Origin: Candidatus Bathyarchaeota archaeon
GTDB lineage: Archaea > Thermoproteota > Bathyarchaeia > Bathyarchaeales > DTEX01
Direction of reading: 5' to 3'
DNA length: 64,000 nt
Assembly (NCBI GenBank): GCA_963714275.1
Contig: CAVQNT010000006.1
Location: forward strand, 22,591-86,590
Shown here: piece after piece, positions 1 through 64,000 of the stretch
Layout of the letters: each line of letters starts with the position of its first letter
Numbering within the stretch: position 1 is the stretch's first letter
The notes under the pieces: model-generated
The model's input: the letters and a program-made list of their open reading frames with translations, nothing else
The model's database searches: none
What the model was told of the DNA's origin: nothing
Translations under genes and position numbers: made by a program

Positions 1-187
1 GAGGCTTAAGGAGCAATCTCTGCATCCAGAGTCCTTCAAGTACCACCTTCAAGCCTTCGACTTCGGTATGCCACCTCACGCAGGCTGGGCGATTGGCTTA
101 GAAAGGCTCATTATGATGCTTACGGGCATAAGAAACATCAGAGAAGTCGTCCTTTACCCGCGAGACCGATTCAGACTAACGCCATAA
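1..187 (+). CDS. aspS: aspartyl-tRNA synthetase, C-terminal end (5' part lies left of the window)
   Basis: The frame starting at nt 2 reads ...[45 protein letters not shown]. This is class II aaRS motif 3 plus the PRDRxRLTP tail typical of archaeal/eukaryal-type AspRS. Stop TAA at 185-187. Confidence 0.8.
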
Positions 188-479
188 ATTTTTTTATTAA
201 TCATAGCACTTTATTTTTCCAGATTCAAATATCTCGGTATGGTCTGTTTTATTCATCATCAGTTTTTTCTGTTTGAATAACATTTTGCACTGGACCAGTT
301 CTGTTTTGCGGCGCAATATTTCTGTTGTTTTGGTGCGCTAATCTTTTGTTCTGTAGAATGCGAGGTTTCATTAAGGTGTCATCATTCATTCTTTCTTTGT
401 CTTAAAGTTGGGTAAAGAAAGATTAAATATGGTTGAAGTGTTTTTTTTCACGGTTCGTTAGACAATTGATTACTGCGGG

Positions 480-1214
480 TTGATGGTTGATTTGCGTTTC
501 AGGGCTGTGCTTTTCGATTTGTTTGACACTTTGGTGCTGTTTGATGAGGTTAAGGACGATTATCCTGTTTACTTGGACGGAATGCACGAAGCCTTGCTCA
601 ACCATGGTGTCAATGTGTCATTCGAGGTTTTTAAGAAAACCTATTTTGAGGTTCGAAACGAGATAATTGAAAGGTCACGGAAGACTCTTGAGGACCCTCA
701 CTTTAACCTCCGAATTTCCCTTACAATGCAGCGGCTGGGTTTCAACCTCACAGAACAAGACCAGATTGTCACTGACATGACCAAAGCGTTCTCGGACGAG
801 TTCAAAAGCCGTACACGCCCAGACCCTAATGCAAAAAACATTCTACAACAGCTTCACCAAACATATAAACTAGGACTCGTTTCGAATTTTAGCATCCCTG
901 AATGCGGCTATGAGCTTCTAGACCAGTTCGGACTCAAACAATTCTTGGACGCTGTGGTCATCAGCGGAACGGTAAACAGGCGCAAGCCCAGTCCAGAAAT
1001 ATTCAGTACAGCGTTAAAAGCGTTAGGCGTTGAAGCGTCGGAAACGATTTTCGTGGGAGACAGCCTAAGCGACGATATTCAAGGACCCCAAAACGTGGGA
1101 ATGACGACTATCCTCATCAAACGGAGACCCATACCTGAAGACAACAAGGTCAAGCCAGACGCAATCGTGGAACGGCTCAGCGAACTCCCCAAATTACTCG
1201 CAGTCCTAAAGTAA
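480..1214 (+). CDS. HAD-superfamily hydrolase
   Basis: 244-aa ORF with FDLFDTL (DxDxT motif I), VSNFS (motif II), and RRKP...VGDSLSDD (motifs III/IV). Confidence 0.7.
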   Translation: MMVDLRFRAVLFDLFDTLVLFDEVKDDYPVYLDGMHEALLNHGVNVSFEVFKKTYFEVRNEIIERSRKTLEDPHFNLRISLTMQRLGFNLTEQDQIVTDMTKAFSDEFKSRTRPDPNAKNILQQLHQTYKLGLVSNFSIPECGYELLDQFGLKQFLDAVVISGTVNRRKPSPEIFSTALKALGVEASETIFVGDSLSDDIQGPQNVGMTTILIKRRPIPEDNKVKPDAIVERLSELPKLLAVLK

Positions 1215-1501
1215 CTATGGAAACGCATCTTTGCAGAAAACAATCCGAACATTAAAGAAGAAAATGCAAAATTTGGTCAAATTGCTCTAAAAAAAGAACA
1301 AACATTTCACAAAACAATTTGTTTTTCATTAACTCTAGTATTGTCTCACAAACGGATAACTCGAATGTTACACAAATCAGACCAGTCGGAAACACACATG
1401 AAAGTATGACCAAAAAGTAAGCCCTTTTTTATAAAAAAAACATAAAAGTTAATTCATCGGAAAATTAAGCCATAACTAATGAAAATACTGAGGTTAAAGG
1501 C

Positions 1502-2570
1502 ATGCTTTACAGGGAATACTGGAACCAAGTCTGCGAACATTTTAGGGCTTGGTGGGAAAACGAGCGCGATGAACCCTTAATTCAGGTTGTTGCACCCAAA
1601 AAAGGCCACGAAGGTTCGCAGGGATGGGGGGGCTGGGGATTCGCCAAAGACCCATTGAACCCGGAGAAGACTATCGCCAAGTTCGAGGATTACTGTTTAA
1701 AAGTTTGGTTTGGTGGCGACGCGTATCCTGACTTGTGGATCAACCTTGGTCCGGGGATTGCAGCAACCTTCATTGGCGCAGAACCACGATACCGTGACGA
1801 TTCCGAAACTGTGTGGTTTGAGACTCCCAAAACCTGGGAAGAACTCGAAAAATTAGAGTTCCGTCCACATGGCAAATGGTGGCAAATAACCAAGAACCTC
1901 ACTTCCTATGTGACGGAGAAAAGCCGAGGAAAATTTATGGCTGGAATCACGGATCTGGGCGGAGCAACCGACATCCTTGCTTCGCTGCGTGGCTCACAAA
2001 ACCTAGTCATCGATATGTTCAAAGACGCTGAAAAAGTAAAGGCGCTTTCCCAAAAAATCCTCGAAATGTGGCACACGAGTTATGAAGTACTTTACCGAAT
2101 CTCCGAAGGAACATCTCGCGGAAACTCGGCTTGGATGGGATTGTGGTCGCACGAAAGACTGGTATCCCCTTCAATGCGACTTCGCCGCCATGTTGTCGCC
2201 TAAACTTTTCAGAGAACTTGCGTTCCCCTGTGTAAAGGAACAGTGCGAACGGTTGAATCACACAATCTATCATCTGGACGGTCCAGGAGAGATTCCGCAC
2301 CTGGACACCTTGCTCAGCATACCTGAACTCGACGGAATACAGTGGACGCCCGGAGCAGGCCACTCAACAGTCACCTCGCCTGAATGGTTCAACCTTTACA
2401 GAAAGATACAGGAAAGAGGTAAAAGGCTAGTTTTATTGGACGCCTCTGAAAGCCAAGTTCCGTCTTTGACGAAAAATTTGAATCCTAAAGGACTGTTCAT
2501 CAGAACTTACTGCGAAACAGAAGACAAGGCACATGCTCTTTTAAAGACTCTGAGCTACGATTCTCGTTAA
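1502..2570 (+). CDS. uroporphyrinogen-decarboxylase-like (URO-D/TCP2-like) family protein; reading frame broken near 2150-2165
   Basis: Two overlapping ORF pieces (1502-2203 and 2082-2570) join into one protein. The C-terminal part, LQCDFAAMLSPKLFRELAFPCVKEQCERLNHTIYHLDGPG...GIQWTPGAG, resembles URO-D-fold enzymes. The family call is from memory only. Confidence 0.4.
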
Positions 2571-2743
2571 AGGCAACGATGGAAACATTTTTCAGACCGA
2601 AACGCACAAAATAAAAACAAGTAAACGAGGTTAGGAAACAAAATGAAAATGAAAAGGATTCTTCTTATGGATGTACAAGCAATGTTAATATGAAAGTTCA
2701 GAATATAACTCCTTTATAGTCCATTATTGGGGTAGGACATGTT

Positions 2744-3502
2744 TTGACGATGAACATACTTGAACTGCAGAATGTCGCCATTGAGGTTTCTGGTAAAAAA
2801 ATCTTGGAAGACATTAACCTCGAAATTCCCGAAGGTGAAGTGCACGTTCTTTTCGGTCCAAATGGATCAGGAAAAAGCTCGCTACTCATGACCGTTCTGG
2901 GCATACCGTCCTACAAGGTTACGTCGGGCTCTATATTGTTCAAAGGAAAAGACGTGACCCACATGCCCATAAATGAGAGAGTCAAACTCGGAATGAGTGT
3001 AGCCTTCCAGAACCCTCCAGCCATTCGTGGCGTAAAACTCGGCGGCATACTCGACTATCTGGTTACAGACAAGCAGGAAATAGGGGCACTGATGGAAAAG
3101 GTAAAGTTTCCTCCCGAGTTTCTGGAAAGAGACGTAAACCTAGGATTCTCAGGTGGAGAAGTCAAAAAATCAGAGGTCCTGCAGATTCTCGCTCAGAAAG
3201 GCGACTTTGTTATGCTTGATGAACCAGACTCGGGCGTGGACGTTGAAAATTTGAAGGTTGTCGGAAACCTAATTAATAGCTTGCTTTCGGAAAAATCAGC
3301 CCTTCTAATCACTCATCAAGGTCACATTTTACGGTACGTGAACGCTGATAAAGCCCATGTCCTCATAAAAAGCACAATCGCATGTTCAGGAGAACCCGTA
3401 AACATTCTTACCCAAATTTTGAATGAAGGATACGGTTGGTGCATGAAATGTCCAAAGATCACGAATCTGCAACAAAAGCAAAAGATAAGCCCGCTGCACT
3501 AG
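2744..3502 (+). CDS. sufC: Fe-S cluster assembly ATPase SufC
   Basis: Walker A GPNGSGKSS, ABC signature FSGGEVKK, Walker B FVMLDEPDSGVD. It lies directly upstream of a SufB/D gene. Confidence 0.8.
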   Translation: MTMNILELQNVAIEVSGKKILEDINLEIPEGEVHVLFGPNGSGKSSLLMTVLGIPSYKVTSGSILFKGKDVTHMPINERVKLGMSVAFQNPPAIRGVKLGGILDYLVTDKQEIGALMEKVKFPPEFLERDVNLGFSGGEVKKSEVLQILAQKGDFVMLDEPDSGVDVENLKVVGNLINSLLSEKSALLITHQGHILRYVNADKAHVLIKSTIACSGEPVNILTQILNEGYGWCMKCPKITNLQQKQKISPLH

Positions 3503-4672
3503 GTCCAGACATTAACGTAAACAAATTCACGAGGGAAACAAAAAGCTGGGAATCCTGCCCGATTTCGCAGCTCCCCGAAGATGTGTTGAGACGGGCTTAC
3601 GAAGTGGGCATAGTTCCCGAGAAAGAGTCGCGTTCAGGCACATTTTTCCAGTCTGACCATTCCGTTACCTCGAGAGTAGTTCAAAGCATGTTCGAAGGTA
3701 AAGCCGAAGTCATGAGCACAGCTGACGCCATGAAAAAGTATAACTGGCTCAAAGACTACTGGTGGAAAGTCGTCAAGGTCGACGCGGACAAGTACACGTC
3801 CCTCGCTGAGACGAAATGGGACCAAGGCTACTTCATCAGGATACTGGAAGACCAGAAAGTTATGCTTCCGCTTCAAGCCTGCCTTTTTATCTCTACAAAT
3901 AACCTTGACCAGAATGTCCACAACATCATCATCGCTGAAGCTGGCTCAGAAAGTCAGCTGAATAACAGGCTGTACAACACATCCGAACGTCAACAGCGGA
4001 CTGCACGTTGGAATTTCGGAATTTTTCGTCAAGGAAGACGCGAAGCTCACCTTCACCATGATCCACAATTGGGCGGAAGGATTCGATGTTCGCCCGAGAT
4101 CAGCAGCCATGATCGGGGGCAACGGAGTTTTCGTAAGCAACTACCTATGCTTCAAACCCGTAAAAAGCCTCCAGATGTATCCAACAGCGTACTGCAAGGG
4201 CGTGAACTCGAGAGTTAGCTTCAATAGCATCCTTTACGGCATGAAAGACTCATACATAGATACCGGAGCAAAAGTGGTGCTCCAAAACGAGGGAACAAGA
4301 GGTCAAGTAGTAGCACGGACAATAGCCACCGACAACGCCCAAATCTACGCCCGAGGCTTTCTGCAGGGAGAACACGATGCCAGTAAAGCCCACTTGGAAT
4401 GCCGAGGCTTATTGTTATCCGACAACGCCCAAATTTACGCTATTCCAGAGCTTCTAGCAAAAGCTAAAGGCTCAGACCTTTCGCATGAGGCTGCGGTTGG
4501 AAAAATTTCTGAAGAGCAAGTCCAATACTTAATGGCACGCGGGTTCACCGAAGACGAGGCAACCGCTCTTATAGTCAGAGGATTCATGGATGTAAGCATC
4601 TTTGGGCTGCCCAAGAATTTAGAGAATGAAATCAGACGCATGGTCGACATAACAGCCATTAAAGCCTTGTAG
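3436..4672 (+). CDS. sufB: Fe-S cluster assembly protein SufB/SufD family; frame broken near 3955-3965
   Basis: Pieces 3436-4218 and 4058-4672. Reading the second frame upstream from 3962 gives ITGCTTHPNVNSGLHVGISEFFVKEDAKLTFTMIHNWAEGF. Downstream is LECRGLLLSDNAQIYAIPEL...HEAAVGKISEEQVQYLMARGF, typical of the SufB beta-helix and C-terminus. Confidence 0.75.
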
Positions 4673-4681
4673 ATATCCTAT

Positions 4682-5607
4682 TTAGGAATAATCTGAAAGC
4701 GTTTTCTGCATTTTTCCCTCTCTCAGCCCGATGACATATTCCGTTATGCTGTCAACATCCCTGAATCTGAGGTTAAAGAGCTTGCTGAATCCCCAACCAG
4801 TACATTTTATGCTGGAAATGACTGATGCCGCCGTGACTGCTTTCACGAAGTCTCCTGTCAACTGGTAAGCTGCAAGGAAGCTCCGCACCAAGCATCACCA
4901 GCGCCAGTCGTGTCCATAATCTTCTCAATAGGAAACCTCAAGGCTGGAACCATCTGAACTCCGCCTTTTTCCGTGTTCATGATGGCTCCAAACTCCCCCA
5001 GCGTAACCACAAGCGTCTTAGCCTTAAGCAGCTTAAAGGCAATCGAAAGCGAATCCGTCTCAGTCAGAGTTTTCACTTCGGAATCGTTGACTATGAAGAA
5101 ATCAACCTTTTCAGCTATTTCCCGCAAAACCTTGCGGTCTCTCCCAGTTTTTATGTAACCAATCCACGTGTTAACGGAAATTTTGGTCTCAGGCGACATT
5201 TCCTTAACTCTGGAAACAATTTTGTGAACCCTCAAGGGCGACAAAGGAGAAATGTGAATGACGCTGTTCAGGTTCAGCTCTTCATTAGGCAATGTCGCAA
5301 ATGATATTTTTTTTCCTGCGCCATAGTCTTCCTGAAGATAGTGGGCTTCCCACCTTTCATCGTAGCAAATAGAAAATTTTGTTGAAGGCATAGAGACGAC
5401 TTTCACGTGCCTTTGGGCGAACGACTTTAAGACATCCACGAACCTGTAATCTCTACCAATCACAGAAGCTAAAACAACATTCTCAACAAGCGTCTTTGCT
5501 GCCACAGCTGCATGTAGAGCCGCGCCACCAGGCTGAACGTTTACTCCGTTAATGTTTTGAACTGTGTCAACCGAAACGTGCCCAAGGAAAGTTATGCTTC
5601 CTGACAA
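4682..5607 (-). CDS. PfkB-family carbohydrate kinase; frame broken near 4870-4890
   Basis: Pieces 4858-5607 and 4682-4891 join as ...DTTGAGDAWCGA/FLAAYQLTGDFVKAVTAASV..., the PfkB C-terminal signature. Confidence 0.65.
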
Positions 5608-5783
5608 CAGTCAACCCGTCCAACCCTGCAGTGAACTCAAGGATATGTAGTGCTTCTTTATTGATATATGCGGTCCGTTACGAAATAAAAAATAGTAAAC
5701 AATACAACAAAAACGGTTCGAAGAGATTAGTTAGTTTTATAACATTGTTCGTTTCAAAGTTGAACATCGAAAAGGGATGAAGT

Positions 5784-7180
5784 ATGTCAGGAAAAGACTC
5801 CGTCAGCGACATTGACCGTGAATACCTGAGGAAACATCCAGAATCTATGGCTCTCCATGAAAGAGCCATGAAACACTTCGCCAGAGGTGTAACTCACGAC
5901 TCACGCTTTTTTGAACCCACGCCTATATACTGTGTTAGGGCTAAGGGTTCACGCAAGTGGGACGTAGATGGCAACGAATACATCGATTTTTGGATGGGGC
6001 ACGGCGCCTTAATCCTTGGGCACGCCAATCCCATGGTAACTAAGGCAGTCGTTGAACAGGCTCGGAAGGGAACCCATTACGGTGCGTCCCACGAACTTGA
6101 AATCGAGTGGGCGGAAAAAGTGAAACACCTTATTCCTTGCGCTCAGAACGGGCTAGTTGAGTTTACGAGCTCAGGCACCGAGGCAACGATGATGGCTTTA
6201 AGGATCGCCAGAGCCTACACGGGTAAATCGAAGATTATAAAGTTCATTTCACACTTTCACGGCTGGCTGGACTACACACTTGTTGACCATAATCCAGCCT
6301 TCTCCCCGCCTTTAACAGGTTCTTTTCCTTCAGGAGTACCCAGTGAAACGTGCCAAACAATGATTGCCCTGCCACCCAACGACGTCGAATCCATGGAGCA
6401 AACGCTTAAGCAAGGCGACATTGCAGCCATCATCTTGGAGCCAGGCGGAGCCTCAATGGGCTATCTTCCGACTTCCACGTCTTTCTTGCAGAGGCTTAGA
6501 AGGATCACAGAAAAAACTGGAGTCGTGTTAATTTTCGACGAGGTTGTAACCGGGTTCAGGGACACGCCTGGCGGAGCACAACAACATTATGGCGTAATCC
6601 CAGACATTTCGACCCTTGGAAAGATTCTGGGCGGAGGATACCCCGGTGGCGCGGTTGCTGGAAAGAAGGAGATAATGGAAATGCTTGACATCAAGAAGGA
6701 AGAAGGCTGGGGTGAAAGAAGAATCAGCCATCCGGGCACTTTTAACGCGAATCCCATTTGCGCTGCAGCTGGTAATGCTTGCCTTGGGCTGATCAGGGAA
6801 AGGAAGGTTCATCCGAAGGTTAACCGTTTAGGTGAAGAGTTCAAGTCTGCTCTGAATGATGTTTTACGAGACAATAGCGTCAGCGGTTTAGCTTGGGGAA
6901 CAACGTCCTCAATTGTGTTCGTAGGCTTCGGCTTTTCGGAGGAAGACTTGCAAGTAGTCGACATCGACAGTTACGTGAAGTTTCAGAAAAAAAGAGACCA
7001 AAGCCAGAAGGCGGGAAAAAGGCTTGAAAAGCTTTAATCAACAAGGGCATTCACCCGATGGGAGCAAGGTTCGTACTTTCCGTTGCACACAACAAAACAG
7101 ACATTCAAACAACCGCAAAGAAATTTGATTTGTCGCTGAAAGAACTTAAAGCTGAAGGAACACTCAGGGAGTTCGCATAG
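5784..7180 (+). CDS. class-III PLP aminotransferase (glutamate-1-semialdehyde aminomutase-like); frame broken near 6985-7030
   Basis: FTSSGTEATMMALRIARAYTG, IFDEVVTGFR, and STLGKILGGGYP (PLP lysine). The conserved tail NKGIHPMGARFVLSVAHNKTDIQ...LREFA* continues in another frame to the stop at 7178-7180. Confidence 0.65.
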
Positions 7181-7293
7181 GCAGATATCTAATAAAGGCA
7201 AAAAAACACATTTTTCGAATGTAAATGAATAACTGTTTTCAGCATAGTTCTATTATTCTTTTTATAGAAAAAAGGTGGAAGGAGCCTATTTTG

Positions 7294-7674
7294 TTAGATT
7301 AGTGCGTCCAGCACTCTTCTTTCGCTGATTATTCCGACGAGTCTACTGTTTTTTGTGACTGCGAGTCTTCTCACGTTTTTGTTCCGCATCATCTCGATTG
7401 CATCTCTGATTGTTTTATCCACATCGATTGCTACGAGAGGTGAAGACATTATTTCCTGAGCCTTTGTTTTCATCGGGTCCTTACGATCCTTCACAATGCT
7501 TTTAACGATGTCTCTTTCAGTGACCATACCACTAGGTGCGCCGCCACTCATCACAATCACTGAGCCGATGTTATTTGTGAACATCTTGTCTGCTATGGAC
7601 CAGACTGTGTCAGAGAATAGTGCAGTGACAGGAGGGCTCCTCATGACACTTTCAACTGAAGCTTTTAAACCCAA
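7294..7674 (-). CDS. CBS-domain pair protein
   Basis: 126-aa ORF with two CBS repeats (VMSGGAPSGMVTERDIVKSI... and AVTKNSRLVGIISERRVLDAL). Confidence 0.7.
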   Translation of the reverse strand: MGLKASVESVMRSPPVTALFSDTVWSIADKMFTNNIGSVIVMSGGAPSGMVTERDIVKSIVKDRKDPMKTKAQEIMSSPLVAIDVDKTIRDAIEMMRNKNVRRLAVTKNSRLVGIISERRVLDALI

Positions 7675-7820
7675 ATTTTAACCCCGACTATTATGTTAAA
7701 AATTCCTTCTTTTAACTTTTTGGATTCAATTCATTACAGGAAGTGATTCAAAATCTTAGCAGCTAATCATCAAATAATAAAGTAATGTCCCAAAAAAGGA
7801 AATAATGGAAAATTAATCTT

Positions 7821-8969
7821 TCAATGTTTTGGTTGAAAGATTTCTTCGTTTGGTCTTGGCAACCTTTGCTGAACTGGTAGCAATGAAGGACCGCCTTTTT
7901 TCGGTTCTGTGAGGTAATAGTAAGTTGTGCTTGAGTAGTCGTTGCTCAACGTGTTAGCGTGCCCATGCTCGATTGTGGCTTTAATGCTTTTGCGGAACCT
8001 AATCGGGTCCTCAATGTAATACCGATAAACAGTCTGCTTTCCTCTCCAGCTCCAGTCTTTTGTGCCTGAATAAAGGATTATGCCATGATAAGGCGCACTG
8101 ATTTCTTGAGTAGGACTGTACGCGCAGTTGAACCAGTCCTCTGTTCCTGTTCCGTGCAGTGACGGCGGCCACTTCTCTCCGTCGATGAAAACCATGTCGT
8201 CTCCTTCTCCGTACCAATCGTCAGGGTTACGCTGGAAACAATCCACGTCTAAATGGGCACCGCAGTAGACGCCGTTTCCCTTAGCATCAAGAATGACGTA
8301 GTTATGGTATCCACTCTTGTTAAAGTTGCGCTGGTCGTTTGACATTTCCTTTAAGGATATTCCTTCTTCGTAAGCCCATCCAAAAGTATTAACCTCGCGG
8401 CGCCACTGAACATGGAAATACGCTAAGTTCTTGATGGCATCAATGGACTCGTAACTTTCATAGTCGAAGTAGAAGTAATGCCAGTAAGCTTCTTCACCTT
8501 GATTTTCCACCTCTACTAAAGCTTTTGTTTTGAAGGGCATAGGCCACCAAGAATTGAACCCTTTTCCTTCCTGGGGACTCATCTGAAGAGGTAAAGAAAC
8601 AAAGTTTTTTCTGATCCCATGCCCTAAACCGAAGAAATCTCCAATGGGACATTCGACGCTAGGTTCTTCGCAGCCATCCCAAAAAAACCTTAAGACAATG
8701 CGTCTAAGATAATCCTCTTTTGGCAACCCAAGAGTCATCCATATGTGTTTTATGCAGCCTGAACCGTTAATAGTGGCTAGGGTTCTTCTTTCTCCAGGCT
8801 TGATTTGCCATGCGTCAATGTTTCCGCCTGTCGGGTCGTAACTCGATATTCTATGACTTGAATAATTTCTTAATTGGGGAAGAGATGCTAAACTAGAATT
8901 TCCAATCAACACGTTTTCCTCCAGAAACATTGTTTCTTGATGATGTAATATAAGCCTTACCAAAACCAT
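7821..8969 (-). CDS. DUF2961 / GH172-like protein
   Basis: 382-aa ORF. ISSYDPTGGNIDAWQIKPGERRTLATINGSGCIKHIWMT and GTGTEDWFNCAYS resemble the DUF2961 jelly-roll family. The family call is from memory. Confidence 0.55.
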   Translation of the reverse strand: MVLVRLILHHQETMFLEENVLIGNSSLASLPQLRNYSSHRISSYDPTGGNIDAWQIKPGERRTLATINGSGCIKHIWMTLGLPKEDYLRRIVLRFFWDGCEEPSVECPIGDFFGLGHGIRKNFVSLPLQMSPQEGKGFNSWWPMPFKTKALVEVENQGEEAYWHYFYFDYESYESIDAIKNLAYFHVQWRREVNTFGWAYEEGISLKEMSNDQRNFNKSGYHNYVILDAKGNGVYCGAHLDVDCFQRNPDDWYGEGDDMVFIDGEKWPPSLHGTGTEDWFNCAYSPTQEISAPYHGIILYSGTKDWSWRGKQTVYRYYIEDPIRFRKSIKATIEHGHANTLSNDYSSTTYYYLTEPKKGGPSLLPVQQRLPRPNEEIFQPKH

Positions 8970-8986
8970 TAGTCAAAAAATATCGT

Positions 8987-9775
8987 TCAAGATTCTAGAT
9001 CGAAGGTTATTTTGATTCGTTCTGAATGTGTGTAAACATTAAATCTTCTTCCTCTAACGAAACCAATAAGGGTTAAGCATCTTTTTTCTGCAACTTCTAT
9101 GCCTTTGTCGGTGCTTGATGTAAGTGAAACAATAACGGGGACATCAACATTTACAGCTTTACTTACGATTTCTGAAGACAGCCTTCCAGTTGAGGCAAGG
9201 ATCGTTTGTTCCAGATTGATGCGTTTCAGGGCAGCTTCCCCTATGACCTTGTCTATTGTATTATGTCTGCTAATGTCCTCTGAAAAAACCAAAACCTCAC
9301 CCTTACTGTTAAGCAAGGCTGCAGCGTGCGTGCCTCCGGTTCTTTTAAAAATAGCTGCCTTAGAGTCTAAAATTTTCGCAGCATTCAGAATAGTTTCAGG
9401 ATTTAATACAAGATTCTGAAATTTCTTTGGTTTCTTCGCTTTTTCTTCCTTTTTTGTTCGGATGACATTTTCGTATAAAAGTGTGACGATTACTTTTTCT
9501 TTTTCGAAACGTAGTTGTAAGATTTCCTCAGGACTATTAATTACTCCTTGGGTCAACAGGTGTCCGACTATCAACTCTCTAGTTTTACTGGGAGAACACG
9601 TGAAAACAGTGGAGGGCTTGTTGTTAATATACAATCGTATTGTCGTTTCTGTAACAACCTCATCTTGAACATGTTCAAATAATCTTTTTCCGAGGTTAAC
9701 CCTTATGATTTCATGTGTTGTTGTTACTTTTCCTCCGCCCAGGTCCTTTTTTCCCGTATTCATACTATCTGACAC
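8987..9775 (-). CDS. fdhD: formate dehydrogenase accessory sulfurtransferase FdhD-like
   Basis: TGGTHAAALL, ISRHNTIDKVIGEA, and the C-terminal tail SSEIVSKAVNVDVPVIVSLTSSTDKGIEVAEKRCLTLIGFVRGRRFNVYTH. Confidence 0.7.
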   Translation of the reverse strand: MSDSMNTGKKDLGGGKVTTTHEIIRVNLGKRLFEHVQDEVVTETTIRLYINNKPSTVFTCSPSKTRELIVGHLLTQGVINSPEEILQLRFEKEKVIVTLLYENVIRTKKEEKAKKPKKFQNLVLNPETILNAAKILDSKAAIFKRTGGTHAAALLNSKGEVLVFSEDISRHNTIDKVIGEAALKRINLEQTILASTGRLSSEIVSKAVNVDVPVIVSLTSSTDKGIEVAEKRCLTLIGFVRGRRFNVYTHSERIKITFDLES

Positions 9776-9917
9776 CTTTATGAACCTTTTTATAAATTTT
9801 TACGTTAAAATGTTAGGTTTTTGGAATAGAAAACACATAAATTAAGGAATTTTCGGCTGACAACCATAAACATTTTATATGGTATTAAAATGTTATATTG
9901 CTTTTGGATGAGCGAAC

Positions 9918-10244
9918 ATGTATCCTCCATGCGAGATTGTTACCAGATCAGTTCTTCCAGTGTTCAGGTCGTTCGTGGCAAAAGAACTTGTTGAAAAATA
10001 TGGATTCACCCAAATGGAAGTTGCCAAAAGACTGGGAACATCGCAGGCTGCCATCAGCCAGTATCTTCACTCGAAAAGGGGATACGGAGGATCTAGCCAA
10101 GTTAAACCCTCTCTACCAAAAGTACGCAAGTTGGCTAGTGAACTAGCAAAGCGAATAGTAGCAGAAAACATGTCTGCTGAAGAAGTAATGGCAACCTTCT
10201 GCGACATATGCAGAAAACTTTACCCACCCATATACCGATCTTAA
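9918..10244 (+). CDS. small HTH transcriptional regulator (archaeal COG2522-like)
   Basis: YGFTQMEVAKRLGTSQAAISQYLHSKRG is an XRE-like helix-turn-helix. 108 aa. Confidence 0.5.
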   Translation: MYPPCEIVTRSVLPVFRSFVAKELVEKYGFTQMEVAKRLGTSQAAISQYLHSKRGYGGSSQVKPSLPKVRKLASELAKRIVAENMSAEEVMATFCDICRKLYPPIYRS

Positions 10245-10401
10245 ATGCGCTCTGTGCTACTATGCCGTGATTTTTTAGGTAGATATACTATATCCTTAGC
10301 TAACAAAAGCTTTTCAGAATGCATAAACCAGCCAACATATTAGTTCTATATGAGTCTAAATGTTAGAAACTCTTTTAAGCAATTCAATTTTCTGAAATAT
10401 T

Positions 10402-10677
10402 GTGTTACAGACTTTGGAGATTAAAAAAGTTATTCTTGCAGTTTTTGGGGTTACAGCAGCAATTGTCGGTTGGGGGATGTGGATGGAACCTCATTTAGAC
10501 TTTACCATCCTACTTTCGTTGATGACTGACGAAATTATGCGGTTGACAAGAGACCCCTTCGCAATACTAGGATTCATGATTATGCTGCTGGGGCTTTGGG
10601 CTTTTTTCAAAGCTATCTTCGACAACCAAGATGTGAGGGGATTTTTCTCTTTCGACAAAGAGCATGAAGAACTTTAG
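10402..10677 (+). CDS. small membrane protein, unknown function
   Basis: 91-aa ORF with two hydrophobic helices (VILAVFGVTAAIVGWGMW and ILGFMIMLLGLWAFF). Confidence 0.35.
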   Translation: MLQTLEIKKVILAVFGVTAAIVGWGMWMEPHLDFTILLSLMTDEIMRLTRDPFAILGFMIMLLGLWAFFKAIFDNQDVRGFFSFDKEHEEL

Positions 10678-11392
10678 TTTTGAAATGTTATGAATGTGTT
10701 CTTATCTTAACCAGTTCTTTAGCTGCTAACATGAGTTAATTCTTTCTTCCATTGTCTGATATTCTTGGAAGAAGGAAGACTTATTTCCAATCCTTCCTTG
10801 TCAACGTGACTTTTGAATCGTTCATGGATTGTCTTTGGGTCAAGCGACCCATGTCTTCCACAGAGGAGATTCCGACCTTGTCCAAGATGTCTGAGTGAAT
10901 CTCTTTTCCGAAAAATACTTTCAAAGAAGGGCTTCTATTTCTTTTTCGTCTCGCAAGGACAGGATTGAAGTCTTAAGTAAGGTGTACTGATTTACTGTCT
11001 AGCTTCGTCGCTCGTATCTACTGTCACTGTGAGGTTATTAAAACTCTCTAATGAAATCGTATAGCTGAATCCCCGGGATCCATTACCGTTTGTAATATGT
11101 TTTTTTTATTGTCTCTTTTTAAAGGCAGGTCATCCATCTCCTTCATTAAATGTTATAATATTATATTTTCTGTGTTTTGGTTGCTTCACCCCCTTAATGA
11201 TTCACATAAATTAAATAAATGTATCAACCCAAGCTAGCTAACTTTCAGCTAATTCCTTACTGCATCTACAATGGAATATGCCATAAATTTTTCGGTAATC
11301 CATAGTTCGATAAACACCAGTCATCTTCACGACGAGCTATACTTCAACCACTATACCTGATACCCGAGAATAGTCCTCTTCAGCGAAAAGTA

Positions 11393-11511
11393 TGGTGCGG
11401 GGAGCGGGATTTGAACCCGCGAACCCCTAAGGGACAGGCTCCTGAAGCTTGCGCGCCCTTGTTTGTGGTTGTTTGGGTTCTGCGCCTTTGACCTGGCTTG
11501 GCGACCCCCGC
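11393..11511 (-). tRNA. tRNA-Leu(CAG), class II, with a ~31-nt intron inside the anticodon stem and encoded CCA
   Basis: Minus strand reads GCGGGGG TC GCC AAGCCAGGTCAAA GGC G CAG [AACCCAAACAACCACAAACAAGGGCGCGCAA] GC TTCAGGA GCCTG T CCCTTAGGG GTTC GCGGG TTCAAAT CCCGC TCCCCGC A CCA. Removing the bracketed segment gives a perfect CAGGC/GCCTG anticodon stem, loop UUCAGGA and a long variable arm. Confidence 0.75.
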
Positions 11512-11742
11512 TGTCAATTGGCGTTCAGAATCTTTTATCCATCATGTTTGGTTGTGCTTCAGCCAAGCAATTATTGAGTAAAAGAGCCTTGAAATATAAA
11601 GATATCACGTGTTATGTGTCCACAAAAGGCGAAAAACAAAAAATCCGTGTTCACGTGCGAGACATATATATCCTCATGAAAGCGAAGTTTATATGGTAGC
11701 TCCAGAAATCAGCATCCGCCCGCTTCACGGAGACCGTCGCCG

Positions 11743-13566
11743 ATGTTCAGGACATTCACCTCGGATGCTAAGTCGCTGATAAAAGGCAACATTAGGGCAC
11801 TCACCATCCGAGATATGCTTTATACAATGATCGCTGGACTAACTGGCGGACTAGACGCATTATACGTGAAAGAGGTTTTGGGAGCTGACGCTATAGTCCT
11901 TGGGCTTCTCGCTTCAATATGGTCCGCTGCCTTCCTGTTTTTTATCTTGATCGGTGGATGGATGTCTGATCATTACGAGCGAAAAAAAATGTTAATTATT
12001 GGGATGGCTTTAACCTTGCCTAATCCAATCATATTTGCCTTAGCGCCTGACTGGAGAGTCACAGTTCTCGCTAACCTTCTTGGGGCTTTGGGAGCAGCCT
12101 TCTCAGCTCCTGCATATGTCGCGTTGCTTTACTCTTCCTCGGAGCAGAAAACAAGAAGCCGGGTCCTCGCAGTTATGAACACTCTGATATGCTTGGTTAA
12201 CGTGTTTGTTCCACCTTTAGGCGCATTAGCCATTCAGAGGTTTGGAGGCTTGTATGAGATTCGGAAAGTCTTTATTGCCCAGTTCTTTTTGTCGATTATC
12301 GTCTTATTTTTGACAAACAAAAAATTAAAAAGTTCAGTTAAACATGCAAATGCTCAACCAAAGGGTTTCATTGATTCAATAAAAAGCATCTTTGGACAGA
12401 TGACTAACATCTACAAACTATCAAAGAAACGAAAAGCCACAGCATGGCTCTTCATAGCCATATCTGGACCTTGGGCATGGGAAACCATTGCCCCCCTTTG
12501 GATCATATATGCTGCGGAAATATGCAAGTCTTCATTAATGATTATTGGCTTTCTTCCTGCAGTTTACAGCCTAACCGCGGCTATGCTTTTATATCCGTTG
12601 GCTAAGGTATCAGACCGGAAGGGCAGAAAAAAAGTCATAATACTTGTCCGCCCTTTTCTATATTTTTGTGTAACTGCATTAATTGTTGGTGGCACTTTCC
12701 CAGAATTAGCCATAACTCCCCTTATCCCGCTTCTAGCATGGATATTTAGAGCTATTGGAGATTCTTCTGGACCCTCATGGACAGCAGCTTCGACAGAGGT
12801 GATTCCAGACGAACTGCAAAGCGAATGGGAAGCAACGAGAGACTTCCTGTGGAGAGTAATGACCATCCCAGCTGCTATTTTCGGAGGACTGTTGTGGAAC
12901 GTGGACCCGAGACTGCCTTTCGTTTGCGCCTTTCTCGTGGATGGATTAGTGAGATTACCAATATTGATTCGCCTTATTCCAGAGACTCTAATCGTTTACA
13001 AGTCTCCTCAACCTCCAGGTCCACATGTAATCGTTTATGGTTTGCCTTCATCTGGAAGAACATCTATCGCCCAACTTATCCAGAAAAAGTTGGATTTGTT
13101 ACTAATCGAACAACCAAGCACAAAACAAAGGCAACAAATCCACCAACCCCTTTTCAAGTTTACTTTCTTTGGCGACCGAAAACACATAAAGATGGATGAC
13201 CAAGTATCAGAAGCGCTTTCACAAAAGAAAACCGCGTCGGTAATTGAAGGAGAAGCAGACTTTATTTGCTGCTAACGAAAAGGACAAAGGCGTAATAGTC
13301 CTACTTGTCGCCTCAAAAGATGAAAGGATACGTAGAAAAACTGGCAATTCCCAAGAGCCGGAGTTTGTAGCTTAAGAGAGCTCGAAGAAAAAGACCGCGA
13401 AGTCGTAAGACTTACGAGGCAACTTTACGGAGTAGATATTTCGAAGCTTCCACCGTTCGATATTGCCATTAACACTGAGAGGATTTCACCTGAAAAAATC
13501 GTAAAATTTATTTCTATGCTACGAGAAAAAGACGAAATAATTAAAGATCTACAAAAAAACAGGTAA
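11743..13566 (+). CDS. MFS-type transporter continuing in frame into a P-loop NMP-kinase-like (archaeal cytidylate-kinase-like) domain; kinase part frame-broken near 13265 and 13375
   Basis: About 420 aa with ~12 hydrophobic helices. The same frame then reads PGPHVIVYGLPSSGRTSIAQLIQKKL (Walker A). The remainder, in shifted frames, reads KGVIVLLVASKDERIRRKTG and RELEEKDREVVRLTRQLYGVDISKLPPFDIAINTERISPEKIV...*, with stop at 13564-13566. Confidence 0.5.
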
Positions 13567-13603
13567 TTCACGTTTTTTAAACAATGATTTATATAGGTGT
13601 CGA

Positions 13604-14093
13604 ATGATGCAGTCAAGCCAGATGCTTAAAAAAGAAAGAGAAATGAACAAGGCAGAGATGGAAGAATTCTTATACGAAGCTTAAGGTTGGCAGACTGGGA
13701 ATCTGCCACAACAATGAGCCGTACATTGTGCCAGTATTATTCGCCTATGACAGAGAAACCGAAACAATTTACATTCACTGCGCTAAAAAGGGCAAAAAAA
13801 TAGATATAATGAAAACAAATCCATATGTTTGCTTTGAGACCGACAAAATGTCAACGATAATAATCGATAAATCGCCATGCAACTCTAGTCTAACATATCG
13901 TAGTGTGATCGCGTTCGGCGTAGTTACATTTATCAATGACCCTAAAGTAAAAGCCCAAGTCTTAAACATGCTAATACGAAAATACGCCAACGAAACTAAA
14001 ATCGAATTTGTTATTCCAGAAATGACAGAAAATACGCAGGTTATCATAGTAAAAATAGTATCAAAAACAGGGAAACAAAATAAAAAAGCCTAA
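13604..14093 (+). CDS. pyridoxamine-5'-phosphate-oxidase-like FMN-binding split-barrel protein; frame broken near 13680
   Basis: MMQSSQMLKKEREMNKAEMEEFLYEA then, in a shifted frame, VGRLGICHNNEPYIVPVLFAYDRETETIYIHCAKKGKKIDIMKTNPYVCFE. Confidence 0.55.
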
Positions 14094-15180
14094 AGATTCC
14101 TATATTCGGTTTTTGAGTTCAATGGAGAGAAGCTTAGTTCCTTCTCCGCTATCTTTTGCTGCCAAGGTTCAAAATTAGAAATTTTGAATAGGCTATTAAC
14201 AAGTTTGATGCTTTTCTGTAAGTGAATTTTGATTTCGCCTTTTTCGCTTCTTTCTTTAGTTGTATAAATTGTGGTTTGTCTGTTTGACCAGTCTCCAGGT
14301 TGATCGGACCCAGGTATGAACTCAGGCAAGAACCTATCTAAAGTTTCGATGTCAACTATACTTCCAAGTTCCCTTATTTTTCCAGTTTCTTCCCAATAGC
14401 TTTTCGTCGACTCCATACAATGTCATGTCATACCCGTTGAAAGTCAAGTCAGTTATGTCTTCAATTGCGAAGGCCATTAACTCGATACCATGTTTCTTAG
14501 TAGTTTCGCTTATTAGCTTTAAACCAGACATTGAGATGAATCCGTAGAGAATTAATGTGCGAATAGAAGACCCGACTTCCCTACATTGTTCAACAAGCCT
14601 TTTAATCGATATTTGACCTGTTTTACCTATTGCCTATGTGTCAGGCTTCAACACAATAATTTCTTTATCATGAGGTAGTTCGACAAAATCCTTGTAAACA
14701 ATATTTAAACTCATAGAGGCTTCTTCGTCATGACTTCTATAGGAAGGATGCATATAACGAGGACGAATCCATACATTCCTTAACTTCTTAAGCCCCATGA
14801 TTGCCCTAAAAGCTCTGTGCAGCTCGTATCCTGGAGATGCCCTCAAAACGTTTTCAAAAACAATATAATTTGCATCTACTTTTGAAAGTTTTGCCAGACT
14901 CATTTATGGCTTTTCCAGCCTCCAATGCTGCCTCAAACGCGAGGATTTTTAATGAATCTCCGACCATGTGAGGGTGGCACGCAATCTTTCTTCCCTGAGG
15001 TGTGTTAATTATGAAAAGTTTGTCTGCTAGGTCTGGTCTATGGACTTCAAAAATGTTTGTCGAAGGATTTAAACCTTTAATTAAGACTTTGCTTGTTGAC
15101 TTTACGTCAATACTATATTCATCTATTATTCTATGGAACCTTGCATCATTAATTTGAGGGATTGTCGCTGGCACATTCAT
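14090..15180 (-). CDS. uracil-phosphoribosyltransferase-like family protein, split into at least 4 ORF pieces
   Basis: Joined pieces contain VLRASPG (compare UPRTase ILRAGxG), a PRPP-loop-like IIVLKPDT.AIGKTGQ, and a C-terminal EFIPGSDQPGDW (compare YIxPGLGDAGDR). This is a by-eye comparison only. Confidence 0.35.
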
Positions 15181-15332
15181 CGCACCATGTTTAATTCAAA
15201 TACAAAGCCATAATTTTCGCGTATGCTCTATTTTTAACATATATTAATCGTGGAATAAATTTACCCAACAGCAAATTAAATATAAAACTTTGATATTCAA
15301 CTTCCTTTTAACATTCACGACACAATAAATGT

Positions 15333-16196
15333 TCATTTGAGCGTTCCAGTGAAGAAAGAAATCATTCCAAAAAGCATCCAGACCAATACGAGATTCTTTG
15401 TGCGTCTTGCGTTCTCTCTGGAAGAATTCTTGATAAGCATGATTGAAGAAACCGAAAATCCTGCGTCTGCAACTATAACAAAGGGAATATACCATATGGA
15501 AAATATGCCAAGAAGCCACGGAACCAAGCTGAGAAATACGGCGGAAAAAAAGAAAAATGAAGACACGACTGAAGCGACTTTGCTTCCGTAAATGACCATG
15601 ATGGTTCTCATTTTCCTTGCCTTGTCGCCTTCATCATCCACAATTCCCTTCGCAACCTCGCGTCCAGTGTTCGACAAAAATGCCAAAGCCGAGAACAGCA
15701 AGACCTTTAAACTGAAGCCTTGACCAACAATGAAGCTACCGTAGATGAAGGGAATTGCGACGCATGCGCTGACAAGGAAATTTCCAGGCAACCCAGTTCT
15801 TTTTCCTTTTGTCGCGTACGTGACTGAAACCGCTAATGAAATTGTCACTATTAATATGGGCATAAGGGAAGGCGGATTGACGAAGGCTGATGCCGTTATA
15901 CCTACAAGAATGAGGATTAAGGCGAAAATTATGCTTTCTCGACGTTTAACAGTTCCGCTTGGGAGTGGACGATGTGGCACGTTTATTTTGTCAATGTCGT
16001 AATCATAATAGTCGTTTATTGCCATCGAGGCGCCTGTAAGCGTGAATGCTGTAGTGAATCCTAATAAAAGGGTCAGGGCAACATTTGTAGAGAACGTTTC
16101 CGCCAATGCCAAAGAAGCGCCAACAATGACAGCAAGACCCATCATCAGCCCGTTAATCGGACGGAGAAGCCTAATGAAACCTACGACTCTGCTCAT
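15333..16196 (-). CDS. UbiA-family prenyltransferase, digeranylgeranylglyceryl phosphate (DGGGP) synthase-like
   Basis: 287 aa, polytopic. LLRPINGLMMGLAVIVG, NDYYDYDIDKINVPHRPLPSG, and a second Asp-rich region KGIVDDEGD. Confidence 0.75.
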   Translation of the reverse strand: MSRVVGFIRLLRPINGLMMGLAVIVGASLALAETFSTNVALTLLLGFTTAFTLTGASMAINDYYDYDIDKINVPHRPLPSGTVKRRESIIFALILILVGITASAFVNPPSLMPILIVTISLAVSVTYATKGKRTGLPGNFLVSACVAIPFIYGSFIVGQGFSLKVLLFSALAFLSNTGREVAKGIVDDEGDKARKMRTIMVIYGSKVASVVSSFFFFSAVFLSLVPWLLGIFSIWYIPFVIVADAGFSVSSIMLIKNSSRENARRTKNLVLVWMLFGMISFFTGTLK

Positions 16197-16292
16197 TGCC
16201 GAAACACAGCCAACTTTTATAATAAAGAGGATGTCGGGTCGGATAATTGTTTTTCGGGAATGTGTTCAAGAAAGCTATCTAGCACAAGCTAG

Positions 16293-16310
16293 TGGATACA
16301 AAAGCATCAA
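16293..16310 (-). repeat. copy A of the repeated motif TTGATGCTTTTGTATCCA
   Basis: The plus strand reads TGGATACAAAAGCATCAA. It lies ~96 nt upstream of the minus-strand DGGGP synthase start codon. Confidence 0.9.
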
Positions 16311-16405
16311 TAAACTTCACATTTTTTCATCGTGTCAAATAGTTTATCTTATTTGTGACTACCGCAAAAAGAGACTTTTGGTAAACCAAGAGAATTCCGA
16401 ATATT

Positions 16406-17671
16406 CTAATCATACGATGGTCTCGAAGTTGCAGTCACATTCACGGTTGTTGTTTCCCCCGATCTCCAAACAGTAAGAGTGATGGTTTGTCCAGGCGACA
16501 CGTGTTCCTCAATATAGGCAGTCCATTCAGCAATTGTTCGAGTTGGATGCCCATCGACAGCCAGCACAATGTCTCTCGCCATATACTCAGTTTGACCTTC
16601 AGGATCTGTCGTTTCAACTACGCCTTTTAAACCTGCCTGTTCCGCAGGATAATTTTTAATTACATCCCAAACGAGTAATCCGGACTGGAAAGGCTCAACA
16701 TTAAGAATATTATCATCCTTTATTACTTCTGGCGTTAACTCAAGAAGGTAGAATCCAATAAAAGGGTGACTATAGAAGCTTTTCTCAATTATTGATGCTA
16801 CAACACGTTTAACAATGTTTGAGGTTATGGCGAAGTTGAAACCGTAAGATGTTCCAGCGTTCGTTATGCCAACAACGTTTCCATACAAATCTAAAAGCGG
16901 ACCTCCAGAGTTTCCAGGAGCCAAAGTAATGTCCAGCTGAATCACGGGAACCGTTATAGGCACTTCGTCTAACTCGATGATTTTGTTTACTTGGCTTACG
17001 TAGCCTGAGGATAAGCTTCCTGTGAGTCCAAGCGGATTACCTATAGCGATGACTTGTTGTCCAACATAAAGGTCTGAGGAGTTTCCCAGTTTTAGTGGCT
17101 TCGCTTCTGGGGGTGAACTGGGCACCATCAAAACTGCGACATCGGAGTATGCGTCTATTCCCACAAGCGAGGCACGTCTTCTTGTTCCATCATAGAACTG
17201 GACATTAATTTCCGTCTCACCTTCTACGACATGCCAATTTGTGAGAATCATGTTTGTGCTGTTGAAAAGGAATCCTGACCCTTGTCGTGTGTTTGTGGTT
17301 ATAACGACAACAGACTGGTAAGTTGACTGATAAATTTCAGCTGGTGTCTGATTCACAATATGGGATAAAGACTTTCCTAGCTCAGAAACTTTTGCTTCCA
17401 ACTGGCTGAGTAAGGATCTTATCTCTGTAACGTTACCCAATGAAGTCTGGTTAATCTCCCCCAAGGTTTCAGTCAGGTTTGCCAGTTCAGCAGCCACGTG
17501 TTGTTGTGCCTGAATATTATTATAAATCAAATAAGTGTTAACGCTGGACAGGGCTATTGCGACAACACATAAGATGGCCAAAAATTTAGTTACTTTGATA
17601 GGCATCATCCATTCCCTCTTATATTGAAACGAGCATTGATGCTCTAAAACTTTTTCATTGATGCATGCCAA
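16406..17671 (-). CDS. membrane-anchored HtrA/DegP-like trypsin-fold serine protease with C-terminal PDZ domain
   Basis: N-terminal TM helix and coiled coil. Catalytic triad contexts TNWHVVEG, DVAVLMV and GNSGGPLLD, plus a PDZ-like tail. The likely real start is at the internal MMPIK. Confidence 0.75.
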   Translation of the reverse strand: MACINEKVLEHQCSFQYKREWMMPIKVTKFLAILCVVAIALSSVNTYLIYNNIQAQQHVAAELANLTETLGEINQTSLGNVTEIRSLLSQLEAKVSELGKSLSHIVNQTPAEIYQSTYQSVVVITTNTRQGSGFLFNSTNMILTNWHVVEGETEINVQFYDGTRRRASLVGIDAYSDVAVLMVPSSPPEAKPLKLGNSSDLYVGQQVIAIGNPLGLTGSLSSGYVSQVNKIIELDEVPITVPVIQLDITLAPGNSGGPLLDLYGNVVGITNAGTSYGFNFAITSNIVKRVVASIIEKSFYSHPFIGFYLLELTPEVIKDDNILNVEPFQSGLLVWDVIKNYPAEQAGLKGVVETTDPEGQTEYMARDIVLAVDGHPTRTIAEWTAYIEEHVSPGQTITLTVWRSGETTTVNVTATSRPSYD

Positions 17672-17682
17672 ATGGACGGATT

Positions 17683-18127
17683 TCAGGAATTTACAAGTTC
17701 TGAGCTTTCATCATTGTCACGGACAACGTAGTTATCGATTTTGTCCGCAACCTTAAAGACCCACTTGTAAGGAAATTTGCCTGCTAAAACTGCTTTCTTT
17801 TTGTCGTAAACTTCGAACATGCCAAGAAAGTCAACAAGCTCTTAACCTGCTCTTGCTTAAAGTATACTCTGTCCGAGCTTGTGGACTTTACTTCAAAAGC
17901 AAAAACACAGTCACCCTTAGCCGCAAAAACATCAGGCAACGGCTCAGAACTCGGAGCAGAAACAGGAACCCTAACAGCTTTGAACCCTTTAACTCTGAGC
18001 TTTTTACAAGGTCCCTTTCTGCACGGTAACCGTGTACCCTTATCCGCCTGCTTTCGCTGCTTGAAAGCTTTCGACCCTTTCGTTTGCTTTTGGGTTTTGT
18101 TTTTTCAGCTATGTCTCTAAGAGACAA
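17683..18127 (-). CDS. hjc: Holliday junction resolvase Hjc-like; frame broken in the N-terminal third
   Basis: Joined frames give ...GYRAERDLVK..VKGFKAVRVPVSAPSSEPLPDVFAAKGDCVFAFEVKSTSSDRVYFKQEQVKSLLTF..., matching the Hjc E...PD...ExK layout. Confidence 0.55.
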
Positions 18128-18138
18128 AGTCTTCGCCT

Positions 18139-18442
18139 TTAGCTTTGCGGTTCTTCCAGTTGACGAATGGCCAATCGGACAAGGTCTTGGAGCCAGTCTG
18201 AAAAAGTAGGCGCATTAGCGTACTTTTGATATTTTTTTCTGTACGGAACCTTTAAGATCATGTGAAGGTTAATCATTCTTCGAACATAGTATTTTGCTGT
18301 TGACCTTGGGATTCCAGACTTCACTGGCAAGGTCTCCGCTCGTAAACACCATTTTTAGCCTAGAATATGCTCTTAAAACATCTGCTGGAAAAGGCATGGA
18401 CAAATTTACTATCTCAATTAAATCTTTACTTAACTGAACCAT
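18139..18442 (-). CDS. small winged-helix/HTH protein; frame broken near 18330
   Basis: MVQLSKDLIEIVNLSMPFPADVLRAYSRLKMVFTSGDLA joins KSGIPRSTAKYYVRRMINLHMILKV. Confidence 0.4.
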
Positions 18443-18753
18443 TTTTTAGCCTTCTTTTCGGTTCAAAAATATGACTTTCATCCTTATAAGACATTCTGAT
18501 GATTTTACACAAAATAATATTTTGATACAAACTAAAATTTATGTAATATTCGTGATCTGGACTGCATTGGACGAGTCTTTTTTTTCATTTTTGCTTAGTG
18601 CAGTGGATTTCTATTAAGTAAAAATCATTTTTATATTTTATTCACGCTTTTGGACTAATTTAAAGTCTATGAAGTAATTATAGAAAATAAAATTTTAATG
18701 ATGTGATATGGACTTACTTTTAGCCCATATTTTTGAAAAATTTACATAATTAA

Positions 18754-19428
18754 TTAAAAATGCATTATTTGGTTCAGATAAGCTGGCATTGATGTGAGAA
18801 AGTCTCTTAGTTGTAACACGGGGACTATGGGTACGCCTTTGTGAAATTTTTGGTTTCCAGGCGCCAGAGACAAAATCATCGGCACAAAATGTGCATGTTT
18901 CCAGTTTCCCATTCCAATCTTGTCGTTTATGGACTTGGATGCCTTGGAAAGGTTCTTGGTTCTTTCAGCCTGCATTTCAGCGGCTTTTCTGCTTCCTGAT
19001 CCGCTCCATCCGTGATGCCAGTGTTTGCAATCAGCGCACACGATTAGTGGTTCTTTAAGCGCCAAAATGTCGATTTCCCATCTTCGATTTACCCAGGTGA
19101 ATCTGAAATGTTTTTTAGTTTCATAATTATTGGCTTTGAACGCTATGATAGAGATATCTTCGAATTCAAGCCAAGTCAACGAATCACAAATTCTTTCAAT
19201 ATCCGCTCCTTGCTTCACAATCTTCATAACCAACTTTAAACGTTGCTCAGAACTGATACTTACTGACCTTGATGAAGGAGCATAGGTTACGAGGTTAACG
19301 TGTTTTCTCAAAACTTCCCTCACGATCTGAACTGGAACATGGGCTTCTTGGCTAATTTCTTCTAGCTCCGTTATGCCCTCTTTTGTTAGTTTAAGCAGCG
19401 AAACCAGAACTCCACGTTCAGCGAGCAA
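18754..19428 (-). CDS. hypothetical protein with N-terminal wHTH and C-terminal restriction-endonuclease-like (PD-(D/E)xK) region
   Basis: 224 aa. ITELEEISQEAHVPVQIVREVLRK (HTH-like), then WEIDILALKEPLIVCADCKHW (D...DxK). Confidence 0.35.
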   Translation of the reverse strand: MLAERGVLVSLLKLTKEGITELEEISQEAHVPVQIVREVLRKHVNLVTYAPSSRSVSISSEQRLKLVMKIVKQGADIERICDSLTWLEFEDISIIAFKANNYETKKHFRFTWVNRRWEIDILALKEPLIVCADCKHWHHGWSGSGSRKAAEMQAERTKNLSKASKSINDKIGMGNWKHAHFVPMILSLAPGNQKFHKGVPIVPVLQLRDFLTSMPAYLNQIMHF

Positions 19429-19544
19429 TGTAAACCGAATGAATATTAGTTATGAGGTTGATAAAAATATTTAAAAACGGTGAGACTTCAAATCGAAGGC
19501 AAATTGTTCGTTTTGTTTTTAAGTAGACCATTATTGGAGGGGAA

Positions 19545-19567
19545 TTGTTGATGCTTTTGTATCCATT
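19545..19567 (+). repeat. copy B of the repeated motif (23-mer TTGTTGATGCTTTTGTATCCATT)
   Basis: Exact 23-mer shared with copy C. It lies ~98 nt upstream of ATG 19665. Confidence 0.9.
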
Positions 19568-19664
19568 TTAAACTTGACCACCAAAATTTTCAATGGACAT
19601 TATAAAATATTTGTAGATAAACAAATTTATTAAAAACATGAGATTATTCAATTAATAAGGTGAA

Positions 19665-20174
19665 ATGAAAGTGAAATCGTTAATGGTCAAGGCGAAGAAG
19701 CTGACAGCAAATTCATTCTTCAAGTTTGGCAAGGTGGCTGACGCTCACACAATTCCGCCCCTAGTCGAAACTGAAAATTTAAAGTTCTGGACAACAATCG
19801 CAACCTACACGGTCGATGGCGAAACAGAAATAGCACTTTGCCACGTAAAAAAAAGCGTTGATTCTGTTGGATTATTAGAGAGACATGTTAAAACACCCGA
19901 AATTCTCGTACCAATCAAAGGCGACTTCATATTGCCTGTGGCTCCTGCTGGAAACCTCCAAGATCCAACATTAACCCCTGAAGCTTCCGATGTAGAAGCC
20001 TTCCTTGTTCGTTCAGATCAAGCAGTAGTAATGGAAAAGGGAGTTTGGCACACTGCGCCAGTTCCAGTACATAAAGAGACTTCGTTCTTCGTAATCTTCA
20101 AGAAGGAAACCACTAAACAAGACGCGGTCTTTAAAAAGCTTAAAAACGATCAAACCGTCAAAGTCATAAGATAG
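19665..20174 (+). CDS. ureidoglycolate-lyase-like cupin protein
   Basis: 169 aa. LTANSFFKFGKV, LERHVKTPEILVPIKGDF and GVWHTAPVP parallel the AllA-family pattern (ErHp...fiP...WH.P). Confidence 0.5.
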   Translation: MKVKSLMVKAKKLTANSFFKFGKVADAHTIPPLVETENLKFWTTIATYTVDGETEIALCHVKKSVDSVGLLERHVKTPEILVPIKGDFILPVAPAGNLQDPTLTPEASDVEAFLVRSDQAVVMEKGVWHTAPVPVHKETSFFVIFKKETTKQDAVFKKLKNDQTVKVIR

Positions 20175-20223
20175 AACAATTAAGCATTTACAGTTAAATC
20201 ATATTCATTAAAAAATACATTAA

Positions 20224-21498
20224 CTATTGTCGGATGTTTCCTCTTCCTAAACCAAAATACTTAATCGTTGTCAAGTGCTGGACGCTCATTGGTCCACGCG
20301 CATGTATTTTTTGGGTGCTTATGCCGATTTCAGCGCCTAGACCGTACTGGCTGCCATCCGTAAACCGGGTTGAAGCGTTCCAGTAGACAGACTGCAGCGT
20401 CTACGCGTCGGATGAACGTTAATGCTTTATTGAAGTCCGATGTAAGGATGGATTCGGAATGTTTGGTTCCATACGTGTTTATATGGGATATAGCTTCTTC
20501 GAGCCCCGCGACAACTTTGACGCCAATGATGAGGTCCAAGTATTCTGTGTACCAGTCTTCCTCGGTTGCTGGCACAGCATCCGCCACTATCCTGCAAGTT
20601 TCTTCGCATCCTCTGACCTCAACACCGTGGTCTCGGAGCGACTTCACAATCTTTGGCAGAAATAACTCAGCGACATTTCTATGCACTAATAGTTTTTCTG
20701 TTGCGTTGCAGACCCCGGGTCTCTGGCACTTGGCATTGATGATTATGTCGACTGCACGGATTAAGTCTGCGTCATCCTCAACATAAATGTGGCAGTTACC
20801 CACCCCAGTCTCAATAACTGGCACTTTGGAATTTTCAACCACAGCCTTGATCAGGTCCGCTCCGCCTCTGGGAATCAGCACGTCCACGTAGTCCCGCATC
20901 GTCATCAGCTGCGTCAGCTACACTTCTATCTGTAACAGGAATAACCTGAATAGCCCCTTCAGGAATCCCCGATTCAACAGCTGCCTTATTGAGCACCTTC
21001 CCTATCATGACATTTGAATTAATGGCGTCAGACCCGCCCCTAAGTATCACAGCGTTACCTGATTTCAGGCAAATTCCCGAAGCATCAGATGTAACATCAG
21101 GTCTAGATTCGTAAATTATGGCTACCACGCCTAGTGGAACCCTAAGCTGACCAATGATTAGTCTGTTTGGCAGTGTCCACGTTTTCACTATTTCGCCGAT
21201 TGGATCAGGAAGCTGAGCAACTTCCCGTAGGCATTTTGCCATGTTTGATATCCTTTTCTCGTTAACCAAAAGCCTGTCGAGAAGAGCTCTCTTTCACTCT
21301 TTTTTTGCGTGAGGCTTCCATGTCTTTTCTGTTCGCTTCGATTATTGCTTCAGCGTTTTTTTCTAATGCATCCGCCATATTGCATAGAGCCCTATTCTTC
21401 GTTTCGGTTGAAAGTTGCGCCAATGTACATGAGGCTTGCTTTGCCTTCTTGCACATCTTTAAAACCAGGTCAGTCATGTTTTCAAGCTTCCTTTTCAT
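20224..21498 (-). CDS. proA: gamma-glutamyl phosphate reductase; at least 3 frame breaks
   Basis: Pieces 21262-21498, 20835-21269, 20330-20905 and a tail [37 protein letters not shown]. Contains [14 protein letters not shown] and [19 protein letters not shown]. Its start overlaps the proB stop. Confidence 0.8.
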
Positions 21499-22627
21499 TC
21501 AAGTGCATACGTTTTCTTGTAACAGTCTCTTTTTGCCTAACGTAACCCAAAGCTTTCTTTACGCTCGAAGTATTCATGCCTTTTATCTGATTTATCTCGT
21601 CACTTGTATAGTTTGCTGTACCCCTTCCGAATTCGTCGCCTTCTGGACCTACGAGACTAACCACATCGCCTACTTGAAATTGCCCGGAGACCGCTTCAAT
21701 TCCGACGGCCAGTAGACTTGCTCCTTTCAAAATTGCGTTCCTAGCCCCTTCATTAACGTGGATTTGACCCTTAACTCCTGCACCATAGCCTATCCACCGT
21801 TTTATACCCGGAAGACCTTTATTGTCAGGTATGAAGAGTGTGCCGACATTTTTTCCGTCAAGAATATCGAAAAGAATGTTTGGTCTACGACTATTAGCGA
21901 TTATAAGGGGGATGCCGCTACGCATTGCGATTTCAGCTGCCTCGAGCGTTGTTTTCATACCGCCTCTTCCAAGACGGCTTTTACCTTCCGTGGCATTCCT
22001 TATTTCAGGCGTAATTTTCTCTACAACCGGAATCAATTTAGATTCAGGTTTTTCTGGGTTGCTGCTGTAAAGACCATCTACTGTTGTAAGAATAATCACA
22101 AGGTCAGCTTCAACAGCATTCGCTATTAAAGCTGAGAGTATAGAATTGTCGCTGAAGTTAACCTTGTATCCCTTCATAACCGGGATAATTTCGTTAACAG
22201 AAGTCACGTCGTTCTCATTAATAATTGGAACAACGCCGATCTGAAGCAGCCTGTCGAGAACATTGCAGGTGTGAATGTATGAAATCCGGTTAGAAAGGTC
22301 ATTCTCGGTCAACAGAACCTGTGCTACCTTTAATCCATGATGCCTGAAAAATTCCCTGTAATGCGACATGAGAATACTTTGACCTGTGGCAGCGCACGCC
22401 TGCCTGAAAATGATGTCTTTCGGGTTGGGTCGTACGCCCAATTCAGCGATTCCTGACGCTATTGCACCTGAGGTCACGAGTATGACCTTGTTTCCTTGCT
22501 GAATGATTTTTGCGATGTCATCAACAAGTCGCTTCACCTCTACAATGTCTAGGCTTCCGTCTTCTTTTGTGAGGCTTCTTGTTCCAACCTTGATGACAAC
22601 CAATTTTCCAGTCATTATGTGTTGCAC
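21482..22627 (-). CDS. proB: glutamate 5-kinase with C-terminal PUA domain
   Basis: 381 aa. VIKVGTRSLT, LVTSGAIASG, IPIINENDV, and PUA-like GDVVSLVGPEGDEFGRGTANYTSDEI. Confidence 0.85.
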   Translation of the reverse strand: MQHIMTGKLVVIKVGTRSLTKEDGSLDIVEVKRLVDDIAKIIQQGNKVILVTSGAIASGIAELGVRPNPKDIIFRQACAATGQSILMSHYREFFRHHGLKVAQVLLTENDLSNRISYIHTCNVLDRLLQIGVVPIINENDVTSVNEIIPVMKGYKVNFSDNSILSALIANAVEADLVIILTTVDGLYSSNPEKPESKLIPVVEKITPEIRNATEGKSRLGRGGMKTTLEAAEIAMRSGIPLIIANSRRPNILFDILDGKNVGTLFIPDNKGLPGIKRWIGYGAGVKGQIHVNEGARNAILKGASLLAVGIEAVSGQFQVGDVVSLVGPEGDEFGRGTANYTSDEINQIKGMNTSSVKKALGYVRQKETVTRKRMHLNEKEA

Positions 22628-22708
22628 CCAAATCCCTAAGGAATGAGAAGACTTTTAATCTTTTTTATAACCTTATTCGAAAGATTTCATTGACTGGTTC
22701 AGGAGTAT

Positions 22709-22731
22709 TTGTTGATGCTTTTGTATCCATT
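22709..22731 (+). repeat. copy C of the repeated motif (23-mer TTGTTGATGCTTTTGTATCCATT)
   Basis: Identical to copy B. It lies between the divergent proB start (22627) and the small integrase gene. Confidence 0.9.
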
Positions 22732-22911
22732 CATATAAATTTTTACCAGTCACCATTTTGCGATAAATCTGCAATCGCAAATGGCTCATAAATATGACCG
22801 AAAACGCCATAAATTCCGAATCACCAGAAAAAGAGACTTGAAATCCGAATATTTTTTTCCTTTTATATCAATAATAGGTAAAATATATAATGCCAATCAA
22901 CGTATTCTTCG

Positions 22912-23487
22912 GTGATTAAATTGCCTTGGTATAGGACATCTGGAAAACTGATGACTCCAATATCTGATGAAGATTTCATAAATGTTATGACTGATGGTTA
23001 TTTTGTAAAAAGAAAACATAAAGGATTCATAGCCCTTCTCTACTATTCTGCTGTTAGAAAAAGAGAGGCTTTGAGAGCCAAAAAAGATCAATTTAGGATT
23101 CTTAATGATCGAGTAATTTTCGAAGTCGGAAAAAGATTGAAACATGGCTTACAGACTCCACCTTTGAATATTCCTCTATCTGCTCCTTACGTTGATGAAA
23201 TAGCTTGGAGTATCATGAACACAGAACCGAATCATGCAGTATGGCCTTATAGTTCAAAAACGGCTTACAACATTGTTAGAAGAATTTTTCCCGGATATCC
23301 CCATTATTTTCGTCTTAACCGTATAACCACCTTTTTTGAAGAAGGTTGGACCATTGCCCAAGTTAGAACATGGACAGGATTAAGTTTGAACGCATTAGAA
23401 TTTTATGTTGGATTAGTGGATGTCAAAAGAATGGGCGAATCTCTTGGGAGGAAGTACAAAGAAGCTTCTGCAAATGAGAAAAAATGA
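22912..23487 (+). CDS. short tyrosine recombinase/integrase (catalytic domain only)
   Basis: 191 aa. YYSAVRKREAL (Arg I), YPHYFRLNRITT (HxxR), and LNALEFYVG (Tyr). Confidence 0.7.
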   Translation: MIKLPWYRTSGKLMTPISDEDFINVMTDGYFVKRKHKGFIALLYYSAVRKREALRAKKDQFRILNDRVIFEVGKRLKHGLQTPPLNIPLSAPYVDEIAWSIMNTEPNHAVWPYSSKTAYNIVRRIFPGYPHYFRLNRITTFFEEGWTIAQVRTWTGLSLNALEFYVGLVDVKRMGESLGRKYKEASANEKK

Positions 23488-23539
23488 GGAAGAATGGTTA
23501 ATGGCTGATTACTTTTACTCAATAATAAAACATTAAGGT

Positions 23540-23585
23540 ACATTGGTGAAATGAAACGTTAATATAATATTAATATCACCAATGT
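23540..23585. repeat. perfect 10-bp inverted repeat ACATTGGTGA / TCACCAATGT around an AT palindrome (TTAATATAATATTAA)
   Basis: Read directly from the sequence, ~50 nt downstream of the integrase stop. It could be a hairpin terminator or a protein-binding site. Confidence 0.6.
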
Positions 23586-23699
23586 CACCCAATTGTCTAA
23601 ATAGGCATTTGTAAAGACGAGTTTATGCATAGTTTTGCCTAGATCTGATGCATAGAAGTAACCAATCGATTGTTGTTTCGACATTCTGATTCGAGTTTT

Positions 23700-23719
23700 T
23701 GGATACAAAAGCATCAACA
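23700..23719 (-). repeat. copy D of the repeated motif
   Basis: The plus strand reads TGGATACAAAAGCATCAACA. It lies 85-115 nt upstream of the MBL-fold hydrolase gene. Confidence 0.9.
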
Positions 23720-23802
23720 TAGCGCATGGTGATATGTTGATTTTCTTTTTTTCTATTTCTTTTCAGTTGAGTTAGTGATTCAATACTTATTTACTGGTAA
23801 TC

Positions 23803-24638
23803 TTGTCTTATTGTCTAAAGGTGTCATTAAAGATGAAAACTGGAGAATGGTTTAAAACAAGACGCGTAAGCAGCGGAACAATAGCAATAGATGATCACGG
23901 TTCCGATGTAATGTACCTCATCACCGGAGACAAGAAATGCCTTCTTATAGATACTGGTTGGGGGATTGGCGATCTTCCTAAGTTAATATCCTCGTTTTCA
24001 TCTTTGCCCTTAACGGTAATGAATACTCATGGTCACCCAGACCACACATACGGGAACAGTGTATTCAATCAAGTTCGCATACACGAGGCTGACAAATATT
24101 TCATCGACAAGCCTTCAAGTGCTGAATCAAAAAAGTGGATCGTGGAAAACGTTCTACCGAAACCGTTACCCAAAAACTTTACCCCAGACACGTGGGCTGC
24201 AAAAGTACCTTCCATACAAACAATTAAGGATAGTCATGTCTTCGATTTAGGCAATCGTCATTTGCAAACTGTTTGTGTTCCCGGCCATACACCGGCTCAA
24301 TCTGCTTGCTAGATCGTGAAAATCGGTTATTGTTCACGGGCGACACAATTCAGAATCCAACTTGGCTTCACCTGCAGGAATCGCTTCCTCTCAGCCAGTT
24401 TCACAAGAACCTGAAGCAGCTGCAATCCAAAATGGACGAGGTTGACTGCTTTCTACCTGGGCATGCAAATCTGAAGACGTTACCGTTACCAAAACAGAAT
24501 ATTAATGAGCTTGTGGCGGGTATCGAGCAAATTCTAAAAGGAAAACTTGTGGGACGAGAAGAAAAAACGTTCGCAGGCGATGGGTTACGCTGCGATTTTG
24601 GCTCAACGGGTATTGTCTACCGACCCAATCATCTATAA
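23803..24638 (+). CDS. MBL-fold metallo-hydrolase; frame broken near 24285-24300
   Basis: LIDTGWG, NTHGHPDHTYGN, VPGHTP then (shifted) GSICLLDRENRLLFTGDT and LPGHAN. The likely true start is ATG 23833. Confidence 0.7.
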
Positions 24639-24779
24639 TTGTTCACTACCGTTTACTTTGACTAATTCAAAGGCTATGATATCGGTTTGCATCACTATAA
24701 TTATAATAAAGGTAACTGAGTCAAATTTGGACAGGTGTTGGTTATTTTTTTCTTTTAACCTTCATTCTATTTTCCAGTT

Positions 24780-25706
24780 TCATTTTGGACGAAGGAAGAC
24801 ATGTTTGTTATAGATTTTTATTATCTTATCAAAGGTTTGGTTAGGAGTCTGGGTGAGTGAAGCGACACGATCAAGAATCTCCGTTTGAAGGTTATTAAGC
24901 TGGTAATCAGGGTTCATTATTTTCCATAAGTTCCAAGGGATTCCAACTAAGTATGGCACTGTTTCAAATTTGTTCAGAGAGGCTAAATCTCTCACAAGGT
25001 TTCCTCGTATGAACCACAGCCCATGTATATTACTTAACCCAAATCTTTGCGGATCATAACCCTCATTTCTACACATGTCCCATGCTTTTCCAGCTACAAT
25101 GAACTCATTCTCCGGGATGTCGCAAGTATCAAAGTTGATATGCAGACAATCTCTCTGGAACTCGTCAATCTGAGGGTCCACCTTAATCCATCTCTTCTGT
25201 TCTGCACACCAATATTCACATATCCAGTGATCCTCAAAATAATATGGTGGCGAAAAATATTTTGCGAAGCCACATCGGGCGCGAGCTGGGACTCCTTTTT
25301 GCCTAAAGATGGAACATAGGACAATACTGAAGTCCCTGCAACAGCCAATAGAGCGTTTCTCAAAAGACCTTTCTTTTGTAAAGGATCGACTGTCCAGTTC
25401 TAGGATTATTTTGATTCTATCCTTTACGAGGAATAGTTTCAACTCTTTCTGCACACGTATCTTTTCTACATCTATCCTATATCTTGTCAGCCACATATCA
25501 TGGATGATTAGGTCTTGTACTATTTTACATATAGTTAGAATATCCATTGGCAATTCTTTGAAGAGAGATCCATATTGGCCCGGATCAGTAATTTCTCCGT
25601 GTGAAGAATAGTATTCCAACGCTTTCATATTTTGGCTTGTTTTCATGATGTGTCTCCATTTAAGAATCGATACTCCTTTGGAATAAAAAATTCTGTCATA
25701 CATCAA
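24780..25706 (-). CDS. transglutaminase-like cysteine protease-fold protein
   Basis: GCCRDFSIVLCSIFRQKGVPARARCGF (Cys) and EDHWICEYW (His). Confidence 0.65.
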   Translation of the reverse strand: MMYDRIFYSKGVSILKWRHIMKTSQNMKALEYYSSHGEITDPGQYGSLFKELPMDILTICKIVQDLIIHDMWLTRYRIDVEKIRVQKELKLFLVKDRIKIILELDSRSFTKERSFEKRSIGCCRDFSIVLCSIFRQKGVPARARCGFAKYFSPPYYFEDHWICEYWCAEQKRWIKVDPQIDEFQRDCLHINFDTCDIPENEFIVAGKAWDMCRNEGYDPQRFGLSNIHGLWFIRGNLVRDLASLNKFETVPYLVGIPWNLWKIMNPDYQLNNLQTEILDRVASLTQTPNQTFDKIIKIYNKHVFLRPK

Positions 25707-25728
25707 GTAGAATGTATGTTATATGCTT

Positions 25729-26769
25729 TTACAATGTTATCTGGATTTTCATGGGATTTCCTGTTTTATTGATGTTGACTTCGAATGCTTCATTAATTTG
25801 TTCAAGCGAAAAAACGTTCGTAACAAATGGTTTCACGACAGACTTTACCCGAGGATACAGCTTTTATCGCTGCGGGAAACACGTTTGCATAACGATGTAT
25901 ACCTTGGATTCTAAGTTCTTTGGAGATAACCTTGTTGAGAGGCATTTATACATCCTTTGGTGGGTAGCCAACGAGAACAATTCTACCTCCAGGTCTTACT
26001 ATATCTATGGACTGTTGGATTGCTGATGATGCGCCAGAAGCCTCAATAACGATGTCGATGCCTTTGTTGTCTGTGAGCTCCATGATTTTTTCCATAATAT
26101 TTTCTTTCGCTGTGTTGATGACTTCATTTGCTCCGAACTTTTTTGCGTATTCAAGCCTGTAGTCAACGACATCGGTAACAAATATTTCAGGAACACCATA
26201 AGTCTTTGCACTTGAAGCGCCATTTGCCCAATCGGTCCTGCTCCTAACACTGCCACGATGTCTTGAGCCATAACCTCACCCATTTTTGTTGCCATCATAC
26301 CGACTGCCAAGGGTTCAATCATCGCGCCTTCCTCATACGACATTTCATCTGGCATAACGTAAACATTCTGTTCGGGCGCAGAGATATATTCAGCAAAAGC
26401 TCCGTCGTAAGGTGGGGCAGCGTAGAACTTGACCTCTCTGCAAAGGTTATATCTTCCTGTTTTACAATATTCGCATTTTCCGCACGTGAAACCAGGTTCA
26501 ATGACTACTCTTTGCCCAATCTTGAGGTTTTTTACTTCATCACCTATTTCCATTATTTCTCCTGCACATTCGTGTCCAAGAATTAAGGGTTTTTTAACTA
26601 TGAACGAGGCGATGGAGCCTTCTAGATAGAAATGTATATCGGATCCGCAGACACCTACTCGCTTCATTTTCACGAGTACTTCATTAGAATCAATCTGAGG
26701 GATGGAAACTTCTTCGACACGCAGATCTAGAGGTTTATGTAATACAGCGGCTTTCATTTTTCCCTTCAT
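25729..26769 (-). CDS. zinc-dependent alcohol/polyol dehydrogenase (sorbitol/threonine dehydrogenase family); at least 3 frame breaks in the C-terminal half
   Basis: GVCGSDIHFY, GHECAGEI, CGKCEYCKTGRYNLC, LGAGPIG. The shifted frames continue AKTYGVPEIFVTDV...GIDIVIEASGASSAIQQSIDIVRPGGRIVLVGYP...NEAFEV...KIQITL*. Confidence 0.75.
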
Positions 26770-26911
26770 GTTTTATTCGCCTTCGACTTTCATGAAATGA
26801 ATTAAATATTAAGTCTTTTACGCATATAGACTTAAAATATCATTGGCTTTTCGATGTTATCGGCACATTTATATTCACTTATTGTTATTAACTGATGAAT
26901 TCAGGTTGTGA

Positions 26912-27566
26912 ATGTCATTGCAATTTAGCTTACAAAGGTTGCGTTCGGTATTCGTTCTACCCATAATAATCTTTTTGCTCATAGTTCCCATCTCGGTTCT
27001 TGCTTGTTTCGGTATTATATATTTTACGTTCACATCCCACCAAAGAGGCGATTTTCTTTGGTTCGAAAACCAGTATATGGAGCTTGAGTTTCCAGAAAAT
27101 TGGTTCGGGAGCTCCGTTAGAATATGTTAATTCGACATCTGGGAATACTTATAGTGCCGTTTTCATCGCACCAAACGTTTTTTTAGCCATCGGAATAACG
27201 ATCTACGATAGATCGGCAACTCAGACTTATATTGACAAATATAATTTGACAAACACTCGCGCTATTCTAGTTTTTGAGTCAAACAGAACATACCATAACA
27301 TCCTTGAATCCAACAGTAACGCGACCCTAGAAATGGTTGAAAATGGCACAAGATCAGTAGCTGGCTATGAAGCTGACTATTCAATTTACATCATTAGAAA
27401 CAGCTATGTTGAAAATAACGTGACAAAAAACATTTCCTATTTGACAATATTCTATAATGCTAATGGACAACTGGTGCAAATTGCTTACTGGGGAAATGAA
27501 GAAGTCTTTGAACAGTCACGTCAAACATTCGAAACGGTCTTAACCCAAATGAGTGTGAAAACATGA
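26912..27566 (+). CDS. hypothetical membrane-anchored, N-glycosylation-sequon-rich extracellular protein; frame broken near 27105
   Basis: N-terminal TM helix (VFVLPIIIFLLIVPISVLACFGIIYF), then a soluble part with many NxS/T sites. Confidence 0.4.
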
Positions 27567-28072
27567 AAAAAGATACGTCTGAACATGGCTCTTATGAACG
27601 AATGGATCTGGTCCACATATTAATAGGTGGAGGCATATCCTTCGGAATAACGGTCCTCCTTATCGACATCGTCCAAAATCTACTTCAGCAAATCCTTTAC
27701 AATCTAGGCATGGCAGGAGTCGTATTCTTCATAGATTACTACCAATTTGCCCGAGGACTGTTTGTGTTCGGACTGGTCTATTTAACCAGCGGCTTCAGTG
27801 GCGGACTCTACACAGGATACAATGTATACATAAACTTGAGAAGGACTCTATTCTTTCCCGCCGTGATTAGTACTGTAGGCTTCATTTTATTAGCAACGAT
27901 TTTTGCCAACTACCCCATTACGCCTCAGTTTACGGGTTTAATGGTTCTTCAGTTCGCTGGAAGCTTATTAGGTTCATATTTAGGTGGATACGCGATAAAC
28001 TGGACATTATTACACGAGAAACAAGAATCTCCGAACAAGTTAACGCTTGAAATTCGTAAAAAAGCTAGTTAA
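27563..28072 (+). CDS. integral membrane protein, unknown function
   Basis: 169 aa with four predicted helices. Its start overlaps the upstream stop (ATGA). Confidence 0.45.
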   Translation: MKKDTSEHGSYERMDLVHILIGGGISFGITVLLIDIVQNLLQQILYNLGMAGVVFFIDYYQFARGLFVFGLVYLTSGFSGGLYTGYNVYINLRRTLFFPAVISTVGFILLATIFANYPITPQFTGLMVLQFAGSLLGSYLGGYAINWTLLHEKQESPNKLTLEIRKKAS

Positions 28073-28086
28073 AAGTAATGTGATTG

Positions 28087-29469
28087 TTAAAGAACAATCA
28101 TTATCGTAACATCATTAACATTGGTGCCCGTCGGACCTGTGTAAATAAGTCCACCAACACGGGAAAAGAACTCAAATGAATCATTGTTTTTCATAAACAT
28201 TCCTGCATCTAGCATAAGTTCCCTAGAATACCTCAATGTTTCGCCATCAACAAGAGCTCCCGCGGCATCAGTTGGTCCGTCAACCCCGTCCGTACTTATT
28301 GAAGCTATTACGACTTTGTCTAATCCCTCAATCTTTAATGCTGCAGCCAAGGCAAGCTCTTGATTCCGTCCTCCTTTACCCTTTCCGGTAACTGTGACGG
28401 TTGTTTCGCCGCCGACCACTATTCCAACTGGTGGAGGTAATGGATTACATGAAGTCAGAACTTCCTTTGTTAATGCGCTGAGTGTTGTTCCAACTTCTCT
28501 TGCTTCACCTTCCATGAAAGATGAAAGAAACATTGTGTTAAGTCCAGACTTTTTCATTGCTTTTACTGCAGCTTGGCACGCAAGACGATTGTTGCCTATG
28601 ACAACATTGTAAACTTTTTTAAAGATTGGATCGTCTTTTTTCGGGGTCTCTTCAATTAATCCCTTTTTTCCTTCTGAAAGAACCTTTTTTACAGAAACCG
28701 GGACTTTCTCCAACAGATCATACCTTTTTAGAATTCTATTTGCATCTTCGAAGGATGATGAATCGGGAACGGTTGGACCTGAGGCTATCACATCCAGGGG
28801 GTCGCCGAGGACGTCTGATAACAGAAGCCCTAGAACTGTCGCTGGATAAGCTGCTTTTGCGAGTTGTCCGCCTTTGAAGGCTGAGATGTGTTTTCGTACG
28901 GTGTTTATCTCGTTTATCGTGGCTCCGCACTTTAAAAGTAAGTTTGTCACTTTCTGTTTGTCCTCAAGAAGAATGCCTGTTCTTGGTAGAGCCATCAAGC
29001 TTGAACCTCCGCCTGAAATCAAACAAATAACCAAATCATCCTCTTGGGCGTGACTGACCAAGTTTACGATTTTTCTGGCTCCTTCGACGCTGCTGTTGTC
29101 CGGTATAGGGTGACTAGCTTCATGGATGGCGGTCTTTTTTGTTTTGTACTTACCAGAGGTTCCCTTCGGAACAACTATTAGACCATTTTTTATTCGGTCT
29201 CCGAGGATTTCCTCTAAGGCTTCTGCCATGAAACCGCTGGCTTTACCTCCGCCGACAATAAGTATGTTATTGAAAGATGATAAGTCAAACGATTTTTCGC
29301 CTACAATCAATGTCTCATTCGTCAATTGCAATTGGGACTTTACAACTTTTTTGGGCTCAACCTCACCAAGTAACGCTTCAATGGCATCCAAAACAATTTC
29401 TCTCACTTTCCTGTTTGTGGATGAGAAAGCGTTGTCTAATAATTCTTGCTTGTTCAACACCTTTACCAT
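28087..29469 (-). CDS. MOFRL-family glycerate 2-kinase / hydroxypyruvate reductase-like protein
   Basis: 460 aa. VGGGKASGFMAEALEEILG, LISGGGSSLM, GGETTVTVTGKGKGGRNQELALAAA, and STDGVDGPTDAAGA. Confidence 0.7.
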   Translation of the reverse strand: MVKVLNKQELLDNAFSSTNRKVREIVLDAIEALLGEVEPKKVVKSQLQLTNETLIVGEKSFDLSSFNNILIVGGGKASGFMAEALEEILGDRIKNGLIVVPKGTSGKYKTKKTAIHEASHPIPDNSSVEGARKIVNLVSHAQEDDLVICLISGGGSSLMALPRTGILLEDKQKVTNLLLKCGATINEINTVRKHISAFKGGQLAKAAYPATVLGLLLSDVLGDPLDVIASGPTVPDSSSFEDANRILKRYDLLEKVPVSVKKVLSEGKKGLIEETPKKDDPIFKKVYNVVIGNNRLACQAAVKAMKKSGLNTMFLSSFMEGEAREVGTTLSALTKEVLTSCNPLPPPVGIVVGGETTVTVTGKGKGGRNQELALAAALKIEGLDKVVIASISTDGVDGPTDAAGALVDGETLRYSRELMLDAGMFMKNNDSFEFFSRVGGLIYTGPTGTNVNDVTIMIVL

Positions 29470-29928
29470 GCGTTTCTTTCCTCACTAAAAATTATTAATC
29501 GCCTTTATTGTTGAATTGTAAGCCGTGACACACAATTTCTGGCATACATATAGCATGTATTTATGTTTTTTGAGCCTATACGATTTTTTAATATTTTCGC
29601 GATTTCACAATCATTGTTTTGAGTGTTTTGGTTGAAAATGGACATTTAAAATGTCTTAAATAATCATTAATCGAAATATCCCTTTTTTCAGTCTTTTTTG
29701 GACCAAATTTATATTCATTGCACACCATGGATTCTTTTTTGGATTTTTTTATAAATCGGATGCTTTTTTTCAACAGTATACTATGTATTAATAGTTTATT
29801 TTTAGAAAATATAAAAGTTCTTTAATGATTTGGTCATTAAAAACATCCATAATCCAAACCTGTATAGCAATTTTAGGATATGATTTTAAGGATAAATTTT
29901 GTATCCAAATTTTTTAATTAACAGTTTA

Positions 29929-31038
29929 TTATTCAATCATCATCGAATATTGTTCTTCGTAGTCTGCAACTACATTAATTTGGCCACGAATTTCCTTATC
30001 CAGTAAGGGATCACCAGAGTCTACTCTAAGATTTTTCAGTTCCCCGAGCTTACTTTTTGTAGCAATAATAATGATGTTTTTTGTTCCAACTTTCCTGATA
30101 ACAGATGAACTGATCTGCTGGTTTCCTCTGCCAAAAATGAACCCTTGCCCTCCTATCGGCGTCACGACAATCTTTACATTTCTGTTTTGTATTCTTTTCA
30201 GGATTTCATTCTCGTTCACATCATAGGCTATAATCTTTCTATTACAGAGTAGGTCTACCCCGAGAAGTGTCTTTTTTTCCTCAAGCAAATCAGTAATGGT
30301 CCGAGTGGTCGTTCCTGGACCAACAATGTATATAACATCGGGAACTATGATTTTTTCAATAAAGTATACAGTTATTGCAGCTTGGTTCCGAAGCTCATCC
30401 TCAGTGATCGGGCTGGCAACTTTTATGCTTTGAACCAAATTTGGCTCGTAAGGGGTGAGGACATAACCGTAAAGCCTCGCTGAGACGCGACCACTTCGGA
30501 AAGCTTCCTCATCAACATCCATAACCTCGGCTTCTCTCAAAGGAAGCCTCTCGAAAAGAAAACGGGATGTTATACTGGCTGCTGATTCAGGATTAAATGC
30601 GAACACTGCGCTGTGCATTTTTACACCTGTTGGTACACCTAAAACTGGAAGATGGGCGTCGACAGCGTCCATTATGTTTCTGGCTGTTCCGTCTCCTCCG
30701 CAGAAGACAAACAAGTCCACGCCTTCATCCAACATTTCCCTTGCTGCATTCTTTGTGTCTATAGCGCTTGTCTCATCTTTTACTTCACCAAAAATACCAC
30801 ATGTGAATCCTATGTTTTGAGCTTCGGAAGCTCCCATCATACCCGCAGCAGCCATAATTTGGATTTCGTTTTTCAATGGCTTTAAAAAAGAAAGAAACAA
30901 TTCAGCTCTTTTAGGCGCTATCAGTTTTGCGCCGAGAGTTCTAGCTTTATTAAGAATTTCCCTGCCATCGGTTCCTTTCAAACCGACAGCTCCGCCCATG
31001 CCTGCAATGGGATTGACGATTAAACCAAGTTTTTTCAT
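29929..31038 (-). CDS. ATP-NAD kinase-like (COG3199-type) protein
   Basis: 369 aa. LGLIVNPIAGMGGAVGLKGTDG, and FCGGDGTARN (the GGDGT motif of NAD/diacylglycerol kinase-fold enzymes). Confidence 0.6.
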   Translation of the reverse strand: MKKLGLIVNPIAGMGGAVGLKGTDGREILNKARTLGAKLIAPKRAELFLSFLKPLKNEIQIMAAAGMMGASEAQNIGFTCGIFGEVKDETSAIDTKNAAREMLDEGVDLFVFCGGDGTARNIMDAVDAHLPVLGVPTGVKMHSAVFAFNPESAASITSRFLFERLPLREAEVMDVDEEAFRSGRVSARLYGYVLTPYEPNLVQSIKVASPITEDELRNQAAITVYFIEKIIVPDVIYIVGPGTTTRTITDLLEEKKTLLGVDLLCNRKIIAYDVNENEILKRIQNRNVKIVVTPIGGQGFIFGRGNQQISSSVIRKVGTKNIIIIATKSKLGELKNLRVDSGDPLLDKEIRGQINVVADYEEQYSMMIE

Positions 31039-31123
31039 GTTTTTCCCTTGTGAACGTTTAACTGGTTCTAGGAATCATGATGTTTATTAGCCTTTTTTAT
31101 AATATTTGTGAACGATTATTGAG

Positions 31124-31979
31124 ATGAATGAGCACGGGAAGACTTCTAAAAACTTAATTTACCTAGGAGTTGCATTAGTTGTCACGTTGTGTTTCTTCTT
31201 TGTTGAGCTAATTGGAAGTTTCTTAACAAACAGTCTTGCCCTTCTAACCGATGCTTGGCACATGTTGAACGATGCTTTTGCCCTAGCTCTTTCGATGATA
31301 GACTGCTTGGATTGCTCAAAGACCAGAAACAAATAAAAGGACTTATGGCTATTATCGAGCGGAGATTTTGGCAGCTTTTCTGCAAGGAGTACTGCTGTGG
31401 ATCGTTGTTTTCTATGTGTTCTTTAAATCTTTTGAACGGTTTCAGCAGCCTTCTCAAGTCATGAGCTTTAACATGCTTATCATTGCTGTCTTCGGTCTTC
31501 TGTCTAACGGATTATCTGCAGCCATTCTTTCGAGGGCAGGCGACGAAAGTTTGAACATTAAAGGCGCTGCTTTACACGTAATTTCAGACGGTTTAGGCTC
31601 AGTAGGCGCAATCCTTGCAGGGATCATCATGTTTTTTACAGGATGGTACCAAGCTGACGCATTGATTAGCGCGTTAATTGGTATTCTGATTCTGTATAGC
31701 TCGGGAAAAATTGTCAAAGAATCAATAAATGTTCTTCTTGAAGGTGTCCCTTCACACATGAGCCTTGAAGACATTGAAAAAAGAATTCTAGAAGTAAAAG
31801 GCGTAAAAGGAGTCCACGATCTTCACGTGTGGTGCATTTCGCCATCGAGAATGTGCATAATGAGCGGTCATGTAGTTGTAGAAGAAGACGTAGACAAGAA
31901 GAATGTTATGTGGCTATTAATCCATATTCTCAAAGAAGAATTTGGAATAGACCACACCACAATCCAGGCTGGAAGATGA
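31124..31979 (+). CDS. cation diffusion facilitator (CzcD/ZitB-like) divalent metal exporter; frame broken near 31300
   Basis: LLTDAWHMLNDAFALALSMI then (shifted) AWIAQRPETNKRTYGYYRAEILAAFLQG, then HVISDGLGSVG and the cytoplasmic domain VHDLHVWCIS. Confidence 0.75.
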
Positions 31980-32339
31980 AGGATATCCAAAGGCGCCTGG
32001 TGAACACCCTTAATAAACAATTGAACTACCTCGCCAGCGACGGTCAGAATCAAAGTATTAACTACGTATTTTCTTGATAAAAATCCGCAGTCTGGTTCAT
32101 TCACAATCTTTAGTTACTAGGTTGTTTGTCTAGTCTGGCTAGCAGGCTTATTTCTAAAATATGAGTGACCCTTCAACGATTTTACCATAAATCATAAAGT
32201 TCTTATTAGAGAGCCCAATAATATTCGTAAACTTCCGCAATCAGGAAGGTTTAGTTGATAAGAGCTTACGGAAGACAAGCTCATGGTTATGCAGCTCTCA
32301 AGAAGACACACTCAAGAAAAACTTCTTGTAGAGCGAATC

Positions 32340-33149
32340 ATGTATACAAAGCGATACTCACTTATTCTTGACAATGAAAAATGCGTTGGATGCGAAATTT
32401 GCAGAATCGCCTGTCCGCGGGAAGCAATTACTGTCGTAAAATCGCCAAAAGTAGAAGGCACAAAGTTAAGTAAATCCGCGGTAAACTTGGATGAGACTAA
32501 ATGTTCCTTCTGCGGAATCTGCACTGCGATATGCCCATTCAGCGCCCTTGCTTTAACAATGAACGACAACAAATGGGTCCCTGTTCTCGAGAAGGAGGCT
32601 TTCCCGCAGGTCATCCACGAAGTGACGGTTGACGAATCAAAATGTCCAGTTGACTGCACAAAATGCGAAGAAGCATGCCCATTTAAACTCATAAAGGTCA
32701 CATCCGACAAAGCTTCGGGTCGTGTGCACGTCCAAGTTGACAAAGAACACTGTCCAGGCTGCCAATTGTGTGAGGTCAAATGCCCAAACGGAGCCATTAC
32801 TACGAGGAAGATTTTCTCGGGTTTAATAGCAATAGACAGTATGAAGTGTCCCGAGAACTGCCATGACTGCGTTGATGTTTGCCCTGTACTTGATGTCTTA
32901 AGTCTTTCAGAGGATGGTAAAGTCGAGGTTTACGAAAAACACTGCATCTATTGCGGAGCCTGCAAGGTCGTTTGCCCTATTAAAAATGCACTTTTTCTAC
33001 AAATGAGTTCAGTGTACCATACGCCTATACATTCGGGAGCGTGGAATAAAGCGCTTGAAAAACTCGCAACTGTCAACGGGGTAACTAGGGAACTGAGAAG
33101 CAATTCGTCCATGAAGGTCCGTGAGACTGTAAAGAAACGTTTCAGCTGA
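32340..33149 (+). CDS. polyferredoxin (about 6 x 4Fe-4S CxxCxxCxxxCP motifs)
   Basis: CVGCEICRIACP, CSFCGICTAICP, CTKCEEACP, CPGCQLCEVKCP, CHDCVDVCP, CIYCGACKVVCP. The ORF track starts at 32283; ATG 32340 is the more likely start. Confidence 0.7.
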   Translation: MYTKRYSLILDNEKCVGCEICRIACPREAITVVKSPKVEGTKLSKSAVNLDETKCSFCGICTAICPFSALALTMNDNKWVPVLEKEAFPQVIHEVTVDESKCPVDCTKCEEACPFKLIKVTSDKASGRVHVQVDKEHCPGCQLCEVKCPNGAITTRKIFSGLIAIDSMKCPENCHDCVDVCPVLDVLSLSEDGKVEVYEKHCIYCGACKVVCPIKNALFLQMSSVYHTPIHSGAWNKALEKLATVNGVTRELRSNSSMKVRETVKKRFS

Positions 33150-33150
33150 G

Positions 33151-35584
33151 GTGACGGTGGTAATGTTCCAAAATCCAAGGATCGGAGTCTTCGTGTGCCA
33201 CTGCGGTCTTAACATAGCGGGAACAGTGGACGTTGAAGCCATCACCGAATATGCGCGGACTCTTCCTGACGTCGTTTATACAGTTCACAACCGTTACACT
33301 TGTTCTGATCCTGGGCAGGAAGAGATACGTAAAGCCATAAAGGACCATAATCTCAACCGGGTTGTTGTTGCTGCCTGTTCGCCGAGGATGCACGAATTCA
33401 CTTTCCGTCGGACAGTCGCTGAGGCTGGGTTGAACCCGTACCTTTTCGAGATGGCCAACATTAGAGAGCATTGTTCATGGTGTCACCCCAGCAAACCTGA
33501 GGAGGCAACTCAGAAAGCTAAAGAAATAGTCAAAATTGCTGTTGCGAAAGCTAGACTTCTTGGACCCTTGCAGCCAATCGAGGTTCCAGTTACAAATAAG
33601 GCGTTAGTCTTGGGCGGTGGAATAGCTGGTATGAACGCGGCTCTTGACTTGGCTGAGATGGGTTTCAAGGTCTACTTGGTGGAAAAGAAGGAAAGCATCG
33701 GTGGGCACATGGCTCAGCTGGACAAGACGTTTCCAACTTTGGATTGTTCCATCTGTATCGAAGGTCCAAAGATGGTTGACGTTTCCCGTCATCCGAACAT
33801 TGAAATTTTCTCGTTCACAGATATAGTCAGCGTCGAGGGATTCGTGGGAAACTTCAATGTTAAACTACGAAAACAACCCCGATACGTCATAGAAGAGAAC
33901 TGCACTGGATGCGGAGAATGCCGAGACATTTGCCCCATAGAGTTCCCGAACGATTGGGACATGAACATAGGTGTGAGAAAAGCGATTTCGGTTCCTTTCG
34001 ATCAGGCTGTACCTTTAATTTACTCAATAAACAAGGACTACTGCATCGAATGCTTCAAGTGTGTTGATGCTTGTGGAGACCGCCAAGCTATTGACTTCAG
34101 CCTTGAACCTAAAGAGGTTGAGGTAGAGGTAGGCATCATAATAATTGCCACGGGTTATGACATTTACCTGCCAGAAGAAGGCAACGTCTACGGGTACGGA
34201 AAATACAATAATGTCTTGACAAGTTTAGAGTTTGAAAGGCTTATTCTCGCAGCTGGCCCAACTAATGGTCAAGTCATTAGGGCTTCGGATGGTAAACAGC
34301 CAAAAGTAGTGGCTTTAGTTCAGTGCGTAGGCTCCCGTGATGTAGAAAAATACCCGTACTGTTCAGGTTTTTGCTGCATGTATACCCTAAAGCACGCTGT
34401 ACAGCTGAAGGAACATTATGGGCAAGACGTGGAAGTTTACGTTTTTTACATCGACATGCGAACCAACTTCAAAGGATACGAAGAATTCTACGCGAGAGCC
34501 AGAGAAATGGGAGTAAACTTCATCAGAGGTCGAGTGTCTAAAGTTTTTGAAACGCCAAAAAAAAACCTAATCATCCGTGCAGAAGACACGTTACTCGGAG
34601 AACCCATTGAACTAGAGGCTGAAATGGTCGTCCTAGCCACCGCAGCTACAGCATGTAGGGACGCTGGAGAAGTCTCAAGAGTTCTCAACATTACCCGTGG
34701 CATGGACGGGTTCTTCATGGAAAGCCATCCGAAGCTTAAACCCATCGATACAGCGGTTGACGGAATCTTTTTAGCTGGAGCCTGCCAAGGACCGAAGGAC
34801 ATACCATACAGTGTTGCTCAAGGTAGTGGGGCAGCAGCGCGAGCAGCGACAGTTCTTTCCAAGTCCACTGTCAAGATTGAACCAATAGTGTCCGTTGTTG
34901 ACCCAGAAAAGTGTCGGAACACGAAGATTAAATGCGGAATTTGTGCAACAAAGTGTCCATACAGCGCAATCCAGGTTGAACCAAACAAGCCAGCTGAAGT
35001 TGTCGCAGCAAAGTGCCATGGTTGCGGTATATGTGTTGCTGAGTGCCCGGTTGACGCAATCACGCAGATGCACTTCACTGACGCTCAAATTTTGGCTCAG
35101 ATAGACGCAGCCTTGGAGGAGAATCCTGAAAATAAGATATTGGGGATTTGCTGCAATTGGTGCTCCTATGCAGGCGCAGACTTGGCTGGAACAAGCCGTT
35201 TCGAATATCCTACAAACATTAGAATAATCAAGGTCATGTGTTCAGGAAGGGTTGACAGAGACTTTATTCTCGAAGCCTTCCGAAAAGGCGCAGGCATGGT
35301 TCTGGTCGGAGCTTGCCACCTTCCATACGATTGCCACTACATTGACGGAAACTGGAAGATGAAGGCACGCATGGAAACACTAGCAAACATGCTTCAGAAG
35401 CTCGGAATAACGCCTGACAGGTTCAGGGTTGAATATGTTTCAGCAGACTGAAGGCGTCAAGTTCGCCCAAGTAGTCAAAGACATGACTGAAAGGCTAAAC
35501 GAAATCGGCGTAGAAAAGATTAGGGCTGAAAACGAGAAACTGAAACCTTACATTGACCGGATACTTGAAAGGAAAAACAAATAA
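33151..35584 (+). CDS. hdrA: heterodisulfide reductase subunit A-like flavoprotein fused to an MvhD/FlpD-like domain; frame broken near 35440
   Basis: VLGGGIAGMNAALDLAEMGFKVYLVEKKESIGGHMAQLDKTFPTLDCSICI, several 4Fe-4S motifs, and a C-terminal CCNWCSYAGADLAGTSRFEYPTNIRIIKVMCSGRVD...GACHLPYDCHY. The tail EGVKFAQVVKDM...ILERKNK* is in a shifted frame. Confidence 0.85.
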
Positions 35585-35642
35585 CTTGTCATTATGCACC
35601 TTTTGGCTTATCGTTAAAAAAATTACAGGATTGTAAAATACA

Positions 35643-36454
35643 TTAGAATGAATTTATGAGAAGCCTTATACTTACGATGAGCATGACTAGGCTGAAAGCC
35701 TTTTTCAGAAGTTTTCCTGAAAATTTTTTGGCTATTCGAGCACCCAGTTGCGTGCCGAAGATGACTCCTATTGCTATGTAGGCTGAGTACTCTAGCCTCA
35801 CGTTGTTGAGTGTATGTGAGTTAATACGCCTGCAATGCTTGTGAAAATCATGATGAACATTGATGTTGCGATGGTTAGGTGAATTGGAATGCCTGCTGCG
35901 AGGTTAAGAATAGGAACCATCAGTGCGCCGCCACCTATGCCCAGTAGCCCAGATGACAGTCCGCCAAAGAAGGACAAAATGAAGGCTAGGACGATGTTTG
36001 TGTCATATTCGAACATTTTTTCTTCCGAATCAGTGAGCTTCCGATGCCAAGTTCTCGAAATTTTCGTTATCTTGGGTAATGGAATGTGCAAATTACTAAG
36101 CATACTTATTGCCACAAAAATTAGGAAAAACGAAAAAATTATCGCCAGCAAGCTACTTGACACAAGGGTTGTCGCGTAGGCTCCTAAAACAGCTCCAGGA
36201 ACTGTAGAGACTGCTGAGACTACCCCAACTTTATAGTCTATCCGTTTCTGCCTTGAATACGCGTATGTCGAAGCAAAAGAGGTGAAGACGATGACTGCGA
36301 GGCTTGTTCCTACAGCTTCCTGGGAGGTGAAGACATAGATTATCGAAAGGGCAGGAACAATGAAGGTGCCGCCGCCTATGCCTGTTATAGATGCTATTAT
36401 GCCTACTAGGAATCCTAACAAAATCAGGACCACGATATCGACCAGCAGCAGCAC
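35643..36454 (-). CDS. TauE/SafE (TSUP) family anion exporter; frame broken near 35800
   Basis: Polytopic. GIGGGTFIVPAL and GIGGGALMVPIL repeats. The tail NNVRLEYSAYIAIGVIFGTQLGARIAKKF... is in a shifted frame. Confidence 0.65.
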
Positions 36455-36840
36455 AATTTTTGCCTCCTACAATCCTATCAGCAACCGCCTTTAAACTGTT
36501 AAAGGTTTCGAAAGAAAATGGCTTCTAGAAGCTGTCTTATTTGTGTAACAACCGAGTTTTCCATTTGTGTAACAAGAAAAAGGTATGGTTTGTCGTCAAC
36601 TGTTTTTTATTGTTGGATCGAGCTAAATGGAAAAATTTCTTTTCTCGCTATTCTGGTTGTATATGTGCATCATATGTTGGAGGAGGGGGATTTACAGCCT
36701 TTTTCTTTGTCAAGATTTTTATTGCAATGACAGCGGGCGGAAGGATTAAGGCTACCAGCAATATAAGCATGAAGGGATTTATCATGTTAAATGTTTTTAG
36801 TAATCATTTTTATTATTTATACCATATTATCCAGTTAAGG

Positions 36841-36914
36841 AGCCTCAGGCGGGATTTGAACCCGCGGTCTCCACCTTACCAAGGTGATGCCCTAACCAGC
36901 TGGGCCACTGAGGC
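36841..36914 (-). tRNA. tRNA-Thr(GGU)
   Basis: Minus strand reads GCCTCAG TG GCCC AGCTGGTTA GGGC A TCACC TTGGTAA GGTGG AGACC GCGGG TTCAAAT CCCGC CTGAGGC T. This is a clean cloverleaf with anticodon GGT and no encoded CCA. Confidence 0.85.
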
Positions 36915-37105
36915 ATAGGTTACTTTTTAGCCTATGCGGAAATTTAAAGTTTTGTTTGATGCTGTTATGTTATGGGTTTTGTGTATTAAGAAACGATTAA
37001 ATCTACAATGAATGGAGACATCTCCCGCAACTCCCCCTCTTTTTTTGTTTTCTATATCGTGAAAGTCTTTTTTGTTACCAATGATAGTTTTCAGGAGGGG
37101 AGACG

Positions 37106-37408
37106 GTGAAGATGATTACGCTTTTGATTTCTGAATCCTACATCGTAGCGTTGGACAGTCTTGTTGGGCAAGGCAATTTTCCATGCAGAAGTGAAGCCGT
37201 CAGACTCGCCGTCAGAGATCTGCTCGTGAAAGAAGGCTGTTTGCCCAAGGCAGAAATTTCAGAAGATTTGACGGAAAAACTTGCTGTAGCCATGCACCTG
37301 GACAAGCAAATGAAATTTTACAAAGAACATGCTGGGAAAGTTGACTATAAACCTGGCCTCTACTGGATACAAGAAAAATACCGCAAGCAAAAGGAGGCTT
37401 CTGAATGA
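37106..37408 (+). CDS. ribbon-helix-helix (CopG/Arc-like) DNA-binding protein
   Basis: ITLLISESYIVALDSLVGQGNFPCRSEAVRLAVRDLL has the beta-strand/helix/helix pattern. It is the first gene after the tRNA. Confidence 0.6.
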   Translation: MKMITLLISESYIVALDSLVGQGNFPCRSEAVRLAVRDLLVKEGCLPKAEISEDLTEKLAVAMHLDKQMKFYKEHAGKVDYKPGLYWIQEKYRKQKEASE

Positions 37409-37584
37409 AGTGCCCAAACTGTGAGTCAGCGAATCTGCAGCCTCATTATGATGGCACGTTTACGCCTAACGGCTGGATCTGCATAGACTGTTGTCACGTC
37501 GACAGGACTCTCGAGGCGCCTAAAGTCCCGAAAATGCCCTTGATTGGGATCAAGACTTTGCGTAAAGCGTGGTGGGAAAAATGA
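37405..37584 (+). CDS. small zinc-ribbon protein (59 aa, below the ORF-track cutoff)
   Basis: MKCPNCESANLQPHYDGTFTPNGWICIDCCHV... (CxxC...CxxC). The ATG overlaps the upstream stop and the stop overlaps the next ATG. Confidence 0.5.
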   Translation: MKCPNCESANLQPHYDGTFTPNGWICIDCCHVDRTLEAPKVPKMPLIGIKTLRKAWWEK

Positions 37585-37763
37585 CTGAATCTACCGTTAG
37601 ACTTGTTGTTAAACGGACTTATCGAGGCGTCCCCTACAGCGTTAATGCATACCTGCAAAGCCTAACCAGCGTTGAGCCTGTGATGGCGGTTGTTGGACAG
37701 ATTGAAGAATTCATCGACCGGGAAGTCCAGAAACAAAGTATGGAAGAGAAGGGTGGAGGATAA
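37581..37763 (+). CDS. hypothetical small protein
   Basis: ORF MTESTVRLVVKRTYRGVPYSVNAYLQ... is translationally coupled to both neighbours. Confidence 0.4.
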   Translation: MTESTVRLVVKRTYRGVPYSVNAYLQSLTSVEPVMAVVGQIEEFIDREVQKQSMEEKGGG

Positions 37764-37765
37764 CA

Positions 37766-38035
37766 ATGAAGAAGGTTAGGAAGAGCATTGTTTATCAGCG
37801 TTGCGAAGACCTCGCTGGGATTCTTGTTGAACAAGGGTATTCAGTCGTGAATGATTATGATCTTGAGTACCTGCTGAAACGGTATGTTGGCGCTGACCCC
37901 CGAACTGTCAAGGCATACAAGAACCATCTTGTTGAATTCAATTTTCTGCAACGTACGAAAGACGGTTTCAACATTTTGAAAGTGTGGATTCCCGTCCAGA
38001 AACGTTTGGAGGCTGTCGCAGAATCTTCCAAGTAA
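37766..38035 (+). CDS. hypothetical protein, possible winged-helix
   Basis: 89-aa ORF in the same tightly packed operon. Confidence 0.4.
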   Translation: MKKVRKSIVYQRCEDLAGILVEQGYSVVNDYDLEYLLKRYVGADPRTVKAYKNHLVEFNFLQRTKDGFNILKVWIPVQKRLEAVAESSK

Positions 38036-38190
38036 TTTGTGTGTGCGTGTATTTGGATGTAAGGGGCTAAGGGAAAAATGAAACGAAAAACTGCTAATAA
38101 TAATAATAATAAAAAATATCGTTTAGCTATGCAGCTGTAGCTGCACACACACACAAATCCTATATAAGCATTTTTAGAGCGCACACAAAA
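38036..38190. repeat. intergenic repeat cluster: GT/CA-rich boxes in inverted orientation, (TAA)6 microsatellite, GCAGCTGTAGCTGC palindrome
   Basis: TTTGTGTGTGCGTGT (38036-38050), (TAA)6 (38095-38112), GCAGCTGTAGCTGC (38131-38144), GCACACACACACAAA (38143-38157), GCGCACACAAAA (38179-38190). Confidence 0.8.
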
Positions 38191-38589
38191 AAGCAAAAAC
38201 AAACAATTCCAAAACCTGAACATTGTTCTAACCCATGGAAGCCTGACTGCGAGAACACCGACATCGCCCTGGATATTGAACATCAGGGGAAAAGGCGTCC
38301 TATCTGCCGAAAATGCTGGGAAACCATCAGCAGGAGCAGACATCAATGGTGACCAGCATGTTTTGTCTCGGAAAGGGTAGATGTCTGGACCTACGAATCT
38401 CTTGGGTATGGAAAACTACTTTTTCGTCGTCAATTTTTGGGCTAAAAAATGGTGCTGAAAAGTGTCCCAAAAACTTGTCTAATAGATGGTTGAAAGGGCT
38501 TGGAACGTGGTTCACGGAAGTGTATGTCAACATTACTGGTTTGTATCCAGAGTCGGTTTTTGTGGTGATTCAGTATTTTGTGGAGGCGA

Positions 38590-38815
38590 ATGTTGTTGAA
38601 GAGGAAAAAAGACCAAATTGTTGAGATTAAGCGCATAGAAGTTGAAATTAAGGATATTCAAGGCTGTTTTCCAGCCCAGATTATGAGCTCGCGGAAGCAG
38701 CTTTTACGTCCGTTTGGATCCCTCTTTCATCAGATTCTACGAGTTGCAGCCGGGAGACGAGATCCTGGTCACAATCACGGAAGCAAAACGTGAAAAAAGA
38801 GAGGAAACAAAATGA
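38590..38815 (+). CDS. AbrB/SpoVT-like (swapped-hairpin) DNA-binding protein; frame broken near 38690
   Basis: MLLKRKKDQIVEIKRIEVEIKD... then (shifted) GSSFYVRLDPSFIRFYELQPGDEILVTITEAKREKREETK*. The stop overlaps the next ATG. Confidence 0.45.
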
Positions 38816-39090
38816 GGATAAACATTGTCATCAACGGATGGCATGACCTTGCGAAGATGATTCTGCGGGTCACATGTCTGGCTGGAATAGTTGGCATCGC
38901 ACTCAAACTCATTTTCTACGTGGTCATGATCAACGTTTACATTGCCCTGCTTCCCAACAACATTTACGCCGTCGCAATCGCTGAAAACTTCTTTTTTCCG
39001 TATTTCCCTAACGCACTGGACTCCGCCTTCCTAATTGTTGCTGCGATGTTTTTGGCGCTTGAAAAAAGGACGAAAAGGGGAGAGAAATGA
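38812..39090 (+). CDS. small membrane protein
   Basis: 92 aa with 2-3 hydrophobic helices. Confidence 0.45.
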   Translation: MRINIVINGWHDLAKMILRVTCLAGIVGIALKLIFYVVMINVYIALLPNNIYAVAIAENFFFPYFPNALDSAFLIVAAMFLALEKRTKRGEK

Positions 39091-39162
39091 GATAATGGCA
39101 ATTTATTGGTGTGAAACATCGCCGGAAAACATCTGGATGCATCATTCAAAAGTTATGATGCG

Positions 39163-39525
39163 ATGATTTGGCATCTTAAAAAAGTGCATGATATTAAAAT
39201 TGTGGAGCGGTGGAGGCTTATTGAAGGTCATAATTTTTGGAATCTTACTAATCCAAATTTGAAAGTTATTATGAAATGTAGCATTTGTGATTGGTATGCG
39301 TATAGTGAAAATTGGGATGATGCTTATAGGATCGCTAATCAACATGAAAAGAATCACATGAAATATTATTGTTGCGGAAAAGGGTTTAGAAGTCTCGTAG
39401 TGCTTCTTAGGCACGTTGATAAGGTTCATGGCGTCCATGTTGGGTTTGAAAGGGGGATGTCTAAGAGAAGGCTGTTTTTGGATGGAATAACAAAATCAGC
39501 TAAAAGGAGATGTTACTTGGGATGA
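39163..39525 (+). CDS. C2H2-type zinc-finger protein
   Basis: MKCSICDWYAYSENWDDAYRIANQHEKNH and YYCCGKGFRSLVVLLRHVDKVH (Cys pair ... HxxxxH). HLKKVH at the N-terminus suggests a further finger if an upstream fragment starting at 39096 is joined. Confidence 0.55.
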   Translation: MIWHLKKVHDIKIVERWRLIEGHNFWNLTNPNLKVIMKCSICDWYAYSENWDDAYRIANQHEKNHMKYYCCGKGFRSLVVLLRHVDKVHGVHVGFERGMSKRRLFLDGITKSAKRRCYLG

Positions 39526-39715
39526 CTCAAAAAAAAGAGAATTGAAAATTTGGAAAGGTTGAAGGAGACTTATCACAAAACTTTAAGTTAGTAGCTTTTG
39601 TTTTTCTGTCCCCCTTCGGAAACTCTTCAGTCCTGTCCTTTCAGGAGAAACAAAAAGTGGGAATTTTAGGCTTTAAGCTTACGTTGCCTATATAGCGTGT
39701 ATGCGATTATCCATG

Positions 39716-40523
39716 CTAACCTGATGGCGACATAAAAGCCCACTCGTAGAAGATGCCTGTTGTGGTGATTACTCTGATACAATATGATGTGTCAGGTTGC
39801 AGCTTCAGTGTCTTCCAGATTATAGTAATATCTTTTGTGGACCCGACGTCGATTGTTGTTGGCAACGTAGGTGAAACAGATGCTTCGGTAGTGGCATTAT
39901 ACCATGTTGCTCCTGGATTTAATCTTATAACAACTGATTGTATCGTTGCAGTGGCGCTTCCTGTATTCCTTACGGTTATCTTAGTTGTATTCTGAGATAC
40001 AATCCATTGCACCATATCTATCATTATTTGTATCTGTGGTGGTTGTGGTGTAGAAGCGATTATTTGGTTTCTGGCGAACTTAACAACTACTGGTAGTTCT
40101 TGTTGTGGTGGAGCACCTTGGTTAATATCAAAAGTCAAAGTTAGAGTTACCGAACTTTTTGCTGGAGTCTGTAATTGTCCAACACCATAATCTCCCTTCT
40201 TGCTCAGGAATTATCACACCACTGACTGAAGCATTTACGTCAATACCTTGAGGTATTTGAGTCTGTCCTTGTCCGTCAAGGAAGTAGACATCCACATCTA
40301 CGATAATGTCTTTATTTGCCGAATTGCGAATTGTTAAGTTCTGGACCTTCGTCTCACCTGCGTATGCAGTAATTGAAAACGTGGATGGTCTTATAGAGAT
40401 TGGTTCATTAATTGTGAGTGTTGCTTGAACGAATAAGATGTCCCATGCCCCTACAACCCCAATGCTGAACAACGATACAAGCAGTACTACCAAGATTAGT
40501 TTCTTAGTCCTTTGCATTTTCAT
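39716..40523 (-). CDS. secreted or membrane-anchored beta-rich protein (possible adhesin/Ig-like); frame broken near 40200
   Basis: Signal/anchor MKMQRTKKLILVVLLVSLFSIGVVGA, then alternating beta-strand-like sequence. Pieces 40128-40523 and 39716-40138 join via SKKGDYGVGQLQTPAKSSVTLTLTFDINQG. Confidence 0.45.
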
Positions 40524-40804
40524 TTCTCCTTATACCTTCTTGTGTGCTCTTTCTGCTCTTCCATTAGAGTCTAAGTGGTTTCACACTTCCAACAGAGTTT
40601 ACTGCTAGCTAGCTATAAGCCGTTATTATAATTGAACGTATAAGGGTTAAGAAAGATAATTAAGAAATATAAATCTATTAAATAATAGCAGTTAAAAGAA
40701 GAAGAAAAAGCCTATAATCTTTACTGAAAAAATTTAATGTGACTAGGCTTTGCCATTTTTGTTTTTTTGTGGTGTTTTTGTGTGTGAGTAGAGTAGTTAG
40801 CTGA

Positions 40805-40948
40805 CTAATTGTGATTGTTTTTTGAAATTTTTTCTTCTACTGCAAGCTCAATGTAATTTGAGCGGGACCTCTGTTCTCTTTCACATATTAACTTCAGTTT
40901 TTGGATGATGCTTTTGCTTAAAGCAACGCTGATTATTTCCTTATTCAT
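40805..40948 (-). CDS. ribbon-helix-helix protein (47 aa, below the ORF-track cutoff)
   Basis: MNKEIISVALSKSIIQKLKLICEREQRSRSNYIELAVEEKISKNNHN*. It is divergent from the portal gene. Confidence 0.5.
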   Translation of the reverse strand: MNKEIISVALSKSIIQKLKLICEREQRSRSNYIELAVEEKISKNNHN

Positions 40949-41053
40949 GATTCCACGCTTATTTTCTAGCGTTATTAGTAATTAATACTTATTGTTAATT
41001 CTTAACAGCATGCCTTTTAAAAATATAAAAATATATAAATTCGGTTAGATAGC

Positions 41054-42342
41054 TTGGCTCTTAAATGGATTAAAAGAATTTTTGCGAAGGACACAGCTGA
41101 ACCGGGCATCAGAGGAGCTGGAGCCACCAGCCAAGCGGACTTTGGCACTCCGATAAGTGACACTGATCTTCTTTTCGCTGTTAAAAGGGAGCCTGTTGCA
41201 CATCGCATCGTCTTCATGGTTGCGCATGACATTTTTGATAACTGGTTCAGCGTTGACGTTGCAGGCGAAAAAAGGCCTGATACAAGATTTAACGATCAGA
41301 TCCAAACGGTTCTTGATGATCTTGAAGCAAAATCTGTTTTTACGGAGATGGCTGTTTATGAGAGGCTTTACGGTGAAGCAGTCGTCCTCGTCGGTTATTC
41401 TGATTATGGAAAGGACCTTATAAAACCCGTTAAGGATCCTCAAAGCATCGAGGATCTTGTGGCTTACAGTCCTCTTGACTTTAATGTTTCTTCTTCTGAC
41501 GAAGACAGGGATCCGAAAAGTCCTCGTTACGGGCTTCCAGAATTTTACACTTTTGTTCGAGGCAGCCAAACTGTAAGGGTTCATTATAGCCGAGTTATCC
41601 ATTCTGCGACAAGGCTGTTGGATCATCCTTACAGAGGTCTCAGCACCCTTGAACCCGTGTATGATGACCTTACCGTCTTGCGTAACATTCGCTGGGGTAT
41701 GGGTCAAACTATGGTTCGTTACGGTGGCGGTTTCCCTGACATCACATTGAAAGGTAAAGACGCGGACAAGATTGACGACTTCATTATGGGCAAACAGATG
41801 GAGACCGTTAACGCTAGGACATATTTTGTGCATAACGAGCTTCAAGAGCTTGAGTTTAAGGGCGTAGGCGGAGTTACGCTTGACCCAGAAAAGTATTATG
41901 TGCCCATCATGGAAAGCATCAGCGCAGGCTCCGGGATTCCATTAGCCATTTTACGGGGTGCCAGACTGGAGCATTAACTGGTTCAGAGGTTAATGAACGG
42001 GAATATTTCAAGCTCATAAGTGATGCTCAAAGCCGTTACGAGCCTGGAGTCCGAAAATTGCTTGATATGCTTATCGAATGTGGACAGGTCCGTTGGTTCT
42101 ATAATGTGCCCAAGAAATATCGGGTCAGCTGGGGAGGAGGCTTCGAAGTAAACGAGAAGGACCAGGCCTTAACACAACTTTCAGTAGCGCAGGCAATGAA
42201 TCTCCACTCAAACTGGATGACTTTGAATGAGCTTAGAGCAACGATGGATCCACCGCTTCCTGCCCTTCCAAGTCCTCAGGGAGATCTTATTCTCGGGTTG
42301 GAGAAGCTGCAGCAGTCACAGAAATTATTGTCACCTATTTAG
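41054..42342 (+). CDS. portal protein (DUF1073-type); frame broken at about 41957-41960 (GCCAG where GCCCAG is expected)
   Basis: RLYGEAVVLVGYSD, VRVHYSRVIHSATR, and ISAGSGIPLAILRGA then (shifted) QTGALTGSEVNEREYFKLISDAQSRYEPGVRKLLDMLIE. This is the conserved DUF1073 portal core as I recall it. Confidence 0.7.
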
Positions 42343-42344
42343 AG

Positions 42345-43239
42345 ATGGTTGAAATGATGAAGATTGGAACATCGCAAGTTGAGTTGGATTCGACAAAAAT
42401 CTTGAAGGAAGACGATGAAGAATTAGTCCTTCCCGGCATCCTTGCTCGCGAAGGCGTTTTTCCTTATCCTGGAGGACGAGCGTTTAGACCTCGTGAAAGA
42501 CTGAAGTCAAGGCTAAAGACTTTCGAGGTGCCTAGAGTATTCGACTCAGAGACATCCTGATTCTATGGTCTTGACAGATCCTGATTTATGTGTCGGCAAA
42601 GTTGACGGTGTGACTTGGAATGAAGATAAAGGCGAAGTTCACGGTAATGTCCATTTATTCAAAAATTGCTTAACTCCTGAGTTTCTTGCTGGAGTTAAAT
42701 CTGGTGCATTTTCTAAAAATAGCATGGGGTTTCTTTTCAGGGAAGATGCGACCAGTGGCGAATTTAATGGTCAAGCGTATGATTATGTGCAGCGGAAGAT
42801 TCTTGTGGATCATATAGCCGTGGGAGTTCCGAACCCGAGAGATCCAGGTTGCATCCTTGGCGTAGATGATTTTTCAAGTGAAATAAGTGTGAACCTTAAG
42901 GGCGCTGATGCTTGGGAAACAAGTTTCATTAACGACCTGCCTGACTCGTCCTTCGCATACGTCGAGGATGGCGGAAAAAAGGATGATGAAGGCAAAACTG
43001 TTCCCCGAAGCCTTAGGCACCTACCCTACAAAAACGGTCAAGGCACCATTGACCACGACCACCTCGTTAACGCTCTTGCAAGGGTTAGCCAGTCTGCAAC
43101 TTTGCCTGAAGGCGGAAAGACAGCTGCTAAAGACAAATTGTGTGGCGCAATCCGTAGCTGGAACAATGAACACGCTGACAGCAAGATTGAGTCAGAAGTT
43201 TGTGGCGTAACGGGAGATTGTCTCCTGGACGCCTTTTGA
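42345..43239 (+). CDS. DUF2213-like head-morphogenesis protein (putative prohead protease/scaffold-associated); frame broken near 42548
   Basis: LPGILAREGVFPY...HPDSMVLTDPDLCVGKV...NSMGFLFREDATSGEFNGQAYDYVQRKILVDHIAVGVPNPRDPGC matches the DUF2213 pattern (S.G...G...YD..Q..I..nH.A.V...R). It lies immediately after the portal gene. Confidence 0.5.
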
Positions 43240-43369
43240 GGAGATTGAGAGGTCAAAGAGACTGTTCATAGTCACTAAATTCAACAATTTAGGGATAGAA
43301 TTGCATCGAGATGATGGTGCTGAGACTCACGACGGGTCTTTAAACTAGCAAAAAAATGGAAAAAAGAAA

Positions 43370-43782
43370 ATGTCAAATCAGGACGGGTCAGATGCGGAAC
43401 AAAACAAAGCCATAAAGGTTACTATTGACCAGGTGATGGCTGAAAACCTAAGTTTGAAGCAGATAGTTCAAGATCTGGACCAAACTGTGAAGGATCTTAC
43501 ATCTCAGCTTAAGGCTGCGAATGACGTGCTTGAAGCGCAAGCGAGGGCGAAGTTGATTGCGGAAATCAAACCCCGCAGCAGATATTCTGACGAGGACTTA
43601 ACGAAACTTTCGCTTGACGACTTAACAAACATCAAGGTTACGCTTGACAACGCTAAAATGTCGAACTTACAAGAACATCCACTTCGGTCCCCTAGGGATT
43701 GATGAAGCGCAAGGACGAGGGACTAACCGTAGGAGACCTATCGGTTGTCACAGAAGCTAAACGCAAAGCAAGGAGCGCATAA
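43370..43782 (+). CDS. coiled-coil scaffolding-like protein; 3' end frame-broken
   Basis: Heptad-rich KQIVQDLDQTVKDLTSQLKAANDVLEAQARAKLIAEIK. Its position between the portal/DUF2213 genes and the capsid genes fits a scaffold. Confidence 0.45.
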
Positions 43783-43784
43783 GT

Positions 43785-44261
43785 ATGCCACAATTTCTCG
43801 TTAAACCCACGAACCAAGTTGTGGTTCAGGGCAACCCGATAAAGGTTGAATACGAAGTTGGAGCGAATGCTACGGCTGCAAAAATGCTTCCTGGAAGACT
43901 TGTAATCTATGACACTGTTGCTAAGGCTGTTAAAGAGGCTGGAGCCGAAGCTGACAACGTTTTAGGATTCCTTGATGTCGCAGCTGAATATCTTGAAGCT
44001 ACACATTACGAGGTAGGCGACCAAGTCTTGGTTGTCATGGGTGAATGTATCGCTAAACTAACTTTGTTGGCAAGCGAAAACGTTGCTCCTGGAGACTGGT
44101 TGGTTGCTGCTGCTGATGGAAAAGTTGCGAAGCAAGCTGTTGGTGCTATGGGGGCTCAGGGAATGCCTGTTGGGCAAGCTTTGGAACTGAGTAATGTTAC
44201 GGTTGACGCTGAGATCTTGGTTCATTGGATTCCGTGCGCTGAGCCTGCTGCTGCAAGTTAA
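43785..44261 (+). CDS. DUF2190-like capsid decoration/cement protein
   Basis: 158 aa, Gly/Ala/Val-rich beta protein (LPGRLVIYD...VLGFLD...VGDQVLVVMGECIAKL...VAPGDWLVAAADGKVAK) directly upstream of the capsid gene. Confidence 0.4.
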   Translation: MPQFLVKPTNQVVVQGNPIKVEYEVGANATAAKMLPGRLVIYDTVAKAVKEAGAEADNVLGFLDVAAEYLEATHYEVGDQVLVVMGECIAKLTLLASENVAPGDWLVAAADGKVAKQAVGAMGAQGMPVGQALELSNVTVDAEILVHWIPCAEPAAAS

Positions 44262-44273
44262 GGGTGATCTGAT

Positions 44274-45152
44274 ATGAAACCGCTTACAAAAGTTGGTTTA
44301 GAAACAGGTTCCTTAACTGATGAAGAACTCCGTTACCTTGACGGCAGAGTTGTTGAAACGGTGAGACCTCTGCTTGTTGGTAGACGGTTGTTCCCAGTGT
44401 TCAGGCTTCCGAACGCAGGAATTAAGACTGTCCGAGGCTGGAAAGAAACGGACATGAGCCAAGCGACGATTGACATGAACGGTCAGGTAGACGCTTTTGA
44501 CAGGATTGAACTCGCAGAATTCGACATCAAAGTGCCAGTGATAGCCAAAGGCTTCAGATTGAATTGGAGAGACATCCTCGCTTCACGTAACGGCGGAATT
44601 CCGATTGACGCCCGAAGCATAGAGAATGCTGCTCGACAATGCGCTGAAGAAGAAGATCAACTACTGTTAACTGGAGAACGGACAAGTTGGAAGGCTCTCG
44701 GAATCGAAGGATTAGCTACTGCTACGGGCAAAGAAACTCAGGGGTCAGCTGGAGCTTGGGGAGCAAACAGCATCGTCGACGTTAGTGCTTGCATTGCTAA
44801 GCTTGAGGCAGGCGGACACTACGGTCCTTACGCTTTAGTCGTGAGGTCAGCGTGGTATGCGAAGCTGAGAGCATTGATTGCTAACACAGGCATCTTTTAC
44901 CTCGAAAAAGTCGCTGAGCTCGTGAAGGCAGGAATCTTCGTGAGCGACAACCTCTATTCAAGCGCTGATGCGACAACAATCGCATTAGTCGTTGAACCAA
45001 CTCAGGAAAACTTTGAGCTCGTAGTCGGACAAGACATGAACACGTGGACAGTTCAAGACGAAAACATGAACACTAAAGGCAAAGTTTACGAGGTCGTTGC
45101 GCCCCGCATCAAAAGACCTGAATCTATCTGTGTTTTGACTGGATTATCTTAA
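44274..45152 (+). CDS. HK97-fold major capsid protein, encapsulin-like
   Basis: 292 aa, alignable by eye along its whole length to family-1 encapsulin shell proteins: LTDEELRYLDGRVVETVRPLLVGRRLFPV; IELAEFDIKVPVIAKGFRLNWRDI; IENAARQCAEEEDQLLLTG; GPYALVVRSAWYAKL; ALVVEPTQENFELVVGQDMNTW...KVYEVVAPRIKRPESICVL. Confidence 0.7.
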   Translation: MKPLTKVGLETGSLTDEELRYLDGRVVETVRPLLVGRRLFPVFRLPNAGIKTVRGWKETDMSQATIDMNGQVDAFDRIELAEFDIKVPVIAKGFRLNWRDILASRNGGIPIDARSIENAARQCAEEEDQLLLTGERTSWKALGIEGLATATGKETQGSAGAWGANSIVDVSACIAKLEAGGHYGPYALVVRSAWYAKLRALIANTGIFYLEKVAELVKAGIFVSDNLYSSADATTIALVVEPTQENFELVVGQDMNTWTVQDENMNTKGKVYEVVAPRIKRPESICVLTGLS

Positions 45153-45228
45153 GGGGCGCTAAGGTAGTCCTAATAAAATTTTTTCCTCCGCTTTTTAGGA
45201 GCGTTCAATACGAGTAGTCATCAAAAAC

Positions 45229-45561
45229 ATGGAGAAAAAAGGATTGCCAGAACTGATAGCGTATGCGGGACCGATAGAGACGACAGATGCTTACGCGACA
45301 GCATTGAAGGTTAAGCTTCCCCCTCAAATCAGCAAGGCCATGGTTCACATTAAGGAGCTTGACGTGAACGATATTGATTGGAAGATTCTCGGCAGCATAG
45401 ATGATGACATCTATTTTGAGGAAAACGCTGAAGCAACAGTCACGAAAGACGATTCAGATGTCCACGAAGTAACGAAAGCGTGGATTTACCTTGACATCCA
45501 GGTGAAGTCTACCGTGTCCAACAATTCAGGCGAGATTGCAGTCGCAGTTTCAGGGGCTTAA
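45229..45561 (+). CDS. hypothetical acidic protein (possible minor head/connector protein)
   Basis: 110-aa ORF immediately after the capsid gene. No recognisable motif. Confidence 0.3.
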   Translation: MEKKGLPELIAYAGPIETTDAYATALKVKLPPQISKAMVHIKELDVNDIDWKILGSIDDDIYFEENAEATVTKDDSDVHEVTKAWIYLDIQVKSTVSNNSGEIAVAVSGA

Positions 45562-45564
45562 GCG

Positions 45565-46410
45565 ATGAGATTCAGGATCTTACCGAAAGTCAAAAGTTTC
45601 AGTGACGCTGCGGGAAACCTTCATTGTCCTGGAGACATCGTAGATCTTCCGCCTAGTTATCTTGGCGAAAATTGGCTTGAGCCAGTTGACAAGGTTGACG
45701 TCAAAAAGACTGAGGCACGTTTGGAACCTTCCAAGCCTGTTGCGGAGAAAGAAGCAGTTGTCCCCTTCGAGACCCCAAAGACGCAGAGGAAGGTAAAAAA
45801 AAAGTTAAAGTCCTAATCGGCGTTCCATGCCTGAACGACAAGGACAGGTATGCAGGTTACAGAGACTTAATCTTATATGCTGCTGAACTGTCGATTGGAG
45901 ACGTAGAACACAGCGTTTATGTTTCTCCGAATTCGAGGGCAATCGAGGTATACGGGATAGTTGAATGCGACAACGACATAGTCAAATATTTTTTGAGCAA
46001 AGATTTTACGTATCTTTGGATGGTTGAGCTTGACACCGTTGTCCCTAAAGACGCTTTCTCTCGAGCTTTTTGGTTTAGACGTTGACATTGCCCTCGGTTA
46101 TTTTCCGAGCCACCGAGACTTTAACAGGCTGATCGCTGGCTGGATCGGTGAAGACGGTAAAGTCTACTATCTTCCACGGTTCGCGTTGAAGGGTCAGGTC
46201 CTGCGTGGCTGGGTTTTCGCTGGGACAGGATGTATGCTTGTTAAAAGGCGTGTCTTCGAGGTTGGGGGAATCCGTTTCAAATACAATCCTGACGTCGGTG
46301 GACCTGACGTTTCATTCATGTTTGATTCTTTGCGAAGAGGGTTTACTGCAGCCCTCCATGGAGACGTAGAATGCGGACACTTGCCTGAATGGCTGTTGAA
46401 GGAGGGTTGA
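45565..46410 (+). CDS. GT-A-fold (GT2-like) glycosyltransferase with an ~80-aa N-terminal extension; joined across an A9 tract (45795-45803) and a second break near 46060
   Basis: The GT frame is open from 45714 but has no ATG/GTG/TTG before VKVLIGVPCLNDKD. It continues LWMVELDTVVPKDA (DxD-like), then GWVFAGTGCMLVKRRVFEVGGIRF. The upstream ORF 45565-45816 ends in the A9 run. Confidence 0.45.
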
Positions 46411-46414
46411 AGGC

Positions 46415-46690
46415 GTGGGTTTGGATAATGCACACTCTGGAACTTCTTCGAAAAAATTGGTTGATAAACATAGAGTTATTGAAAAAAAGATTTTGTTCAC
46501 TCTTTTGAATGGACCTGTGAGACTTCGTGACATTTTGAAACATGCTTACAAAGACTCTGCGCCCGTTTACAGTGGCACCCAGGTTGTTTATTGGTTAAGA
46601 GATAACGGTTACATCCAAAAAACAGGCAAAGGTCATAGCGACCCTTACATGATCACTGAACGGGGACGAAGATACTATGATTGCACCTGA
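46415..46690 (+). CDS. winged-helix DNA-binding protein
   Basis: RVIEKKILFTLLNGPVRLRDILKHAY...VVYWLRDNGYIQKTG (PadR/MarR-like wHTH). Confidence 0.45.
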   Translation: MGLDNAHSGTSSKKLVDKHRVIEKKILFTLLNGPVRLRDILKHAYKDSAPVYSGTQVVYWLRDNGYIQKTGKGHSDPYMITERGRRYYDCT

Positions 46691-47090
46691 CTCCAAAAAG
46701 AAAGAAGATTTTAAAAGAGCACTATTGAGCTGGGAAACAAAACACAGCATCCTCGTCGTAAGGGAAGACGGGAAATTCTTTCAAATTTTTAGGATCCTGA
46801 AATCTCGTAGGAAAATTAGTCCTTGGACCTGCTGGCGTAATGAATGTTTATGCAGTAAACAGTTAAGTCGTCCGCACTTGACTTGTTTCAGCTGCAGAAT
46901 CAGAAGGGTCATTGGTAAAGAGATTCCTCCAATCCTCGAAGTTACACCTTACGTTTTACTGATTCCACGGTACCGGGGAAAGCTGAAGACTTTTCTGGGA
47001 AAGAAGTTCTGCACGTTAGTGAAAGATTTAATCGGTAAAATCCCTTACTATACAGTTAGTGAACTAAACGGTAATCCCCATTTTAGGTGA
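46677..47090 (+). CDS. hypothetical Cys-rich protein
   Basis: 137-aa ORF with the cluster CWRNECLC...CFSC. Confidence 0.3.
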   Translation: MIAPDSKKKEDFKRALLSWETKHSILVVREDGKFFQIFRILKSRRKISPWTCWRNECLCSKQLSRPHLTCFSCRIRRVIGKEIPPILEVTPYVLLIPRYRGKLKTFLGKKFCTLVKDLIGKIPYYTVSELNGNPHFR

Positions 47091-47146
47091 GCTTAGCTAA
47101 TTGGTCTATGAATCTGTTATAGTAGTCTATTGGCTCAAATAACTAT

Positions 47147-47874
47147 CTAGATTTTCCAGAAAGCCATGTATCCCCTTCTTTGTTTTTTCATTTCCTTCAC
47201 TCTTTGTTCTAGGTCAGCTTTGCCTTTTTCATATTCTTCCTTCTTTATCAAATCATCTTCAAACATCTGCTTCAATAGAATAGGTAGAATTTCGGCAACT
47301 GGCGGAGTTATTTGATTAAAAAACTCATCGATTTTTTCTTTAGGTATCATAAAAAGATTCTTAGAAGTTTCTTCGACAAAGGATATAAAGTCTGAAAAAA
47401 TTTCCTTGGCAGACACAAAATCCAACTGTGCGAAATCCATCGGATTTTTCCATTCACTATTCTTATGGTCGACATATAGACAGACTTTCTCGAACCCTTC
47501 TAAATTCATTGACAGCCTCGCCAAGTTCTTTTATCGATTTTTCTATTTCCTGTCTGGACGGCTTTTTCTTGGGATAGACTAGTTCTCCCCTCTTCTGACT
47601 TGCGTAGATGCCAAGGGCGAAGGCTGTTTTAGATTTGTGGTCCATTAAATCCTTTCTTACTTTTTCATCGTATTCAAAAAAACCCACATAAGTCATCGCA
47701 TAAAAATATGCCTTTGCCAGCTTCCTCCATTGCAGTAAAGTATAGGAAGAAAGCATGGGCAAAACTATTATTCTCTGCCAATATGTCTGCGTCTTGCGTA
47801 AGACGATTCACATGATCCATACAGATATCTCTGCCTTTTCTAAAATCAATTTGTTTTAGCATGTTCATCCCCAT
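47147..47874 (-). CDS. AbiV-like HEPN-domain abortive-infection protein; 2 frame breaks
   Basis: Three pieces (47674-47874, 47463-47762, 47147-47524). N-terminal RLTQDADILAENNSFAHAFFLYFTAMEEAGK, then DHKSKTAFALGIY and KVCLYVDH, resemble the AbiV family pattern (from memory). Confidence 0.45.
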
Positions 47875-47888
47875 TCTTCATAATAACA

Positions 47889-48164
47889 TTACAACATACT
47901 ACTGGTTACAATCATATATCTTAATCCACAAGAACCTTGAATGCGAGATATGTTAACAACACGAACGCGCGCTTCATTTCTTCTATACAAAATTCTTCCG
48001 TGAGGTTCCGTAAATAATTTCGTTCCGCATTTCTTACAATAGAAGGTTTTACCACCGAAAAAAATGTTTTTTACTTCATAACAATTTTTGCATATAGTAA
48101 AAGCTAGTGAACTGTAGCCAGCTATAAAATTGGCGCATGTGGTACTCTTGGTGCGCGCACACAC
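47889..48164 (-). CDS. zinc-ribbon protein
   Basis: CKNC...CKKC pairs in a 91-aa ORF with a GTG start. Confidence 0.4.
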   Translation of the reverse strand: MCARTKSTTCANFIAGYSSLAFTICKNCYEVKNIFFGGKTFYCKKCGTKLFTEPHGRILYRRNEARVRVVNISRIQGSCGLRYMIVTSSML

Positions 48165-48262
48165 ACATTTCTAACTAAATGATAAAAATCACAAAAATAT
48201 TTTGTCAAGAACTGTCAAAAATAAAAAATGTCAATTCGTCAATGTCAAAAATCGCAGGCTCA

Positions 48263-49702
48263 CTAACGTATTTTCATTTTGCATATATTACCGAGAAATT
48301 CTTGGTTCAAGGGTTTATTTGGACCAGTGTTTTTCACACTTCTTATCTTTACCTTATAAAATGCTTTTTCGTGCTCTTGAAAATAAGCAGATGTTGTTAG
48401 AATAACTGCATTTACTCTTTTCGTTAGTTTCAGTTTTCCTTTTAATCCGTTTTCAAGAAGCATTAAATCTCTTGCAAGCTCCTTCTCGTCCCTGTAAAAC
48501 CCCATGTTCATTTCGATGTAGATTATTCCAGGTCCCTCTGTGGGTATCTGAGTATAGGCATGATCAAATGAATTAAGAATACCTTTTATTCGATCAGGTA
48601 AGAGCGACGAAACAAACACCACAAGACGGGGATTCTTGTGCTTAGGCTCAGGGGCATTAATCGATACGTTATCTCTTTCCAGATAGAGATCTATTACAGG
48701 ATTTGTCCAATCAAAACTAAATCCATCCATACTTGGTTTGATGTTTTCATCTGAATGGTGATAAATATCTAGCGTAGGTTCATGCATATTAACATTAAAT
48801 TCTCGGAGATCGGGCTTAAAATGACCGTCTATAACATTGTTTAATTTAGGGAATTCTTTCAAAATTATTTGGAATTTATTTGCTGTAAATACCCCGCATT
48901 TTGAGTTTTTAATTGAAGTTTGAATGTATTCTATTAGAAAGTCTTTATCTGCCGTTGTTAGATCTGAATCTGTTTTAACAACAGCAGCGTAATTTTTCCC
49001 AAGGTTATCTAAAGCCTTCAGAACATTTACTAAGATTTCATCCCAGAGGTATTGGTTGCGCATGTCTCTTTGTGACTTCTTATCTTTTTGCTTGCATTCA
49101 ACATAGACTTTCTCTCCATCTTTTTCAACGCACATATCTGGCGTCTTCTCTTTTTCTTCCTTAATAAAGCAAACTTGGTATCCTGCTCGCTTGAGAGAAG
49201 ATGCTACTTTTATCTCATATACAGCCTTCTCAAAACTCACAGAATCTGTTAATCTTGTTCTCCACATTTTTCGAGTACTATTTTTTATCTTTCTGCCATC
49301 CTTGCTAATCAATGCAATAGATTCTATTTCCATTAAATTATTACCAAGATCAAATAACTCCAACAATTCCTTTGTAAAAGAATGGGTTTGCTTTTGAAGG
49401 AGACTTTGATAATTAGGATAGCCTTTTCGCCACAAAGCAATAAGAGGATTAGGAGTTGGGCTGATCAGATGCCCATATTTCTTAGGTTTATGATCTGTAC
49501 TTGCTTTCGCTATAATTATTGGTTTGTGCTCAGAAACCTTGAAAAATTCTTCCCCAGTAGTAGATACGACCTTTTCTATGGCTAGGCGAATGCTATCTAT
49601 TGTTATTTTCCATTCCTTGTAAGTCATAATTTCAATCGACGATGAAATAAAATGTACTTTAACTTTTATATAGCGTGCGCTGGTAGATACAAAAAGAGTC
49701 AA
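48263..49702 (-). CDS. large hypothetical protein with a PD-(D/E)xK nuclease-like core (probable start at ATG 49627)
   Basis: FEKAVYEIKVASSLKRAGYQVCFIKEEKEKTPDMCVEKDGEKVYVECKQK has the E...PD...ExK arrangement. The remaining ~300 aa have no motif I recognise. The gene is AT-rich. Confidence 0.4.
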   Translation of the reverse strand: MTLFVSTSARYIKVKVHFISSSIEIMTYKEWKITIDSIRLAIEKVVSTTGEEFFKVSEHKPIIIAKASTDHKPKKYGHLISPTPNPLIALWRKGYPNYQSLLQKQTHSFTKELLELFDLGNNLMEIESIALISKDGRKIKNSTRKMWRTRLTDSVSFEKAVYEIKVASSLKRAGYQVCFIKEEKEKTPDMCVEKDGEKVYVECKQKDKKSQRDMRNQYLWDEILVNVLKALDNLGKNYAAVVKTDSDLTTADKDFLIEYIQTSIKNSKCGVFTANKFQIILKEFPKLNNVIDGHFKPDLREFNVNMHEPTLDIYHHSDENIKPSMDGFSFDWTNPVIDLYLERDNVSINAPEPKHKNPRLVVFVSSLLPDRIKGILNSFDHAYTQIPTEGPGIIYIEMNMGFYRDEKELARDLMLLENGLKGKLKLTKRVNAVILTTSAYFQEHEKAFYKVKIRSVKNTGPNKPLNQEFLGNICKMKIR

Positions 49703-50111
49703 TTATTCTGATAATTAACAAAGCACGCTTTATTGTCTAGTTAGTCTATTTTTTTTTTTAGTTGCTTTTTTGAGAATATCTACCATATAATCATGTAGCG
49801 TTTTTCCTTCTAAGGCTGCTTTTGAGACATGATACATGTTTTCATCATTCGTACACATGTAATATTGTTAAAGTCCCTCCCTAACCACTACACTTTTCTG
49901 TATTTGGAATCATTTGCCCTATGAGACTATGGACAGATATTTTACTAATACTGTTTCAGGATATCCATAAAAAATAAAAAAAACACCAATATATAGTATT
50001 ATATATAATCTCCCCCTTTTCTGGGCATTTTATATACCATAAAACATATATGTTGGAAAACTATACTTTTACAATATATATCCAAAGTATAAGAAATGTG
50101 GAATAAGACTA

Positions 50112-50819
50112 TTGCCACTATATAGGATTCAAAGGGATGATGTGTTGCGTAAAGAAGAGATAGATAGTCTCTTGAATCAATGCACACAAAACTTAATTGA
50201 TGGAAAAAAAGTAATTGAAAAAGAGTATGGATTATTTCCTATCAAGTTTAGCCCACCAATGATTCAATGTTTCATTGCACTTGAATGGCTGTTTGGCAAA
50301 CGGATAAGGGAAACATTAAGGCTTAGGCGTCAAGATGTTTATTGGGATGATGAATACCTTTGTGTCAACTTCACTGTCCAAAAGAAGAAGAATAGAAAGG
50401 CAACTTCAGCACCACAGAGGACTTTAAAGAAAATATCATTAAGCAATCCTTACACACGATATATCATTGACTACGTTTCCACAATAACTGATGGATGGAT
50501 ATTCAAGGGTGCAAAGGGAAGGCGTGAGAAAACAGTATATTGGAAAGATGATGAGGGGAAAATAATAAAGTCCTATCATTATGTTGATGAGGATGAGGGG
50601 CGTTTATCTCAGGAGTATGCCTTACAGATTTTAAAAGCATTGGATATGAACATTTGTTGCCATCTTTTCCGTCACAGTTTAGCAACACTAATGGCTGAAC
50701 ATGAAGCAACCCAAGAAGATTTAATGAATTGGTTCGATTGGGACCGGGTTGATACAGCTCATAATTATGTTAGGGGTGGACCAAGGATGACAAAGAAGTG
50801 GAGTGACAGAACATGGTAA
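50112..50819 (+). CDS. tyrosine recombinase/integrase (short form)
   Basis: FGKRIRETLRLRRQDV (Arg I), CCHLFRHSLATLM (HxxR), and VDTAHNYVRG (Tyr). Confidence 0.7.
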   Translation: MPLYRIQRDDVLRKEEIDSLLNQCTQNLIDGKKVIEKEYGLFPIKFSPPMIQCFIALEWLFGKRIRETLRLRRQDVYWDDEYLCVNFTVQKKKNRKATSAPQRTLKKISLSNPYTRYIIDYVSTITDGWIFKGAKGRREKTVYWKDDEGKIIKSYHYVDEDEGRLSQEYALQILKALDMNICCHLFRHSLATLMAEHEATQEDLMNWFDWDRVDTAHNYVRGGPRMTKKWSDRTW

Positions 50820-50836
50820 GGGAGGTGACTTGAGCA

Positions 50837-51049
50837 ATGAATAAAATATCAAAATGGAGTAGATTAGATTATTATTTCCATGAGAATTGGTTCCATAAAT
50901 ACATCCATAGAAAACTAAGAGGTGAGGATGTTAAGCTGGCAAGACAACTCCTGAAGCAACATCCAGATTGGAGTAAGAGAGAATGTGTGGAGCAGGCTAC
51001 ATCAATGATGCTTAGGAAGAGGGCTGAAGAAAAGTTGGAGAGAGTTTAA
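50837..51049 (+). CDS. hypothetical small protein (HPDWS family, copy 1)
   Basis: 70-aa ORF reading ...KYIHRKLRGEDVKLARQLLKQHPDWSKRE... Confidence 0.4.
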   Translation: MNKISKWSRLDYYFHENWFHKYIHRKLRGEDVKLARQLLKQHPDWSKRECVEQATSMMLRKRAEEKLERV

Positions 51050-51064
51050 AGGAGGTGATAAAGA

Positions 51065-51233
51065 ATGAATAAGCTCTTTTATGAAACTACAGGAGTATGT
51101 CCACAATAAAGAGGCAGAGGAAAAAATCAAATTAACACAGAAACTGAAGAAGGAGCACCCTGATTGGAGTGATGACGCAATCTGGGTAGCAGCTACAATG
51201 AAGGTCAATGAGTGGAGAATGGAAAGACTTTAA
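51065..51233 (+). CDS. hypothetical small protein (HPDWS family, copy 2); frame broken near 51090
   Basis: MNKLFYE then (shifted) LQEYVHNKEAEEKIKLTQKLKKEHPDWSDDAIWVAATMKVNEWRMERL*. It is clearly paralogous to the preceding ORF. Confidence 0.35.
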
Positions 51234-51603
51234 CATATTAAGTAAAATTGGTGTGGATAGCGAATATTTGGAATCTTCGAACGTCCCAAATGTTCGGTAA
51301 CATGTCTAGACTTGGAATCTGGACTATAAAATAAAAAAAATTCTATCTATTTTAATGAACAATGATTGAATATAATGTTAGAACTATATTTTTTGGCCAG
51401 TTTGAGCAATTGAGTTGATGTGATACAACAATAATGAGCCTAAAACCAGTGATAGTGATGTGATAAATCTCGTTGTATTCATAGAGTATTGAAAAAGTGT
51501 GTAGATATTCACATAGTAGGATAAAGAACCTTGTAAATGAAGATTAGGTATTGAAACAGATGATGATACTATAAGGGCTGTCGCCCTTTAACCTAACCCT
51601 GAA

Positions 51604-52380
51604 TCATGTCAAATCCTCATAAAAATAGCGAAAGTCAGGACGCCAGAAATTGTGAAATGGTTTCAAACCAAACACCTTATCAACGTTAAAGATTTTAATA
51701 TCCCTCAAGTAAATTTGCATCAACCTTAACCATCTAGGCACATGAATCACTTGTTTTCTACCCATCATACAAACTTTTTCAGTTCGTTTACCATCAGCAA
51801 CTATGAAATAATTAGCCTTTCTCCAAACTGCAATGTACTTGTAATGACCTTGTAACTCAAAATCAATACCAACGTCCTTTGTGACTTTTTCTGATATTTC
51901 CTTAGCCAAATCATTTGTTATTCCACTAACGTAAAGGCTATCAGTGTGACCAAGTAAGACCTTGCCATTGTTCTCTTTGATTATCCTTACGATATCTTGT
52001 ATAACACCCTCTGTAATCTCGGAAATTTGCCCACCCATGTTAACCATAATGATGTTAAGGTTGTAACATTCAATCATTTGGGCTCTTGTCAAGTTTCCAT
52101 TGTGGAAGATAATTTTGATTGCATCTGGATACATAAGAAGTTCATTTATTGTTATATCCCATCTCTCTGGGCTGGCATAACTATACCTTGCCCAATTCCA
52201 TACTTGACCAACAATGAGCTTATCTCCCGCCCACGCAAATAGGTCAACACCAGCCTCCCAGACTTTGTGTACTTGGACGTTATACCCTAATATGGCAATA
52301 ACAATTGCAGACTACTCTCTCCCCAATACTGCCTGTGTACAAATTATGATACATTTTTTTGGGATAGGAAGGTAACTCAT
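51604..52380 (-). CDS. calcineurin-like metallophosphoesterase (phage Ser/Thr-phosphatase-like), with an in-frame TAG at 52312-52314
   Basis: Ordered motifs GVDLFAWAGDKLIVG (GD), IIFHNGN (GN), and VLLGHTDS (GHxx), with spacing like small MPEs. Motif I (DxH) is not recognisable (AILGYNVQVH). Confidence 0.4.
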
Positions 52381-52676
52381 TTTTAAGTGTGTCTTCAATA
52401 GATGATGTCTCTATTATTTGGTTTTTATACATTCATTTTTCATCAACTAGTGATTGTACTTTTGTAAGAGGTCACTTATATTGTTTTTGTATATAACTTT
52501 ACTTATAATCCGTATAGTTGATGTATTTTCCGTATAGTTCCACAATATTTCAAAAATTTTATAGAGAAAGACAAAAGGAAGTCTACTTTTAGGACTAGGC
52601 ATAATCGCTCTGACCTACAGCGCGCGCTAGCAGGACAAATTTCTTTAACTATTAAGAAACTGAAAAAATTGGGAGA

Positions 52677-63253: not shown

Positions 63254-63981
63254 ACAATGGCGCCTCTTGGACACGGGATTTCATGATGCCTTCTATAATA
63301 TGGCTTTAGACGAGGCTATAGCGGTTGCACGGTCCAAAAATCTTGTGCTCAACACGTTAAGGTTTTTCAGGTGGGAGCCTTCAGCTGTTTCAATCGGCTA
63401 TTTTCAAGGCATGGATGAAGAGGTTGACACAGCTGCCTGCGACGATAAAGGCATTGACTATGTGAGGAGACGGACTGGTGGCGGAGCGGTTTACCACGAC
63501 AAAGACGGAGAGTTAACTTACAGCATGTTCATAAATCAGAAGCATCATCTAGTTTCCAAGGATTTTCAGGAGACTTATGGAACACTTTGCTCTGGGCTTG
63601 TGCGCGGGCTCCGTTTCTTGGGGGTTCAGGCTGAGTTTAAGCCCATCAATGACATTGTTGTTGGTGGCAAGAAGGTTTCTGGCAACGCCCAAACCCGAGG
63701 GATGAACATTGTTCATCAGCATGGTACAATACTTCTGAAGGTTGATCCTTCACTGATGTTTTTGGTTCTAAAGGGTTTGAAGGGTTCTCCCACCTCGTTA
63801 CATGGACTACTAGGAAGAGAAATAAGTTTTGAGGAGCTGAAAGGAAGCTCTCGTAAAGGGGTTCGAAGAATCTTTCAGGATAAGATTAGTGCCGGGAGCG
63901 CTCATTAAGTTTGAGGAGCAAACAACAACAAAACTGAAGGCTGAGAAATACGCGACAAGAGAATGGAACTTCAAGAGGTAG
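63237..63981 (+). CDS. lplA: lipoate-protein ligase A catalytic subunit; frame broken near 63780-63850
   Basis: TLRFFRWEPSAVSIGYFQ, RRRTGGGAVYHD, GKKVSGNAQ, HHGTILL-like HQHGTILL. The tail ...EKYATREWNFKR* is in a shifted frame. Confidence 0.8.
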
Positions 63982-64000
63982 TCTCGTTCTGCTCAGTAGC

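Follow-up and report, generated by a model that had tools for sequence, protein, structure and literature searches.

Here we analysed a 64,000-nucleotide stretch of DNA from a Candidatus Bathyarchaeota archaeon (the window), in which the core motif TTGATGCTTTTGTATCCA occurs in four exact copies within 7.5 kb, as the first-pass annotation had claimed. All four copies, A to D, are intergenic when placed relative to the real genes (Table 1). Site A lies 94 nt past the stop of an HtrA-like gene and 97 nt upstream of the start of a UbiA-family gene, and site B lies 100 nt upstream of a cupin gene start. Site C, with its TGTTGAT end pointing outward, is 83 nt from the proB ORF start, and the outer end of site D points to a metallo-beta-lactamase-fold (MBL) gene, with 84 nt to TTG 23803 and 114 nt to ATG 23833. 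These distances agree with those of the first-pass annotation, and its choice of ATG 23833 as the likelier MBL start is favoured by comparison with the intact orthologue in the related locus L001.

Dinucleotide-preserving shuffles gave a mean of 0.13 matches to TTGATGCTTTTGTATCCA at up to 3 mismatches, and four or more matches in 0 of 100. The 20-mer TGTTGATGCTTTTGTATCCA is common to B, C and D, while A starts with TA, not TG; no fifth copy of the 20-mer was found in the 64 kb with up to 4 mismatches allowed. B (19545-19567) and C (22709-22731) also share the identical 23-mer TTGTTGATGCTTTTGTATCCATT noted earlier. The flanks of the four copies are unrelated. As the similarity breaks off abruptly where the motif ends, the copies are not explained by a local duplication of their surroundings; the prospect that the motif was absent elsewhere and recently duplicated in place is clearly set aside by its presence in many genomes. 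The partial 13-nt match beyond the NAD kinase gene is real and covers only the right half of the site. Within this half, TTTTGTATCCA is kept at the orthologous place in L001; the match may be a relic or a half-site.

C and D form the inverted ends of an integrase-only segment of about 1 kb, just as had been described, located between the divergently oriented proB-proA operon and the MBL gene. The 970-bp interior contains a recombinase gene and a conserved accessory region with TCACCAA repeats plus GTTTTGCCTA. Neither an Rfam match nor a consensus RNA structure (one strand tested) was found for this region. No conserved outward promoter was found in a scan that covered sigma-70-type sites only, not archaeal promoters, and a TATA-like sequence just inside C shows no conservation in relatives. 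The outer flank of D carries ATCACCA in all four loci compared (the window, L001, L217 and L009).

Table 1 Features of the motif copies and the recombinase module in the window.
Feature	Coordinates	Strand	Remarks
TTGATGCTTTTGTATCCA core, copy A	16293-16310	-	exact
Site A, solo	16293..16312	-	TATTGATGCTTTTGTATCCA, 19/20 match; between HtrA-like gene stop and UbiA-family (DGGGP synthase-like) gene start
TTGATGCTTTTGTATCCA core, copy B	19548-19565	+	exact
Site B, solo	19546..19565	+	exact TGTTGATGCTTTTGTATCCA; between divergent 224-aa gene and cupin gene
TTGATGCTTTTGTATCCA core, copy C	22712-22729	+	exact
Site C, left boundary (IRL) of ~1-kb recombinase module	22710..22729	+	exact 20-mer
191-aa single-domain tyrosine recombinase gene	22912..23487	+	AT-rich upstream region of its own inside the module
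Conserved non-coding accessory region	23541..23642	+	same blocks inside nearly all modules in other genomes
TCACCAA motif in accessory region	23543-23549	-	
TCACCAA motif in accessory region	23576-23582	+	
TCACCCAA in accessory region	23585-23592	+	
X motif core GTTTTGCCTAG in accessory region	23632-23642	+	
TTGATGCTTTTGTATCCA core, copy D	23700-23717	-	exact
Site D, right boundary (IRR) of module	23700..23719	-	exact 20-mer
ATATCACCAT, ATCACCA-type motif just outside site D	23726..23735	-	conserved in relatives
Right half-site TTTTGTATCCAAA	29897..29909	+	~20 nt beyond NAD kinase gene 3' end

Spread and anatomy of the site

The exact 20-mer is present in at least 120 metagenome stretches and in dozens of Bathyarchaeia genomes. 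A degenerate genome scan assigned about 35 of 120 stretches to the Bathyarchaeia, most of which carry the exact 20-mer. Positions 2-19 are nearly invariant across 204 non-redundant sites, though these were gathered at up to 3 mismatches, which inflates the apparent invariance. Judged by sequence, the motif is class-wide across the Bathyarchaeia and effectively frozen. With its weakly conserved flanks the site extends to about 28 bp and reads as 11-6-11, TTTTGTTGATG / CTTTTG / TATCCAcTAAA. It is an imperfect dyad whose only common variation falls in the central few bases, and the natural central variants TTTT, TTCT and TTCC could act as compatibility classes. Outside the paired sites the inverted repeat continues weakly (GRAR-N-TTT), with no direct target duplication.

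ORFs of 100 aa or more hold just 11% of the sites, although they make up 77% of the DNA. Placements in other genomes include a spot 2 nt beyond a stop codon, the gap separating two convergent genes, a position 24 nt away from a start codon and the inside of a TrmB-family ORF. The similar start-codon distances remarked on earlier thus hold within the window (83-114 nt) but do not amount to a general rule, being peculiar to this window. Of the sites flanked by 2 kb or more in each direction, about two thirds have neither a partner nor a recombinase within 2 kb. Solo copies occur at conserved housekeeping loci, downstream of an HdrA/MvhD-type gene, around proBA and inside the TrmB-family gene. 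Their ATCCA side faces the 3' end of a gene in 51 of 65 cases, a non-independent count that includes repeated orthologues. Positions are also maintained between relatives, with site A kept in L176 and L206, site B in L001, L176 and L206, and site C in L001, L009, L011, L217 and L147; site D has orthologous copies as well.

The recombinase family and its modules

The recombinase belongs to a family of short tyrosine recombinases, each a single domain of about 190 aa (range about 175-235 aa). R49, K77, H131, R134, W154 and Y165 are invariant in 41 homologues of its subfamily, so that the window protein carries the R-K-H-R-W-Y catalytic set of tyrosine recombinases, and R..HxxR..Y is retained in 16 of 16 representatives of all subfamilies. 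An AlphaFold2 model of the window recombinase (mean pLDDT 88.6, pTM 0.82) gave Cre/Tre, Tn1549 Int, XerH, P2 Int and XerA as its best Foldseek PDB matches, with probability 1.0 and TM of about 0.6 (query); the predicted structure matches the Cre/Xer catalytic-domain fold. By profile, the window protein scores 13.5 bits against Pfam PF00589 (Phage_integrase; E = 0.064), below the gathering cut-off of 27.1, and has no match in NCBIfam or PHROGs. Some members of other subfamilies score higher against PF00589, such as the one at 50112-50819 of the window (34.1 bits). The archaeal XerA equivalog model of NCBIfam, which has a cut-off of 220 bits, does not match the window protein, and two other family members reach 17-22 bits with it.

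The family is closely tied to the motif. Among 120 metagenome loci chosen by the motif alone, 33 contain a family recombinase, and none was found in 85 non-archaeal chance-match loci. A site is no more than 854 bp away from all but one of 35 recombinase genes, and no more than 27 bp away from 14 of them. An inverted pair with a recombinase gene adjacent or inside is present at C-D in the window and at about 45 other loci, in two layouts. In the fim-like layout a site(+) comes after the recombinase gene and a site(-) 250-325 bp further on, whereas in the hin-like layout, to which C-D belongs, site(+), the recombinase gene and site(-) span 1.0-1.5 kb. The gene is outside the repeat pair in about 20 loci. 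Polarity is nearly fixed, as 46 of the 47 inverted adjacent pairs under 2 kb are '+-' and one is '-+'. On some contigs, often short ones, a short pair stands without any recombinase. Module interiors align across loci as a single conserved accessory region, and the modules are flanked by housekeeping genes that often converge on them.

Recombinases with nearly identical 20-mer sites share only 20-38% protein identity. Near-identical sites with such diverged enzymes are unusual, and another conserved factor could also read the sequence. The more distant homologue P0050 is carried by an integrated element that also encodes a D5-type primase and a large integrase; its locus has neither the motif nor an inverted-repeat pair.

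Inversion between sites and its interpretation

Compared with the orthologous loci L222, L192, L213 and L156, locus L218 has flanks in the same direction at 75-86% identity, and its segment 515-794 (site pair 520-790) aligns in reverse. For this one module type, the alignment shows an evolutionary inversion between related species that ends exactly at the two sites. Family-wide, the internal X motif is found in either orientation with respect to the recombinase gene, at the mirrored distance that inversion predicts. Among the six orthologous loci with a window-type C-D module (the window, L001, L009, L011, L217 and L147), no orientation variant was found, so frequent unbiased switching is not evident from the assemblies. 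Orthologous loci likewise gave no orientation variants of the A-B segment or other long-range pairs.

In these six loci the module is syntenic between proB and MBL at about 72% to 87% nucleotide identity. In relatives, sites C and D co-vary at the central positions 12-13 and also at left-arm position 4. Both carry TTCC in L001 and TCGAT...TTCT in L009; B, by contrast, retains TTTT. L217 has a 1-nt difference between the centres of C and D, and L011 has differences at 3 positions; such differences would impair exchange if the enzyme is Cre- or Flp-like. The proB/MBL locus of L147 retains the sites and the accessory region but has a recombinase of another subfamily with 21% protein identity, which shows, at the level of sequence, replacement of the recombinase gene within a module.

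We consider it probable that small single-domain tyrosine recombinases of a Bathyarchaeia-specific family recombine DNA at a site of which the motif is the core. The association of recombinase and site, the fixed polarity, the intact catalytic set and the site-bounded inversion in related loci all support a recombination site. The att-like site for the adjacent recombinase, one of three readings offered at first pass with none preferred, therefore stands as a recombination site and not under its label; 'inversion boundary sites' is a better name, since the sites are inverted and flank a gene in conserved synteny with no integrated element. In a mechanism analogous to those of Cre, Flp, Xer and FimB/E, two recombinase subunits would bind the imperfect dyad at each site, two sites would synapse, and strands would be cleaved and exchanged within the central few bases. 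Recombination of C with D would flip the 970-bp segment with the recombinase gene. A and B, with the same central sequence and conserved in relatives, are potential partner sites: A x B, A x C and B x D would invert, and B x C and A x D would excise. In proposing these steps we infer binding, the cleavage positions, present-day switching in the source genome and any effects on neighbouring genes.

It is unlikely that the motif serves as an operator at which a transcription factor, or the recombinase-like protein acting purely as a DNA-binding regulator, co-regulates the UbiA-family, cupin, proBA and MBL genes as a small regulon. The dyad form, the intergenic window copies 83-114 nt from start codons and the solo copies kept beside the same genes in relatives would suit an operator, and the facing of the ATCCA side toward gene 3' ends, non-independent as that count is, hints at a link to transcription. 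However, the start-codon distance is unconserved, with copies elsewhere 2 nt past stops, between convergent genes and inside the TrmB-family ORF, and conservation of 18-20 of 20 positions across the class is far above that of usual operators. An operator also predicts neither fixed-polarity pairs beside a recombinase, nor a site-bounded inversion, nor the co-variation of C and D. A shared regulatory box, which the first-pass annotation had offered, is thus not supported as the main function, given the many copies at gene 3' ends or between convergent genes. We regard as very improbable an origin as terminal inverted repeats of a small mobile element, with C-D as the autonomous form carrying a tyrosine transposase, the 250-325-bp pairs as miniature derivatives and the solo sites as remnants. 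The constant proB/MBL placement across the six loci, the recombinase genes outside the repeat pair, the outer flanks that extend the inverted repeat without direct target duplication, and interiors that align as one accessory region all argue against it. It is true that C and D, as perfect 20-bp inverted repeats, enclose a recombinase-only segment, that a recombinase is missing from the often short contigs of some short pairs, that the recombinase gene varies between modules at one locus, and that P0050 is element-borne, but the P0050 locus lacks both motif and pair. The miniature repeat-element terminus raised earlier accordingly finds no support, with the recombinase outside the pair in about 20 loci, syntenic modules and no target duplication.

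We give almost no credence to a chromosome-maintenance site (origin recognition box, partition or dif-like dimer resolution) with only a secondary recombinase link. Fixed-polarity inverted pairs are indeed reminiscent of how origin recognition boxes are arranged, the 11-6-11 reading is similar to the published description of dif (PMC8371274), and the motif is conserved class-wide. Nevertheless, there are several copies per genome within a few kb where dif is single, XerA equivalog scores are 17-22 bits against a cut-off of 220, the interiors hold conserved sub-motifs and not AT-rich unwinding elements, and the sites bound an actual inversion.

Returning to recombination, a broader and more tentative possibility, to which we lean somewhat less than not, is a class-wide multi-site network in which a ~28-bp site is shared by at least five deeply diverged, paralogous mini tyrosine recombinases and drives programmed inversions, possibly with excision or exchange of chromosomal segments. 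Its sites would take two forms, inverted pairs with an accessory region in fim- and hin-like modules and solo copies at housekeeping loci. If true, an archaeal lineage would for the first time have a defined family of programmed DNA-inversion modules, and both site and enzyme would be small enough for direct testing or tool use. Programmed DNA inversion is a classic bacterial route to population heterogeneity, and to our knowledge the bacterial-type switch layout, with inverted sites bracketing the enzyme gene, has hardly been described in archaea. The modules offer a concrete, testable archaeal system: a 20-28 bp site, a 191-aa single-domain enzyme, a conserved accessory region and dozens of variants. 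A small enzyme with a strict site could interest builders of recombinase tools. In the window, the module sits among core metabolic genes, not surface or defence genes, in an abundant, largely uncultured sediment lineage. Because of this setting its purpose, if active, may differ from bacterial phase variation.

Comparison with known recombination systems

The Salmonella Hin segment is about 1 kb, with inverted sites of about 26 bp and the recombinase gene inside, and the window C-D module shares the Hin/Gin/Cin/Pin layout of a recombinase gene inside a ~1-kb inverted-site segment. Fim proteins are small tyrosine recombinases of about 200 aa, and fimS is 314 bp. PMC3798978 describes the Hin/Gin/Cin/Pin enzymes as serine recombinases that need a Fis-bound enhancer, whereas the window enzyme has the predicted tyrosine-recombinase fold and catalytic residues.

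In R64-type shufflons, site asymmetry is proposed to limit the Rci reaction at sfx to inversion (PMC11852207). The likeness here is one tyrosine recombinase with several asymmetric sites clustered near its gene in both orientations, which in the window are A(-), B(+), C(+) and D(-) within 7.5 kb, in line with the three or more sites of shufflons. A similar restriction to inversion would explain how direct repeats B and C coexist without deletion of proBA. However, sfx sites lie in the coding region of a variable pilin gene and conserve only the spacer and one arm, while the window sites are intergenic and the Bathyarchaeia site conserves both arms. Rearranged isomers as in shufflons were not found among the orthologous loci.

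Archaeal XerA/dif and the integrases (SSV-type, pTN3-type and IntSNJ2) belong to the same superfamily with the same chemistry, and XerA is among the fold matches. The dif site is built from a 6-nt spacer with an arm of 11 nt on either side (PMC8371274). XerA has two domains, about 280 aa and a single dif site, in contrast to the single catalytic domain of the Bathyarchaeia family, and the integrases serve mobile elements at att sites, in contrast to multi-copy sites in inverted pairs. The archaeal review PMC8371274 contains no system comparable to the Bathyarchaeia modules. Xer/dif dimer resolution was rejected as an assignment (four sites in 7.5 kb, a single-domain 191-aa protein, no XerA-model match), as was an insertion sequence or miniature inverted-repeat element (recombinase outside the pair in ~20 loci, no direct duplication, syntenic modules).

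In the fim-type switches of E. coli (FimB/FimE at fimS, IpuA/IpuB at ipuS, and hyxS), the recombinase gene lies beside the repeat-bounded segment, the sequence around the repeats plays a part, and similar sites can be used by several paralogous recombinases (PMC6083910). The Bathyarchaeia modules differ in their archaeal host and in a window recombinase that Pfam, NCBIfam and PHROGs do not match above threshold. Their site is 20-28 bp and almost invariant class-wide, compared with fim-type repeats of 7-16 bp, and they have housekeeping, often convergent neighbours and additional solo sites. The sigma-70-type promoter scan identified no promoter at the modules, and no regulated surface gene was identified there. 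The likeness lies in the arrangement itself, with a small tyrosine recombinase gene directly beside a segment of 260-314 bp in fim-type switches and of 250-325 bp in the Bathyarchaeia layout.

A short motif with copies across the Bathyarchaeia

The 18-mer TTGATGCTTTTGTATCCA occurs in the window as four exact copies (sites A to D), which confirms the count of the first-pass annotation. Its statements that all four are intergenic and lie at given distances from neighboring genes also held when checked against the surrounding genes. The 20-mer TGTTGATGCTTTTGTATCCA is common to B, C, and D, with A one base different, and no further copy of it at up to four mismatches was found in the 64 kb. Shuffled versions of the window averaged 0.13 matches at up to three mismatches, and four was never reached in 100 shuffles. 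When 140-nt stretches around the copies were aligned, identity stopped abruptly at the motif edges, so these are four independent copies of a short element and not duplicated DNA. A recent local duplication, which had been put forward initially as the origin that would count against a functional motif, is ruled out because the flanks of all four copies are unrelated. The motif is genuine and well beyond chance expectation. A partial match also reported at 29897-29909 is indeed present, and corresponds to the right half-site TTTTGTATCCA immediately 3' of the NAD kinase gene. The same half-site follows the NAD kinase gene in L001 (~9550-9575), a contig from a relative, and in neither genome does the left half resemble the motif.

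Coordinates of motif copies, genes, and conserved blocks (window positions unless a contig is named)
Feature	Position	Strand	Remark
Site A	16293-16310	-	exact 18-mer
Site B	19548-19565	+	exact 18-mer
Site C	22712-22729	+	exact 18-mer
Site D	23700-23717	-	exact 18-mer
UbiA-family prenyltransferase	15333-16196	-	
HtrA-like protease	16406-17671	-	
224-aa protein	18754-19428	-	
Cupin / ureidoglycolate-lyase-like	19665-20174	+	
proA	20330-21498	-	in pieces
proB	21482-22627	-	
191-aa ORF (small recombinase)	22912-23487	+	
Metallo-beta-lactamase-fold gene (MBL)	23803-24638	+	two pieces
TCACCAA	23543	-	between recombinase stop codon and D
TCACCAA	23576	+	between recombinase stop codon and D
TCACCCAA	23585		between recombinase stop codon and D
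GTTTTGCCTAG	23632		between recombinase stop codon and D
TGTTGATGCTTCTGTATCCA	L025:3185-3204		in TrmB-family gene
TGTTGATGCTTCTGTATCCA	L032:3221-3240		in TrmB-family gene
TGTTGATGCTTCTGTATCCA	L101:6603-6622		in TrmB-family gene

In the window, proA and MBL are split into overlapping ORFs; they are intact in L001 (416 aa and 268 aa, respectively). Compared with L001, window proA has three single-base insertions, none of them in a long homopolymer, and the splits could reflect either gene decay or assembly indel errors. A 116-nt Rfam tRNA match (32.6 bits) at 11396-11511 (-), not called by ARAGORN, is probably an archaeal tRNA gene with an intron.

The motif is class-wide in the Bathyarchaeia. 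One genome per species was scanned with a permissive degenerate pattern, and many of the matches were chance bacterial ones; Bathyarchaeia made up about 35 of the 120 stretches among the matches listed, most of these with the exact 20-mer. The exact 20-mer was also found in at least 120 metagenome stretches and four viral-collection contigs. Positions 2-19 hardly vary across 204 non-redundant sites, an apparent invariance inflated by gathering the sites at three or fewer mismatches, and variation is concentrated at positions 1, 4, 12, 13, and 20. The two flanks are weakly conserved, reading GRAR-N-TTT and C-T-A-A-A, respectively. Together with its flanks, the site forms an imperfect 11-6-11 dyad (TTTTGTTGATG / CTTTTG / TATCCAcTAAA), with the common variants at positions 12-13 falling in the central six bases. 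ORFs of at least 100 aa cover 77% of the DNA but contain only 11% of the sites.

A small recombinase family and its probable paired sites

Conserved residues and a predicted structure identify the product of the 191-aa ORF as a tyrosine recombinase, though it escapes curated sequence models: its score with Pfam Phage_integrase is 13.5 bits, below the cut-off of 27.1, and NCBIfam and PHROGs returned no match. Residues R49, K77, H131, R134, W154, and Y165 are invariant in 41 aligned homologues, and R-K-H-R-W-Y is the Cre-type catalytic set. A confident AlphaFold2 model (pLDDT 88.6) resembles Cre, Tn1549 Int, XerH, P2 Int, and archaeal XerA in their catalytic domains, and the protein has no other domain. 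A large protein collection contains about 145 homologues, of which nearly all are unnamed, 175-205 aa long, and from metagenomes; the few named ones are from Bathyarchaeia or are just called “integrase”. When 1.84 billion representative proteins were searched exhaustively with a profile, 61 relatives were found at E <= 1e-30 and only 488 at E <= 1e-3, which indicates that the family is small and lineage-restricted.

A profile of the family was built and run on all ORFs of the fetched loci. Family recombinases are encoded in 33 of the 120 loci picked by the motif alone (median length 5 kb) and in none of the 85 non-archaeal chance-match loci. The gene lies within 854 bp of a site in 34 of 35 cases, and within 27 bp in 14. 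The same 20-mer is used by at least five recombinase subfamilies, whose mutual identity is 20-38% or undetectable by BLASTP, with R..HxxR..Y kept in all of them. Two layouts were seen. In type 1 (e.g. L014, L100, L155, L167, L172, L204, L218, L222, and L233), the recombinase gene is followed after 5-30 bp by a site(+) and, 250-325 bp further, by a site(-). In type 2 (e.g. the window, L001, L009, L011, L217, L147, L083, L128, L165, L179, L205, and L228), the gene sits between site(+) and site(-), with a span of 1.0-1.5 kb. Adjacent pairs less than 2 kb apart are in “+-” order in 46 cases and in “-+” order in one, so site polarity is fixed, the TGTTGAT end facing outward and the ATCCA end inward. 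Of the explanations first offered for the motif, a recombination site for the adjacent small tyrosine recombinase is likely the best.

Two further relatives of the enzyme were seen in other settings. The window encodes a second, distant family member at 50112-50819 (+), a 235-aa protein that scores 34 bits with Pfam Phage_integrase and matches a PHROGs integrase. The surrounding ~48-52 kb has 34-36% GC, against ~42% elsewhere, and no motif copy or convincing inverted-repeat pair was found near the gene, which may belong to an integrated element. On contigs L003-L008, a homologue 59-61% identical to the window recombinase (P0050) is carried by an integrated element, next to a D5_N/DUF5906 primase, and a larger integrase (378 aa in some contigs, 280 aa in others) adjoins a glycosyltransferase gene. 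Neither the motif nor an inverted-repeat pair was found around P0050, and the element lacks the 20-mer.

Module interiors and evidence for inversion

The segments bounded by inverted site pairs, or modules, share features beyond the sites. A second motif, X (AAAATG-N5-GTTTTGCCTAC-ATAA), is present in nearly every module and, once oriented by X, 23 type-1 modules can be aligned across their whole interior. Common blocks of these interiors are TCACCAA (2-4 copies, both orientations), GGTAATAC, and CAAAGCA. Structured RNA was rejected, as RNAalifold found no consensus pairs in 21 interiors on the X-oriented strand, and Rfam returned nothing for the window at gathering thresholds or for an L100 module at E up to 1. 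Coding potential was also rejected; small ORFs vary in position and strand, and the apparent ATG of X runs into stops. The fimS switch has IHF and Lrp sites, and Hin has an enhancer; by analogy, we infer that the interior blocks may be accessory sites acting at the DNA level. A TATA-like TTTATATG just inside C is a good match in the window, but this sequence is not conserved in L001, L217, or L009 and was not relied on as a promoter reading out through C. No conserved outward promoter from the module was found, with a sigma-70-type scan being uninformative for archaea.

In both orientation sets of type-1 modules, X sits 100-130 bp from a site on its upstream side, pointing away from the recombinase gene in one set and toward it in the other, which is the mirror relation predicted by inversion. 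We also compared L218 with the orthologous contigs L222, L192, L213, and L156. The flanks are collinear at 75-86% identity (the recombinase-gene flank aligning only with L222, the RimK-gene flank with all four), and positions 515-794, corresponding to the site pair at 520-790, match the other loci in inverted orientation (~69-74% identity). Collinear flanks around a reversed interior indicate that an inversion ending at the two 20-mers occurred between related lineages. This was the one inverted case in about 100 pairwise flank-versus-interior comparisons of orthologous contigs, confirmed against several orthologues; no orientation difference was seen in the others, which include six window-type modules and all long-range pairs. 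Distances from sites to contig ends (35-300 nt), inspected by eye among the metagenome matches listed for a possible sign of population heterogeneity, showed no clear pattern. Active switching of the window C-D module in living cells is plausible, at slightly better than even chances.

At the same locus in relatives, L001/L002, L009/L010, and L011/L012 encode recombinases 85-88% identical to that of the window, and the L217 module is 87% identical in DNA. All share the gene order proB(-), recombinase(+), MBL(+), with proA and MBL intact and inverted motif copies at the C and D positions; B is also present in L001. Sites A and B are retained around the HtrA...224-aa block in L176 and L206. The few variable site positions tend to change jointly in C and D of one genome, as expected of partner recombination sites. 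For example, both read TTTT in the window (B also TTTT), TTCC in L001 (B TTTT), and TCGAT…TTCT in L009, where B is not on the contig. This concerted change is imperfect: L217 has TTTT in C vs TTCT in D, and C and D of L011 differ at three positions. L147 represents the same chromosomal place, with the left flank and C 74% identical to the window and the accessory region, D, and MBL 72% identical. Between them, ~800 bp containing the recombinase gene (L147:344-1145 vs window 22730-23544) is unalignable, and the proteins are 21% identical, the L147 enzyme being a different subfamily member inside the same site pair. The sites and accessory region thus persist at proB/MBL around an enzyme gene that was either exchanged or is now too diverged to be recognized.

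Solo sites, neighboring genes, and known systems

Module neighbors are housekeeping genes (saccharopine dehydrogenase, XPF/ERCC4 nuclease, DRG-type GTPase, RimK-like ligase, molybdopterin oxidoreductase) and often converge on the distal site. In the window, the transcription units on either side of the module (proBA and MBL) are both directed away from it, and read-through from the recombinase gene or accessory region could enter MBL in the present orientation and proBA if the module flipped.

Solo sites account for about two-thirds of well-flanked sites. One follows an HdrA-like/MvhD (FlpD) fusion gene (~810 aa) in six Bathyarchaeia (L023, L061, L088, L099, L114, and L125), lying 2-13 nt downstream of its stop codon (at 2 nt in four genomes) in the gene's orientation, e.g. 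at L099:5635-5654, as the exact 20-mer or with 1-2 mismatches; no recombinase was found in the 8-kb stretch around it in these genomes. In three genomes, the coding sequence of a TrmB-family regulator (~252 aa) contains the variant TGTTGATGCTTCTGTATCCA, oriented with the gene. Solo sites are also conserved on either side of proBA. Window A(-) and B(+) belong to the solo class, and their “-+” order ~3.3 kb apart recurs in relatives. The identical centers of A-D mean that three inversions and two excisions are possible in principle; no inversion or excision products of A-D were seen. Rci-type recombination is biased toward inversion (PMC11852207), and a similar bias here would protect proBA from excision.

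The 224-aa protein gene adjoining B has homologues in 25 motif-selected loci (38-79% identity), about half of them no more than 150 bp from a site. Its product shows weak Pfam similarity to winged-helix and NERD-type nuclease-like domains, and the L128 homologue also matches Mrr_cat. The recurrence near sites is partly conserved synteny (224-aa gene, site, proA, proB, site), and the protein may act as an accessory factor.

The E. coli fim, ipu, and hyx switches have the type-1 layout (PMC6083910), and the type-2 layout of the window is that of the Hin segment, with a tyrosine enzyme here rather than the serine enzyme of Hin. The clustered multi-site arrangement recalls shufflons, and the 11-6-11 reading of the site recalls dif (PMC8371274). 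Assignment to Xer/dif, to a strict shufflon, or to an insertion element was rejected, as the system fails the defining tests of each. A review of archaeal tyrosine recombinases lists nothing comparable (PMC8371274), and a large inverton survey included only 42 archaeal genomes, none from Bathyarchaeia. Our literature search found no description of the motif or of a Bathyarchaeia recombinase with inverted repeats. Site-specific inversion modules are a known kind of system; what we rate as new here is the host lineage, the mini-recombinase family, the unusually frozen site, and the extra solo sites.

Follow-up and report, generated by a model that had tools for sequence, protein, structure and literature searches.

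Gene content and borders of the island

The window, that is, the whole 64 kb stretch of DNA analysed here, is part of a Bathyarchaeia chromosome and contains an island that extends from 36.9 to 53.1 kb. A tRNA-Thr gene marks its left border, and from position 53084 on the genes are those of the host (GFO/IDH/MocA, DeoC, PfkB, SecY). The features are listed below.

36839..36914, minus strand: tRNA-Thr(GGT), left host boundary (ARAGORN; Rfam, 70 bits)
36990..40804: early or accessory region of the presumed provirus (family HMM matches, Pfam, synteny table)
37020..37051, plus strand: 32-nt element ATCTCCCGCAACTCCCCCTCTTTTTTTGTTTT (blastn-short and fuzzy search)
40805..40948, minus strand: RHH (CopG-type) regulator, 47 aa (Pfam RHH_1, 21.1 bits against a cutoff of 20.5)
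41054..42342, plus strand: portal protein, ~430 aa (Pfam Phage_portal_3 at 41054-41977, E 4.6e-27)
42345..43239, plus strand: Pa193 gp24/DUF2213-like internal head or scaffolding protein (Pfam DUF2213/Pa193_gp24 at 42565-43239, E 5.9e-6)
43370..43782, plus strand: coiled-coil scaffold protein, ~136 aa (ORF 43370-43702; DNA alignment with related loci L024, L103 and L105)
43785..44261, plus strand: XM1 gp53-like minor capsid or decoration protein, intact (Pfam XM1_gp53, PF23982, E 3.7e-7)
44274..45152, plus strand: HK97-fold major capsid protein (MCP), intact (Pfam Linocin_M18, the encapsulin model, E 1.4e-32)
45229..45816, plus strand: two conserved small head-operon genes, 110 and 83 aa (tblastn to L006, L102 and L103)
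45774..46410, plus strand: conserved ~200-aa protein (tblastn and DNA alignment with relatives)
46415..46690, plus strand: 91-aa wHTH-like protein (weak Pfam match)
46677..47038, plus strand: 119-aa four-Cys protein, last gene of the head operon (comparison with relatives)
47067..53083: low-GC (35%) block without a homolog in any related locus, ending at host genes
50112-50819, plus strand: short tyrosine recombinase, inside the low-GC block

The conserved part of the island is a cassette (40805-47038) made of the divergent RHH gene, the genes from portal to MCP and five further small genes, encoding the 110-aa, 83-aa, ~200-aa, wHTH-like and four-Cys proteins. The operon is common to ~45 related Bathyarchaeia loci. 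Its left edge is the RHH gene (blastn boundary at 40808), homologs of which were found by tblastn at the same position in L057, L062, L069 and L103. A preliminary description, made from the letters of this DNA, had recognised a head module of portal, DUF2213-like protein, scaffold, minor capsid protein and encapsulin-like MCP at 41054-46410, with a divergent 47-aa RHH gene upstream. Pfam bears out these genes, the RHH gene among them. The module is larger than was drawn, and the protein at 43785-44261, taken at the time for a DUF2190-like one, belongs with the XM1_gp53 minor capsid proteins. The MCP is 86-90% identical to metagenomic relatives, and among GenBank phages none has an MCP more than 29% identical to it. 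The gp24 protein of Pa193 has a role as internal head or scaffolding protein (PMC11456595); across relatives of the window, the C-terminal half of its counterpart is hypervariable. As to the small genes, the 110-aa and 83-aa proteins have no Pfam or PHROG match, and the ~200-aa protein, a putative glycosyltransferase-like protein, is fused in some relatives to a methyltransferase-like domain (weak Methyltransf_11 match). The AF2 model of the four-Cys protein, with a pLDDT of 46, is too poor for use.

The early region holds small RHH, zinc-finger and wHTH-like genes, and two minus-strand genes for secreted Ig-like proteins (39716-40523) form a divergent unit with the RHH gene of the cassette. 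Two early ORFs link it to the relatives (family HMM matches f135, E 1.9e-10, and f55, E 1.6e-4): ORF 37706-38032 has a homolog among the early genes of the complete virus IMGVR_UViG_3300031877_000004, and ORF 36990-37106 weakly resembles a small gene 3' of the integrase in L006-L008. L006, L007 and L008 contain the 32-nt element too, with 31 of the 32 bases conserved, ~60 nt past the stop codon of the integrase. A terminator, an early promoter region and an att-associated site are all possible readings.

On the other side of the operon, the ~6 kb low-GC block starts with minus-strand genes (47147-49702), one of which encodes a 479-aa PD-(D/E)xK-like protein, and it also carries a 176-aa ORF. 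The window's recombinase is unrelated to the integrase of L006, and PADLOC gave no match on the flanking genes. GC and gene content shift at the natural boundary of the operon. Is the tRNA gene the attachment site? This was considered and rejected, as the island is found 5' of the tRNA gene, and repeat and k-mer searches turned up no second copy of any tRNA fragment at the island. The sole repeat of tRNA sequence is 18 nt at 11404, part of a second, intron-containing tRNA. The same searches found no att repeats between the island ends.

Packaging, neck and tail genes

An HK97-fold MCP and a portal are present; where are the TerL, neck and tail genes that a complete Caudoviricetes provirus has? 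Pfam and PHROGs scans found no terminase, neck or tail gene among the ORFs of 36.9-53 kb, and tblastn with the lineage's own TerL against the whole 64 kb window returned nothing at E <= 10. Profile HMMs of 155 protein families from related loci, TerL, tube, gp10-like, tape-measure (TMP) and adaptor families included, matched only the cassette and the two early-region ORFs, with no TerL, neck or tail gene among the matches. The absence of terminase and tail genes from 36.9-53 kb, as first described, thus holds in every one of these searches. The 479-aa ORF was considered as a terminase and rejected, having no Walker A motif, no relative in the PDB and only a weak PD-(D/E)xK (Mrr_cat) match.

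Gene order in related loci

Homology between the window and related loci is restricted to 40808-47066 and the two early ORFs: over 40808-47066 the window is collinear with L006, L101-L105 and others, homology stops beyond, and the flanks have no homolog in any of ~110 related loci. What follows the head operon elsewhere? The most informative relative is IMGVR_UViG_3300031877_000004, a 38.7 kb viral contig whose MCP is 73% identical to that of the window. Its order is integrase, head operon, gp10-like gene, Phage_tube_2, tape-measure gene, a gene for a 1492-aa protein and TerL; with 29.6 bits this TerL passes the Terminase_6N cutoff, and a PDB search pairs it with T4 gp17. L019 and L020 have the same gene order. 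In relatives whose MCP is 60-73% identical, gp10-like, tail-tube and tape-measure genes lie downstream, with a Terminase_6N/6C TerL past the tail genes wherever that part of the locus can be reached. Neck and tail genes also lie downstream in L009, L010/L011, L014, L015, L065, L072, L078, L087 and L109.

In relatives with sufficient flank the head operon is followed by a variable cargo hotspot and then by the neck/tail operon. This hotspot is real: L107 has 3.4 kb of minus-strand cargo before its tail operon resumes, and L062 ~2.5 kb. The low-GC block of the window sits at the same position.

Among closer relatives, L006-L008 (MCP 86% identical) have a four-Cys gene that runs straight into the gene for a 117-aa protein. 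The AF2 model of this protein (pLDDT 81) has phage neck and adaptor structures as its best PDB matches (the Douge connector with a probability of 0.94, the P74-26, SaPI1 and Mu necks, and HK97 gp6), and we predict it to be a gp6-like adaptor; the profile of the family gave no match to PDB sequences. In the closest relatives, L101/L102 and L103/L104, the genes that come after the operon are not tail genes, and the contigs end before any tail operon could show. Extension from L007 and L101 in IMG/VR found nothing. An earlier reading of L103 as a head-only cassette between host genes was withdrawn, its flanks falling at the lineage's two variable positions. The relatives' loci lie in unrelated contexts, without a conserved chromosomal position.

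The lack of a terminase upstream of the portal had been taken as telling in the preliminary description. This expectation does not apply to the lineage: wherever upstream sequence is available for a relative of 60% MCP identity or more, small divergent genes lie ahead of the portal, as in the window, and since TerL never adjoins the portal in the closer relatives, its absence there is normal. A 504-586-aa ATPase encoded upstream in relatives was considered as the packaging enzyme and dropped once the canonical TerL had been found; it has a weak match to phrog_2666 ('terminase large subunit') and resembles a HerA/FtsK-type P-loop protein with a coiled coil and a wHTH. PHROGs and Pfam searches on the relatives' large ORFs were mostly uninformative.

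Frameshifts and selection

The cassette contains six 1-nt indels in five genes. The portal is broken by a deletion at ~41961, evident in the DNA alignment and in the two tblastn HSPs to the L006 portal (different frames, 78-82% identical), and the gp24-like gene by an insertion at ~42540. Two insertions in the scaffold gene (~43667 and ~43709) shift its conserved C-terminus out of frame, as the tblastn frames reveal, and another at ~46062 breaks the gene for the ~200-aa protein. Finally, a deletion at ~47019 replaces the 119-aa four-Cys frame with a spurious 137-aa ORF ending at 47090. After correction all head genes are full length. Is this decay or error? The assembly clearly contains indel errors, and all six could be artefacts; host genes, both essential ones (SecY, ProA, SufBD) and TauE and a GFO-family gene, are frameshifted too. 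The cassette has 6 indels in 6.2 kb, the host genes looked at ~5 in 25 kb; this 4-5 fold enrichment (p = 0.011-0.019) suggests real decay of the head genes.

Unique nonsynonymous and synonymous changes number 23/66 in the window and 17/99 in the sister lineage L102, so that the window fares marginally worse (Fisher p = 0.052); the 91-aa wHTH-like protein has no change unique to either. Because the substitutions in the window are mostly synonymous, any truncation would be recent, with no long decay behind it. The 3' boundary of the head operon is exact, not ragged: homology to L101 extends ~30 nt beyond the four-Cys stop codon and then stops.

Origin of the island

The reading that we favour, with a probability of about 70%, is that the island derives from an uncultivated lineage of tailed (HK97-fold) Bathyarchaeia viruses, as a provirus that is truncated and defective. 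It starts from the gene content, the collinearity with relatives, the missing terminase, neck and tail genes and the host boundary, all directly observed. A full-length member has early genes, the divergent RHH unit, the head operon from portal to four-Cys gene, the cargo hotspot, often with minus-strand genes, and the neck/tail operon, with TerL past the tail genes in those members where that end can be reached. Of this the window retains parts of the early region, the whole of the head operon and a block at the cargo hotspot, and since host genes follow directly after this block, the neck, tail and terminase genes would have been lost. The missing part, ~17-20 kb in complete relatives, was probably removed by a deletion or rearrangement, one of whose ends would lie within the hotspot or past it. 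The element alone would then make empty procapsids at most, with neither DNA packaging nor infectious particles, and the six indels may be the first inactivating mutations. The preliminary description had offered a decayed provirus, a satellite-like element and a domesticated particle as explanations. It is the first of these that is favoured; the other two found no positive support. Homologous loci are full-length tailed (pro)viruses of which the island is a truncated copy, and even the 86% identical L006 continues into the adaptor gene. The missing att repeats at the island edges and the raised indel density agree with a truncated provirus. Observations that speak against it are the recombinase gene inside the island, the non-tail genes that likewise follow the operon in L101/L102 and L103/L104, the full-length heads after correction with mostly synonymous change, the exact 3' boundary and the frameshifts in host genes.

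Several of the latter would suit a capsid-forming, satellite-like mobile island that builds its own procapsid and takes terminase, neck and tail from a related helper virus: leaving aside single-base indels, the head operon is whole, the cassette evolves chiefly by synonymous change, a recombinase lies within the island, and the nearest relatives also show non-tail genes 3' of the operon. P0059, another related capsid gene (93.8% identical, with the L024/L071 lineage as its nearest kin), is probably on the same 544,787-bp source contig as the window and could be a helper's. However, to our knowledge every described capsid-forming satellite has a packaging gene of its own and this island has none; att repeats were not found, the cassette is rich in indels, and no conserved element of such composition emerged, the flanks being without counterpart in the related loci. 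The relatives' non-tail genes fit the cargo hotspot, after which tail operons resume, and no homolog of the L006 adaptor on the contig is among 32 database matches. A satellite is unlikely, though it deserves to be kept in mind. Decidedly doubtful is the broader proposal that the window, L101/L102 and L103/L104 form a clade of archaeal head-only elements that borrow terminase, neck and tail from a co-resident related virus, perhaps the one carrying P0059. Could the truncation instead be an artefact, with a less damaged or complete provirus misassembled because of its second related copy, or a virus split in two with the other half elsewhere in the genome? The many indel errors of the assembly and the probable second copy on the same contig would allow it, but the break falls where the repeated sequence ends and leads into 6 kb of unique sequence, whereas misjoins arise inside repeats, and the change in GC and gene content coincides with an operon boundary. 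We regard this as improbable. Least probable is a domesticated operon kept by the host for particles or nanocompartments of its own. The MCP fits the encapsulin model, NCBI labels homologs 'family 1 encapsulin', and the operon has a clean boundary with mostly synonymous substitutions; against this, portal and scaffold genes are present without an adjacent gene for a cargo enzyme, the chromosomal position is not conserved, six indels cross five genes, and complete tailed viruses carry the same operon at 60-86% identity.

Comparison with known systems

The nearest kin of the island are tailed Bathyarchaeia (pro)viruses such as IMGVR_UViG_3300031877_000004 or the chromosomal provirus on JGI contig Ga0334965_0000030. 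They share the head order (RHH, portal, gp24-like, scaffold, gp53-like, MCP, small genes), with 60-73% MCP identity, and one early-region gene; unlike them, the window lacks the neck/tail operon, TerL, the HerA-like ATPase and an integrase of the family type. Tailed Bathyarchaeia viruses of this class have been described (Duan et al., PMC10541130; PMC11705971). Fuxivirus is reported with TerL (gene 27) adjoining the portal (gene 28), unlike the relatives of the window. JAGTQZ010000009_pro, an integrated Bathyarchaeia element with a restricted set of structural genes and no packaging or invasion modules, is called defective by its authors (PMC11705971). The window is like it, as described, in the limited structural gene set; JAGTQZ010000009_pro is rich in antitoxin genes, whereas none was identified in the window.

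The cf-PICIs of bacteria (Alqurainy et al. 2023) are integrated elements that carry genes for capsid morphogenesis but none for a tail, and in this the window resembles them. In cf-PICIs, both the small and the large terminase and the head-tail connectors are encoded by the element itself, and a conserved, att-bounded gene set recurs. In the window, by contrast, no terminase (TerS/TerL), connectors or att repeats were found, and a short recombinase is present. As for recurrence of a tail-less set, relatives with enough context have tails, and the contexts of L101 and L103 are short.

Family 1 encapsulins have an HK97-fold shell protein, as does the window (Linocin_M18), but in the window the shell gene is flanked by those for portal, scaffold and minor capsid protein, and there is no cargo enzyme. 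Since the homologs sit in tailed viruses, the database name 'encapsulin' is a misannotation here. A gene transfer agent would have a head, tail and terminase cluster at a conserved host locus; the window has neither tail nor terminase, and its relatives lie in unrelated contexts.

Significance

Most likely the island represents no new type of satellite or compartment but a defective provirus of the usual sort, and as such it is an ordinary feature of the genome. Frameshifts in this assembly make a pseudogene reading unsafe without a check against the reads, and naming these viral capsid proteins 'family 1 encapsulin' would mislead encapsulin surveys. Were the island a satellite after all, it would be the first of a tailed archaeal virus, a capsid-forming satellite without its own terminase, and would extend capsid-forming satellites to archaea. 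For this lineage, the absence of a terminase beside the portal is no sign of a satellite, as TerL lies past the tail genes and a cargo hotspot splits the head and tail operons.

The head operon of the window

What does the island encode besides a capsid? Pfam searches confirmed the head-gene set read from the sequence (portal, DUF2213-like protein, scaffold, minor capsid protein and encapsulin-like major capsid protein, MCP), and the small divergent gene upstream of the portal is indeed an RHH gene. Stop-to-stop ORF mapping showed that several head genes are split across reading frames.

Head genes of the window
40805-40948: RHH, small divergent gene
41054-41977: portal (Pfam)
42565-43239: DUF2213/Pa193_gp24-like protein (Pfam)
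between the other head genes: coiled-coil scaffold gene
43785-44261: XM1-gp53-like minor capsid protein (Pfam)
44274-45152: HK97-fold capsid protein matching the encapsulin model (Pfam)

MCP homologs are many and of Bathyarchaeota origin. When all ORFs of the related Bathyarchaeia loci (L numbers) were compared with the window by tblastn, and the reverse, homology was limited in both directions to 40808-47066. The genes placed at 41054-46410 in the preliminary description are real, and the conserved cassette is thus larger. Its genes 3' of the MCP encode proteins of 110, 83 and ~200 aa, a 91-aa wHTH protein and a 119-aa four-Cys protein; a 137-aa ORF ending at 47090 is the four-Cys gene minus one base, and adding that base restores the family C-terminus AERFNR. 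The head operon is complete, and homology to L101 stops ~30 nt past its last stop codon. The ~200-aa protein (45774-46410, with homologs in L009, L014, L106 and L109) may modify the capsid: it carries a fused methyltransferase-like domain in several relatives, and its C-terminal half looks glycosyltransferase-like by eye, with no profile confirmation.

Pfam and PHROGs found no terminase, neck or tail gene among the ORFs of 36.9-53 kb, and tblastn with TerL sequences of related loci gave zero matches across the whole 64 kb at a threshold as loose as E <= 10. From ~45 related loci, 155 protein families (among them TerL, two tail-tube families, gp10-like, the tape measure, the adaptor and the HerA-like ATPase) were turned into profile HMMs and run against every ORF of 25 aa or longer in all six frames. 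They matched only the cassette and two left-flank ORFs, 36990-37106 and 37706-38032, which are similar to early genes in relatives. The reported absence of terminase and tail from the island is confirmed. No Walker A motif is present in the largest ORF left unexplained (479 aa, 48263-49702, minus strand), whose only match is a weak one to PD-(D/E)xK.

Layout of related viruses

Where does the terminase lie in relatives? It had been expected upstream of the portal. In a gene-family synteny table across the related loci, those with an MCP at least 60% identical and with upstream context have small divergent genes 5' of the portal, like the window, and never a terminase, so the expectation does not hold for them. 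The 38.7 kb viral contig IMGVR_UViG_3300031877_000004 (MCP 73% identical), rebuilt from overlapping pieces, opens with an integrase and early genes, one of them for a 586-aa HerA-like ATPase, followed by a window-type head operon, a gp10-like protein, a Phage_tube_2 tube, a tape measure, a 1492-aa protein and finally a 483-aa protein with large-terminase motifs (Terminase_6N above the Pfam cutoff; match to T4 gp17). L019 and L020 share this gene order. A probable TerL directly upstream of the portal is seen only in the distant L087/L088 (MCP 48% identical). With TerL beyond the tail in three relatives and upstream of the portal in these two, its position is not fixed in the group.

TerL positions
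L017: 16716-18164
L019: about 16811
L020: about 15140
L087: 4173-5423 (probable TerL)

An early-region protein of 504-586 aa (L002 113-1627; L004 1906-3666; L009 1130-2773), absent from the window, has a HerA/FtsK-type P-loop at its N-terminus and a wHTH at its C-terminus, along with a long coiled coil, and weakly matches PHROG 2666 'terminase large subunit' (E 1e-12 to 4e-4). In the complete relative L004, the 801-aa protein at the tape-measure position (16900-19305) has Hint/intein-type Pfam matches (PT-HINT). The complete viral contig L016 carries a tRNA-Met (11995-12071) between early genes and portal.

The synteny table also revealed a region of variable content 3' of the head operon, its genes often on the minus strand. 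This cargo hotspot between head and neck/tail operons is found in L055-L057, L062, L069, L101, L103 and L106-L108, and resumption of the neck/tail operon past it is directly seen in L107, where the cargo measures 3.4 kb, and in L062. Cargo includes an MmeI-like RM enzyme with a lambda Ea47-like gene (L106), a toxin-antitoxin pair (L101; Panacea-domain antitoxin and small partner gene) and two AsnC regulators with glutamate dehydrogenase (L103/L104). L006-L008 (86% identical) are cargo-free: the four-Cys gene is followed, after a 116 nt gap, by a 117-aa protein whose AF2 model (pLDDT 81) has phage neck/head-to-tail adaptor structures as best PDB matches, with weak E-values.

Flanks of the island

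The left flank holds early-type genes. A 32-nt C-rich element followed by an oligo-T run (window 37020-37051; L006 2272-2303; L007 and L008 126-157) is identical to L006-L008 at 31/32 bases in dissimilar surroundings; the L006 copy lies 60 nt past the integrase stop codon. Its candidate roles are terminator, promoter region and att-associated site. Two adjoining small proteins (39716-40523, minus strand) with signal-peptide-like N-termini and weak CARDB/Ig-like matches fill a variable two-gene slot of the divergent RHH unit, occupied by unrelated genes in relatives (SnoaL and SRPBCC in L103).

Downstream of the head operon lies a 6 kb low-GC (35%) gene block for which none of the related loci has a homolog; one of its genes encodes a short tyrosine recombinase that shows no relation to the L006 integrase. 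Host genes start at 53084 (GFO/IDH/MocA oxidoreductase, DeoC, PfkB, and SecY at 60.3 kb), and the 17-20 kb taken up by neck, tail and terminase genes in complete relatives would not fit before them. No att repeats were found at the island flanks. Eighteen bases identical to the tRNA-Thr, at first taken for an att repeat, proved to lie in the T-arm of a second tRNA gene (11396-11511, minus strand, 116 nt; Rfam 32.6 bits), which was missed by ARAGORN and presumably contains an intron.

Decay or sequencing error

Alignment to intact short-read relatives placed six single-base indels in the cassette: one deletion each in the portal and four-Cys genes, one insertion each in the gp24-like and ~200-aa genes and two insertions in the scaffold gene. 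Is this decay? Host genes are also split between reading frames.

Split host genes
3427-4669: SufBD (essential/housekeeping)
20333-21293: ProA-type aldehyde dehydrogenase (essential/housekeeping)
35646-36466: TauE (essential/housekeeping)
53087-54100: GFO/IDH/MocA oxidoreductase (essential/housekeeping)
60324-61758: SecY (essential/housekeeping)

About eight more are probable (e.g. 14.1-15.2, 23.8-24.8 and 58.6-59.8 kb). SecY is indispensable for the life of the organism, so its splitting means that the assembly contains indel errors, at a sizeable rate. The cassette has 4-5 times the indel density of ~25 kb of checked host genes (p = 0.011-0.019), which suggests real decay, short of proof. 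In a relative-rate test (996 codons, outgroup L006), unique nonsynonymous/synonymous changes were 23/66 in the window and 17/99 in L102 (Fisher p = 0.052); their mostly synonymous nature indicates purifying selection on the head genes until recently.

Nature of the element

Is the element a decayed provirus, a satellite-like capsid-forming element or a domesticated particle? Of these options from the preliminary description, the defective provirus alone is supported; the other two found no support. Lacking TerL and tail, the element is not a complete tailed provirus. An encapsulin would come with a cargo enzyme, absent here, and without the portal and scaffold that are present. The MCP homologs P0010 and P0022, named 'family 1 encapsulin nanocompartment shell protein' at NCBI and 'linocin/CFP29 family protein' at JGI, lie between portal/scaffold and tail genes, so these names mislead for viral capsid proteins. 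A GTA is at odds with the missing tail and terminase genes and with relatives at unrelated loci. A defective provirus fits, and one has already been described in Bathyarchaeia (PMC11705971); a provirus truncated within or past the cargo hotspot would be the simplest reading.

A satellite-like element with its own head genes is unlikely. The operon is intact save for indels, the island has a recombinase gene, and the nearest relatives (L101/L102 and L103/L104) also run into non-tail genes 3' of the operon, on contigs that end too early to reveal any return of tail genes. A helper-like relative may even be at hand: P0059, a second, frameshifted MCP (93.8% identical to the window MCP, 96% to the L024/L071 lineage), has as its one recorded contig a sequence of 544,787 bp, exactly the length of the one contig recorded for the window MCP, so the source genome probably carries a second related element; none of the 32 database hits of the L006 adaptor comes from a contig of that length. 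However, the island, unlike cf-PICI-like satellites, encodes neither terminase nor connectors and has no att sites, and its tail-less gene set was not seen recurring. If true, the satellite reading would be new, as archaeal satellites are known so far only with spindle-shaped viruses (bioRxiv 10.1101/2025.02.15.638363).

Follow-up and report, generated by a model that had tools for sequence, protein, structure and literature searches.

Viral capsids that resemble encapsulins are already a published idea (PMC8346489; bioRxiv 10.1101/2025.06.18.659913). In S. solfataricus, a family 1 encapsulin is located in a defective HK97-like provirus and was called 'transitional' (PMC8346489), and the major capsid protein (MCP) of VerdaV2 is covered only by encapsulin domains, with evolution in both directions being proposed (bioRxiv 10.1101/2025.06.18.659913). 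Cargo is targeted to family 1 shells by short peptides, including PEKRLTVGSLRR and SHPLTVGSLRR in M. xanthus and TVGSLIQ in Q. thermotolerans; in the M. xanthus shell protein EncA the L, V and L of the peptide occupy pockets P1-P3, with contacts to R28, R34, D38, D213 and D243 (PMC10960027; bioRxiv 10.1101/2023.07.26.550694). Among the tailed viruses of Bathyarchaeia, the Caudoviricetes groups 'Fuxiviridae' and 'Kunpengviridae' possess an HK97 MCP, portal, terminase and tail tube as well as, in some members, an integrase (PMC10541130); encapsulin similarity is unmentioned there (0 occurrences).

Here we analyzed a window of 64,000 nt from contig CAVQNT010000006.1 (GCA_963714275.1) of a Candidatus Bathyarchaeota archaeon, to which all coordinates refer. 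The archaeal host that had been expected was confirmed by its ribosomal protein uS5 (uS5_euk_arch, 291 bits), whose named relatives belong to Bathyarchaeia. With good confidence, we interpret the ORF at 44274-45152 as the MCP of a tailed Bathyarchaeia virus (Caudoviricetes), present in the window as an integrated head module of about 6 kb; the same interpretation treats encapsulin cargo loading as a putative exaptation of scaffold docking. Among viral proteins, those of the MCP lineage are the nearest to family 1 encapsulins.

The MCP gene (44274..45152, forward strand) begins with ATG and encodes a 292-aa encapsulin-like protein of the HK97 fold, which is a true full-length relative of the bacterial family 1 encapsulin shells. 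As the original prediction had proposed, the similarity extended along the entire protein: Pfam PF04454 (Linocin_M18) matched over profile positions 11-252 of 253 (1.4e-32, 113 bits, gathering score 24), NCBIfam NF041155 (encap_f1) over positions 7-261 of 261 (148.4 bits, cut-off 100), and M. xanthus EncA over residues 12-290 (E=1.9e-37, phmmer against PDB), with no phage capsid among the listed phmmer PDB matches. The sequence blocks on which that prediction was based were all found in the alignment to the T. maritima encapsulin (comparison sequence checked and identical to 3DKT), with LTDEELRYLD of the MCP aligning with LTEKQWQEID, IENAARQCAEEED with LEETVRKVAEFED, GPYALVVRSAW with GPYTLVINTDRW, and ALVVEPTQENFELVVGQD with ALVVSERGGDFKLILGQD. 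The encapsulin-like length, on the other hand, did not hold as a discriminator, as the MCP of the cultured Lactobacillus phage LBR48 also comprises 292 aa.

Encapsulins matched the MCP much better than any catalogued viral protein did. The best 50 PDB fold matches of its AF2 model in Foldseek were all (50/50) family 1 encapsulins (E~1e-24, TM 0.77-0.85, 30-32% identity), the model being of moderate quality (pLDDT 67; about 60 for the predicted N-helix, residues 16-33) and possibly biased towards encapsulin structures. The best catalogued viral protein in the fold search reached E~4e-15 at 12-20% identity, so that the MCP shows a special affinity for encapsulins instead of a place inside ordinary caudoviral clades. 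The PHROG major head protein family phrog_264 scored 57 bits. All 59 of the 59 clade members passed the family 1 encapsulin profile test (encap_f1) with about 100 bits or more each.

The genes surrounding the MCP are those of a viral head module, in agreement with the expected portal-containing cassette; all of the following features are encoded on the forward strand. The portal gene (41054..42342; PF06381 Phage_portal_3, 95 bits; phrog_146, 121 bits) is divided into two ORFs (41054-41977 and 42058-42342) by a single-base indel near 41960, and its frames join as ...ILRGA/QTGALTGSEVNEREY; both pieces exhibited 78-82% identity to the intact 430-aa portal of the related contig L003. It is followed by a head maturation protease of the DUF2213 / Pa193_gp24 type (42345..43239; PF09979, 26.8 bits, and PHROG head maturation protease families), which is split by an indel near 42530. 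Its residues 1-57 and 60-374 matched L003 in different frames (tblastn, 82% and 40% identity), the C-terminal two thirds being divergent from and shorter than the L003 counterpart. A coiled-coil scaffolding protein (43370..43782), recognized by tblastn to the 138-aa scaffold of L003 in three frames and interrupted by two single-base insertions, ends in KRKDEGLTVGDLSVVTEAKRKARSA* (translation of 43705-43782) and occupies a position between the protease and decoration genes that is kept across all relatives. The intact minor capsid or decoration-type gene (43785..44261; XM1 gp53-like, PF23982, 30.5 bits) is 85% identical to the 158-aa gene of L003, and its equivalents in other clades match PF22758 (Phage_cement). 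Profile searches revealed no enzyme gene next to the MCP, be it ferritin-like, DyP, hemerythrin or of another type, consistent with the previously noted absence of cargo-type genes.

Downstream of the MCP, two small conserved genes of 110 aa and 83 aa (45229..45816; no assigned function) displayed 87% and 56% identity to the L003 genes in the same position, and the 83-aa gene is also kept in L001, L007, L010, L014 and L015. The conserved 178-aa gene that follows (45888..46410; no family annotation, indel near 46065) is possibly a connector; it matched L003 in two frames (tblastn, 79% and 86% identity) and has homologues at 21 places 3' of the MCP in other loci. The last genes shared with L003, of ~80-91 aa and ~132-137 aa, lie at 46415..47090 (tblastn 46460-46684 and 46692-47030). 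Homology of the window to its relatives is confined to 41051-47030, with no tblastn match to any relative beyond ~47030 and no PHROG or Pfam family match in the flanks at 37-41 kb and 47-52 kb. This head module of ~6 kb is the only viral part present in the window.

Neither a terminase large subunit nor tail genes were detected anywhere in the window, and the copy analyzed here is thus either an incomplete provirus or an element that consists of head genes only. Bacterial capsid-forming PICIs (cf-PICI) are small integrative elements that carry an integrase and their own head genes, lack tail genes and the terminase large subunit, and depend on a helper. By comparison, the window element and L003 could be head-only satellites that bring their own portal, protease, scaffold and MCP and obtain terminase and tails from a helper virus. 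In L003 a tyrosine integrase is located 1.4 kb upstream of the portal without a terminase in between, and the genes downstream of its head module (117, 277 and 342 aa) matched neither PHROG, Pfam nor the tail regions of complete relatives; the window also contains a short integrase (50112-50819), and its source contig appears to harbor two copies. The contigs L003, L004 and L005, however, span only 8-12 kb each, such that the missing genes may be off contig, and the downstream genes without annotation might encode tail proteins that have diverged. The window integrase has no homology to that of L003 and belongs to a separate low-GC stretch, no att repeats linking tRNA-Thr (36839-36914) to the integrase region or otherwise surrounding the element were found, and we know of no helper virus for either element. 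Considering both sides, we regard a satellite as unlikely.

The head module of a tailed virus, our preferred interpretation, is supported by the relatives of the MCP. The five-gene order portal-protease-scaffold-decoration-MCP occurs with intact genes in relatives that are 71-86% identical, and MCPs of 66-73% identity are located on IMG/VR viral contigs of 38-44 kb. Among the latter, the 38.7 kb contig L006 (MCP 73% identical), the sole annotated one, also encodes a neck protein similar to HK97 gp10, a tail tube (Phage_tube_2) and a tape-measure protein. Its terminase gave a weak match only, and Terminase_6N adjoins related MCPs in other clades. Every locus above 50% identity came from a Bathyarchaeota/Bathyarchaeia MAG. 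The deposited archaeal viruses, including VerdaV2, yielded no match to the MCP at E<=1e-3 among 50,697 phage records, in which the matches were solely bacterial phage MCPs of 20-29% identity.

The interruptions of the module are apparent frameshifts that represent assembly errors. All indels in the head module are single bases, and the host genes for SecY and a GFO/IDH/MocA oxidoreductase as well as probably SufBD are frameshifted too, which identifies the interruptions as assembly noise. A decaying provirus in which only the MCP is intact was rejected on the same grounds, the essential SecY gene being split likewise. A 199-aa product that is 93% identical to the MCP and interrupted (P0059) was considered as an MCP broken in a sister genome; this was also rejected, since the window's own assembly most likely contains this product as a second copy, whose truncation may be noise.

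The pattern of interruptions could alternatively be taken as a sign of domestication in progress, with the host retaining a head-module remnant whose MCP now builds a nanocompartment for the cell and is on its way to becoming an encapsulin. The head module is all that remains, the MCP, decoration and 110-aa genes are uninterrupted while those for portal, protease and scaffold are not, the MCP passes curated encapsulin thresholds, and S. solfataricus provides a precedent (PMC8346489). Yet the same type of indel breaks host SecY, and the interruptions are thus uninformative with regard to selection. Neither a cargo gene nor an enzyme bearing a targeting peptide was found near the MCP, portal, protease and scaffold still stand in order, the MCP product of the second copy, which apparently lies on the same contig, is interrupted, and the 66-73% identical MCPs reside on viral contigs, one of them annotated as a complete tailed virus. 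Domestication is very improbable in the light of these observations.

The MCP belongs to a large family, for which the protein search recovered 328 matches; grouped at 50% identity, it comprises 822 clusters (E<=1e-3). Clades B, C and D, sampled via P0137, P0181, P0125 and P0179, were all situated within viral head modules, and each sampled non-encapsulin clade combined the same MCP type with a protease and/or portal and a cement/decoration-like protein. The MCP of the window is one member of this family, and the earlier picture of an encapsulin that has kept its link to a portal is not supported. Its relationships were analyzed in a simple NJ tree (200 bootstraps) of the 150 best cluster representatives of the 822, with outgroups from cultured phages and T. 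maritima as the one T=1 encapsulin sequence. Encapsulins were recovered as a separate group in 174-195 of 200 bootstraps (87-97%), and the EncA-type and T. maritima encapsulins were grouped without viral sequences in 174/200. Outside this group were at least four distinct viral clades as well as the cultured phages LBR48 and StAshley.

The clade of the window appeared as the specific sister of encapsulins in only 1/200 bootstraps, and this placement was rejected. The distance to encapsulins is roughly equal for at least four viral clades, all of which have this type of MCP and this order of genes. The original prediction of a candidate intermediate between virus and encapsulin is therefore retained for the real family 1 affinity within a viral head module but not for any singular position of this locus.

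In pairwise comparisons the viral MCP was nearer to EncA (32%, about 135 bits) than the T. maritima encapsulin is (23%, about 64 bits). These scores hinted at a virus nested within family 1 encapsulins, which was rejected on account of the 174/200 bootstraps that hold the encapsulins together. They could also be read in favor of the reverse direction, in which a cellular family 1 encapsulin gene was acquired by an ancestor of these viruses and came to encode its capsid protein, making the virus the derived form, and bidirectional transitions have been proposed (bioRxiv 10.1101/2025.06.18.659913). However, the low score between EncA and T. maritima is a long-branch effect, the encapsulin group is free of viruses while at least four viral clades and both cultured phages fall outside it, and all viral clades share a multi-gene head synteny for which vertical viral inheritance is a simpler explanation than capture. 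We judge the reverse direction to be decidedly unlikely.

The C-terminal region of the scaffold contains the motif LTVGDL (43723..43740, forward strand), which resembles the targeting-peptide core LTVGSL; the scaffold was the sole carrier of an LTVGxL-type targeting motif near the MCP. LTVGDL was present in 85 of 89 database homologues of the scaffold (87 of 89 in the count for the motif), always 11-15 residues before the C-terminus. The strict pattern was detected in 16 of 3647 reading-frame segments from all loci, each of these 16 being a scaffold, and in 0 of about 3630 control segments. LTVGDL is shared by the window and all clade-A core scaffolds, and the clade-D virus L038 has LTVGNL.

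Three of the five EncA contact residues are kept in the MCP. R28 corresponds to R31 (R/K in 51 of 59 clade members), while R34 and D243 correspond to R37 and D254, both found in 59/59; the remaining two contacts are lost (D38 to P41 and D213 to A219). In a subclade with the scaffold motif GL(I/L)DLY, D254 is replaced by E and, in most members, R38 by N, a co-variation of scaffold motif and MCP residues that counts as a single lineage-level event. In the viral scaffold, a 7-residue spacer separates the motif from the basic residues, which in EncA cargo come directly after it.

Read from gene content, synteny and homology, assembly would begin with MCP and scaffold co-assembling around the portal. 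The scaffold C-terminal peptide, (D/E)xGLTVGDLSVVTxAKRK, would then dock in a pocket formed by the N-terminal helix and P-domain of the MCP, the same pocket that family 1 encapsulins use for the LTVGSL-type cargo peptide; this proposed docking rests on the 6-residue motif and the three conserved contact residues. Finally, the protease would clear the scaffold, followed by DNA packaging and coating of the shell with the gp53/cement-like protein. Particle formation by the window copy, with its homology confined to the head module, is hypothetical.

The conserved scaffold motif and the retention of three of the five EncA contacts suggest that the cargo loading of family 1 encapsulins may descend directly from the docking of viral scaffolds, the LTVGSL/GSL-type peptide having moved onto enzymes as a procapsid became an enzyme container. 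We put this forward tentatively, as a plausible scenario that falls somewhat short of probable. If true, the Bathyarchaeia viruses and the LTVGNL clades keep the ancestral state at the sequence level and would constitute the first molecular 'missing link' for cargo targeting. The connection between scaffold LTVGDL and cargo peptide appears to be new: no statement of such a sequence-level link was found in the searchable literature, which largely excludes subscription journals, and the study describing VerdaV2 makes no mention of a targeting-peptide motif in scaffolds (bioRxiv 10.1101/2025.06.18.659913). The peptide turns the analogy between scaffold and cargo into a concrete experiment, the cross-loading between EncA-type shells and viral procapsids, which, if successful, would explain the origin of cargo targeting and provide nanocompartment engineering with new orthogonal pairs of peptide and shell.

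Independent of the peptide, an archaeal virus MCP lineage is accepted in its tested entirety (59/59) by the NCBI 'equivalog' model for family 1 encapsulins, and such MCPs have already been named encapsulin in Bathyarchaeota MAGs. Since encap_f1 accepts viral MCPs, archaeal encapsulin censuses that ignore genomic context would be inflated by proviruses. At the same time, the family offers dense and well-sampled viral relatives retaining portal, protease and scaffold, which are useful to root encapsulin origins.

Among the known systems, the S. solfataricus case, compared by description, similarly features an archaeal Linocin_M18-type shell protein in a provirus-derived context; it differs in being a fossil provirus whose protein is treated as an encapsulin, whereas the family presented here demonstrably provides the MCP of complete tailed-virus contigs and, assembly noise aside, the module of the window has no broken genes. 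VerdaV2, the Poseidoniales viruses and the tailless 'mini' entities likewise are temperate elements with HK97 MCPs for which Linocin_M18 is the sole Pfam coat-clan match (bioRxiv 10.1101/2025.06.18.659913). The dominant mini-genome clade of that study (about 9 kb, human gut) lacks portal, terminase and tails; in contrast, portal and protease are present in our family and tails in its relatives. 'Fuxiviridae' and 'Kunpengviridae', also compared by description, likewise consist of tailed viruses or proviruses whose hosts belong to the same class.

The cultured phages LBR48 (Lactobacillus) and vB_BpoS-StAshley (Brevundimonas), with MCPs of the PHROG 264 type, exhibit distant full-length homology (20-26% identity) and a common order of terminase, portal, protease, small structural protein and MCP. 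Their hosts are bacterial, their similarity to the MCP is far below that of encapsulins, and they do not have the LTVGxL motif, although a 568-aa protein upstream of the StAshley MCP ends in ...GTRVGVHKSRTH, which is loosely similar to it.

The greatest resemblance was to the T=3/T=4 family 1 encapsulins of M. xanthus (EncA, 4PT2/7S20/8TK7), Q. thermotolerans (6NJ8) and B. methanolicus (9FY6), with full-length homology (30-32% identity, phmmer E~1e-37 to 1e-33, TM 0.77-0.85), an N-terminal helix, predicted in the MCP, and no N-arm, the targeting-site Arg, Arg and Asp, and a partner protein with a C-terminal LTVG(S/D)L peptide. Family 1 encapsulins form T=1, T=3 or T=4 shells of 24-42 nm; by analogy with the genome sizes of HK97 and lambda, the 38-44 kb relatives probably form a capsid larger than that of encapsulins, with T=7. 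The encapsulins are accompanied by cargo enzymes and lack portal, protease and scaffold, while the window locus is a head module without cargo, and the peptide that is borne by the enzyme in the former is borne by the scaffold in the viral module.

The major capsid protein (MCP) ORF (44274-45152, + strand; ATG start, 292 aa) had been predicted to resemble encapsulin shell proteins along its full length, and this likeness is correct and highly significant. Pfam Linocin_M18 matched the protein with 113 bits over profile positions 11-252 of 253, and the NCBIfam model NF041155 ('family 1 encapsulin nanocompartment shell protein') with 148 bits at a curated cut-off of 100. The top PDB sequence matches were EncA, the M. 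xanthus family 1 encapsulin (E=1.9e-37, residues 12-290), and the T=4 Q. thermotolerans shell, with no phage capsid in the list, and the sequence blocks named in the original prediction aligned with the T. maritima encapsulin (sequence checked against 3DKT). The proposed AlphaFold prediction yielded an AF2 model (mean pLDDT 67, pTM 0.60) with a good core and a poor E-loop and N-terminus. Judged by this predicted fold, the 50 best PDB matches were family 1 encapsulins only (E~1e-24, TM 0.77-0.85, 30-32% identity), while the best matches among predicted viral structures reached just E~4e-15 with 12-20% identity.

The predicted portal-containing cassette and the absence of an adjacent cargo gene were likewise borne out. 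Genes for a Phage_portal_3 portal, a DUF2213/Pa193_gp24 prohead protease, a coiled-coil scaffold and an XM1-gp53-like minor capsid protein are located 5' of the MCP, and profile searches of the window detected no cargo-type enzyme gene adjoining it. Only the stretch from 41051 to ~47030 is homologous to related elements, and neither a terminase nor a tail gene nor the integrase of a relative was found anywhere in the window. The region is flanked by a tRNA-Thr (36839-36914) and a short tyrosine integrase (50112-50819), with no att repeat found joining the two. The window copy is a possibly incomplete fragment or element that comprises the head module only. GC content is distinctly lower between 47 and 52 kb. 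The stretch 47100-52200 (34-36% GC) possibly represents an integrated island of its own next to the head module; besides the tyrosine integrase, its unannotated reverse-strand genes include one coding for a protein of 479 aa (48263-49702) in which a 'D...ECK' motif may be PD-(D/E)xK-like. Two small neighbouring genes (39716-40523, - strand) immediately precede the portal gene and run opposite to it; the product of one begins with a hydrophobic stretch resembling a signal peptide, and the other gave weak CARDB/Ig-like matches.

An archaeal host is shown by a uS5 of eukaryote/archaea type together with SecY and CMP kinase genes of archaeal type, and the named relatives of uS5 (76-86% identity) were all Bathyarchaeia/Bathyarchaeota. 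A 116-nt Rfam tRNA match (11396-11511, - strand; 32.6 bits) missed by ARAGORN is probably an intron-containing archaeal tRNA. Compared with the closest relative with intact genes (L003), single-base indels break the portal, the protease, the scaffold (twice) and a downstream 178-aa gene. Decay of the head module by pseudogenisation was rejected, as host genes are broken likewise: SecY (60336-61761) is split into 60336-61373 (profile positions 1-187) and 61102-61761 (positions 204-306), a GFO/IDH/MocA oxidoreductase (53084-55262) is split by a frameshift, and SufBD (3436-4672) is probably frameshifted as well. Since the essential SecY cannot be a pseudogene, these indels are sequencing or assembly errors without evolutionary message, and their frequency in this assembly (source contig 544,787 bp) makes pseudogene calls in the window unsafe. 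Outside the window, an MCP fragment (P0059; 93% identical, 199 aa) and a scaffold fragment (P0353; 92 aa) represent a second head-module copy, apparently on the same 544,787-bp contig, so that two copies are probable for this genome. Duplicate MCP genes were also seen in several further Bathyarchaeota MAGs (locus pairs L014/L015, L018/L023, L019/L020 and L026/L027).

The protein search returned 328 MCP homologues, the best 120 of which were 58-90% identical and ~292 aa long, and NCBI lists some of them as 'family 1 encapsulin [Candidatus Bathyarchaeota archaeon]'. Wherever the genomic context of a homologue was readable, intact genes followed the recurrent order portal (430-445 aa), protease (352-374), scaffold (138-170), gp53-like protein (158) and MCP. 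Three IMG/VR viral contigs of 38-44 kb encode MCPs 66-73% identical to that of the window; one of these (L006) is of siphovirus type, because it additionally carries genes for an HK97-gp10-like neck protein, a Phage_tube_2 tail tube and a tape-measure protein. The tape-measure-like protein of this contig (16900-19305) has a PT-HINT/intein-splicing domain near its C-terminus. In viruses of other clades, methyltransferase, radical-SAM, glycosyltransferase and sugar-epimerase genes lie inside or beside the head module (L038 3090-6566, L039 5205-10234, L040 9133-10685), which could point to modification of the capsid or the DNA. All loci of the genome collection with more than 50% identity came from Bathyarchaeota/Bathyarchaeia MAGs, and the next group consisted of Aquificota genes (29-32% identical) located among cellular genes. 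Immediately upstream of these family 1 encapsulin-like genes (L029 207-2160; L033 8930-10840), whose products are 41% identical to EncA, lies a conserved gene of FAD-dependent geranylgeranyl-reductase-like type, which may represent an uncharacterised kind of cargo; within 10 kb, neither a classical cargo nor a protein bearing a targeting peptide was found.

When 1.84 billion cluster representatives were searched exhaustively, 822 clusters were obtained at E<=1e-3, with identity declining smoothly from 53% to 28%. The neighbour-joining tree of 134 full-length sequences contained five groups: the window MCP's own clade A, clades B, C and D, whose nature was at first unassigned, and clade E, in which EncA and the Aquificota proteins are joined by T. 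maritima on a long branch. All sampled members of B (P0137), C (P0181) and D (P0125, P0179) proved to lie in viral head modules with unchanged gene order, which in some cases include a Terminase_6 gene and tail genes, and P0135 from the outer part of clade A has a virus-like context too. With the cultured phages LBR48 and StAshley, which share this synteny, as outgroups, clade A was distinct in 185 of 200 bootstrap replicates, clade E excluded every known-viral sequence in 195 and grouped with T. maritima in 174, while clade E was the specific sister of clade A in a single replicate. Mean identity to the encapsulin group was 27-32% for several viral clades, which are about equally close to it. 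That the viral MCP scores better against EncA than EncA does against T. maritima is put down to the long T=1 branch and not to a nesting of the MCP within encapsulins. The phylogeny upheld the family 1 encapsulins as a unit and gave them no special sisterhood with the window clade. The window protein, a candidate intermediate in the original prediction, is therefore not a unique one: it is an ordinary member of one of several viral clades, within a large lineage of encapsulin-like viral MCPs of which part had been recognised before.

Encapsulin-like capsids in a viral context are already known. An S. solfataricus provirus-embedded encapsulin has been termed 'transitional' and phage false positives have been warned of (PMC8346489), while Linocin_M18-only MCPs were reported from VerdaV2 and mini viral genomes, with bidirectional evolution argued (bioRxiv 10.1101/2025.06.18.659913). 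The same preprint draws a general scaffold/cargo parallel and never mentions targeting peptides; the Bathyarchaeia virome study describes tailed-virus families with encapsulins unmentioned (PMC10541130). Because two defining features of an encapsulin system were looked for and neither a cargo gene nor an absence of morphogenesis genes was found, the window protein is a viral major capsid protein and not an encapsulin. All 59 MCPs of the clade alignment score about 100 bits or more on NF041155, an 'equivalog' model, and NCBI names such proteins in Bathyarchaeota MAGs (P0010, P0022) 'family 1 encapsulin nanocompartment shell protein', so that capsid proteins of viruses are being misannotated systematically. 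The added value of this analysis lies in this misannotation and in the scaffold LTVGDL peptide.

Cargo enters encapsulins by means of C-terminal targeting peptides, which the N-helix and P-domain bind (PMC11664910), and the scaffold and protease C-termini were therefore inspected. The window scaffold ends in ...KDEGLTVGDLSVVTEAKRKARSA (43705-43782), with the motif at 43723-43740 and an identical core in L001, L003 and L006. Among 3647 stop-terminated reading-frame segments from all 44 sequences of the set, L[TS][VI]GxL occurred within the last 45 residues of 16, all of them scaffolds. The motif was present in 87 of 89 scaffold homologues (43-100% identical), as exact LTVGDL in 85, always 11-15 residues from the C-terminus, and the two homologues lacking it are truncated or frameshifted products. 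In one subclade the motif is shortened to GL(I/L)DLY, and other variants are LTIGDQ, LTVGDM and WTVGDL; the scaffold of the clade-D virus L038 terminates in ...EDTLTVGNLYHKPQEEE, and protease-scaffold fusions from other clades have PTVGVW or PSIGNW at their ends. Within open-access papers and bioRxiv, no description of a viral scaffold bearing a targeting-type motif was found.

On the capsid side, the EncA residues touching the peptide in structure 8TK7 are R28, R34, D38, D213 and D243. R28 corresponds to window R31 (R or K in 51/59 clade members), R34 to R37 and D243 to D254 (59/59 each), while equivalents of D38 and D213 are not conserved in the viral MCP clade alignment. In a Bathyarchaeota subclade (L016-L020, L023; MCP 50-54% identical), NEGL(I/L)DLY...R(I/M)K(R/K) replaces GLTVGDL in the scaffold, and the MCPs show D254 to E, P32-L33 to Q-K and, in most, R38 to N. 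As a single instance of co-variation, this is weak evidence.

The putative docking peptide of the scaffold opens the origin of cargo loading in encapsulins to experimental test. Known targeting peptides include PEKRLTVGSLRR and SHPLTVGSLRR of M. xanthus, TVGSLIQ (Q. thermotolerans), GSLGIGSLR (H. ochraceum), GGDLGIRK (T. maritima) and the DyP consensus GSLxIGSLK (PMC10960027). In 8TK7, the L, V and L of RLTVGSL fill pockets P1-P3; the viral scaffold motif keeps all three pocket residues and differs from the EncA targeting peptide solely by the change of S to D.

Follow-up and report, generated by a model that had tools for sequence, protein, structure and literature searches.

Bathyarchaeia are abundant uncultured archaea of sediments, and to our knowledge their antiviral repertoire is known from database scans only. 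The stretch analysed here (64,000 nucleotides; the window) contains three neighbouring open reading frames that an earlier note took for one candidate defence or superinfection-exclusion system, composed of an AbiV-like HEPN protein, a zinc ribbon and a large PD-(D/E)xK protein. This raises the question of whether the three ORFs cooperate or are only lodged side by side. Our answer, which we hold with somewhat better than even confidence, is that an AT-rich, integrase-bearing island of ∼6 kb has the block as its variable cargo arm, and that this arm carries two independent, self-contained defence-type genes, one for an AbiV-family protein and one for a solo nuclease, which do not form one system. 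AbiV is already known; the nuclease, a protein of 454 residues, is an uncharacterised candidate for a single-gene defence nuclease.

Organization of the block and its surroundings

The three ORFs are co-oriented on the minus strand and their coordinates were confirmed (Table 1). They are separated by gaps of 14 nt (AbiV to CxxC-pair ORF) and 98 nt (CxxC-pair ORF to nuclease gene). The block is flanked by an HK97-type capsid gene and a tyrosine integrase gene, in agreement with the position between a structural module and an integrase that had been described for it. Its AT-richness is likewise borne out: the GC content is 0.33-0.38 at 47.0-50.0 kb, compared with 0.43-0.50 on the left (41-46.7 kb) and 0.44-0.51 on the right (53-55 kb). 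The AT-rich stretch extends beyond the three ORFs, however, and runs from about 47.1 to 53.1 kb with the integrase included. In the Bathyarchaeia chromosome, this island adjoins what remains of a tailed provirus, its head module. Synteny with related viruses (L093-L095) is confined to positions 41105-46400, and these viruses have nothing in common with the window beyond 46400.

The 98-nt spacer contains four exact TTGACA hexamers within 46 nt, for which the Poisson probability is about 5e-7 in any one 60-nt segment and about 5e-4 over the whole window. The runs of five to six T residues that follow the nuclease stop codon could be archaeal terminators and would then split the nuclease transcript from that of AbiV.

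Directly upstream of the nuclease gene lies a 42-codon ORF with a codon score of +0.15 to +0.21. It has no PHROG match, and its likeness to a ribbon-helix-helix protein was judged by eye only. We considered a role as a small antitoxin-like partner of the nuclease and rejected it, since no equivalent upstream gene is kept in the other nuclease contexts.

Table 1. Features of the AT-rich island and its borders, in window coordinates
Feature	Position	Strand	Basis or remarks
HK97-type capsid gene	44274-45152		Linocin_M18 match, 1.4e-32
AT-rich island	47100-53080		GC about 0.29-0.39; cargo arm, integrase, small ORFs
AbiV-like ORF span	47147-47874	minus	Open reading frame listing
HEPN R-x5-H motif RKDLMDH, followed by KSK	47637-47657	minus	Read from sequence
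CxxC-pair ORF ('zinc ribbon')	47889-48164	minus	91 codons, GTG start
TTGACA cluster	48203-48248	minus	Four exact hexamers, one TTGACG and oligo-T runs, in 98-nt spacer
Large nuclease ORF	48263-49702	minus	Frame span; coding part 48263-49627
Solo PD-(D/E)xK nuclease gene, 454 aa	48263-49627	minus	Homologues, alignments, AF2 model
Catalytic residue E138	49216-49214	minus	Conservation
Catalytic residues P163-D164	49141-49136	minus	Conservation
Catalytic residues E177-C178-K179	49099-49091	minus	Conservation
42-codon ORF	49730-49858	minus	Co-oriented with nuclease gene; ends in A-rich homopolymer
Backbone segment in common with L106	49946-50826	plus	blastn, 94.8% identity over 886 nt to L106 2137-3018
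Tyrosine integrase	50112-50819	plus	PF00589, 34.1 bits (cutoff 27.1); phrog_216 integrase, 3e-10
Two small paralogous ORFs	50837-51233		Within island
ORF without family assignment	51604-52134	minus	Within island
ORF	52690-52845	minus	Ribbon-helix-helix-like by eye

An apparently exchangeable slot next to the integrase

The suggestion that the block is accessory cargo carried next to an integrase is supported by a metagenome contig (L106) with an integrase that is ∼95% identical and an integrase backbone that matches the one of the window at 95-96% identity, where the same slot is occupied by a DndB/DGQHR gene. Homology between the two sequences ends at position 49946, the border of the variable slot, and the gene to the left of this breakpoint in L106 encodes a DndB/DGQHR protein (PF14072, 66.6 bits). 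Exchange of cargo beside the integrase is thus seen in one comparison, that of the window with L106, and the locus appears to be a slot in which defence-type genes are traded between near-identical elements. This arrangement resembles the defence or 'moron' hotspots of prophages and integrative elements, both in the AT-rich accessory arm that abuts the integrase and in the near-identical integrase backbone with different defence-type cargo. It differs in that the resemblance is drawn from a single comparison element and in that att sites were not identified: the edges of the island show no convincing direct repeats, and a tRNA-Thr copy is missing near 47-53 kb. Because att sites are not detectable, the limits of the island are those given by composition and by the comparison with L106. 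The literature that we searched contained no description of such an integrase-side hotspot in this uncultured archaeal host.

To the right of the integrase, the ORF at 51604-52134 was considered as a PolB fragment. This assignment was dropped, as the ORF has no Pfam or PHROG match and its version in L106 lacks the motif.

The three ORFs do not recur together in the contexts examined

The reading of HEPN protein, zinc ribbon and nuclease as one new cooperating system for defence or superinfection exclusion draws on the shared orientation, the short gaps and the common low GC content of the three ORFs. A co-occurrence check had been set beforehand, and the trio did not recur: an AbiV gene or a CxxC-pair ORF was found in none of ten other, independent contexts of the nuclease family, and the single other AbiV context examined was equally negative, with no zinc-ribbon ORF within 288 nt upstream of this closest AbiV homologue. 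Since the genes are never together in the contexts examined, the system reading fails. It is further weakened by the lack of support for the CxxC-pair ORF as a gene (see below), by the oligo-T runs behind the stop codon of the nuclease, which would suggest separate transcripts, and by the fact that AbiV is known to function without zinc-ribbon or nuclease-type partners. We give it next to no credence.

The AbiV-family gene

The likeness of the first ORF to AbiV-type HEPN proteins holds up well. Its frameshift-repaired product of 243 residues matches Pfam HEPN_AbiV (PF18728) with an E-value of 1.3e-19 and 71.3 bits (cutoff 27.1) and the AbiV model of PADLOC with 4.4e-14. Judged by sequence, this is a genuine AbiV-family HEPN gene, and the locus places an AbiV-family RNase gene in the Bathyarchaeia lineage. 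A word-indexed protein search returned only two homologues, with 49% and 45% identity, and a scan of IMG/VR gave no AbiV match.

The coding frame is not a single ORF. It is distributed over three pieces in three frames (47874-47680, 47708-47475 and 47491-47150), and an uninterrupted reading is absent from this assembly; two frameshift repairs are required, at about 47700 and about 47490. The repaired product aligns colinearly across both shift sites with an intact homologue of 262 residues (P0159, 49% identity). The near-identical sister genome contains an ORF of 225 residues (P0163; HEPN_AbiV, 70.8 bits) that is open across both sites. Other genes of this assembly are shifted as well, including the essential SecY (near 61200, relative to L012) and the portal gene (near 41960, relative to L093). 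Because these genes are also shifted and the sister copy reads through, the AbiV indels are likely to be assembly errors, and the gene is more probably mis-assembled here than truly disabled by two frameshifts.

The alternative is that the whole block is decaying cargo within a degenerate provirus, in which AbiV is a genuine pseudogene, the small ORF amounts to noise and no frame but that of the nuclease is still open. This would account for two frameshifts within 730 bp of AbiV and would suit a neighbouring provirus that has been reduced to its head module and an ORF to the right of the integrase that is rearranged relative to L106. Against decay stand the indel errors that the SecY frameshift reveals in the assembly and the open sister copy, as well as the AbiV sequence itself, which has no stop codons outside the shifts and retains its 49% identity to the intact homologue over the full length. 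We therefore consider decay improbable.

The R-x5-H motif of the window protein is kept in both P0159 and P0163. In Lactococcus AbiV the catalytic Rx4-6H motif is 91-RNHKSKH-97, and this motif is not strictly kept across the AbiV family (bioRxiv 10.1101/2024.05.05.592566). The R-x5-H...KSK of the window protein and the lactococcal RNHKSKH occupy corresponding regions. The two loci further resemble each other in that both Pfam and PADLOC AbiV models are matched well above threshold here, and in that a short stand-alone gene is again preceded by a stretch that looks non-coding. They differ in the archaeal (Bathyarchaeia) host, in the C-terminus, which is about 40 residues longer in the window protein, in the frameshifts of the present assembly and in that an abiV2-like RNA is not detectable here. 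By analogy with Lactococcus, we infer an RNase toxin that would be restrained until infection and would then cleave ribosomal RNA and abort the infection.

The ORF between AbiV and the nuclease

The designation of the middle ORF as a zinc ribbon is correct as far as the motif is concerned: a CxxC-x14-CxxC pattern (CKNC-x14-CKKC) is present. Family, homologue and coding-bias support for it are all lacking. The ORF belongs to no family in Pfam (above threshold), PADLOC or PHROG, has no tblastn match in any other locus examined and is absent from the protein collection, although the products of four flanking genes of the same contig are present there. By codon usage it scores -0.03 to -0.12 bits per codon, whereas confirmed genes reach +0.15 to +0.35. 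It is probably not a functional partner of AbiV or of the nuclease, and could even be a non-genic reading frame.

[quoted passage not shown] The 276-nt stretch could accordingly be an abiV2 counterpart, as an RNA or a small protein, in which case the unit would be a two-part AbiV module next to an unrelated nuclease. The essential, RNA-acting nature of the lactococcal element, the end of the CxxC-pair ORF 14 nt ahead of the AbiV start, the missing coding bias and the absence from the protein collection would all fit such a counterpart. The predicted RNA fold of the stretch, however, is no better than that of shuffled sequence (z-score +0.78), no repeats were found and, when compared with the sequence ahead of the closest AbiV homologue (L092), the stretch is not conserved; the lactococcal element, for its part, lacks a defined signature to compare with. 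We find an abiV2 counterpart highly doubtful. A motif common to the window and L092, TAGCTGGCTA, is not enriched and is taken to be a chance occurrence.

Sequence and predicted structure of the nuclease

The large protein is 454 residues long and starts at the ATG at 49627, a start on which all homologues and public gene calls agree; the 455-479 residues first given for it are to be replaced accordingly. The E...PD...ExK core that had been noticed is confirmed, with TPDMCVEKDGEKVYVECKQK at residues 162-181, and the catalytic set is conserved among relatives. In an alignment of 61 diverse sequences with a mean column identity of 13% (A2), Glu177 is the only invariant column, and Glu138, Asp164, Cys178 and Lys179 are within the seven columns conserved at ≥90%. 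The Pro163-Asp164 pair counts, with Glu138, Glu177 and Lys179, among the few conserved columns of these 61 relatives. The catalytic residues are likewise conserved in three further alignments (A1, A3 and A4), and in both A2 and A3 no columns are better conserved than the catalytic ones.

The AF2 model is confident (pLDDT 86.7, pTM 0.84). It comprises a helical N-terminal region (residues 1-127), the nuclease core (132-240), in which the predicted order of secondary-structure elements is α-β-β-β-α-β, and a conserved C-terminal α/β domain (about 285-454). A Foldseek search with the model gave no significant match and only local likeness to Hjc, I-Ssp6803I and VRR-NUC. The earlier statement that the other ∼300 residues could not be assigned still holds, as the N-terminal and C-terminal parts are without sequence or fold relatives. 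Pfam, NCBIfam and PADLOC contain no family model for the protein. The Pfam model Mrr_cat (PF04471) reaches 15.6 bits (E-value 0.018), below its gathering score of 21, and matches weakly in only three of the 61 relatives; one family member matches Pfam Hjc weakly. In PADLOC-DB v2, which covers Shedu, Zorya, Hachiman, the PD-, HEC- and PDC- models and others, the window protein has no match, and scattered weak hits are confined to the relatives (ZorD Mrr-like region in 2/61, other models in 1/61 each). A profile search of PDB sequences found nothing.

We conclude that this is a putative nuclease of the stand-alone type, with an E...PD...ExK active site like those of Hjc and Mrr, and that it belongs to an unnamed family. 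Because of this motif, it is predicted to be a metal-dependent DNA endonuclease. The flanking N-terminal and C-terminal domains would recognize the target or control the nuclease.

Distribution and genomic contexts of the nuclease family

With 504 representatives at E ≤ 1e-3, the family amounts to about 500 clusters, drawn from archaea as well as bacteria. The subfamily closest to the window protein is very rare, with six clusters among 5.8 billion proteins, and is absent from 185,579 species-representative genomes scanned with alignment A1; this rarity fits horizontal transfer. Repeating the word-indexed protein search with alignment A3 gained little. A weak link to a phage family is provided by phrog_37220, which matches the core region of 28 of the 61 family members (best E-value 8.5e-9). 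Scans of IMG/VR with A1, P0012, P0022 and the integrase found nothing, and neither did tblastn against GenBank phages and PLSDB plasmids.

Some homologues have mobile or defence-type genes nearby: a tyrosine recombinase (L004), an IS3 transposase (L005/6), GmrSD with a CcdA-like gene (L011) and a PIN gene (L107/8). In about half of the contexts, by contrast, the surroundings are ordinary housekeeping genes (L001, L002, L096 and L102/104), a point against a defence role. A small convergent gene is conserved beside the nuclease in the closest subfamily and suggests that the nuclease may normally have a partner; it is missing at the present locus. N-terminal extensions vary among some members, being either TPR or about 280 residues in length, and variable N-terminal fusions are typical of conflict systems. 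No DNA methyltransferase adjoins the nuclease in the window or in the ten other contexts.

Role of the nuclease and comparison with known systems

We infer a defence role for the nuclease. Given that it has no partner methyltransferase, its mode of action would be either that of a type IV, modification-dependent restriction enzyme or that of a nuclease triggered by infection. A bolder proposal, which we put forward tentatively and with less than even confidence, is that a new family of antiviral nucleases that act alone has this protein as its founding member. Control over the core would lie with the helical N-terminal module and with a C-terminal α/β domain of a fold unseen in solved structures, perhaps with the small convergent partner in the closest relatives, and the island would be a defence hotspot in which AbiV and the nuclease are swapped for DndB-type cargo.

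Alternatively, the protein could be a DNA-processing nuclease that works for the cell or the mobile element, for instance in recombination, the resolution of junctions, repair or upkeep of the element. The catalytic spacing is like that of Hjc-type resolvases, the top local fold matches are to Hjc, as is the Pfam match of one member, and several homologues have housekeeping genes around them and a small neighbour that is conserved. Such a role agrees less well with the extremely patchy distribution, the absence of the gene from species-representative genomes and its recurrence beside integrase, IS3, GmrSD and PIN genes, or with its location here in a swappable slot and the variable N-terminal fusions, such as TPR, of some members. 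We regard it as rather unlikely. Were the nuclease not a defence gene, the locus would be an ordinary accessory island.

The more useful outcome of the analysis is the nuclease family itself, a few hundred clusters that are unnamed and confidently modelled and that have no significant match among solved structures. It offers a concrete and cheap candidate for defence-gene testing.

Among known enzymes, the protein resembles Mrr and other type IV enzymes and Hjc (PF01870) in its E...PD...ExK motif with Hjc-like spacing and in the predicted α-β-β-β-α-β order of its core elements. Further points of likeness to these enzymes are the lack of an adjacent methyltransferase and the mobile or defence-type neighbourhoods. 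It differs from Mrr in its subthreshold Mrr_cat score. Mrr typically has an N-terminal winged-helix DNA-binding domain, which is absent here as judged by Pfam only. From both Mrr and Hjc it is set apart by about 300 additional residues and by the lack of a full-length structural match. The likeness to Shedu (SduA, DUF4263) is architectural only: a single large protein is built around a PD-(D/E)xK core, N-terminal extensions vary in some members and the distribution is patchy. The protein differs from Shedu in that it matches neither this nor any other named system in PADLOC or Pfam, and in that its nuclease core is central rather than C-terminal and is followed by an extra conserved C-terminal domain.

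The block and its surroundings

The earlier note was largely right in its observation of three co-oriented minus-strand ORFs, which are all present with the limits that it gave. They lie between a structural module, with its HK97-type capsid gene, and a tyrosine integrase. The block is indeed AT-rich: the GC content over 47–50 kb is 0.33–0.38, compared with 0.43–0.50 in the capsid module and 0.44–0.51 past 53 kb. The low-GC stretch extends to ∼53.08 kb and therefore takes in the integrase. The DNA is by its sequence archaeal, with an HdrA/FlpD fusion, a Sec61-type SecY and a ribosomal protein S5 that has at most 84% identity to its best matches, nearly all from Bathyarchaeia MAGs.

Features of the block and of related loci
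Feature	Coordinates	Strand	Remark
tRNA-Thr(GGU) gene	36839–36914	−	
Portal gene	from 41054		upstream of block
HK97-type capsid gene	44274–45152		upstream of block
AbiV-like gene	47147–47524 and upstream pieces up to 47874	−	ORF listing
'Zinc ribbon' ORF	47889–48164	−	ORF listing
TTGACA cluster	48203–48248	−	
Nuclease gene	48263–49702 as open frame	−	ORF listing
42-codon ORF	49730–49858	−	
Tyrosine integrase	50112–50819		downstream of block
Two small ORFs	50837–51049, 51081–51233	+	
Gene right of integrase	51604–52432	−	3219–3935 in L106
Oxidoreductase frameshift	53823–53923		
DndB/DGQHR gene and 162-aa ORF	487–1941		in L106
Small convergent gene	11440–11709, 11349–11678, 2145–2435		in L001, L002, L096
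668-aa protein gene	2193–4199, 2329–4332		in L008, L098

A capsid decoration protein gene also lies upstream of the block. Three IMG/VR viral contigs encode capsid proteins that are 66–73% identical to that of the window. Their synteny with it is restricted to 41105–∼46400, and from 46.4 kb onward the window appears to be no part of the conserved virus genome. The head module (41054–46400) contains portal, DUF2213-family, decoration, HK97-type capsid and small head proteins, with possible protease/scaffold ORFs near the DUF2213-family protein. It is 38–81% identical at the protein level to the three contigs (38–44 kb), and comparison with the fetched ∼20 kb parts of these gave no homology outside 41.1–46.4 kb. 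No terminase or tail genes were recognized. The module resembles what is left of a provirus, or else a capsid-only element.

The AbiV gene

The AbiV gene is spread across three reading frames. Two frameshift repairs give a 243-aa product that matches Pfam HEPN_AbiV (1.3e-19, 71.3 bits, cutoff 27.1) and PADLOC AbiV (4.4e-14), in agreement with the proposed resemblance to AbiV-type HEPN proteins. It is colinear with an intact 262-aa homologue (P0159), with 49% identity over 235 residues that span both shift sites. Its R-x5-H motif, RKDLMDH-KSK, falls in the same region as the catalytic 91-RNHKSKH-97 of Lactococcus AbiV (bioRxiv 10.1101/2024.05.05.592566). The gene is of a known type, though the host is unusual.

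By exact-sequence look-up, the two larger fragments are annotated as separate genes on this genome's contig. The 225-aa ORF of a sister genome (P0163; 70.8 bits on HEPN_AbiV) is open through both frameshift sites. Frameshifts also hit the essential SecY gene (∼61199–61204, compared with locus L012) and the portal gene (near 41960, compared with viral contig L093), at a rate of about one per 1–3 kb at the places open to checking. Because an essential gene and several others are affected, the assembly probably carries indel errors, so that 'pseudogene' calls in the window need read-level confirmation. For AbiV, since SecY and the portal gene are frameshifted too, indels introduced by the assembly seem a likelier cause than true decay. 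A GFO/IDH/MocA oxidoreductase gene is also interrupted by a frameshift.

The nuclease family

Homologues and public gene calls place the start of the nuclease gene at ATG 49627, giving 454 residues. A word-indexed search of 5.8 billion proteins returned only six clusters (one at 99% and five at 41–50%), and a full HMMER pass with the alignment gave 504 representatives at E ≤ 1e-3, of which 189 also pass E ≤ 1e-10. The representatives are mostly 400–450 residues long, and the matched profile positions are ∼138–432. In an alignment of 61 relatives (mean column identity 13%) E177 is the sole invariant column and P61, E138, A142, D164, C178, K179 and Q360 are at least 90% conserved, which places the catalytic residues of the E...PD...ExK core recognized earlier among the top columns.

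The protein remains below threshold for Pfam Mrr_cat (15.6 bits, 21 needed). Among the 61 relatives there are weak matches to Mrr_cat (three), Hjc (one) and the ZorD-Mrr region (two), and none to NCBIfam. Of the 61, 28 match phrog_37220, a family of phage proteins with no known function; the sole alignment inspected, that of the window protein, covers only the nuclease core (residues 126–202, E 7.5e-5). In the AlphaFold model obtained with a deeper alignment (pLDDT 86.7, pTM 0.84), a helical N-terminal region precedes the alpha-beta-beta-beta-alpha-beta core (132–240), and a C-terminal alpha/beta domain follows. Foldseek against the PDB and BFVD gave no match at E ≤ 1e-3, only local resemblances to Hjc, I-Ssp6803I, VRR-NUC and restriction endonucleases, and a PDB sequence-profile search gave no match. 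The ∼300 residues outside the core are still without assignment after the Pfam, NCBIfam, Foldseek and PDB profile searches. The protein is a member of an unnamed family with a clear catalytic core; a defence role, target and regulation we infer from context and architecture only.

Directly upstream of the nuclease gene, a 42-codon ORF with a positive coding score ends in an A10–11 run. Its sequence (…KTLHDYMVDILKKA…) resembles the helical portion of a ribbon-helix-helix protein, and an indel may have cut the ORF short. The spacer separating the nuclease gene from the ORF that follows it holds four exact TTGACA and one TTGACG within 46 nt, interleaved with T5–T6 runs (chance occurrence about 5e-4 after correction). 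This cluster may represent an operator, an iteron-like array or a set of terminators.

The putative zinc-ribbon ORF

The cysteine motif behind the zinc-ribbon assignment, CKNC-x14-CKKC, is present in this 91-codon ORF (GTG start), but its status as a gene is doubtful. Pfam gives it no above-threshold match, PADLOC and PHROG give none, and tblastn finds none in any fetched locus. Its product is missing from the protein collection, where four flanking genes of the contig are represented (two AbiV fragments, the integrase and a 176-aa ORF). Codon usage scores −0.03 to −0.12 bits per codon, where confirmed genes reach +0.15 to +0.35; with such a short ORF this test carries little weight. Lactococcus AbiV requires abiV2, ∼170–180 nt directly upstream, which acts as an RNA antitoxin (bioRxiv 10.1101/2024.05.05.592566). 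A minority hypothesis is that our stretch would be such an element, as the ORF sits in exactly this position, 14 nt ahead of AbiV. However, its predicted RNA fold does not outperform that of shuffled controls (z = +0.78), and it has nothing in common with the region upstream of P0159.

Neighbours of the nuclease homologues

Nuclease homologues are found beside archaeal housekeeping genes and a conserved small convergent gene (L001, L002/3 and L096), a tyrosine recombinase (L004), an IS3 transposase in bacteria (L005/6), a 668-aa protein with multiple helix-turn-helix motifs (L008/L098), GmrSD and a CcdA-like gene (L011), an M48 peptidase and a 716-aa multi-pass membrane protein, by eye a P-type ATPase (L102/104), and a PIN-domain gene 33 nt upstream (L107/8); L100 has no recognizable partner. 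Neither AbiV nor the zinc-ribbon ORF occurs in any of these independent contexts, and the ORF is not upstream of the AbiV homologue in L092 (one AbiV context). The proposal of a single three-gene system is therefore not borne out.

The small convergent gene (89–109 aa, 53–65% identity across loci) is arranged tail-to-tail with the closest nuclease homologues at three loci whose surroundings otherwise differ. It has no Pfam family, is missing from the window and may work with or regulate that nuclease subfamily. The 668-aa protein, with many repeated helix-turn-helix units, is encoded 4 nt after the nuclease homologue P0012 and may be an operon partner in this branch.

A slot beside the integrase

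A 4.3 kb metagenome contig (L106) has 94.8% identity to window 49946–50826, the integrase and its upstream region, and a second match to 52341–52838 (96%). Left of 49946, a DndB/DGQHR protein (PF14072, 66.6 bits) and another ORF replace the nuclease, the small ORF and AbiV. From this swap, the arm upstream of the integrase appears to be exchangeable, defence-like cargo, which supports the general idea of defence genes carried beside an integrase. In L106, which comes from another sample, the DndB/DGQHR-domain protein has an N-terminal Cys-rich region and is accompanied by a 162-aa ORF.

The gene right of the integrase, which belongs to no known family, is a single 238-aa ORF in L106 and is split, with a different middle part, in the window. 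The two small adjacent ORFs directly after the integrase have no family assignment; they share an HPDWS-centred motif and therefore look like paralogues. The 3' half of the tRNA-Thr gene has an exact 18-nt copy (36849–36866 versus 11404–11421) at a distance of 25 kb and on the same strand, with metabolic genes between the two; either an att-like duplication or chance could account for it.
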